A DNA stretch of 32,000 nucleotides, taken from NCBI RefSeq assembly GCF_001997385.1, contig NZ_CP019633.1, positions 2,220,001-2,252,000 of the forward strand, given 5' to 3'. A program made the translations under genes and the position numbers. The DNA comes from Sedimentisphaera cyanobacteriorum (GTDB lineage Bacteria; Planctomycetota; Phycisphaerae; Sedimentisphaerales; Sedimentisphaeraceae). Below, piece by piece: positions 1 to 32,000 of this stretch. Every line of letters starts with the position of its first letter. Position 1 is the first letter of the stretch. The notes under the pieces are model-generated. The model was not told the origin of the DNA and did no database searches. It saw only the letters and a program-made list of their open reading frames with translations.

Positions 1-725
1 AGCAGGCCGAAAATGCCTGTGATGGTGGGCAGTGAGCCCATTAGATAGCATTTTCTTCCCTGAATATGGCCTCGTTTAATAGGATTCTCAGATTCGGGCG
101 TTGCGAGGGCGCTTTGTTTCTTCAGCTGCTCACTGGAATAAACTGCCGGGAAACTCAGGCTAACCCCCCTTTTGCGAAGTCGCTTGCGAAGATTTGCAGC
201 TAATGGGCAGTATCTTACCTCTCGCATTGCTGAGATGCGGATTTTGGATGGGTCTGTTTTTCTCGCTGCTCCCATGCTGGAAATAAAGGCGATTTCACGT
301 TTGCTCAGCTCGGTAATGAGTTCGAGCTTTGGGTTGAGGGGGTCTATTGAATCGATCACAAAATCCGGGCGGCCTTCAAGGCAGCTCTCGAGCGTGTCGG
401 TGTGAATGAATTCGTTCAGCGTTTCTACTTTGCACTGAGGGTTAATATCGAGAATTCTCTGCCTGCCTGCATCCGTTTTGTACCGCCCTTCCGTGCTTGT
501 GAGTGCAAAAACTTGGCGGTTTATGTTGCTCTTGGTTATCTTATCCGAATCTATCAGGCGCAGTTTGCCAACGCCCGCCCTTGCCAGAGCCTCAGCTGCG
601 AAACTGCCTACCGCCCCTGCCCCGCAAACTGCAACAAAGCTGGAAGCAAGCTTTTCCACGTTTTCTCTGCCGAGAAGCAGCTCTGTTCTTTTGAGCCTTT
701 CTCGGAAATTATGCCGGCCGGTCAT
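1..725 (-). CDS. tcdA: ThiF/MoeB-family E1-like protein, TcdA/CsdL-like tRNA threonylcarbamoyladenosine dehydratase (C-terminal end runs off the window)
   Basis: Absent from the ORF track because it is open at the window edge. My reverse-strand translation from ATG 725-723 gives MTGRHNFRERLKRTELLLGRENVEKLASSFVAVCGAGAVGSFAAEALARAGVGKLRLIDSDKITKSNINRQVFALTSTEGRYKTDAGRQRILDINPQCKVETLNEF...DFVIDSIDPLNPKLELITELSK...ISAMREVRYCPLAANLRKRLRKRG, with no stop down to base 1. The GxGxxG Rossmann loop plus D-x-D...N-x-NRQ is the ThiF/TcdA signature. Plus-strand ORFs 172-752 are antisense artefacts. Confidence 0.75.
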   Translation of the reverse strand, partial: MTGRHNFRERLKRTELLLGRENVEKLASSFVAVCGAGAVGSFAAEALARAGVGKLRLIDSDKITKSNINRQVFALTSTEGRYKTDAGRQRILDINPQCKVETLNEFIHTDTLESCLEGRPDFVIDSIDPLNPKLELITELSKREIAFISSMGAARKTDPSKIRISAMREVRYCPLAANLRKRLRKRGVSLSFPAVYSSEQLKKQSALATPESENPIKRGHIQGRKCYLMGSLPTITGIFGL

Positions 726-737
726 AAATATGGCTCT

Positions 738-1705
738 CTACTGATCTTTTAAGTTTACGCCAAAAATGTTAGTTAATCTGTCGAATTCTTCGAGTGAATA
801 GAAATCTATCGTTATACTGCCCTTCTTGCCGGTCTTGTTGGTTTTTATTTTAACCTTTGTCCCTAATGATTCTCTTATTCTTGATTCCAGATCCGCTATA
901 TGGGCAGATTTAGCATCCTCTTTATTTTCAGCAGATTGTTCAGGATTTTCGAGTGATTCAATTTGTTTTTTTACTAATCGTTCCACTTCTCTCACTGTAA
1001 GCCGCCCTGTCATCGCTCTGTATGCGAGTTTTTTCTGCAAGTTTTCATCGGGCAGAGCAAGAAGCGCCCTTGCCTGCCCCATAGACAAGGCATTATTAAC
1101 GAGCATCTCTTTGACCTCCTCGGGCAGTTCGAGCAGTCTTATATGATTTGCCACAACCGACCTGTTCTCACCGAGTCTTTCGGCAACCTGCGTTTGAGAA
1201 AGGCCGAAGTTATCGGTATATTCTTTGTATGCAGTTGCCCTTTCGATAGGGTTGAGGTCTGAGCGGTGGATATTTTCAATAAGAGCCATTTCGAGCATCT
1301 GCTCATCGCTGGCCTCTTTTATTATAGAAGGTATTGTTTTGTTGCCGGCGAGTTTAGCCGCACGCCATCGTCTTTCGCCTGCAATCAGCTGATATCCCCT
1401 GTTCACCTTCTTTACAACAATGGGCTGAACAATACCGTTGGCCTTGATGGAATCAACGAGTTTAGTGAGCTCCTGCTCATCCCATTCAGTTCTCGGCTGA
1501 TATGGGTTTGGAGTAATCTCGCCCACTTTCAGGTCTCTGAGCTGCCCTTTCCCCTCTGCTTCCTGCTGAGCGGCCTGCTGCTGAGCGGGCGTCATAAGAG
1601 ACTGAAGCCCCTGCCGAGGTGTTTTGAGGTTTTTTTCTTTGCTGCCGTCTTTTTCTTGGCAGCAGACGTTTTTTTGGTCTTTGTAGATTTTGTTGTTTTT
1701 GCCAT
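738..1705 (-). CDS. parB: Chromosome partitioning protein ParB/Spo0J; reading frame interrupted about 33 codons from the start as assembled
   Basis: The core in ORF 738-1772 has GEITPNPYQPRTEWDEQELTKLVDSIKANGIVQPIVV, IAGERRWRAAKLAG (GERRxRA box), the HTH region LSQTQVAERLGENRSVVANHIRLLELP, and a C-terminal dimerisation-type tail. I judge the true start to be ATG 1705-1703 (GGGAG 7 nt upstream, promoter at 1733-1760). That start is in another frame, which meets the core frame at a G4 run (plus-strand CCCC 1608-1611). The track start at 1772 is a GTG inside the parS palindrome. Confidence 0.85.
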
Positions 1706-1732
1706 AATTACGCTCCCATATAATTTTTCTGC

Positions 1733-1760
1733 ATTGTAATATGTGAGAATATTTAATCAA
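1733..1760 (-). promoter_or_regulatory. Putative sigma70-type parB promoter (TTGATT-N16-TACAAT on minus strand)
   Basis: Read on the minus strand: TTGATT (1760-1755), a 16-nt spacer, TACAAT (1738-1733). This is followed about 21 nt later by GGGAG and ATG 1705. parS-1 ends 4 nt upstream of the -35. Confidence 0.5.
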
Positions 1761-1764
1761 GAAC

Positions 1765-1780
1765 TGTTTCACGTGAAACA
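1765..1780. promoter_or_regulatory. parS: parS centromere-like ParB binding site 1 (TGTTTCACGTGAAACA, perfect palindrome)
   Basis: Exact match to the TGTTNCACGTGAAACA parS consensus, immediately upstream of parB. Confidence 0.9.
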
Positions 1781-2006
1781 GTGAAAAATGGATAGCTGTA
1801 TAGAGTTAAGCAGCTCGTCTTAAGTTTGTTTTACCTCTCTGGCGTTAATTAGATTATGATTTATTTTTACAGGGTAACTGATTTGATCGTCTTAAATGCT
1901 TGTCATTTAATACCCCTTCGTAAATTAAATAAAGGTCATACCTGAAAAGCAGGAGATAGGCACTTCTACTCTCCTTTGGTATATTCAAGTTTCTATTTTT
2001 GAGGGA

Positions 2007-2022
2007 TGTTTCACGTGAAACG
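2007..2022. promoter_or_regulatory. parS: parS site 2 (TGTTTCACGTGAAACG, one deviation at the last base)
   Basis: 15/16 match to the parS consensus, in the parB / methyltransferase divergent intergenic region. Confidence 0.8.
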
Positions 2023-2048
2023 CCAAGCTCTGTTTGATACAATATAAC

Positions 2049-2064
2049 TGTTCCACGTGAAACA
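2049..2064. promoter_or_regulatory. parS: parS site 3 (TGTTCCACGTGAAACA)
   Basis: Exact match to the Bacillus-type parS consensus. It ends 1 nt before the putative -35 of the downstream promoter. Confidence 0.85.
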
Positions 2065-2065
2065 G

Positions 2066-2093
2066 TTGCAAATTTGCCGGTTTCTGTTACAAT
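2066..2093 (+). promoter_or_regulatory. Putative sigma70-type promoter TTGCAA-N16-TACAAT, -10 ending 6 nt before ATG 2100
   Basis: TTGCAA at 2066-2071 and TACAAT at 2088-2093. There is no Shine-Dalgarno between the -10 and the ATG, which implies a leaderless or near-leaderless transcript. Confidence 0.4.
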
Positions 2094-2099
2094 CCTGTA

Positions 2100-3296
2100 A
2101 TGAATTTAAGAAATAAACACAGAATAATGATTACCTTTGCCAGAGAGCTTGCACCTTGGGGTAAGCTTGAGCTGAATCGCCTCGGCTATAAAGTGCTTGA
2201 AGAGCGGAAAAGCGGCATCGAAATTGAAGGCAATATAGAAGACGCCATGCTCTTAAATCTCAAGCTTCGATGCGCATACTGCGTTTTGATGCTCCTGAGC
2301 GAGTTCGAATGTGATGATGAGCGAAAGTTCTACAAGGAAATCCGCAAGATTTGGTGGGAGAGAATTATCCCTCCGGACGAGTATCTATCCGTAAACAGCA
2401 GGGCGGATGACAAGGTTGTAAACAACACAATGTTCGTTAATCAGCTTGCTAAGGACGCCATAGTTGACCGAATCAAAACCAAAACAGGCAGAAGACCAGA
2501 CTCAGGTCCTGAAAAGGACGGTGTTGTGGTTAATATATATTGGTACAACGGAAAATGCTACGTCTATCTCAATACTACCGGCAGAAAGCTTTCCGACAGG
2601 GGATACAGGAAAATACCTTATAAGGCACCTGTGCAGGAATCTTTGGCTGCTGCTGTGCTTTATGCCGCAGGGTACGACGGAACTCAGGAACTGATTCTCC
2701 CAATGTGCGGCAGCGGGACTTTAGCTATTGAAGCTGCCTTGATTGCTCAAGATAGAGCTCCAGGGCTCTTGAGAAGTAATTACGCATTTATGCACTTCAA
2801 CAAATTCGACAATGAAATTTGGCAGATGATGCGAAAAGAACAGCGGATAAACGCAGAGAAAAGCAGTAAACCTGTTATTAAGGCAAGCGATATAGACCCT
2901 GACGCAGTTAAGGCTGCTGAAAAAAATGCAAAAACCGCCGGTGCTGATGAGTTAATAGATTTTAATATATGCGATTTTGCCAAAACAGTACCTGAATCAG
3001 AAGGTGCAATCATTCTTATGAATCCCGAATACGGAATGAGAATGGGTGAAAAACGTAAATTAGAATCTGTATATAAAAGAATTGGTGGTTATCTTAAACA
3101 GTGCTGCCCGGGCTCTGTTGGCTGCATTTTTACAGGAAACCTCGAGCTTGCCAAAAAAATAGGCTTGAGAACTTCGCGCAGGATAGTATTTTATAATGCA
3201 GATGTTGAGTGCAGACTGCTCAAATACGAGCTTTTTTCCGGTTCTATGCAGGAAAGAATAAAAGCGAAGCTAAATGCAGGACAAGAAGAAAAATAA
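2100..3296 (+). CDS. THUMP-domain class I SAM-dependent RNA methyltransferase (RlmL/UPF0020-like)
   Basis: 398 aa. The N-terminal THUMP-like region is followed by PVQESLAAAVLYAAGY, PMCGSGTLAIEAAL (SAM motif I), IKASDIDPDAVKAAEKN and ILMNPEYGMRMG (NPPY-type motif IV). Confidence 0.85.
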   Translation: MNLRNKHRIMITFARELAPWGKLELNRLGYKVLEERKSGIEIEGNIEDAMLLNLKLRCAYCVLMLLSEFECDDERKFYKEIRKIWWERIIPPDEYLSVNSRADDKVVNNTMFVNQLAKDAIVDRIKTKTGRRPDSGPEKDGVVVNIYWYNGKCYVYLNTTGRKLSDRGYRKIPYKAPVQESLAAAVLYAAGYDGTQELILPMCGSGTLAIEAALIAQDRAPGLLRSNYAFMHFNKFDNEIWQMMRKEQRINAEKSSKPVIKASDIDPDAVKAAEKNAKTAGADELIDFNICDFAKTVPESEGAIILMNPEYGMRMGEKRKLESVYKRIGGYLKQCCPGSVGCIFTGNLELAKKIGLRTSRRIVFYNADVECRLLKYELFSGSMQERIKAKLNAGQEEK

Positions 3297-4584
3297 ACCA
3301 ACTACACCGAGGCATGAAATTGCCCTTTTTATAATTCTTTTGACAGCTCTGTTTTCTGCTTGGGCTATGACTGTGCGCAAGGTTCAGGTTAACCTTACCG
3401 ATTCCTTTCAGATCCCTGCCTCCGGCTTGAAGATACGTTTGCCCGACGGGAAGCTCTGGAGCACCAAGACAGAGAACTGGGAATTTGACTACGAATCCAA
3501 CTATTTCTTCGCAGGTGCGGTTCAAACCAATTCTTCAGATGTACGGTCTGCTTCGGTTCAGTGGAGATATTATATCAGCCCTCTGAAGTATCTGCCCACA
3601 GCTATGCAGAACAGATATGCACAGCAAAGCGGCAGCTCTGTTGTACGCAGAGGGATAATTATCTCCCGCGGTTTCGGGACGCATTGGGCATTATGTGCCC
3701 CAAACGAGCAGGACGGGGGGCATTATTCAAAATACGGCCTGATTAAGCTTGGTTCGGAGCGATTTGCCGAGCTGGAAGTGCGGGCTGCGGAAAAACAGCA
3801 GTGCAGCGAGCTTTTCGAGCTGCTGATAAAACAGGCAAGCTACTCGCCTAACCCTTTTATCAATCAGGGAATAGAACTTTTAGATAGAGTAAGGCTGAAA
3901 TCGCAGTTTTCTTATACACCAAATAAAAACACTAACTCATTTCTTATGGAATCGCCTAATGTTTATAAGGGGATTATGATAAACAGGGTTAAGGTTACAG
4001 CTCACAGAGGTGAAAAAAAGGAGCTTACTGTTACTGATTTCGGTTTCAGCAAGGTATTTAATTACAATGACATAATATTCGACGAGCGGACAAGACGCTT
4101 TTCTTGGAAGAGAAAAAGGGTAACGGAGAAGGGAAAAGTTCGGGAGATAATAATGGAAAACAGAGGCCCGAACGTTGAAATTATAGACCTCAAAACTCTT
4201 GCAGTGAACAGAAGAAGCATAACTCAGGTATTCTGGCCTGAAATTTTTCAAATGTACCTCGTGAAGTTTTTTATTTTCGAAACGGACCTCGATAAATGCG
4301 TAGTCGATACCCTTATGCCGCAGGGGCAGATTGTGCCGGTGATTTTCGAGAGGGTGCGAACCGATGAAGGGCTTTTGTCCGCTAAGCTGAAATACACACA
4401 TAAGCCTGATTTTGCAATCAATGTTTTCTTTGATAAAAATCAGAATATAATTAACTTCAGTGACAGTGATAATAATAACACCAGAAAGGTGAATTTGCAT
4501 AAGGTTATAAAAACTTTTCCCGAACAGGAAAATGTGATCAATAAATTTTTGAAAGACAGGTGGAGACTCGATGCAGCAAACTAA
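3274..4584 (+). CDS. Hypothetical membrane-anchored protein (N-terminal basic stretch plus one TM helix), no recognisable family
   Basis: 436-aa ORF. The start overlaps the upstream stop by 23 nt and the stop overlaps the trxB start by 14 nt. The N-terminus [32 protein letters not shown] looks like a signal anchor. The 3' half is AT-rich. Confidence 0.6.
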
Positions 4585-5539
4585 GATCTACGATTGTATA
4601 ATAATTGGAGCAGGCCCGGCAGGGCTCGCAGCAGCTATTTATACCGCAAGAGACAGATATTCAACTCTCGTTATTGAGAAATTCTTTCCGGGCGGACAGA
4701 TTAACAATACCGATAAAATCGAAAACTATCCGGGCTTCAAGGAAATTGGCGGTCAGGAGCTTGTAACACGCCTTTATGAGCAGGCAATGAGCTTCGAGCC
4801 TGAAATGAAGATGGGCAGGGCGGTTAAGAATATCGTTCGTACAGAAGACGGCCTTCTCGATGTGCAGTGCAAGAAGGAATCCTTCCTTGCAAGAACCGTA
4901 ATCCTCACCCCGGGCAGCAATTACAGAAAACTCGGCGTTCCGGGGGAAGAGGAGTTCAGGAATGCAGGAGCGGGCGTGAGCTACTGCGGCACATGTGATG
5001 CCCCTTTCTTCAAGGATAAGAAAGTCCTCTCTGTCGGCGGCGGGAATACTGCTGTGGAGGAGGCGCTACATCTGGCCAAGTTCTGCAGCGAGGTTACAGT
5101 TATTCACAGAAGGGATCAATTCAGAGCGCAGAAGATACTTGCTGAACAGCTCGAGCAGGCCGCCTCAAATCCCGATTCGAATGTAAATATTAAATACAGC
5201 ACAGTTCTTAAGTCTATCGAAGGTGGAGAGAAGGTAGAAAAAGCGGTGCTTGATAATGTAAAAACCGGCGAGAAAGAAGATTTCTACTGCGACGGGGTGT
5301 TTATATTCGTTGGAATGGTGCCGAATACGCAATTTTTGAAGGGAATCGTGGATCTTGATGATGACGGGTTTATAAAAAGCGACCCGCTAACGCTAAAAAC
5401 CAGTATGCCAGGGGTGTTTGTAGCTGGAGACTGCCGGACAGGGGCTGCGATGCAGCTGGTTACCGCAATATCCGACGGTGTAGTAGCAGCGCTCAATATA
5501 AAGCACCATATTATGGATCCAGACTGGTGGCAGGGTTAG
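4571..5539 (+). CDS. trxB: Thioredoxin-disulfide reductase (low-Mr TrxR)
   Basis: [21 protein letters not shown] (FAD GxGxxG), redox centre [20 protein letters not shown] plus HRRDQFRA (NADPH motif), [15 protein letters not shown] Shine-Dalgarno upstream. Confidence 0.92.
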
Positions 5540-5599
5540 CAGAGGTTCAGTTAAATCCCTTATTTGGCCGGCAGTATGCTGCTTTCGTGAAATTTAAAA

Positions 5600-6955
5600 A
5601 TGCCTCTCAAAGAAACCAACAGAATAGAATTAAAACGAGACCTTACAGATAACCTTGAGAAAGAGGTTATAGGCTTTTTGAACTGTCGGGAGGGGGGTAA
5701 TGTGTATATTGGTATTGCAGATGACGGTAGCGCAGTTGGCTTGGCCGATCCCGATTCAATGCAGCTGGCTGTAAAGGACAGGCTCCAAAACAATATAAAG
5801 CCTTCCTGTTTAGGACTGTTTGATGTCCTGCATGAACAATATGAAGGCAAAGATGTTATAAGGGTTAATATAGCTGGCGGATTGGAAAAACCTTACCACC
5901 TAAAAAGCAGGGGAATGAGCGAGAAGGGATGTTTTATTCGTATTAAAACTGCCGCAGAGCCGATGACATTGCGAATGATTGAGGAGTATTATTCAAAACG
6001 CACCCGAAATTCTCTCGGGAAAATTAAGGCAAGCAGGCAGGATCTAACTTTCGAGCAGCTGAAAATATATTACAATGAGCGGGGGCTCGGCCTCAATGAT
6101 AAATTTGCTCAAAATTTGGAACTGCTTACCGAAGAGGGCAAATTTAACTATGCCGCATACCTGCTTGCAGATAGTAACGGCAATTCTGTAAAGGTAGCGA
6201 AATATTCAGGCAGAAACAGAGTGGATTTGATAGAGAGCAATGAATACGGCTTCTGCTCTCTAGTGAAGGCAACTAAAAGCGTGCTTGAAAAGCTGAATAT
6301 TGAAAATCGGATTTCGACAAAAATAACTCCTCGTGAACGGGAGAATAAACCGCTCTGGAATCCAATTGCTTTGCGTGAGGCGGTTATCAATGCAATAGTG
6401 CATAATGATTACAGCCATGACGTGCCTCCGAAATTTGAGATTTTCTCGGACAGATTGGAGATCACTTCCGCAGGAGGGCTGATACTCGGTATTGATGAGG
6501 ATGAGTTTTTTGAAGGATATTCAATCCCGAGAAACAAAGAACTTATGCGAATCTATAAAGACCTTGATATGGTTGAATACCTTGGTTCGGGGATGCCGCG
6601 AATTATGCAGTATTACCCGCGGGAATGTTTTAAATTTACGAATCATTTCCTTAGAATGACTATTTATAATATAGCAAATGTAATCAAAGATCGTCGCACC
6701 ACGGAAGTCGCCACGGAAGTCAAAAAGATGCTGGGGGTGATAAAAGGTCAAATGTTCCGCTGGGAGATACAGGAAAAAATGAACTTGAAAAATGCTGAGC
6801 ATTTTCGTAAAGAATATATAATACAAGCCATAAACCAAAATCTTATCGAAATGACGATTCCAGATAAGCCCAGCAGCCGGCTTCAAAAGTACAGACTAAC
6901 GGAAAAGGGAAAGAAATATATCGAAACCAAAGGAGAGACGAGTAATGGAGCCTAA
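5600..6955 (+). CDS. AlbA_2 (Schlafen-like) domain / HATPase_c_4-type ATP-binding protein with C-terminal wHTH tail (often annotated as putative transcriptional regulator or RecG-like)
   Basis: ETNRIELK, REGGNVYIGIADDGSAVGL and EKPYHLK (AlbA_2 motifs). REAVINAIVHNDY, LEITSAGGL and EYLGSGMPRI (HATPase_c_4-type motifs). Tail IPDKPSSRLQKYRLTEKG. Confidence 0.8.
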   Translation: MPLKETNRIELKRDLTDNLEKEVIGFLNCREGGNVYIGIADDGSAVGLADPDSMQLAVKDRLQNNIKPSCLGLFDVLHEQYEGKDVIRVNIAGGLEKPYHLKSRGMSEKGCFIRIKTAAEPMTLRMIEEYYSKRTRNSLGKIKASRQDLTFEQLKIYYNERGLGLNDKFAQNLELLTEEGKFNYAAYLLADSNGNSVKVAKYSGRNRVDLIESNEYGFCSLVKATKSVLEKLNIENRISTKITPRERENKPLWNPIALREAVINAIVHNDYSHDVPPKFEIFSDRLEITSAGGLILGIDEDEFFEGYSIPRNKELMRIYKDLDMVEYLGSGMPRIMQYYPRECFKFTNHFLRMTIYNIANVIKDRRTTEVATEVKKMLGVIKGQMFRWEIQEKMNLKNAEHFRKEYIIQAINQNLIEMTIPDKPSSRLQKYRLTEKGKKYIETKGETSNGA

Positions 6956-8699
6956 AGAGTTAGAGAAATATTCATCAGCGGTAAGCCTTTCGGATATGGA
7001 AATATTCGTGTTTCCTGAGCTGATGTACAGCCTAGTGCTTGCTAATATTATGAGCCCTTCGCTCTGGAAATGGCGTGAAAATGAGACATTCAAAAAGCTT
7101 GAGGGCAAAAGCCCGTATCGCAAGCTGATGCGTATGCGTCAGTTTATAATGGATGAATACGAATTCAACCTCGACCTGAACACATGGGGACTCACGCACA
7201 AGGATAAAGAGCTTGAGCGTTTTTCCCCATATATATCGCCCCGTAAGATAGCCGAATCAAATGCCCTTTTCGGCTATCACGGTGATGAATATTATTTTGA
7301 TCTGGATATCAGGCGTCATTTCGGTCTAGATGAATACGACGGCGACATCATTCCGTACTGGAAAACTGAAACTGTAGAGGCGATGGATGCCTTTCGCTAC
7401 AAGCAGAGCTACACCACCGGAGCGGGGGAGTGCGTATCGCTTGCGGCGCTGTATATAGCTGCCGGCTTCGTGGTCTGCGGCATCCCTCTGGAGGATATGT
7501 ATATGATCCTTACCCCTCTGCATTCCCAGAATTATATCGATGTAAATGAAGGTGTTATCACAAACAACCGCAGAATACTCACGAAATCAATGTGGTTTAA
7601 CGGAACTGAAATCACAAACAAGGCACAAAGAGCGCTTCGAAATGAGCAGGTAACAATAGTTTCTCACAGCAGCGGGTATGTACATTTTATGTACGAAGAT
7701 GCCACGATAAACCATGAAAACTATACAGAATTTGCAGCTAAGCTCAAAACCTTCCTGAAATCCGGCCTTGATTTAACCATCTTTGCCAATTTCCTTCGAA
7801 GCAAACACGAATATATGAAATATTTTGCCTTCTGCCGGCACCATCACGGCAAACATAAATATATAGATGCCCGCACATTTTTCCGTTATGAACACGGAAG
7901 CAAGTTCAAGATAGCCGCAGATACTATAGATAAGCTGTTTGACGAGGTGGCGGATGACGATTTCAGCTGCTGCAAGGGCGGTAAGGAGATAATATGCATA
8001 AATGACTTTATAAAACTGGTAAGAAAACTCGACATAGATTTTACCAGCTATCAAGACATCTCAAGGCTTAATGAATATTTGATTGATTATTTCGAAAATC
8101 CGCAGGATTTCATTGAAGATTTGTGGAATTTTCTCAATGTTGTTCCGGCTCTGCCCTCAGAAAGGAAAAATTTTCTGCCAGAGTCAGAGATTAATCTCAC
8201 GACCGATATGCTTCGAGAAGAGGTAATCGAGCACTTAGAGGAGCTGAGAGAGACGAATAAAACTGTTGATTTGGCATTTTATGCATATCGTGATATGAAA
8301 AAATGTATGTGGGAGCCCTTCCTGAAGGCGTCTTTAGAGCGTTGCCCCGTGTGTTTGGAAAAGGCCGGAAATTTGAGTTCGCCATCGGCTGTTTACCACT
8401 GGCTGAAAGATATGGATGAGGGATCAATATACGATTCATCAAGGCTCGCGCATCCTGATGAAGTGGCAAATTATATGCGAGGTGATGGAATTGAAAAGGC
8501 TGTAACCATGGCCTGCATTCTTAATTCAAGAGGGCTTGAAGACCAGCTGGAAATCAATATTCAAAGCTGCTGCCTTACTCTGTCTTATCTGGGCGATAGT
8601 TATGAATTTGAATCGTCTAAGGAAATATACAAGAAAATTTCTATTAAACCTGATGCTTATGAAGCCCCGCTCTTGCCTCAGGCCGCCGCAGCAGATTAA
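6945..8699 (+). CDS. Uncharacterised 584-aa protein with transglutaminase/papain-like Cys-His core and Cys/His-rich segments
   Basis: Overlaps the upstream gene by 11 nt, with AAAGGAGA 8 nt before the ATG. TTGAGECVSLAALYIAAGFVVCGIPLEDMYMILTPLHSQNYIDV resembles the G-x-C...GIP...H...D transglutaminase-like core (Cys163 at 7431-7433, His193 at 7521-7523). Also FCRHHHGKH, SCCKGGKEIIC and CPVC. Confidence 0.65.
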   Translation: MEPKELEKYSSAVSLSDMEIFVFPELMYSLVLANIMSPSLWKWRENETFKKLEGKSPYRKLMRMRQFIMDEYEFNLDLNTWGLTHKDKELERFSPYISPRKIAESNALFGYHGDEYYFDLDIRRHFGLDEYDGDIIPYWKTETVEAMDAFRYKQSYTTGAGECVSLAALYIAAGFVVCGIPLEDMYMILTPLHSQNYIDVNEGVITNNRRILTKSMWFNGTEITNKAQRALRNEQVTIVSHSSGYVHFMYEDATINHENYTEFAAKLKTFLKSGLDLTIFANFLRSKHEYMKYFAFCRHHHGKHKYIDARTFFRYEHGSKFKIAADTIDKLFDEVADDDFSCCKGGKEIICINDFIKLVRKLDIDFTSYQDISRLNEYLIDYFENPQDFIEDLWNFLNVVPALPSERKNFLPESEINLTTDMLREEVIEHLEELRETNKTVDLAFYAYRDMKKCMWEPFLKASLERCPVCLEKAGNLSSPSAVYHWLKDMDEGSIYDSSRLAHPDEVANYMRGDGIEKAVTMACILNSRGLEDQLEINIQSCCLTLSYLGDSYEFESSKEIYKKISIKPDAYEAPLLPQAAAAD

Positions 8700-8756
8700 A
8701 AACCGGTTCAGATTACAGTGTCTTATTGTATGTTCAGTAAAGAAAGCACAATTTAG

Positions 8757-10646
8757 ATGAAAATATTAACCCTGGCAGCAGTTCTTTTAACGTCCGCAGT
8801 TTTTGCGACGGTTTTAAGAAACGCAGACTTCGAAAATTCTCTTGTCTGGCAGGGGGGTAAGTGGTCTGTTTCGGAAGGGTCAATCTTTCAAACCTCGCCA
8901 AACGGCCTTGCCAGGGCTCTCTGGCCTGTTAATCTCCCGGAAAACTATCAGATTACAGCTGAATTAAAAAAACTTGAAGGTTCCGACGGCCCTATGATTA
9001 TATTCAGGGCAGAAGGATTTGATAAATTTTATGCCCTGAACCCGGCTCCTAATAAATCTAACGGGATTTTTCAGTTTATAGACGGCAAGAAAATCCACAA
9101 CTTAACCAAAAACTTTAACAGGGTATTTTCAAAACAGCAGTGGTACAGGGTGAAAGTTGTGTGCCGGGATAATGAATTTCAGTCTTATTTAAACGGCAGT
9201 AAATTCAGCTCTGTTACTATTGAAAGTCCTATAATTTCTAATAACTCTGTGGGTATTGGGAGCTTTGATTCGTCCATAGAGATGAGAAATTTCACAGTTA
9301 AAGACCTTGAAGGCAATGTGCTTTTCTATCCTTCCCTTGAGAAAGAAATGAGCAATATTACCGGCTGGAACCTTGGAGGAGAAGGAAACGCTGAAGTTTT
9401 AAGGGAGGGAGCAAACGATTCAAATTGTCTTTTCATTAACAGCGACTCGAAGCTTCGTCTCTCTCAGACAGGTTTAAGGCTTGATAAAGCTAACGGCTAT
9501 CGTCTCAAAATGGACTACAAAGCGGTTGATATGGTTCGTCTTCCAAAACAAATATATCTTTTTGTATATTATAGTTGGGAGGGTCGGGAAGGCCCTAAAT
9601 ATGCCTACAGTCTCGACGGGATGCACTGGAAAAAGCTAAATCCCGAACAGCCTCTTTTCGATCCGGATGTAGGCGAGGAAAAACGATTTATGGACCCCAG
9701 CATCATAAAAGGCCCTGAAGGGCGTTTCCATATGGTATGGACTATAGGCTGGGATCAGCACAGCATCGGGATTGCCCATTCAGACAACCTCTATGAGTGG
9801 TCTTTGCAGAAGGCGCTTCCTGTTATGGCTCATAAGAAAGGCATCCAAAACTGCTGGAGTCCGGAAATATTTTACGATAAAAAAAGCGGGCAATATTACA
9901 TATATTGGGCGTCGAGCATAAAAGGCGGCTTCCCCAAAACCGCCAACACCACTCCGGACGGGAGAAACCATAGAATTTTCTACACAACCACAAAGGATTT
10001 TATTACATACTCACCAGCAAAGCTTATGTTTGATAACAATACAAACGTTATTACGCCCAAGATCGAGCAGACCCGAAGCGGAAAATACGTGATGTTTGTT
10101 AAAAATGAATCGCGCTGGCCTGAAGAGAAAAATATAAGAATGATGGTTTCTGATGATATTGAAAACTGGGATTCACCTCTAAGCGAGCCGATCCACGATA
10201 CCAGTTTTTGGGCGGAGGGGCCTTCTATTTTGAAAATGGGCGGCTGCTGGTATGTGTTTTACGAGAAATATATGGCCTCTGAGTTTGGTGCAGCTAAAAG
10301 CTGCGATCTTGAAAAGTGGCAGGATATTTCAGATGAAATCTTTTGCCCTGATAGCATTCGGCAGGGTTCATTTGTGCGGGTTTCCAAAAAAACCTTCAAA
10401 AATCTCGCCGGCAAATTTCATTTCGGCCTTTCTTCTCCTGATAATGTTGCTGTAAGCGTAAAAGATGGGCAGATCGAGCTTTTTAATGCCGTGTTAGACA
10501 ATTTCAAGCCTGAATGGAATACCTTCGATGATACCTTTTATTCGGTTTACAGTACACAAGATGCGGTTTTGAGCATCAATATTGAGGGGGAATCGCAGAT
10601 CTGGTTAGATAATATAAGCTTGGAGAAGCTGGAGCAGAAACAATGA
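8757..10646 (+). CDS. Secreted multidomain glycoside hydrolase-like protein: DUF1080-type lectin fold plus GH43-like five-bladed beta-propeller
   Basis: Signal peptide MKILTLAAVLLTSAVFA. DUF1080-like N-domain (WYRVKVVCRDNEFQSYLNG). Propeller motifs FMDPSII, NCWSPEIFYD, RIFYTTTKDF and WAEGPSILK (RDP / WAPE / EGP-type). C-terminal IWLDNISLEK is a jelly-roll end. Confidence 0.7.
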   Translation: MKILTLAAVLLTSAVFATVLRNADFENSLVWQGGKWSVSEGSIFQTSPNGLARALWPVNLPENYQITAELKKLEGSDGPMIIFRAEGFDKFYALNPAPNKSNGIFQFIDGKKIHNLTKNFNRVFSKQQWYRVKVVCRDNEFQSYLNGSKFSSVTIESPIISNNSVGIGSFDSSIEMRNFTVKDLEGNVLFYPSLEKEMSNITGWNLGGEGNAEVLREGANDSNCLFINSDSKLRLSQTGLRLDKANGYRLKMDYKAVDMVRLPKQIYLFVYYSWEGREGPKYAYSLDGMHWKKLNPEQPLFDPDVGEEKRFMDPSIIKGPEGRFHMVWTIGWDQHSIGIAHSDNLYEWSLQKALPVMAHKKGIQNCWSPEIFYDKKSGQYYIYWASSIKGGFPKTANTTPDGRNHRIFYTTTKDFITYSPAKLMFDNNTNVITPKIEQTRSGKYVMFVKNESRWPEEKNIRMMVSDDIENWDSPLSEPIHDTSFWAEGPSILKMGGCWYVFYEKYMASEFGAAKSCDLEKWQDISDEIFCPDSIRQGSFVRVSKKTFKNLAGKFHFGLSSPDNVAVSVKDGQIELFNAVLDNFKPEWNTFDDTFYSVYSTQDAVLSINIEGESQIWLDNISLEKLEQKQ

Positions 10647-11152
10647 AACAAGCACAGAATATCATTCTTATCGGTATGCCGGGGGCGGGAAAAAGCACAA
10701 TCGGAGTCCTCTTGGCCAAGTACCTCTCCAAGTGGTTTATAGATACAGATGTGCTGATTCAGTCTCTCGAGAGGAAAACACTGCGAGAGATAATTGCTTC
10801 TGAGGGGCTTGAAAGATTTATTGAAATCGAAAAGCAGCACCTCAAGAAAATCCAGGCCTATAATGCGGTAATCGCTACCGGCGGAAGCGCCGTTTACGAT
10901 GATGAGGCGATGAGCTGCCTCAGGGAGAGCGGGATTACGGTGTTTCTCGATGTTGCCGTGGAGGAGATAGAACGAAGGATCAAATGCACCGCTGAAAGGG
11001 GGGTTGTGATCTCTTCAGGGCAGTCTATCCGCCAGCTATACGAAGAGCGCGTTCCGCTGTATCGCAAATTTGCAGATGTTGAAGTGCAGTGCGGCAGCCG
11101 CACCCAAGAAGAAAATGCCCAGTGTATTGCCGAGATGTTTAAGCGGAATTAG
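10643..11152 (+). CDS. aroK: Shikimate kinase
   Basis: IILIGMPGAGKSTIGVLLAK (P-loop), FIDTDVLI, ATGGSAVY. ATGA overlap with the upstream stop. Confidence 0.9.
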   Translation: MKQAQNIILIGMPGAGKSTIGVLLAKYLSKWFIDTDVLIQSLERKTLREIIASEGLERFIEIEKQHLKKIQAYNAVIATGGSAVYDDEAMSCLRESGITVFLDVAVEEIERRIKCTAERGVVISSGQSIRQLYEERVPLYRKFADVEVQCGSRTQEENAQCIAEMFKRN

Positions 11153-12111
11153 TAGTAGTCTTCCTGCCAGTGCTGAAAAATCTCTGCAAAATCAAGCATA
11201 TTAACAGCACCGTCGGAGTTTACATCCGATTCAGCAGCGTTTCCAGTTGGCGGGTTTTTCAGCCAGTTTTTCGAGAGCTCCTTTATATCCGCCTGATTTA
11301 TCAGGCAGTCTTCGTCGATATCTGCCGGATTAGAACCGCAGTTTGATAAATCTGATAGCGTCTGCACTGCCCAAGAGTAAAAGTCTCGCGTTCTGTGGGC
11401 ATAAATTTCCTGAGCTTCGGGCAGTTTTGTGGCGGGGTTGAGGTAATATGCCCTGCTGCCGTATTCTGTGTCAACCGAATAAAAAACTCCAAAGAGCAGC
11501 CATTGCTTACCGTTATTGTAGAATACCCCGCCCCCGGAATCGTATTCTGCTATACTGCACTCGTAATCTGTTTCTCCCGGGCCGTCAAAATCCAGCTTCA
11601 GAAGATCTATCTGGCCGTTTTCCTGCTTCCAGTCCAGCCAGCCAAGCTCGTTTGTTCCCCAGCGGATTTGGGAATTGTCTCCAGTCCATTCATATCCGTA
11701 GTCAATCTGGTTGTTCGGATCGTCATCTCTGTATTTGCCGTATCCGCCAAGCACTACATCTGAGCCACGTTCGTTTATTGAGGAATTTATGCCGGCATAC
11801 TCGTCAAAATTTGCATACCTCAGCCTTACAAGCCTTATATCAGCCTCTGAATCAGGGTGTTCAATTATTCGAACGGCTTTATAATCCTGCCCATCGATTT
11901 CAACAGTGCTTCCGTATCCGCCTCCCTGATGCCGCGTGGTAATGATGCACCCGGACGAAACAGCAACGCAAGAGGCGTTTGAATTCCATCTGCCCAGAAC
12001 TGAAGAGGGGGGTCTGCCGCTCCAGCTTGCAGGCGGTTCATAATCGGGATGAAGTATTATACCTGAAGCAAAAGAGCACAGCAGAATAACTGCAATAGTA
12101 CAATTTCTCAT
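11149..12111 (-). CDS. Secreted trypsin-like serine peptidase with C-terminal dockerin-like module
   Basis: Signal peptide MRNCTIAVILLCSFASG. His motif CIITTRH, Asp motif EADIRLVRL, Ser motif EYDSGGGVF. C-terminal DIDEDCLINQAD and DVNSDGAVNMLD are EF-hand-like dockerin repeats. Confidence 0.7.
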   Translation of the reverse strand: MRNCTIAVILLCSFASGIILHPDYEPPASWSGRPPSSVLGRWNSNASCVAVSSGCIITTRHQGGGYGSTVEIDGQDYKAVRIIEHPDSEADIRLVRLRYANFDEYAGINSSINERGSDVVLGGYGKYRDDDPNNQIDYGYEWTGDNSQIRWGTNELGWLDWKQENGQIDLLKLDFDGPGETDYECSIAEYDSGGGVFYNNGKQWLLFGVFYSVDTEYGSRAYYLNPATKLPEAQEIYAHRTRDFYSWAVQTLSDLSNCGSNPADIDEDCLINQADIKELSKNWLKNPPTGNAAESDVNSDGAVNMLDFAEIFQHWQEDYY

Positions 12112-12318
12112 AATATAATCATTTCTGCTTAGTGATTGTTGTATCCGGCAAAATCAATTATAACTTGTAAACCGCTTTTGCCTAAGAAAAACTTTATACG
12201 CTGCAAGCAGCATCAGTAATTTCACAGATTCCCCCGGATCACGCAGTTTTTGTGTTTTTTTACAGCGAAGCCCGCGAAACACACGAAGGGGATATGGTTT
12301 TAATTGATTTTATTATTT

Positions 12319-12343
12319 ACAGATGGCACGGATGGCACAGATA
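12319..12343. repeat. Short tandem 9-mer array (GATGGCACR x2.5; on the minus strand ATCYGTGCC)
   Basis: The sequence ACAGATGGCACGGATGGCACAGATA read directly. A related CACAGAT occurs at 12223-12229. Confidence 0.6.
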
Positions 12344-12388
12344 ATTTTTATGAATGTAAAGCCCTTCTATTAAATAACTAACAGAAAT

Positions 12389-12465
12389 CTTCGTGCCCTT
12401 CGAGCCCTTCACGGTTTAAACCAATCCCACGAGGTTTAAAAAAATTACCCGCGGTTTAAAATTAA
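12389..12465. repeat. Tandem 9-mers CTTCGTGCC/CTTCGAGCC/CTTCACGG running into three GGTTTAAA boxes phased exactly 20 bp apart
   Basis: GGTTTAAA at 12413-12420, 12433-12440 and 12453-12460, each preceded by CCC-N-CG-like bases. The 9-mers lie at 12389-12414 and are in inverted orientation relative to the 12319-12343 array. Confidence 0.6.
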
Positions 12466-12591
12466 TCTCATCGCCAAACACTAAAAAGTCCAGAAAAGTT
12501 GAGCAATACCAGCGTCAAGAAATCCAAAAAATGCAAAGAGCAGCTCAATTCATAATATTGCCCTGCCTGCAGCCTTTGCTCCAATAAATCT

Positions 12592-12619
12592 TTGCCTGAC
12601 AGAGATTTGTAAATATAAT
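12592..12619 (+). promoter_or_regulatory. Putative sigma70-type promoter TTGCCT-N16-TATAAT, -10 ending 8 nt before ATG 12628
   Basis: TTGCCT at 12592-12597 and TATAAT at 12614-12619. There is no Shine-Dalgarno, which implies a near-leaderless mRNA. Confidence 0.4.
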
Positions 12620-12627
12620 CCCGCTTT

Positions 12628-14463
12628 ATGGAAAAGAACAGCAAAACAAACCGGTGCGGGATACAGCAGGATCTTCTGCCTTTCGTTGAAAAGCCCGGAA
12701 GATATATCGGCGGCGAGGTTAATTCTTGCAGAAAAGATTTCGATGCCTGCGATGTCCGCTTTGGTATATGCTTTCCCGATACATACGAAATCGGCATGAG
12801 CAATACTGGCGTTTCGCTAATCTACGAGCTTTTAAACCGGCTTGAATGGGCGGGCTGCGAGCGATTCTTCACCCCTTGGACGGATGCGATTGAAATAATG
12901 CGGGAAAAGGGGATTGAGCTTTTCTCGCTGGAATCCAAAACTCCCGCAAAAGAATTCGATATGCTCGGCTTTTCAATAACTACAGAGCTGTGCCACACTA
13001 ATATTCTCGCTATGCTTGATCTTGCAGGCCTCGAGCTTCGAAGCAAAAACAGAGGCGAGAACGACCCGATAATCCTCGGGGGCGGGCAGATTGCCAACTG
13101 CTGCGAACCTATGGCGGATTTCTTTGATATTTTTATACTCGGAGACTGCGAAGACGCCCTTCCCGCCCAGCTTGAGCTTTTGAGGGAAAGCAAATCTCAG
13201 GGCATAAGCAAAGAGGATTTTCTCCTTGAAGCGGGCAGGCGTTTCAGCTGGGCGTATGTGCCGAGGCTCTATGAGCCTTCTGAAAAAGGCGGGATAACTC
13301 CTGCAAAGAGCGGTTTGCCGGCTAAGCTTGAGAATGCCGCAGTAAAGGATTTCGAGAACGCCTGCATACCCGAGAAGCCGATTGTCCCGTTTGTGGAGGC
13401 GGTGCATGAGAGAGTGAGTGTGGAGATTATGCGGGGCTGCCCGAATGCGTGCAGGTTTTGCCAGGCGAATTTCACAAAGCGCCCCGTAAGGCTAAGAAGC
13501 GTGGAGCGGGTTTTCAATGCCGCCGTAAAAAGCTATGAGGCAACAGGCTTTGACAGCGTATCCCTGCTAAGCCTTTCAACAGCAGACTACCCTTGGCTGG
13601 AAAAGCTGTCAGAAAGGCTCAATGAATATTTCGCTCCTCGAAAAGTGGGAATTTCTCTGCCGAGTCTGCGAGTGGAAAAGCAGCTTGAGCTGATTCCCGC
13701 TCTCGGAGCAGCAGTGCGCAAGAGCGGGCTTACTATCGCAGTTGAGGCAGCCAGCGAGAGGCTGCGAAGGCTTATAAACAAGCCGATTACAAATGAAAAG
13801 CTCTTTGCAGGTCTGAAAGAGGCATACAAAGCAGGCTATCAGCGCGTGAAGCTGTACTTTATGGCAGGCTTCCCTGGCGAAACAGAGCAGGACCTCCGGG
13901 AGATTGCAGACCTTGCAGGCGAGGTGAGCAGGCTGGCAAAACAGATTACAGGCAAAACAGCTTCCGTTAATGCTGCGGTAAGCTGGCTTGTCCCCAAGCC
14001 TCATACGCCTTTCCAATGGCAGGGGCAGAAAAGCGGAGAATATTTCGAAAACGCAAAGCAGATTATCCTCAGCAGGAAAAAAGAGCTCGGCCTCGGACGA
14101 AAAGTATCATTCAAATTCCACGATATAAGCCAGAGCATCCTCGAAACTGTCCTCGCAAGGGGTACAAGAGAGCTCGGCGGGGTTATAGAAGATGTTTACC
14201 GTGCAGGCGGGATGTTCGATCTATGGCATGAACATTTCCGCTTTGATATATGGCAGGAAAAGTTCGCACAGAGCGGCATTGATTATCAAAGGATTGCCCA
14301 GAGCGATTATCAGCTTGAAGATGTTCTGCCCTGGGAGCATCTGGGAGGCCCAGACAGAGAGCTGCTCCTGCGGCATTGGGAAAAGGCCTTGGATATTATC
14401 AGCAGCGAAGGGCAGCCACAAAGCGGGGAGCGTTCTGAAGAATGCTTAGAAAGGAAGGTTTAA
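12628..14463 (+). CDS. B12-binding-domain radical SAM protein, TIGR03960-like (function unknown)
   Basis: VEKPGRYIGGEVNS, FPDTYEIGMSNTGVSLIY, GGGQIANCCEP, and the radical SAM cluster motif MRGCPNACRFCQA. Confidence 0.85.
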   Translation: MEKNSKTNRCGIQQDLLPFVEKPGRYIGGEVNSCRKDFDACDVRFGICFPDTYEIGMSNTGVSLIYELLNRLEWAGCERFFTPWTDAIEIMREKGIELFSLESKTPAKEFDMLGFSITTELCHTNILAMLDLAGLELRSKNRGENDPIILGGGQIANCCEPMADFFDIFILGDCEDALPAQLELLRESKSQGISKEDFLLEAGRRFSWAYVPRLYEPSEKGGITPAKSGLPAKLENAAVKDFENACIPEKPIVPFVEAVHERVSVEIMRGCPNACRFCQANFTKRPVRLRSVERVFNAAVKSYEATGFDSVSLLSLSTADYPWLEKLSERLNEYFAPRKVGISLPSLRVEKQLELIPALGAAVRKSGLTIAVEAASERLRRLINKPITNEKLFAGLKEAYKAGYQRVKLYFMAGFPGETEQDLREIADLAGEVSRLAKQITGKTASVNAAVSWLVPKPHTPFQWQGQKSGEYFENAKQIILSRKKELGLGRKVSFKFHDISQSILETVLARGTRELGGVIEDVYRAGGMFDLWHEHFRFDIWQEKFAQSGIDYQRIAQSDYQLEDVLPWEHLGGPDRELLLRHWEKALDIISSEGQPQSGERSEECLERKV

Positions 14464-15465
14464 GTGTGCGGTGATTATGCAGTAGAGCTCAGCGTTATCT
14501 CTCCTATGTACAACGAAGAGGCTGTGATTGGAGAAAGCGTTCGAGGGTTAGCAGAAGCGATTGAAAAGCTCGAAGCAAGCTGGGAGCTGATTCTCGTAAA
14601 CGACGGAAGCACAGACAATACCGCTGCAATAATAGAGAAGGCTGCAGGCGAGGATGAGCGGATTCGTGTGGTTAGCTATAAACGCAACAGAGGCAGAGGG
14701 TATGCCCTTCGCTCAGGATTCAATGCCAGTAGAGGCAAATACGTTATCACAACCGAATCAGACCTCACTTGGGGGAAAGATATAATCGAAAAGCTCTACA
14801 GTGAGCTTGTACGCAGCGAGGCGGATGTAGTGATAGCATCGCCCTACACAAAGGGCGGAAGGCTGGAAAACGTTCCTGCTAAGCGGGCTTTCCTTAGCAG
14901 AATGGGCAATGAAATCCTCAAACGCACCGTCCCCGCACCGATCTCAATGCTCAGTGGGATGACCCGAGGCTACAAAGGCGATATTATCCGCAGCCTGCCT
15001 CTCGAGCAGGACAGAAAAGAGATTCATTTGGAGATAGTTTCCAAATGCGTTATGCTCGGGCTCGCGTTCAGCGAGGTGCCCGCAGTTCTGAAATGGCAGA
15101 AACCCCAAACGAACGCCCCGAAGCGAAAATCGAAATTCAAGGCGGGAAGGCTGATCAAATCCCACCTGCTCTTCAGTATGTTCGAGGCGCCGGTAATGCT
15201 TTTCGGCACTCTCGGATTTGCGCTTTTGATTATCGGAGCGGTGTTCGGATTTCATCTCGGGATTGAATATTTCATAAGGGGCGAGGTAATCGGAGACAGA
15301 ATCATATTCATCCTCGTTACGATTTTCCTGCTCAGCAGCGGGTTCAGTATGTTTCTTTTCTGCTTCTTTGCCTACCAGATCAAAACCCTTCAGACCGAGC
15401 TTTTCAAAACCCAGCTTCTGCTCCACAAAAAATGCGGCAGGGAAAATGAGGGGATATCTAATTAA
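14464..15465 (+). CDS. Family 2 glycosyltransferase (polyprenol-phosphate sugar transferase-like) with C-terminal TM helices
   Basis: LSVISPMYNEE, LILVNDGSTDNT, YKRNRGRGYALRSG, ESDLTW, and two C-terminal hydrophobic helices. GTG start directly after the upstream TAA, with GGAAGG upstream. Confidence 0.85.
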   Translation: MCGDYAVELSVISPMYNEEAVIGESVRGLAEAIEKLEASWELILVNDGSTDNTAAIIEKAAGEDERIRVVSYKRNRGRGYALRSGFNASRGKYVITTESDLTWGKDIIEKLYSELVRSEADVVIASPYTKGGRLENVPAKRAFLSRMGNEILKRTVPAPISMLSGMTRGYKGDIIRSLPLEQDRKEIHLEIVSKCVMLGLAFSEVPAVLKWQKPQTNAPKRKSKFKAGRLIKSHLLFSMFEAPVMLFGTLGFALLIIGAVFGFHLGIEYFIRGEVIGDRIIFILVTIFLLSSGFSMFLFCFFAYQIKTLQTELFKTQLLLHKKCGRENEGISN

Positions 15466-15476
15466 TTGATTGGAAA
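15464..15476. repeat. Left copy of 13-bp imperfect direct repeat AATTGATTGGAAA
   Basis: 12/13 identical to 16610-16622. It spans the GT2 stop and the first codons of the AlbA_2 paralogue. Confidence 0.6.
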
Positions 15477-16632
15477 TATGCTTATGGATACCGAAGAACT
15501 AAAAAAAATTATAAGGCGCGGCGAAGACACGAAACATCAGTTCAAAGAAAATATCAACAACGAAACATCTTTAGCGGCTGAGATTGCGGCCTTTGCTAAC
15601 ACTTTAGGCGGCTTACTTCTAATTGGCGTGTCAGATACCGGTGAGATTAAAGGCCTCTCCAGCAGTGATGTAAACAGAATAGGAAGAATGGTTTCAAACG
15701 CCTGTTCTCAAGGGCTGCGGCCGGCTGTAAACCCCATAACAGAAAATATAGAATGTGAGAACGGCTTTGTTATTGCTGCCCAAATCGAAGAAGGCATTTC
15801 CAAACCTTATACTGACAAGGATGGAGTGATTTGGGTTAAAAGCGGGCCAGACAAGAGAAAAGCTACATCCAGAGAGGAAATTCAAAGGATGTTTCAGAGC
15901 TCAAGCCTAATCCACGGTGATGAGGTTTTGATAAAATCGATGGATTCAAAGCATATTGACAAAGAGGCCTTCGCAGAATTTATGGAAAAGGAGTTTGATA
16001 TAGCCCCTGAAGCAGAAAATCTCGAACGTTCACTCGAAAACCTAAACCTTATGAGGGACGGGTCTTTGAATCTTGCAGGAGCTCTTTTGTTCGGTAAAAG
16101 GCCGCATATTCAGCTTCCGGCTTTTATAGTTAAGTGCGTCTGCTACCCGGGCAAAGAGATATCTGCAAACAACTACATAGAAAGCAAAGATATTAAAGGA
16201 ACTATCCCGCAGATGTTTGAGGGAGTAACAGCATTTTTGCTTAGAAATATTCGATGGATCCAGAACGGCAAAGATATAAATTCAATTGGAGACCCCGAGA
16301 TCCCGCGAATTGCCTTAGTGGAGCTGGTGGTTAATGCCCTGATACACAGAGACTACTTTATCTCCGCCCCTGTAAGAATTTTTATCTTCTCAGACAGAGT
16401 GGAGATTATAAGTCCCGGGCATTTGCCGAATAATCTTACAGTGGAAAATATTAAAAACGGAAATTCCAACATAAGAAACCCGATCCTTGCGTCCTTCGCA
16501 GCAAAACTCCTTCCATATAGAGGTTTAGGCAGCGGGATAAGGCGTTCGCTGAAAGCATATCCCGGTATTCAGTTCGAAGACGACAGAGACGGCAATTTAT
16601 TCAAATGCCAATTGATTAGAAAACAAATTTGA
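15466..16632 (+). CDS. AlbA_2 (Schlafen-like) / HATPase_c_4-type ATP-binding protein, short form without wHTH tail
   Basis: GEDTKHQFKENI, FANTLGGLLLIGVSDTGEIKGL, SKPYTDKDG, VELVVNALIHRDY, VEIISPGHL and YRGLGSGIRRS. The start is uncertain: TTG 15466, or ATG 15478 or 15484. Confidence 0.8.
   Translation: MIGNMLMDTEELKKIIRRGEDTKHQFKENINNETSLAAEIAAFANTLGGLLLIGVSDTGEIKGLSSSDVNRIGRMVSNACSQGLRPAVNPITENIECENGFVIAAQIEEGISKPYTDKDGVIWVKSGPDKRKATSREEIQRMFQSSSLIHGDEVLIKSMDSKHIDKEAFAEFMEKEFDIAPEAENLERSLENLNLMRDGSLNLAGALLFGKRPHIQLPAFIVKCVCYPGKEISANNYIESKDIKGTIPQMFEGVTAFLLRNIRWIQNGKDINSIGDPEIPRIALVELVVNALIHRDYFISAPVRIFIFSDRVEIISPGHLPNNLTVENIKNGNSNIRNPILASFAAKLLPYRGLGSGIRRSLKAYPGIQFEDDRDGNLFKCQLIRKQI
16610..16622. 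repeat. Right copy of 13-bp imperfect direct repeat AATTGATTAGAAA
   Basis: 12/13 identical to 15464-15476, 1146 bp (a multiple of 3) downstream, within the last codons of the AlbA_2 paralogue. Confidence 0.6.
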
Positions 16633-16654
16633 ACGTCTTACAGCGGGCAGGTCA

Positions 16655-17590
16655 ATGAACAGAAAAACGAAGATAACGCTGCAGGCTGCTGTATCAGCGG
16701 CGCTGATTGGGTTTATACTCTCCCGCATAAACCTGCAGGAGCTTGGGTCTGCTATAAGCGGAGCAAGTGCGGGGCTGCTTTTTATCTGCTTTGTACTGCT
16801 GATTCCAAACTATCTTCTAAGGGCGTACCGCTGGAAGGTCCTGTTTCAAAACAGCTCGCATTCAATCACCCTCAAGGATTCAACCCTGCTTCTTTTTACA
16901 GGACTGGGGCTGAATCTCTTTATGCCCTCAGGCAGCGGGGATATCGCAAAGGCCTATTTCGGCTACAGGTGGTCTGGAGTGAAGGAGAGGATGGTTTCGA
17001 TAAGTTTTCTGGATAAGCTCATCGCTGTAAGCTCGATATCCATACCCGGGCTTGCTGCCTCGCTTATCACATCCCGCCCGATATTTGCCGGCCTTTCTCT
17101 TCTTGCCGGCATTCCGCTGATTTTTGTTTTTTTCTTTGCCGGCTGGATCTCTCGAAACGAAAAAGCGAAGGAATTCATAAAAGACCGTGCCGCCGGCAGA
17201 TTCGATTTTGAGCTTTTCTTCCACCAGCTCAATTCCTGCAGGGGCAAGCTCGTTTCTGCGGTTTTTCTCTCAATACTCGGCTGGACAGTAACATATTTTA
17301 TTTTTTTTATATGTTTTAGGATGATAGATTGTCAAATTTCGTTATATTACGTGTTTTCGGTTTCCCCTATACTCACGCTTGCAAGGCTTTTTCCGTTTGC
17401 TTTAAACGGGCTCGGCAGCGATGAGGCCGTGATTGGGTTCTTGTTTCTTTCAAGCGGCTTGGAGGCTGAAAACGTGTTAGCAGCGGCTCTTCTTTACAGA
17501 GTCGTTCTTTTGATTATTCCCGGGCTGGCCGGGCTTGTAATCTTGAATATCAAAAAGAAAATTATAACTTCCATCGATAAAACAGTTTAG
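16655..17590 (+). CDS. Flippase-like / lysylphosphatidylglycerol-synthase TM-region family (UPF0104) membrane protein
   Basis: 311 aa and polytopic. It has the characteristic LRAYRWKVLF motif after the first TM helices. Confidence 0.8.
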   Translation: MNRKTKITLQAAVSAALIGFILSRINLQELGSAISGASAGLLFICFVLLIPNYLLRAYRWKVLFQNSSHSITLKDSTLLLFTGLGLNLFMPSGSGDIAKAYFGYRWSGVKERMVSISFLDKLIAVSSISIPGLAASLITSRPIFAGLSLLAGIPLIFVFFFAGWISRNEKAKEFIKDRAAGRFDFELFFHQLNSCRGKLVSAVFLSILGWTVTYFIFFICFRMIDCQISLYYVFSVSPILTLARLFPFALNGLGSDEAVIGFLFLSSGLEAENVLAAALLYRVVLLIIPGLAGLVILNIKKKIITSIDKTV

Positions 17591-17598
17591 AGTGATAT

Positions 17599-18111
17599 AT
17601 GGGATTGTTAAAGAAAGCAAAGATGGGGATATACCGCTTTATACGGATATTCCGGTGCAATGATGTGATGGGCATAATGAAGCCTGATGCCGAAACGGTG
17701 CTTGATATTGGCTGTCAGGAGATGTATTTCTACAACCAGCTCAAGGAGCATTACGATGTCACCCTTGCAGACTGCGAGCCGAGAAACGGCCACATCGTTA
17801 AAGAGAATGTCGAAAACTTAAGCTTTGATGATTCGAGCTTCGATATAGTAATCTGTCTTCAGGTGCTCGAACACGTTCCAGACCCTGTAAAGGCAATGAA
17901 AGAGCTCAAGCGGGTGGCAAGAAAACAGCTGATTATAACAGTTCCTAACGAGCCGCAGTTTACATTCGCACGTATGGGCACTTGGGAGAAAGAACATCTA
18001 TGGGCAATACAGCCCAAGGTTTTTGAACATCATCTCGGCAAGCCCGATATGTTCAAAACGATAATCTTCAACAGATACTGCCTGTTTGCTTGGGATATAG
18101 GCGAGGAGTAG
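17599..18111 (+). CDS. Small class I methyltransferase-fold protein (Methyltransf_11-like) with degenerate SAM motif I
   Basis: VLDIGCQEMYF (expected LDxGCGxG), DVTLADCEP, and FDIVICLQVLEHVPDPVKAMKELKRVARKQLIITVPN. Confidence 0.7.
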   Translation: MGLLKKAKMGIYRFIRIFRCNDVMGIMKPDAETVLDIGCQEMYFYNQLKEHYDVTLADCEPRNGHIVKENVENLSFDDSSFDIVICLQVLEHVPDPVKAMKELKRVARKQLIITVPNEPQFTFARMGTWEKEHLWAIQPKVFEHHLGKPDMFKTIIFNRYCLFAWDIGEE

Positions 18112-18115
18112 AGCG

Positions 18116-19210
18116 ATGAAGATTCTCTGCGTTTGCGGAGCAAGACCCAACTTTATGAAAATTGCACCGATAGTCGATGCCTTCTCAAAGGCGGGTATCG
18201 ACCGGGCAATCGTGCATACAGGCCAGCATTACAGCCCGGAGATGAGCAGAAATTTCTTCGACCAGCTCGAAATCCCAAAGCCCGATGTGAATCTGGAGGC
18301 AGGCCCCGGTTCGCACGCATTTCAGACCGCAGAGATAATCAGACGCTTCGAGCCGGTGGTGATAGACCAAAAGCCTGATGCGGTTCTCGTGGTGGGCGAT
18401 GTAAACAGCACCATCGCCTGCGGGCTCACGGCAGTGAAGCTTGGGATAAAGCTGATACATGTGGAAGCGGGGCTGAGAAGCTTCGATAAGGCGATGCCCG
18501 AGGAGATAAACCGAATCCTCACCGATTCAATAAGCGATATGCTGTTTGTCTCTGAGCCCTCAGGCATTGAAAATCTGCGAAGAGAAGGCAGGCCTGAAGA
18601 GGCGGTGTTTCTCGCTGGAAATGTGATGATTGATACGCTCTTCAAACGATTGAGCAAAGCTGGAAACTCAGATATTCTAAAAAGGCTCGGACTCAAAGAG
18701 AAAGAGTTCCTCACACTCACCCTCCATCGCCCTGAAAACGTTGACAGCAGAGAAAGCCTTCTGAAGGCTGCTGAACTGATAGAGCGTGCCTCTGAGCAGC
18801 TCAAGATTGTTTTGCCTTTGCATCCGCGCACGAAAAGAGCGTTCAAACAAGCCGGCTTGGAAGAGAGGATCACAGGGATTGAAAATCTTGTTATCTGTCC
18901 GCCACTGAATTATATCGATTTTTTGAGGCTCCTCAGCACTAATGCCTGCGCTCTAACCGATTCCGGCGGCGTGCAGGAAGAAACAACCGCTCTGGGAATC
19001 CCCTGCATCACCCTGCGTAAAAATACAGAAAGGCCTATCACGATAACAGAGGGTACAAACACCTTAACAGGCCTGAATCCCGAAAAGGCCGCCTCGCAGA
19101 TCAAAAAGCTTTCTGAGAATAATTTCAAGGCAGAAGGCAGATGCCCGAAACTCTGGGACGGTAAAGCAGCTGAAAGGATTGCAGCAGAGGTTATTAAAAC
19201 CCTCGCATAA
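18116..19210 (+). CDS. wecB: UDP-N-acetylglucosamine 2-epimerase (non-hydrolysing)
   Basis: MKILCVCGARPNFMKIAPI, HTGQHYSPEMS, VVGDVNSTIACGL, HVEAGLRSFD, MPEEINR, TDSGGVQEE. Confidence 0.92.
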   Translation: MKILCVCGARPNFMKIAPIVDAFSKAGIDRAIVHTGQHYSPEMSRNFFDQLEIPKPDVNLEAGPGSHAFQTAEIIRRFEPVVIDQKPDAVLVVGDVNSTIACGLTAVKLGIKLIHVEAGLRSFDKAMPEEINRILTDSISDMLFVSEPSGIENLRREGRPEEAVFLAGNVMIDTLFKRLSKAGNSDILKRLGLKEKEFLTLTLHRPENVDSRESLLKAAELIERASEQLKIVLPLHPRTKRAFKQAGLEERITGIENLVICPPLNYIDFLRLLSTNACALTDSGGVQEETTALGIPCITLRKNTERPITITEGTNTLTGLNPEKAASQIKKLSENNFKAEGRCPKLWDGKAAERIAAEVIKTLA

Positions 19211-19234
19211 TTGCCGCTGAAATCATATTTACAT

Positions 19235-19263
19235 TTGACTAAACTGCCTATTTCTCTGATAAT
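19235..19263 (+). promoter_or_regulatory. Putative sigma70-type promoter TTGACT-N17-GATAAT upstream of aroF
   Basis: TTGACT at 19235-19240 and GATAAT at 19258-19263. AAGAGGA Shine-Dalgarno before ATG 19308. Confidence 0.5.
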
Positions 19264-19307
19264 TCCCGCAAACTTCATATCAGCTGAAATTAATAAGAGG
19301 AAATTGT

Positions 19308-20327
19308 ATGATCGTTGTAATGAAGCCGCAGGCATCGAATGAGGATGTTAAGCACGTAGTAAAGCTTGTAAACGACTTCGGCCTGAAAGAAAATATTATA
19401 TACGGAACTGACAGGACTGTTATCGCCTGCATCGGCGATAAAAGGCACGTTGAAAAGAGTGCTATAGAGAACGCCGGAAACGTGGAAAAGGTGGTTCCGA
19501 TTCTCGCTCCGTACAAGCTCGCCTCAAGGGAGGTGGTGAAGGAGAAAACGGCGATCAGGATCGGACCTGAAAAATTCCCGCTCGGGGGCAGTAAAGTGGG
19601 TGTTATAGCAGGGCCTTGTGCTGTGGAAGACCTCGATCAGGTGCTGAAAACCGCTGAAAAGGTGAAAGAAGCCGGCTGCATCGGGCTTAGAGGCGGAGCA
19701 TTCAAACCCAGAACAAGCCCTTACAGCTTCCAAGGGATGAAATATGAAGGACTCGAGATCCTCGCCAAGGCAAGAGAAAAAACAGGGCTTGCGATTGTTA
19801 CTGAAGTGGTGAGCCTTGATAATGTAGATGCAGTAGCCCAGACGGCAGATGTTTTGCAGGTTGGGGCGAGAAATATGCAGCATTACCCCCTGCTCGAAGC
19901 TTTGGGCAAGGTGAATAAGCCTGTTCTGCTGAAAAGAGGCCTATGCTCAAGGCTGGATGAATTCCTGCTTGCCGCTGAATATATCATAAATGCAGGCAAT
20001 AAGCAGGTTATTATGTGCGAACGCGGGATACGCACGTATGAGGAGTACGTTCGCAATACCCTGCCTCTTGCATCCATACCGGCCCTGAATGAAAGAACGC
20101 ATCTGCCGATAGTGGTTGATCCCTCCCACGGAACGGGACATTCGTATATGGTTGCGCCAATGTGCAGAGCCGCAGTTGCAGCGGGGGCGGACGGACTGCT
20201 GGTGGAATGCCATTTAGACCCCGAACACGCCCTCAGCGACGGGGCGCAGTCTATAACGCCAAATGCTCTGAAGGAAATGGTGCAGTCTGTAACAAAAATT
20301 GCGGAAACGCTCGGCAGGTCTGTTTAG
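19308..20327 (+). CDS. aroF: 3-deoxy-7-phosphoheptulonate (DAHP) synthase, type I-beta with N-terminal ferredoxin-like regulatory domain
   Basis: N-terminal MIVVMKPQASNEDVKHVVKLV (regulatory domain), IAGPCAVE, LRGGAFKPRTSPYSFQG, QVGARNMQ, KRG, DPSHGTG. Confidence 0.9.
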   Translation: MIVVMKPQASNEDVKHVVKLVNDFGLKENIIYGTDRTVIACIGDKRHVEKSAIENAGNVEKVVPILAPYKLASREVVKEKTAIRIGPEKFPLGGSKVGVIAGPCAVEDLDQVLKTAEKVKEAGCIGLRGGAFKPRTSPYSFQGMKYEGLEILAKAREKTGLAIVTEVVSLDNVDAVAQTADVLQVGARNMQHYPLLEALGKVNKPVLLKRGLCSRLDEFLLAAEYIINAGNKQVIMCERGIRTYEEYVRNTLPLASIPALNERTHLPIVVDPSHGTGHSYMVAPMCRAAVAAGADGLLVECHLDPEHALSDGAQSITPNALKEMVQSVTKIAETLGRSV

Positions 20328-20349
20328 AATAAATTGAGCCTTTAATAAA

Positions 20350-20450
20350 AGGTGTCGGGTTTACCACGCACAGCCCGGAAGCGCTTATGGCTGCTCGGTT
20401 CCCCGCCTGACCAGGTTCACGTCCCGAAGCTTGCATGGGACCCGACACAA
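20350..20450 (-). ncRNA. ffs: Signal recognition particle RNA (small bacterial 4.5S type)
   Basis: The minus-strand RNA GUGUCGGGUCCCAUGCAAGCUUCGGGACGUGAACCUGGUCAGGCGGGGAACCGAGCAGCCAUAAGCGCUUCCGGGCUGUGCGUGGUAAACCCGACACC carries the helix-8 core CAGG-CGG-GGAA-CCG-AGCAGCC. E. coli 4.5S has CAGG-UCC-GGAA-GGA-AGCAGCC, so the tetraloop-closing stem has changed by compensatory substitutions. A 9-bp terminal helix (20352-20360 with 20440-20448) is followed by UUUUAUU. A consensus-like promoter lies upstream. The exact ends are approximate. Confidence 0.85.
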
Positions 20451-20461
20451 ATGAACGACTC

Positions 20462-20490
20462 ATTATACACTAAATCTGTTTAAATTTCAA
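20462..20490 (-). promoter_or_regulatory. Putative sigma70-type promoter for ffs (TTGAAA-N17-TATAAT on minus strand)
   Basis: TTGAAA at 20490-20485 and TATAAT at 20467-20462, about 12 nt upstream of the SRP RNA terminal helix. Confidence 0.6.
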
Positions 20491-20670
20491 CCGCCATCAA
20501 AAATAAATTACAAATCCCCGCATACTTTGCCTCTACCCTGTTCAGTAAATCTCTGTATGACAGAGTTTTATAAACGCAATTCTGCTCAAATTTCTGCTTG
20601 CTACAGCGGTCTGAATGCTTGCTTAACGGCCTCGCCAATATAATAGACTCCTCCAAAACAATAATTAAGG

Positions 20671-20698
20671 TTGACAAAGTTGAACGTTCGAATAAATT
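20671..20698 (+). promoter_or_regulatory. Putative promoter TTGACA-N16-TAAATT with GAACGTTC palindrome in the spacer (candidate TetR operator)
   Basis: TTGACA at 20671-20676, palindrome GAACGTTC at 20682-20689, TAAATT at 20693-20698. GAGG Shine-Dalgarno before ATG 20732. Confidence 0.45.
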
Positions 20699-20731
20699 TG
20701 TCCGGACGACCAAACTAATTCGAGGTAAAAA

Positions 20732-21373
20732 ATGAGATACTCTACAAGCAAATTAACAGTACAAAATCTTATCAATTCCGCAGGCGAACTTGCGGCAAGG
20801 GTAGGCTTCCCGAATGTAACCACAAGGGGCATTGCAAGGCTTTCGGGAGAGAACATTGGAACGATACACTACCACTTCGGAAGCAAGGACAAGCTGCTTG
20901 AGGCGGTTGTGCATGAGGTGATCGAAAAGAAAAGACACCTCCTTCGAAATGTACTCAAAGAGGGAGGCGAGCTGGAGACAAAGGATTCTCAGGCCAAGAT
21001 GATACGCAAGCTTGTAAGAAGAAACATAGACAATATGTTTCGAAGCGAGAATCCCGTATGGCATTCAAGAGCGGTATTTCAGGTACTCCAAACCGAATGG
21101 CGTTTGAAGGATATCGTCCAGAGGGAAATGATAGACCCCGAGCTGACTGCTCTTAAGGCATTTTTCAAGAAGGTAAAGCCCTCTCTTACCGACGAGAAGG
21201 CCTTTCAGCATGCCCTGCTTATGGGAATACCTGTTTATTTCCACGCTGATTACAGCAAATCAATCAAGGACAAGCTTGGTAAAGACGAGTATTCAGAAGA
21301 ATATTTGAACTATCTTGAAGATGTTATTACATACCAGACCCAGTGCGCAATGGGTCTTCCTTCCGATAAATAA
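20732..21373 (+). CDS. TetR/AcrR-family transcriptional regulator
   Basis: N-terminal HTH FPNVTTRGIARLSGENIGTIHYHFGSKDKLLEAVV. It sits first in an efflux operon. Confidence 0.9.
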   Translation: MRYSTSKLTVQNLINSAGELAARVGFPNVTTRGIARLSGENIGTIHYHFGSKDKLLEAVVHEVIEKKRHLLRNVLKEGGELETKDSQAKMIRKLVRRNIDNMFRSENPVWHSRAVFQVLQTEWRLKDIVQREMIDPELTALKAFFKKVKPSLTDEKAFQHALLMGIPVYFHADYSKSIKDKLGKDEYSEEYLNYLEDVITYQTQCAMGLPSDK

Positions 21374-21394
21374 AAAACCTAACTTGGGGAAAAA

Positions 21395-22495
21395 ATGAAG
21401 GCAAAGTATATATTAGTAACAATTCTGGTATCTGCGGCAGTGCTTTTTGCTCAGGAAATCCGTAATGTGGAGCTTGCAGAAGTTCAGAAGCTGGAATTGG
21501 ACACGGGGAACAGTTATCCGGGCACAGTAAAACCCTGCGAGAACACGAGGCTCTCTTTCAGGGTTTCCGGGCCTCTTGTGAAGGTGGAGGCTGCCCCGGG
21601 AGACAGGTTAAAAAAGGGCGAGCTGCTTATGCAGATAGACCCCAGAGACTACAAAGACAGCATTAACGAATTAGAAGCAAATTTGGAACGGGCAAAGGCA
21701 GAAAAAAACAAGGCAAAGCTCGATTACGACAGGGCGAAAAGACTGTTTTCCCAAAACGTGATACCAAAGGCAGATTACGATGCCGCCAAAAGCGCTTATG
21801 ATATTGCAGAGGCCTCTATCCGGAGTACGCAGGCTCAGCTCCAAATCGCAAGGCATAAGCTTGAGGATGCCTCGCTTACCGCCCCATACGACGGGGTAAT
21901 CACAGAGCAGTTCGCAGAGAATCACGAGATGATTCAGAAGGGGCAGGTGGTTATGGCTATGCAGGATATCTCGAAGCTTGAGGTGGATATCAACGTTCCG
22001 GAGAATGAGATTGTAAACTATGAGCTCGAAAGGGGCAAAGAGGCGAGCGTTAAATTTCCCGCTTTCGGCGAAAAGCTCTTCAGCGCATCGCTTTCAGAAT
22101 GGAACACGTCTGCTTCGAACAGGACAAGAACGTATCAGCTCACCTTCATACTCGATCCAGAGGGCAGCCAGCTTCTTCCTGGAATGACAGCTGAGCTGAG
22201 CCTGAGAACAAACTCGCAGACAGGCAAAACTTTAGTCCCTGCCGGCGCGGTTGTAAGCCTCGGGGATAACAGAAGCGCAGTTTGGATTTACAGCGAAGAA
22301 AACGGAAAAGCCTCCAAGAAAGAGGTTCAGTCCGGAAGGCTCTACGGATCATCTAAAGTGGTAATAGAAAGCGGCCTTAAAGGCGGCGAGATTATCGTAA
22401 CAAAAGGAGCTGATTTTATTACAGAAGACACAGAGCTTCGCAATACCAAATCCGCAGATAACACTGACAGTTCAGCCCGCTCGGAGGTAAGATGA
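21395..22495 (+). CDS. RND efflux periplasmic adaptor (membrane fusion protein)
   Basis: Signal or anchor sequence, a lipoyl-like GDRLKKGELLMQIDPRDY, and a coiled-coil hairpin (LERAKAEKNKAKLDYDRAKRL...AQLQIARHKLEDASLTAPYDGVI). Confidence 0.9.
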   Translation: MKAKYILVTILVSAAVLFAQEIRNVELAEVQKLELDTGNSYPGTVKPCENTRLSFRVSGPLVKVEAAPGDRLKKGELLMQIDPRDYKDSINELEANLERAKAEKNKAKLDYDRAKRLFSQNVIPKADYDAAKSAYDIAEASIRSTQAQLQIARHKLEDASLTAPYDGVITEQFAENHEMIQKGQVVMAMQDISKLEVDINVPENEIVNYELERGKEASVKFPAFGEKLFSASLSEWNTSASNRTRTYQLTFILDPEGSQLLPGMTAELSLRTNSQTGKTLVPAGAVVSLGDNRSAVWIYSEENGKASKKEVQSGRLYGSSKVVIESGLKGGEIIVTKGADFITEDTELRNTKSADNTDSSARSEVR

Positions 22496-25400
22496 ATTTA
22501 GCAGCATTCGCCCTTCGCAGAAGAACAGTTATGGTGGTGCTGATTATCCTCTTCACAGGCGCAGGGATCCTCTCATATCAGCGGATCGGGCGTCTTGAAG
22601 ACCCTACCTTCACAATAAAGACTGCTCTTGTATCAACGCTTTACCCCGGCGCTTCGCCTTCGGAAGTGGAGCAGGAGGTAACAGACGTGATAGAAGAGGC
22701 GATTCAGGAGATGGGAGAAGTAAAGGAGATTTACTCCACCAGCCGAGAGGGGCTCTCGGTGGTGTATGTTGATATGAAAGACACCTACACCCATGAGCAG
22801 CTCCCGCAGATATGGGATGAGCTGCGAAAAAAAATTGCAGACTCACAGCCCGAGCTCCCGCCCGGGGCAGGACATTCGGTAGTAAATGATGATTTCGGCG
22901 ATGTTTACGGCCTGTTTTTCGCAATCACAGGCGAAGACAAAACATACGCTGAGCTGAAGGATTATGCAGACCAGCTGAAAACAGAGCTGCTTCTGTGCAG
23001 GGATGTTGCAAAGATTGAATTCTGGGGGACACAGCAGGAAGTTCTCTATGCAGAGTTCGACAGGGCAAAGCTCTCAGAACTCGGGATAACCCCCGAGCAG
23101 ATATACGGCACTCTTCAGTCGCAGAATCTCGTTGAAAGAAGCGGGAAGGTGGAAATCGACGGGGAGTATGTACGAATAACGCCGACGGGAGAATTTCAGA
23201 GCGTTGAGGCGATTGAGGATCTTCTCATAGGCGGAGCCGAAAGTCTCGTTAAGCTTTCGGATATCTGCGAGGTAAAACGCGGATACATCGACCCGCCAGG
23301 AAATATGATGCGTTTCAACGGAGAGAAGGCTATTGGATTCGGGATATCCACCGTTGACGGCGGGAACGTTGTTAATATGGGCAAGGCCGTTGCGGAAAAA
23401 TTAAAGGCCCTCAAATCCGAACGCCCCGAAGGAATCGAGCTTCACAGAATATACTACCAGAGCAAAATCGTAAACGAAGCGGTGAACACATTCCTGCTGA
23501 ATCTTGCTGAGGCTGTAGCGATTGTAATCATTCTTCTGATGATTTTCATGGGCTGGCAGAGCGGCCTTCTGATAGGCGTGATACTGCTGATGACAATTCT
23601 CTGCACATTTCTCGGGATGTATTTGATGGATATAGACCTTCAGAAGATCTCGCTGGGTGCTTTGATTCTCTCTCTCGGTATGCTCGTGGATAATGCAATC
23701 GTTGTAGCAGACGGCATTCTCGTGAAGGTTGAAAAAGGCGAGAGGCGTGAAGAGGCTGCAGTTGATATGGTGCGTACTGCCGGCATGCCGCTTCTCGGGG
23801 CAACCCTTGTGGCAATACTCGCATTTACCGCTATCGGATTTGCCCCGGGCAGCGTGGGAGAATTCTGCAGGAGCCTTTTTTATGTAATGGCGCTTTCGCT
23901 TTCGATAAGCTGGGTGCTTGCTGTTACAGCTACACCGCTTTTCTGCATCTGGTTTCTTAGAATTCCAAACACTGAGGAAGGCTTCGATCCATACAGCAGG
24001 CCGATGTACAGAAGGTACAGACGTTTACTACATGCCGCGATAAAGTATCGCTGGCTTACTCTGGCCGCTGCAGGACTTGCCCTTGCAGGCGGTCTGTATT
24101 TTATGGGTAAAGTTTCTCAATCTTTCTTTCCGGATTCCACAAAGCCCTACTTCTACGTAAACTTCTGGAAACCTGAGGGAACTCACATTAATCGGACTTC
24201 CGAAGATATGCGTGTTATTGAGAAATACATATCCACAATAGACGGGGTTGAAAATGTAAGCACATTTGCAGGTGAGGGAACTCTGAGATTCATCCTTTCT
24301 TACGAATATCAAACCCCAAACTCAAGCTACGGCCAGCTTCTTGTGGAAGTGGATGACTACAAGAAAATTGACCGGCTTAAGGAAGAGGTGAAGAAGTATC
24401 TGGTGGATAATTTTCCGAATGCTGATCCGATGGTGCAGAAAATCGGGACAGGCCCGACAGTTCCCTATAAGATAGAAGCCAGATTCCGCGGGAAAGACCC
24501 GAAAGTCCTCCACAGGCTTGCGGACAAGGCAGTTGAAGTGATGCGGGAGAGCGCAGGAGCAAAAAATATCCGTAAAGACTGGCGTCAGAGGGTGCAGGTG
24601 ATAAGGCCTGAATTTTCGGAAAATCAGGCACACCGCATCGGTGTGAGCAGGAGCGATCTGGCCAGCTCTCTGCAGTGGAACTTCAACGGGCTTAGAGTGG
24701 GGCTGTACCGCGAGAGGGATGAGCTTATCCCGATCCTCTCCAGACCTCCAGAAGACCAGAGAGTTTCAGCGGAGAATATAGAAAAGGTTCAGGTATGGAG
24801 CTCCACTGCCAAAAGCTATTTCCCGATAAGGCAGGTGGTAACTGAGATTAAGCCGGAATGGGAATGGCCTATTATCGAGCGATTCAACAGGCAGAAAAGC
24901 GTAAAAGCCCAGTGCAATGCTTCGGGCAACACTGAAGCCCTCAGGCAGGAGATTGCAGAGAAAATAGAAGCGATCGAACTGCCCCCGGGTTACAGCCTTG
25001 AATGGGAAGGCGAATACGACAGCACGCAAGAGGCCCAGAACCCGCTCAAAAAGGCGTTTCCGCTTTGTATGCTCGGAATGTTTGTGATCGTGGTTTGGAT
25101 CTTCAACTCGGTTAGAAAGCCGCTGATTATATTTCTAACTATACCGCTTTCGGTTATAGGGATAGGTACAGGGCTGTATCTGATGAATGTGCCGTTTGGC
25201 TTTATGGCGATTCTCGGCTTTCTCGGGCTTTCAGGAATGCTCATCAAGAACGCAATCGTCCTTATTGATCAGATAGAGATAGACCTCAACTCAGGCAAAG
25301 AGCCCTACAAAGCTGTGCTGGATTCTTCTGTAAGCCGTTTCAGACCCGTGATAATGGCAGCCGGAACTACAATTCTCGGAATGGCACCGCTCGTGCCTCA

Positions 25401-25530
25401 GCCGCTGTATTCAGGTATGGCAGCGACTATAATGAGCGGGCTTTTCGCCGCTACATTCCTGACGCTTATCCTTGTGCCAGTGCAGTACTGCATATTCTAC
25501 AGAATAAAGACTGATGAAAGTAAACTGTAA
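22492..25530 (+). CDS. RND efflux transporter permease (AcrB/AcrD/AcrF family)
   Basis: 1012 aa with 12-TM RND architecture. Motifs: LEDPTFTIKTALVSTLYPGASPSEVE, LGMLVDNAIVVADG, GLSGMLIKNAIVLID. ATGA overlap with the adaptor gene. Confidence 0.95.
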   Translation: MNLAAFALRRRTVMVVLIILFTGAGILSYQRIGRLEDPTFTIKTALVSTLYPGASPSEVEQEVTDVIEEAIQEMGEVKEIYSTSREGLSVVYVDMKDTYTHEQLPQIWDELRKKIADSQPELPPGAGHSVVNDDFGDVYGLFFAITGEDKTYAELKDYADQLKTELLLCRDVAKIEFWGTQQEVLYAEFDRAKLSELGITPEQIYGTLQSQNLVERSGKVEIDGEYVRITPTGEFQSVEAIEDLLIGGAESLVKLSDICEVKRGYIDPPGNMMRFNGEKAIGFGISTVDGGNVVNMGKAVAEKLKALKSERPEGIELHRIYYQSKIVNEAVNTFLLNLAEAVAIVIILLMIFMGWQSGLLIGVILLMTILCTFLGMYLMDIDLQKISLGALILSLGMLVDNAIVVADGILVKVEKGERREEAAVDMVRTAGMPLLGATLVAILAFTAIGFAPGSVGEFCRSLFYVMALSLSISWVLAVTATPLFCIWFLRIPNTEEGFDPYSRPMYRRYRRLLHAAIKYRWLTLAAAGLALAGGLYFMGKVSQSFFPDSTKPYFYVNFWKPEGTHINRTSEDMRVIEKYISTIDGVENVSTFAGEGTLRFILSYEYQTPNSSYGQLLVEVDDYKKIDRLKEEVKKYLVDNFPNADPMVQKIGTGPTVPYKIEARFRGKDPKVLHRLADKAVEVMRESAGAKNIRKDWRQRVQVIRPEFSENQAHRIGVSRSDLASSLQWNFNGLRVGLYRERDELIPILSRPPEDQRVSAENIEKVQVWSSTAKSYFPIRQVVTEIKPEWEWPIIERFNRQKSVKAQCNASGNTEALRQEIAEKIEAIELPPGYSLEWEGEYDSTQEAQNPLKKAFPLCMLGMFVIVVWIFNSVRKPLIIFLTIPLSVIGIGTGLYLMNVPFGFMAILGFLGLSGMLIKNAIVLIDQIEIDLNSGKEPYKAVLDSSVSRFRPVIMAAGTTILGMAPLVPQPLYSGMAATIMSGLFAATFLTLILVPVQYCIFYRIKTDESKL

Positions 25531-25545
25531 TTGACAGGTAATATT

Positions 25546-26871
25546 ATGAAAATAAAAATCTCAGCAATTGTGATTCTAACAGCCTCGCTCTTTGCGGGAG
25601 AGGCAGATTTTGAGCTTCCGGCAGGCAGCCTCACCATCGAAAAGGCCTGCAAAATCGCCTTGGAGAATAACCCTCAGATTGATGCAGCCCTTGAGAGAAT
25701 CAAGGCTGCTGAGGCAATCGTTAAGCAGGCAAAGGCCTCAAACTACCCCTCCGTAAAGGGCGGGGCGGGATATCAGGCTCTCAATTCAGCCGAAGAGCCC
25801 GGCTGGGCTCCATACACCCATCAGCGTGAGGCCTTCAATGAAAAATCACTGAGCCTTGAAGCAAGCTTTCTCCTGTTCGACGGATTCGGCAGGAAGGCCT
25901 CAATACTTGAATCGAAAAGCTATTCCAAGAGTCAGTCTCAAAAGCTCTACGATACAAAGAGGCTGTTGCTTGAGGCTGTGAGCTCGGCTTTTTTCAGAGC
26001 CCAGCTTGCTGTTGAGAATATGGTGATTGCAAGGCAGAACAGAAACTTCAACAAACTGCTTGAAGAAGATGCTGAGAAAAAATTAGCCGCACAAACCATA
26101 GCCGCTTCCGAGGCGATGAATTTCTCAGTGAAGGCGCTCAAGGCTGAAACAGATTTTCTGCAGGCGAAGAAGAATTTCAGAGTGATAGCGGCTGCCCTGG
26201 CTGAACTGCTTGCTGTACCGGGTTCTGAGCTGCCCGAAAAGATGTACCCCATTCGTTCAGGAAAAGAAGTGAAATCAAAAAAGCTCAATACCGAAAAGCT
26301 TATAGCTGAGTCTTTAAGATCAAGGCCGGATCTTGAGGCGATTGATTATCAGATCGAGGCAGGCAGGCAGAATATCAAAAAACAAAAATCTGAGTTTGCA
26401 CCTGAGATAGCACTTGTGGCGGGAGTGGATTATTCAAAGACAAACGCCGGCGACTACGATCAGGATGAATACACCTCCTACATCGGAGTGAATGCAGTAT
26501 GGCAGCTTTATACAGGCGGCGCAAGAACGGGCAGAGTGAATCAGGCACGCTCTGAGCTCAGCCGGCTAAAACAGCAGAAAACCCTCAAGGTGCTCTCGAT
26601 TCAGTCTTCTGTGAGGCAGGCAGCGGAAACGGCCGAGATAAATTATCAAACCTGCCTTCGAAACAAAAAGATATATGAGCTCACAAAAAAGATTAGAGAT
26701 GATGTGGAAAAGAGCTACAAAGCAGGGGCAGTTTCTCTTACGAGGCTCAATGAGGCGCAGACCGATATGGTGAATGCTGCTGGCGCTTTAGAGGCATCAA
26801 AGATTCAGTACAGAATATCGCTTGTCGAGCTGAGCTCTCAAACAGGAGAGATCCTAAAGCAGTTTGAATAA
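25546..26871 (+). CDS. TolC-family outer membrane efflux protein
   Basis: MKIKISAIVILTASLFA signal peptide, then LTIEKACKIALENNPQI and a two-repeat coiled architecture. The track start at TTG 25531 is possible, but ATG 25546 is preferred (AGGT upstream). Confidence 0.85.
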   Translation: MKIKISAIVILTASLFAGEADFELPAGSLTIEKACKIALENNPQIDAALERIKAAEAIVKQAKASNYPSVKGGAGYQALNSAEEPGWAPYTHQREAFNEKSLSLEASFLLFDGFGRKASILESKSYSKSQSQKLYDTKRLLLEAVSSAFFRAQLAVENMVIARQNRNFNKLLEEDAEKKLAAQTIAASEAMNFSVKALKAETDFLQAKKNFRVIAAALAELLAVPGSELPEKMYPIRSGKEVKSKKLNTEKLIAESLRSRPDLEAIDYQIEAGRQNIKKQKSEFAPEIALVAGVDYSKTNAGDYDQDEYTSYIGVNAVWQLYTGGARTGRVNQARSELSRLKQQKTLKVLSIQSSVRQAAETAEINYQTCLRNKKIYELTKKIRDDVEKSYKAGAVSLTRLNEAQTDMVNAAGALEASKIQYRISLVELSSQTGEILKQFE

Positions 26872-27669
26872 TTATTCCTTCAGGCGGCTGCTTCGGGAGA
26901 GCCGGCCGGCCGGTATAAAGATTGGTATCCCGTCTCGGCTGGCCTTTATGGTTTCAACCTGATAGCTGTTTCTGATGTTTTCTTCTGTGAAGAGGTTTTC
27001 AGGCGAATCAATCTTTATCCCGCCCCAGCCGTCGAACATAAGCGAATAGTCTGCATACTGAATCGCAAGGTTTATATCGTGCATTATCACCGCTATGGTT
27101 TTGTCCTCCTCAACCTGAAGCCGCTTGAGGATATCAAAAATTCCCACCTGATGGCGCATATCAAGAAAGCTTGTGGGCTCGTCCAGCAGGAGAACGGGCG
27201 TCTTTCTCGCAAGAGCTCGGGCTATGAACACCCTCTGCCTCTCGCCCCCGCTTATCTTGTCGAGCGGGCGGTTTACAAGGTGGTTGGTTTCGGTGATCTC
27301 GAGCATATGCATAGCAACATCTCTGTCTTCAGGCGATTCAAAGCCGAATCGATCGAAACTGCTTGTTCTGCCCATCAGAACTGTCTCGAAAACGGTATAT
27401 CCGAAAGCAGGCACATACTCCTGCGGGACATACGCTATCCTGCCGGCTATTTGCTCAACCCTCTTTCCCGAAAGGCTTTCGCCCCCGCAGAAGAAACAGC
27501 CCTCAGCGGGCGTAAGAAAACCCATAATCAGCTTCATCAAAGTGCTTTTGCCTGACCCGTTCGGGCCGGTTATGCTCATAAAGCCCCCTGCGGGCAGGGC
27601 AAAGCTGAGGCTGTCTATAATATTCCAGCTGCCGTAGTAAAAGCTGATGTTTTCTGCTTTCAGTTCCAT
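26872..27669 (-). CDS. ABC transporter ATP-binding protein (FepC/BtuD/HmuV-like), no cognate permease or binding protein in the window
   Basis: Walker A GPNGSGKSTL, signature LSGGERQRVFIARAL, Walker B LLLDEPTSFLD, H-loop IMHDINL. Confidence 0.9.
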   Translation of the reverse strand: MELKAENISFYYGSWNIIDSLSFALPAGGFMSITGPNGSGKSTLMKLIMGFLTPAEGCFFCGGESLSGKRVEQIAGRIAYVPQEYVPAFGYTVFETVLMGRTSSFDRFGFESPEDRDVAMHMLEITETNHLVNRPLDKISGGERQRVFIARALARKTPVLLLDEPTSFLDMRHQVGIFDILKRLQVEEDKTIAVIMHDINLAIQYADYSLMFDGWGGIKIDSPENLFTEENIRNSYQVETIKASRDGIPIFIPAGRLSRSSRLKE

Positions 27670-27693
27670 CTTTTCCTTTGATGAGCTGTAAGT

Positions 27694-29004
27694 TTAATCT
27701 GCCTTGCCAAGCCTGATTTTAACGCTCTTGGCATGCGCATCGAGACCCTCAATCTCAGCAAGGCGGATTATATCATCCGCCCCCTCGCTCAGCATCTTTT
27801 CTGAAAAATCTATAATGCTCGAGGATTTCACAAAATCATTGCTTGAAAGCGGCGAGAAGTATTTGGAGCTCTGACGTGTTGGCAGTGTGTGGCTCGGGCC
27901 GGCAAAATAATCGCCCGCTGCTACGGGGCTGTATGGGCCAACGAAAATTGCCCCTGCGTTTTGGATTTTTTCTGCAATCTCCCTGCTCCTCCGGCCAAAC
28001 TGCACCTCGAGATGCTCAGCTGCAAAGTTGTTCGCAAAATCTATAACGGCCTTCTCATCCTCCACCACCACAACAGCGCTGTATTTCTCAAGGCATTCGG
28101 CTGTTTCGCTGCTTCTCGAGAGCCTGCTGCACTGAGCCTCAACCTCACTTACAACCTCTCTGGCAAGGCTCTCGCTGTAAGTTACAACGATTCCCGCTCC
28201 CGGATTGTGCTCTGCCTGGCTGAGCATATCAGCAGCTATCCAGCTGGGATTTGCATTCTCATCTGCCATAATCAAAACATCGCTAGGGCCGGCAAACGAA
28301 TCCATATCCACAAGCCCGAAAACCTCCTTTTTTGCAAGCTGCACGTAATCATTGCCCGGACCGGCAATCTTATCCACCTTCGGTATGGTTTCAGTGCCCC
28401 AGGCAAGCGCCGCCACAGCCTGAGCCCCGCCAATACGGTAAACCTCGCTGATTCCAAGCTCCCAGCAGAGCCCGAGGATTACCGGATGAATCGAACCCTC
28501 GAACCTCGGCGGCGAGATTACAGCTATCTGCTCCACCCCCGCTGCAATAGCTGGAACTGCTGTCATTATTACTGTGGAAGGAAGCGGAGCGCTTGCGCCC
28601 GGGATGCAAAGCCCCGCCCGCTTGAGCGGGGTGTATTTAACTGTCCCTTCCTGCGAGCAGCTGCCAACAAAAATGCGGCTCTGATAATCACGAACGTTCT
28701 CTATGCTCCGACGCATACTATGCAGAAGAGACTCGGGCAGATGCTCATGCGAAACGTGCATCGCCTCCTCAGACACGCGAAGCTCCGAGGGCTCGAAACG
28801 TATATTATCAAACCGCTCGGTATATTCGCATACCGCTTTATCGCCCCGTCTGCCAACATCCATAACCACATCACGCACCCGTCCCGCGATGTCCTGATTG
28901 TGAAGGAGGTATTCGGTCATTGAATGCTCTCTTCGAAGCCTTGCGAGCTTATCATCAAAATCGCTGTCTTTCCAGCTTGTAAGTATGCTGCTGAAGTTAT
29001 ACAT
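27694..29004 (-). CDS. hisD: Histidinol dehydrogenase
   Basis: IAGPGNDYVQLAKKEVFGLVDMDSFAGPSDVLIMADENANPSWIAADMLSQAEHNP, and EHLEV...GAIFVG. Confidence 0.95.
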   Translation of the reverse strand: MYNFSSILTSWKDSDFDDKLARLRREHSMTEYLLHNQDIAGRVRDVVMDVGRRGDKAVCEYTERFDNIRFEPSELRVSEEAMHVSHEHLPESLLHSMRRSIENVRDYQSRIFVGSCSQEGTVKYTPLKRAGLCIPGASAPLPSTVIMTAVPAIAAGVEQIAVISPPRFEGSIHPVILGLCWELGISEVYRIGGAQAVAALAWGTETIPKVDKIAGPGNDYVQLAKKEVFGLVDMDSFAGPSDVLIMADENANPSWIAADMLSQAEHNPGAGIVVTYSESLAREVVSEVEAQCSRLSRSSETAECLEKYSAVVVVEDEKAVIDFANNFAAEHLEVQFGRRSREIAEKIQNAGAIFVGPYSPVAAGDYFAGPSHTLPTRQSSKYFSPLSSNDFVKSSSIIDFSEKMLSEGADDIIRLAEIEGLDAHAKSVKIRLGKAD

Positions 29005-29109
29005 AATTATCTACTCCCACTGTATTTTCTTTTACTTGTCAACTGGCGGGTAAAATACACCGATTATAACAAACGGATTCGGCGCAATCTTGTGAAACAT
29101 TACCAAACC

Positions 29110-29964
29110 TCAATGCCCGTACACGGGGATTTTTAATTTGTCAGCCATGGCGAGTGTTTCGGGCTTATCGATTATGAATGTCTTGCCCGCTTCTACTACC
29201 ACGCATCCTGCTTTGTTTGTCTTCAGGGATTTTATGGTATCCGCCCCGATGCATGGCACATCAAATCTCATATCCTGCCCGGGTTTTGCGGTTTTTATCA
29301 GTGTCCAGCCTCCGCTGCGGCAGAATTTGCCCGCCCGGTCAATCATCTCGGCCGTGCCTTCTATCGCCTCCACAGCTATCACCTCTTTGTTCTTCACGGC
29401 GATCGCCTGCCCCACATCAAACTCCCCGAGCTTTTTGACGATATTCCAGCCGTATTCGATATCGCCCATCATCCTGTCGCCAGGCTTTGTTCGGGTCATA
29501 ACGCCGCTATCTGCGAGATGTTCTCTGCTGTATTGTGTGGAATCTATCAAGGTAATCCCTCCGGTTTGAAGTTCATCGGCAATTGCACTCAAAACTGTAT
29601 CATCCTGCCAGTCTGAGCGGAGAATTTTGGCAGTGATTCTCAGCACGCGCCAGTCCGGCAGGTACGAAAGCACAAGGTTTAGTATCCCCGCTTTGTGAAG
29701 GTCTGCCTTGGCCACTCTGCCAACCATTATCGTTTCTCTGGCCCCGAATCGCCTGAGCCATTTTATCCAAGCCCCGAGCCTGCTTATCGGGACAGGCCTG
29801 TAAAAATCGCAAAAATCCGCAAGCTCCGGTTCGGCATTGCCCGCAATAGCCACGCAGGCCGTCTTTTTGCCTGCTTTGCTAATACCCTCGGCTACATTGA
29901 AAGGAAGCCTTCCCTGCCCCGCAATCAGTCCTACAACAGATTCATCTGGCAAGCTGCCTGCCAA
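29110..29964 (-). CDS. lpxI: UDP-2,3-diacylglucosamine pyrophosphatase LpxI (DUF1009 family)
   Basis: VGLIAGQGRLPFNVAEG, DVGQAIAVKNKEVIAVEAIEGTAEMIDRAG, and FDVPCIGADTIKSL...GCVVVEAGKTFIIDK. Confidence 0.85.
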   Translation of the reverse strand: MAGSLPDESVVGLIAGQGRLPFNVAEGISKAGKKTACVAIAGNAEPELADFCDFYRPVPISRLGAWIKWLRRFGARETIMVGRVAKADLHKAGILNLVLSYLPDWRVLRITAKILRSDWQDDTVLSAIADELQTGGITLIDSTQYSREHLADSGVMTRTKPGDRMMGDIEYGWNIVKKLGEFDVGQAIAVKNKEVIAVEAIEGTAEMIDRAGKFCRSGGWTLIKTAKPGQDMRFDVPCIGADTIKSLKTNKAGCVVVEAGKTFIIDKPETLAMADKLKIPVYGH

Positions 29965-29966
29965 CT

Positions 29967-31004
29967 TTACTCCTCCCTGCCGGCCTCGAGGGCTTTTATT
30001 CGTTTCTCAAGCTGCCTTATCTGTTTGCGCATCTTTGGCACTTTTGGAAGCGAGACATACATTCTCTTTGCTTCGTTTTCTTCTAATGCCGGCTGACCTA
30101 TAACTCGTTTGCCGTCCGGAATATCGTCCATTATTGCAGATTTCCCGCCAACCATAACTTGATTGCCAACTTTAATATGCCCAACTACCGCAGACTGACC
30201 GCCTAAAACGCAGTACTGCCCGAGCTCGGCCGTGCCGGCAATCCCAACCTGAGGGACAAGCATACACCCGCGTCCGATTCGAGCGCCATGGCCGATAACC
30301 ACGCAGTCGCCGATTTTTGCGCAGTCGCCGATTGTCGTATCCCTCAGCGAACCACGCTCTACAGCTGAGTTCGCTCCTATTTCCACATCATCACCGAGGA
30401 TGACGCTTTTGATATGCGGGATCTTGTGGTGGAAGCCGTCATTCTCAGCGAACCCGAAGCCGTCCTGCCCTACAGAGCAGTTCGATTGCAGGATTACCCG
30501 GCTGCCTATCCGGCATTCCTCAAAGACAACAGCGTTCGGGTAGAGGATGCAGCCTTCGCCCAGCTGTGTTTCCCTGCCCACAAACGCACCGGGATACAGC
30601 ACGCAGCCCTCGCCTATGACGGCGTTTTCATCGATGAATACGTTTTCGTAAATCGTGCAGCCAGAGCCTATTTCCGCCGATTCGCTTATAAACGCTCTCT
30701 CGCTGATTGACGGGGCTCGGTGTTTTCTGTGGCCGAAAATAAACTCAACAATCCTGCAGAAGGCATAATATGGCGAACTGCATATAAGCTGAGCCCTTGC
30801 GTTTGTTTCCAATTCCTCCTCGAGGATAACTGCATCGGCCTTTGTATCTTTAAGAAATTTGAAATATTTTCTGTTCGAGAGGAACGTAACCGCACCCTCG
30901 CCCGCCTCCTGTATCGGAGCGGCTGTATGTATGATAGTTTCAGGATCGCCTCTTACCTCGCAGCCGAAACGGTCTGCAAGCTGCTGAACCGTATATTTTT
31001 GCAT
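29967..31004 (-). CDS. lpxD: UDP-3-O-acylglucosamine N-acyltransferase
   Basis: N-terminal YTVQQLADRFGCEVRGDPETIIHTAAPIQEAGEGAVTFLSNRKYFKFL, followed by a long left-handed beta-helix of hexapeptide repeats. Confidence 0.92.
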   Translation of the reverse strand: MQKYTVQQLADRFGCEVRGDPETIIHTAAPIQEAGEGAVTFLSNRKYFKFLKDTKADAVILEEELETNARAQLICSSPYYAFCRIVEFIFGHRKHRAPSISERAFISESAEIGSGCTIYENVFIDENAVIGEGCVLYPGAFVGRETQLGEGCILYPNAVVFEECRIGSRVILQSNCSVGQDGFGFAENDGFHHKIPHIKSVILGDDVEIGANSAVERGSLRDTTIGDCAKIGDCVVIGHGARIGRGCMLVPQVGIAGTAELGQYCVLGGQSAVVGHIKVGNQVMVGGKSAIMDDIPDGKRVIGQPALEENEAKRMYVSLPKVPKMRKQIRQLEKRIKALEAGREE

Positions 31005-31039
31005 ATAGCTTTTCCATAAATTAATTTTTGCAGTGCAAA

Positions 31040-31067
31040 TAGTATATACTGTTTAACCAAATTTTCA
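31040..31067 (-). promoter_or_regulatory. Putative promoter for lpxD-lpxI (TTGAAA-N16-TATACT on minus strand)
   Basis: TTGAAA at 31067-31062 and TATACT at 31045-31040, about 35 nt upstream of ATG 31004. Confidence 0.35.
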
Positions 31068-31134
31068 AGCAATTCAGCGCACACTGCACCGCTCATTTTC
31101 GTGCAGCGTGGCAGGCCCGGCGGAGATATTAGCC

Positions 31135-32000
31135 TTAAAGCTCAGCTTTAAGCTTTGCCTTTTCGAATTCGGCAAAATCTTGAAAATTCACTGTTTCATC
31201 ACTATTCAGATCAGCATTATAACAGTCATAATAAGTTGAACACACATCTCTGAGCCATTTAGCTGCCAAAAATTCAAGGTCATCCAAATTCAACTGCCCG
31301 TCATTATCTAAATCTGCCTGCGGGGCATAGATTTCAAATTCATAAATACTTGGCACAGTTTCGGCGCTGGTAAACAGCAGGCGAACTTTGTCAGATGATA
31401 CAGGCTCGAAAATATCCGTCTTTTCAGAATTGATATATCCTCCTGTGAAAGCGTCTTTCCAGCCATTGTTATAATACTGAATTTTGTAACTCACGATCCG
31501 TTCTCTGAATTCCTTTATCACGGTCTTTCCAAATGTAATCTTCTCGGGGAATTCAAATAACAGCCAAGAATTGCTCACATCTCCAACTCCCGAGTTCCAC
31601 CGGCTCTGGGAATCTCCGTCATTTACTTCTTCAGCCCCATAACCCACGCCCCAGCTGCTCGAGGCGCTTGCGACGGCTCCAAGTGCCAGATTTAATTTTG
31701 GCTCTGGCCTGACCGGCTTTGGGATTTCAGTTTTGGCAAATGCATCTATAACCAGCATATTACTGCTGCTTGACGGATTTTTCTGTTCGGAAACAAGCAC
31801 TCCCGCATTGTGATAACCAAAGCTCAGGTCATCGGACACATACAAAAGAGTATGCATTTCTCTGTCCGGGTTATAACAGTCCACACTGTCAATTTTTTGC
31901 TGTCCGAGGTATATATCCGCTATGCCTCCGTCCGTTCTTTTAGACCCGAAAATTCTGAAACCTTGGCCGAGAAAGCTGAAGCTCATCATCTCTCCGATCT
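31135..32000 (-). CDS. Secreted carbohydrate-binding protein fragment: discoidin (F5/8 type C) domain plus C-terminal dockerin-like module (N-terminus probably beyond window)
   Basis: NLALGAVASASSSWGVGYGAEEVNDGDSQSRWNS...WLLFEFPEKITFGKTVIKEF...YKIQYYNNGW (discoidin pattern). DLDNDGQLNLDD and DLNSDETVNFQD (dockerin repeats). The frame stays open towards the window edge. Confidence 0.75.
   Translation of the reverse strand, partial: IGEMMSFSFLGQGFRIFGSKRTDGGIADIYLGQQKIDSVDCYNPDREMHTLLYVSDDLSFGYHNAGVLVSEQKNPSSSSNMLVIDAFAKTEIPKPVRPEPKLNLALGAVASASSSWGVGYGAEEVNDGDSQSRWNSGVGDVSNSWLLFEFPEKITFGKTVIKEFRERIVSYKIQYYNNGWKDAFTGGYINSEKTDIFEPVSSDKVRLLFTSAETVPSIYEFEIYAPQADLDNDGQLNLDDLEFLAAKWLRDVCSTYYDCYNADLNSDETVNFQDFAEFEKAKLKAEL

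What the first reader, a model, noticed from the sequence alone, without database searches (positions are those of the whole stretch)
15464..16622. Second AlbA_2 paralogue looks like a gene cassette inserted into a glycan operon, bounded by 13-bp direct repeats
The 388-aa AlbA_2/HATPase_c_4 gene sits between a GT2 glycosyltransferase and a UPF0104 flippase-like membrane protein. Those two genes are commonly immediate neighbours in such clusters, here followed by a methyltransferase and wecB. Packing is extreme: 0 bp to the GT2 stop and 22 bp to the next start. The cassette is AT-richer than both flanks by my spot counts: about 40% GC at 15481-15540 and 16381-16440, against 53% at 15181-15240 and 55% at 16681-16740. 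AATTGATTGGAAA (15464-15476) and AATTGATTAGAAA (16610-16622) match at 12 of 13 positions. They bracket the gene almost exactly, 1146 bp apart and in the same codon phase. Recombination between them would restore a clean GT2-flippase junction. This suggests acquisition by a microhomology or site-specific mechanism with no integrase or transposase nearby.
Basis: partly seen in the sequence, partly recalled or inferred. Interest (0 to 1): 0.6.

Follow-up and report, generated by a model that had tools for sequence, protein, structure and literature searches.

The report
Orphan Schlafen-ATPase gene inside glycan operon
A single foreign defence-type gene (a Schlafen-like domain joined to an ATPase) has been inserted into a conserved cell-envelope sugar operon of a Sedimentisphaera bacterium and later swapped between two sister species, but the 13-base repeats around it are most likely coincidence.

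Summary
The two 13-mers (15464-15476 and 16610-16622) match at 12 of 13 positions and bracket an AlbA_2/HATPase_c_4 gene between a GT2 gene and a flippase-like gene.

The insertion reading is supported. In 12 of 12 related loci outside the two closest species, GT2 and the flippase-like gene are directly adjacent.

The repeat-based mechanism is not supported:
- The 13-mer is unique in the genome and absent from all empty sites.
- The two positions match at only 6 of 13 in the sister species.
- The 3' copy is conserved coding sequence of the gene family.
- A 12-of-13 bracket occurs by chance in about 0.6% of genes.

New results:
- The gene is a TrlG-type Schlafen-ATPase ("Schlatpase"), 56% identical to plasmid TrlG proteins, but no TrlF partner is found in the genome.
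- Its sequence, probably with about 100 bp of each flank, is far younger between the two species than the surrounding DNA. Four-fold sites are 90% identical against 46-62%. This points to exchange by homologous recombination in the flanking operon genes.
- The sister species, Sedimentisphaera salicampi, has lost the Schlafen domain by a 456-bp in-frame deletion between two ATGGAT hexamers.

This is an ordinary kind of gene flux, nicely documented. The scan has noted TrlF-TrlG pairs before on other DNA.

The parts
12592..12619 (+). Promoter-like site (TTGCCT-16-TATAAT) ahead of the radical SAM gene. It is the presumed promoter of the whole operon, including the inserted gene.
   Evidence: Consensus scan only. 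No promoter-like or terminator-like site lies at the GT2/insert/flippase junctions. Co-transcription is inferred from the packing, not shown.
12628..14463 (+). TIGR03960-type B12-binding radical SAM gene, first gene of the operon.
   Evidence: Pfam and NCBIfam. It is syntenic in G001 and G002.
14464..15465 (+). GT2 glycosyltransferase of the polyprenyl-phosphate type with C-terminal membrane helices. It forms the left flank of the insertion.
   Evidence: Pfam Glycos_transf_2, E 1e-31. In 12 of 12 other loci it is followed directly by the flippase-like gene.
15370..16757 (.). Tract of recent common ancestry with Sedimentisphaera salicampi: the last ~95 bp of GT2, the whole inserted gene and the first ~100 bp of the flippase-like gene.
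   Evidence: A maximum-likelihood two-change-point fit on synonymous codons gives 90% identical inside against 64% outside, 2dlnL = 67.9. Four-fold sites are 0.90 identical against 0.46-0.62. The only 300-bp windows at or above 92% identity in the whole 32-kb window start at 15901-16301, spanning 15901-16600. The ends of the tract are approximate.
15464..15476 (+). 5' copy of the 13-mer, AATTGATTGGAAA. It spans the last two bases of the GT2 stop codon and the 18-nt spacer before the start codon.
   Evidence: It reads AATTGACTGGAGA in G001.
15484..16632 (+). Inserted gene: a 382-aa orphan TrlG-type Schlatpase (SLFN_AlbA_2 domain plus GHKL-type HATPase_c_4 ATPase).
   Evidence: Pfam scores of 82.7 and 55.7 bits. 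It is 56% identical over its full length (E 8e-157) to a plasmid protein encoded immediately after a TrlF family ATPase. It is 58-63% identical to homologues in other phyla. The start codon is set.
15484..15489 (+). First ATGGAT hexamer, the left end of the 456-bp in-frame deletion seen in the sister species.
   Evidence: Alignment of G000 with G001.
15940..15945 (+). Second ATGGAT hexamer, the right end of the same deletion. In G001 the ORF restarts here as MDSKDIDKEAF.
   Evidence: The product on record for S. salicampi has 230 aa.
16610..16622 (+). 3' copy of the 13-mer, AATTGATTAGAAA, inside the coding sequence (codons Q-L-I-R-K).
   Evidence: It aligns with the family's conserved C-terminal strand. 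It reads CTCTTATTAGAAA in G001.
16655..17590 (+). Flippase-like membrane protein (LPG_synthase_TM / UPF0104), the right flank of the insertion.
   Evidence: Pfam E 7e-39 and TIGR00374.
17599..18111 (+). Class I methyltransferase, a conserved third member of the GT2-flippase-methyltransferase module.
   Evidence: Pfam. It follows the flippase-like gene in G001 and in 6 of the 12 other loci.
18116..19210 (+). UDP-N-acetylglucosamine 2-epimerase (WecB type), the last gene of the operon.
   Evidence: Pfam Epimerase_2, E 1e-98.

Best explanation
The gene at 15484-16632 is a horizontally acquired, stand-alone Schlafen-ATPase ("Schlatpase") of the TrlG type that lacks its usual TrlF partner.

Position and expression:
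- It sits as a promoterless single-gene insertion between the GT2 gene and the flippase-like gene of a conserved envelope-glycan operon: radical SAM, GT2, flippase-like, methyltransferase, WecB.
- It is presumably expressed by read-through from the operon promoter (inferred).

History:
- The ancestral state is direct adjacency of GT2 and the flippase-like gene (shown).
- Only G000 and its sister species S. salicampi (G001) carry the gene, at the same junctions (shown).
- The gene, and probably about 100 bp of each flanking gene, shares a much more recent ancestor between the two species than the rest of the region does. After the first insertion, the cassette therefore passed between the two lineages, or into both from a close third lineage, by homologous recombination in the flanking operon genes (inferred from synonymous-site divergence).
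- In S. salicampi a 456-bp in-frame deletion between two ATGGAT hexamers then removed the whole Schlafen domain and left a 230-aa ATPase-only ORF (shown).

The repeat: the 13-bp direct repeat is real but most likely fortuitous, and part of the match is probably a change specific to G000.

Likely function (inferred from relatives only): a defence or growth-restriction protein. [quoted passage not shown] The nuclease motif here reads E(x)4QxK instead of E(x)4(D/E)xK, so catalytic activity is uncertain.
For: Insertion:
- GT2 is followed directly by the flippase-like gene in G002 (same genus, 4-bp ATGA overlap), in G007, in four further GTDB genomes and in six metagenome contigs. Gaps from the GT2 stop to the first aligned flippase residue are 5-110 nt.
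- A close homologue (E <= 1e-40) was found in only 4 of 201 genomes of the order.
- The best database hits are 58-63% identical, and the hits that carry an organism name come from other phyla.
- GC3 is about 10 points below the operon neighbours.

Identity of the gene:
- Both Pfam domains score above their cut-offs.
- It is 56% identical, E 8e-157, to a protein encoded immediately after a 'TrlF family AAA-like ATPase' inside a type I restriction-modification operon on a plasmid.
- Its domain positions match those published for TrlG (PMC7554251).
- The name Schlatpase and the abundance of the stand-alone form come from bioRxiv 10.64898/2026.05.29.728809.
- No TrlF was found in G000, G001 or G002, and the positive control worked.

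Recent exchange:
- dS is 0.19 for the shared part of the gene, against 0.66-1.38 for six flanking genes.
- Four-fold sites are 0.90 identical, against 0.46-0.62.
- The change-point tract runs from 15370 to 16757, with 2dlnL = 67.9.
- Of 537 sliding 300-bp windows (mean identity 83.8%, sd 4.0), only those inside this gene reach 92-98.7%.

Deletion in the sister species.

Repeat not functional.
Against: - Only two genomes carry the gene and there is no closely related empty site. The original insertion junctions therefore cannot be mapped, and a short-homology event at the 13-mer cannot be strictly excluded.
- The extension of the young tract into the flanks rests on few sites: 23 of 26 identical synonymous codons on the left and 27 of 29 on the right. 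A similar local peak (23 of 26) occurs at 17255-17354, away from the insert.
- The junction segments themselves are about 75-83% identical with small indels. This fits neutral decay at the young age but is noisy.
- The structure model was of low confidence (mean pLDDT 60) and was not used.
Confidence: 0.75

Rival explanations
1. The 13-bp repeats are the footprints of the insertion. A circular or linear cassette recombined with the operon at a short shared sequence (att-like or microhomology), leaving one copy on each side. Recombination between the copies would excise it cleanly.
For: - A 12-of-13 match placed almost exactly at the two ends of the insert falls in the top 0.6% of genes; 2% of shuffles reach it in a wider test.
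- Both copies lie outside the flanking coding sequences, so a deletion between them would keep both neighbours intact (read).
- No mobility gene is needed for such an event.
Against: - The match is 6 of 13 in the sister species, whose copy shares the same junctions.
- The 3' copy is native, conserved coding sequence, and G000's Gln codon within it is unique in the family.
- The 12 empty sites show no copy. These sites are distant, so this is weak evidence.
- The 13-mer is unique in the genome.
- Five other solo insertions of the same gene family have no bracketing repeat beyond chance and no shared flank motif.
- The one deletion that did happen here used ATGGAT hexamers, not the 13-mers.
Confidence: 0.12
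2. The two species acquired the cassette independently, from a common donor pool, at the same site by a site-specific mechanism. Flank-mediated homologous exchange played no part.
For: - The gene is much younger than its surroundings.
- The junction sequences are the same in both species, as site-specific insertion would also predict.
Against: - Synonymous identity stays high about 100 bp into both flanking genes. On the right flank 27 of 29 synonymous codons are identical against a background of 0.64; by my own hand binomial estimate, not a tool result, P is about 4e-4 (counts).
- No recombinase lies nearby; the nearest tyrosine recombinase genes are about 62 and 75 kb from the window's ends.
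- No conserved att-like sequence was found.
Confidence: 0.07
3. The gene is an ancestral member of the operon that has been lost everywhere else. Its low synonymous divergence reflects constraint or a mutation cold spot, not transfer.
For: - The tight packing in the operon looks native.
- dN/dS is 0.13, which shows purifying selection.
Against: - This needs loss in 12 of 12 other loci spanning several families, each leaving a tight GT2-flippase junction.
- The closest full-length relatives are 58-63% identical and, where named, lie in other phyla. The only full-length homologue found in the same order is 51% identical.
- GC3 is about 10 points below the neighbours.
- Four-fold sites at 0.90 against about 0.5 is too large a gap for codon constraint.
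Confidence: 0.03

Closest known systems
TrlG of the temperature restriction locus (trlR-trlF-trlG) of Photorhabdus laumondii (Hapeshi et al. 2020, PMC7554251), and the TrlF-TrlG pairs nested in restriction-modification and BREX operons
   Same: - Same size and two-domain layout. Published TrlG has AlbA_2 at 14-128 and HATPase_c_4 at 298-365. Here the domains lie at 14-127 and 295-359 in 382-aa numbering.
- 56% identity over the full length to a plasmid protein encoded right after a TrlF family ATPase.
- Like TrlF-TrlG, it sits tightly packed inside another operon.
- In Photorhabdus all selected escape mutations fell in trlG and none in trlF. A solo TrlG could therefore plausibly act alone.
   Different: - No TrlF anywhere in the genome, and no small trlR-type regulator gene next to it.
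- The host operon is an envelope-glycan operon, not a defence operon.
- No TrlF 3' remnant is detectable upstream (p 0.35-0.96), unlike three of five other solo copies examined.
- The protein matched no NCBIfam model.
Stand-alone 'Schlatpase' proteins (SLFN_AlbA_2 plus GHKL ATPase supradomain) and SLFN-pAgo RzAgo (bioRxiv 10.64898/2026.05.29.728809)
   Same: - Both domains are present. A PADLOC pAgo model matches positions 13-318 through its Schlafen-ATPase part.
- The GHKL residues E286, N290, D296 and G353/G355/G357 (388-aa numbering) are invariant in the alignment.
- A Schlafen-box-like AAFAN is present.
- The paper reports that small stand-alone forms are the majority of 60,692 such proteins and that the module is exchanged between defence systems.
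   Different: - No Argonaute, NACHT or restriction-modification partner, and no C-terminal HTH.
- The nuclease motif reads E(x)4QxK, with Gln nearly invariant in this subfamily. The paper gives E(x)4(D/E)xK for active Schlafen nucleases.
Integron gene cassettes
   Same: A promoterless single ORF expressed from an upstream promoter, with very short spacers.
   Different: - There is no room for an attC site: only 22 nt separate the stop codon from the next start.
- No integron integrase. The nearest Phage_integrase-family genes lie about 62 and 75 kb from the window's ends.
- No cassette array.
Accessory or defence genes exchanged between related genomes by homologous recombination in conserved flanking genes (flank-mediated replacement at variable loci). 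This comparison rests on general knowledge and was not tested as a family.
   Same: The insert plus short stretches of both conserved flanks form a tract of much younger ancestry than the surrounding genome.
   Different: The site is not a recognised hotspot. All 12 other loci examined are empty and hold no alternative cargo.

Membership tests
Stand-alone Schlatpase (SLFN_AlbA_2 + GHKL ATPase) | SLFN_AlbA_2 (PF04326) domain above Pfam's gathering score | tested here: met
   82.7 bits against a cut-off of 25.3; residues 20-133 of the 388-aa ORF.
Stand-alone Schlatpase (SLFN_AlbA_2 + GHKL ATPase) | GHKL-type HATPase_c_4 (PF13749) domain in the same polypeptide, with the ATP-binding residues kept | tested here: met
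   55.7 bits against a cut-off of 26. E286, N290, D296 and G353/G355/G357 are invariant in 15 aligned sequences.
Catalytically active Schlafen nuclease | E(x)4(D/E)xK nuclease motif, as given for SLFN-pAgos and mammalian Schlafens | tested here: not met
   The sequence reads E-D-T-K-H-Q-F-K, that is E(x)4QxK. Gln is nearly invariant in this subfamily. Activity cannot be judged from sequence alone.
TrlG (TRL locus) | Full-length similarity to proteins encoded beside TrlF, with the same domain layout | tested here: met
   56% identity, E 8e-157, over 382 of 387 aa. The neighbour is annotated as a TrlF family AAA-like ATPase.
TrlG (TRL locus) | An adjacent, overlapping trlF gene (about 880-aa PHP/ABC-like ATPase) | tested here: not met
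   The upstream gene is GT2. TrlF was not found in G000, G001 or G002; the only hit in G000 is marginal at E 0.008. The positive control gave E = 0.
TrlG (TRL locus) | Growth-restriction or defence phenotype | not testable with these tools
   This needs expression or knockout experiments.
Integron gene cassette | An attC recombination site downstream of the ORF | tested here: not met
   Only 22 nt lie between the stop codon at 16632 and the next start at 16655.
Integron gene cassette | An integron integrase and attI nearby | tested here: not met
   No PF00589 match lies in the window. The nearest are at genome positions 2157665 and 2327534.
Transposable element with target-site duplication | A transposase, and terminal inverted repeats just inside the direct repeats | tested here: not met
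   The insert holds one ORF only. The sequences just inside the two 13-mers are not inverted repeats (read; none listed).
Site-specific (att-flanked) island or short-homology cassette | Both flanking repeat copies conserved in other carriers of the insert | tested here: not met
   In G001 the two sites read AATTGACTGGAGA and CTCTTATTAGAAA, a 6-of-13 match.
Site-specific (att-flanked) island or short-homology cassette | A single copy of the repeat at empty sites | tested here: inconclusive
   The 12 empty sites match at 6-9 of 13 positions, which is shuffle level. All of them are distant: GT2 is 56-70% identical at the protein level. No close empty site is available.
Site-specific (att-flanked) island or short-homology cassette | The same site used elsewhere in the genome | tested here: not met
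   Each 13-mer is unique in the 2.95 Mb. One-mismatch variants are at about the number expected by chance, apart from seven copies that lie inside an IS transposase gene.

The most novel reading that the evidence does not exclude
Solo TrlG-type Schlafen-ATPase genes may form a class of recombinase-free single-gene cassettes. They would enter housekeeping operons by a short-homology crossover that leaves repeats such as the 13-mers here. They would borrow the operon's promoter and then spread among related species by recombination in the conserved flanks. A second solo copy lies between MurL-like and MurD genes in L052.
Probability: 0.1. Interest if true: 0.55.

Novelty: new member of a known kind. 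Interest (0 to 1): 0.3.

Why it matters
It is a clean, datable small example of how a defence-type gene moves with no mobility genes of its own. The steps are:
1. Foreign acquisition into an essential-looking envelope operon.
2. Later transfer between sister species through the conserved flanking genes.
3. Rapid decay: the Schlafen domain is deleted in one species, and the other Schlafen paralogue in the window has been deleted twice independently.

It also shows that TrlG-type proteins often live without TrlF, which bears on whether TrlG is the effector on its own. It does not reveal a new recombination mechanism.

Tried and rejected
1. The 13-mer as a genome-wide site. It is unique. Seven one-mismatch copies (AATTGATCGGAAA) turned out to lie in the middle of an identical multi-copy IS transposase gene, not at its ends.
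2. A TrlF 3' remnant upstream of the gene, which would have made the 5' 13-mer cassette DNA. There is no significant similarity (p 0.35-0.96), although three other solo loci do keep such a remnant.
3. Bracketing repeats or shared flank motifs at five other solo insertions of the family. None exceeds chance.
4. Structure prediction from a 15-sequence alignment. Mean pLDDT was 60 and pTM 0.51, too poor for a fold search, so none was run.
5. Sequence search of solved structures. Only one weak hit, to an uncharacterised protein (3lmm, E 9e-10).
6. Public sequencing runs, to look for empty-site alleles and co-transcription.
7. Further strains. The 90%-identity cluster holds only the G000 and G001 proteins. 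The metagenome scan found only distant operons, 33-43% identical in the flippase-like protein.
8. Integron or transposon readings. Rejected; see the membership tests.
Full report
**Setting.** The window is G000:C1:2220001-2252000 of a complete 2.95-Mb genome with 46.2% GC. Relatives found with the flippase-like protein are Phycisphaerae/Sedimentisphaerales. The closest genome, G001, is Sedimentisphaera salicampi according to the record name of its protein. G000 is therefore a Sedimentisphaera; probably S. cyanobacteriorum, but that is my inference from the taxonomy and is not shown.

**Observation.**
They match at 12 of 13 positions and lie 1146 bp apart.
- Pfam confirms the gene order: radical SAM (12628-14463), GT2 (14464-15465), SLFN_AlbA_2 plus HATPase_c_4 (ORF 15466-16632), LPG_synthase_TM flippase-like (16655-17590), methyltransferase (17599-18111) and UDP-GlcNAc 2-epimerase (18116-19210).
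- The real start is ATG 15484. Homologues start METxEL, aligned with MDTEEL, and the 382-aa product is the one on record. The gene is therefore separated from the GT2 stop by 18 nt and from the next start by 22 nt.
- The gene is AT-richer than its operon neighbours: GC3 43.3% against 52.6-57.5%. Within the genome it sits only at the 13th-15th percentile.

**Is it an insertion? Yes.**
- In G002 (same genus) the GT2 and flippase-like ORFs overlap by 4 bp. In G007 they are 11 nt apart.
- Four more GTDB genomes and six metagenome contigs show the same direct adjacency.
- That makes 12 of 12 loci outside G000 and G001.
- A close homologue of the inserted gene was found in only 4 of 201 genomes sampled from the order.
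- The best hits in a 5.8-billion-protein collection are only 58-63% identical. The hits that carry an organism name are Desulfobacterota, Gammaproteobacteria, Cloacimonetes and Mariprofundales.
- There is no integrase or transposase in the window. No promoter-like or terminator-like signal lies at either junction.

**What the gene is.**
- The two domains form the 'Schlatpase' supradomain described in bioRxiv 10.64898/2026.05.29.728809 (60,692 prokaryotic proteins, mostly small stand-alone forms).
- A lead from earlier notes of this scan pointed to TrlG. I tested that lead.
- tblastn against plasmids gives 56% identity over the full length to proteins that lie immediately after a 'TrlF family AAA-like ATPase'. 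One example sits inside a type I restriction-modification operon.
- The published domain positions of TrlG match (PMC7554251).
- TrlF itself is not found in G000, G001 or G002, and the positive control worked.
- Of six close homologues whose contigs I read, one is paired with an 880-aa TrlF (L050) and five are solo. Three of the solo copies keep a recognisable TrlF 3' tail upstream. The window does not.
- The gene is thus an orphan TrlG-type Schlatpase.
- Its GHKL residues are intact, but the Schlafen motif reads E(x)4QxK rather than E(x)4(D/E)xK.

**The sister species.**
- G001 carries the gene at the same place with homologous junctions. It lacks 456 bp, exactly between two ATGGAT hexamers (15484-15489 and 15940-15945). 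This removes the Schlafen domain in frame and leaves a 230-aa ORF.
- The shared part is 94% identical in DNA, against 75-86% for six flanking genes. dS is 0.19 against 0.66-1.38, and dN/dS is 0.13.
- Four-fold sites are 0.90 identical (n = 81), against 0.46-0.62 for the flanking genes.
- A two-change-point likelihood fit places the young tract at about 15370-16757, with 2dlnL = 67.9.
- Over the alignable parts of the 32-kb window, only 300-bp windows inside this gene reach 92% identity or more. The mean is 83.8% with sd 4.0 over 537 windows.
- The cassette, and probably about 100 bp of each flank, therefore has a more recent common ancestor in the two species than the genome around it. Homologous recombination in the flanking operon genes is the simplest route.
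- The flank extension rests on few sites: 23 of 26 and 27 of 29 identical synonymous codons. I rate that step as likely rather than shown.

**The repeat.** The evidence against a mechanistic role is:
- It is unique in the genome.
- A 12-of-13 bracket arises in 0.6% of crude ORFs.
- It matches at 6 of 13 in G001.
- No copy occurs at the 12 empty sites, although these are distant.
- The 3' copy encodes the family's conserved C-terminal strand. G000's Gln codon CAA, which supplies matches, is unique among 15 family members, whereas G001's Thr is typical of the family. At least part of the match is therefore probably derived in G000.
- Five independent solo insertions of the family show no bracketing repeat beyond chance.
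- The traceable recombination endpoints lie outside the repeats.
- What remains odd is that CAATTG against ACTCTT at 16609-16614 is 5 changes in 6 nt within a tract of about 95% identity. I have no tested explanation for this.

**Limits.**
- The structure model was too poor to use.
- The original insertion mechanism stays unknown.

**Verdict.**
- The insertion is supported.
- The repeat mechanism is not supported.
- The element is a new member of a known kind.

Noticed in passing
window 5600-6955: The first AlbA_2/HATPase_c_4/Fic-like_C paralogue has been deleted independently in both congeners. G001 keeps only its last 26 codons (92% identical). G002 keeps only about the first 20 codons, fused upstream of the orthologue of the 584-aa gene. 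Both keep the 584-aa gene itself. G001 thus has no intact Schlafen domain at either of the two sites where G000 has one.
   Followed up: partly
window 12135-12573: There is a synteny break between G000 and G001. Window 1-12135 maps to G001 near 1.93 Mb, and 12573-31076 maps near 1.69 Mb. The repeat-dense intergenic region ahead of the radical SAM operon is therefore a rearrangement junction.
   Followed up: no
G000 genome positions 986927, 1198660, 1490932, 2556310, 2558984, 2595955, 2780806 (outside the window): Seven copies of an IS-like element, with a DDE transposase-like ORF, are identical over at least 778 bp. They happen to contain AATTGATCGGAAA, a one-mismatch variant of the 13-mer, in mid-gene. 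This suggests an active IS family in the genome and is unrelated to the finding.
   Followed up: partly
L031 5941-6000, L052 3941-4000, L053 3941-4000: The 60 nt upstream of three solo TrlG-type genes in other phyla are significantly similar to the 3' end of trlF in a paired locus (0 of 300 shuffles reached the observed score). These solo copies therefore seem to derive from trlF-trlG pairs by loss of trlF.
   Followed up: partly
L052 4001-5152: Another solo TrlG-type gene lies in the same orientation between a MurL-like gene and a MurD-like ligase gene in a metagenome contig. This is a second case of the family sitting inside a cell-envelope gene cluster.
   Followed up: no
window 16609-16614: CAATTG in G000 against ACTCTT in G001 is 5 differences in 6 nt, within a tract that is otherwise about 95% identical. 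The cluster coincides with the start of the 3' 13-mer. It could be a templated multi-base change, but this is unexplained.
   Followed up: no
window 15440-15465; L020 7285-7304: The GT2 C-terminal tails differ between the sister species through small indels...CGRENEGISN* against ...CSREKTGDI*. G001 also has an extra hairpin-capable stretch of 16 nt (AAGCGGCTTGATTACA) in the spacer after the inserted gene.
   Followed up: no
L049 1-11145 (plasmid NZ_AP022145.1): On this plasmid TrlF-TrlG sits with overlapping stops and starts between hsdR and hsdS of a type I restriction-modification operon that also holds an extra AAA ATPase. This shows the family's habit of nesting inside operons.
   Followed up: no
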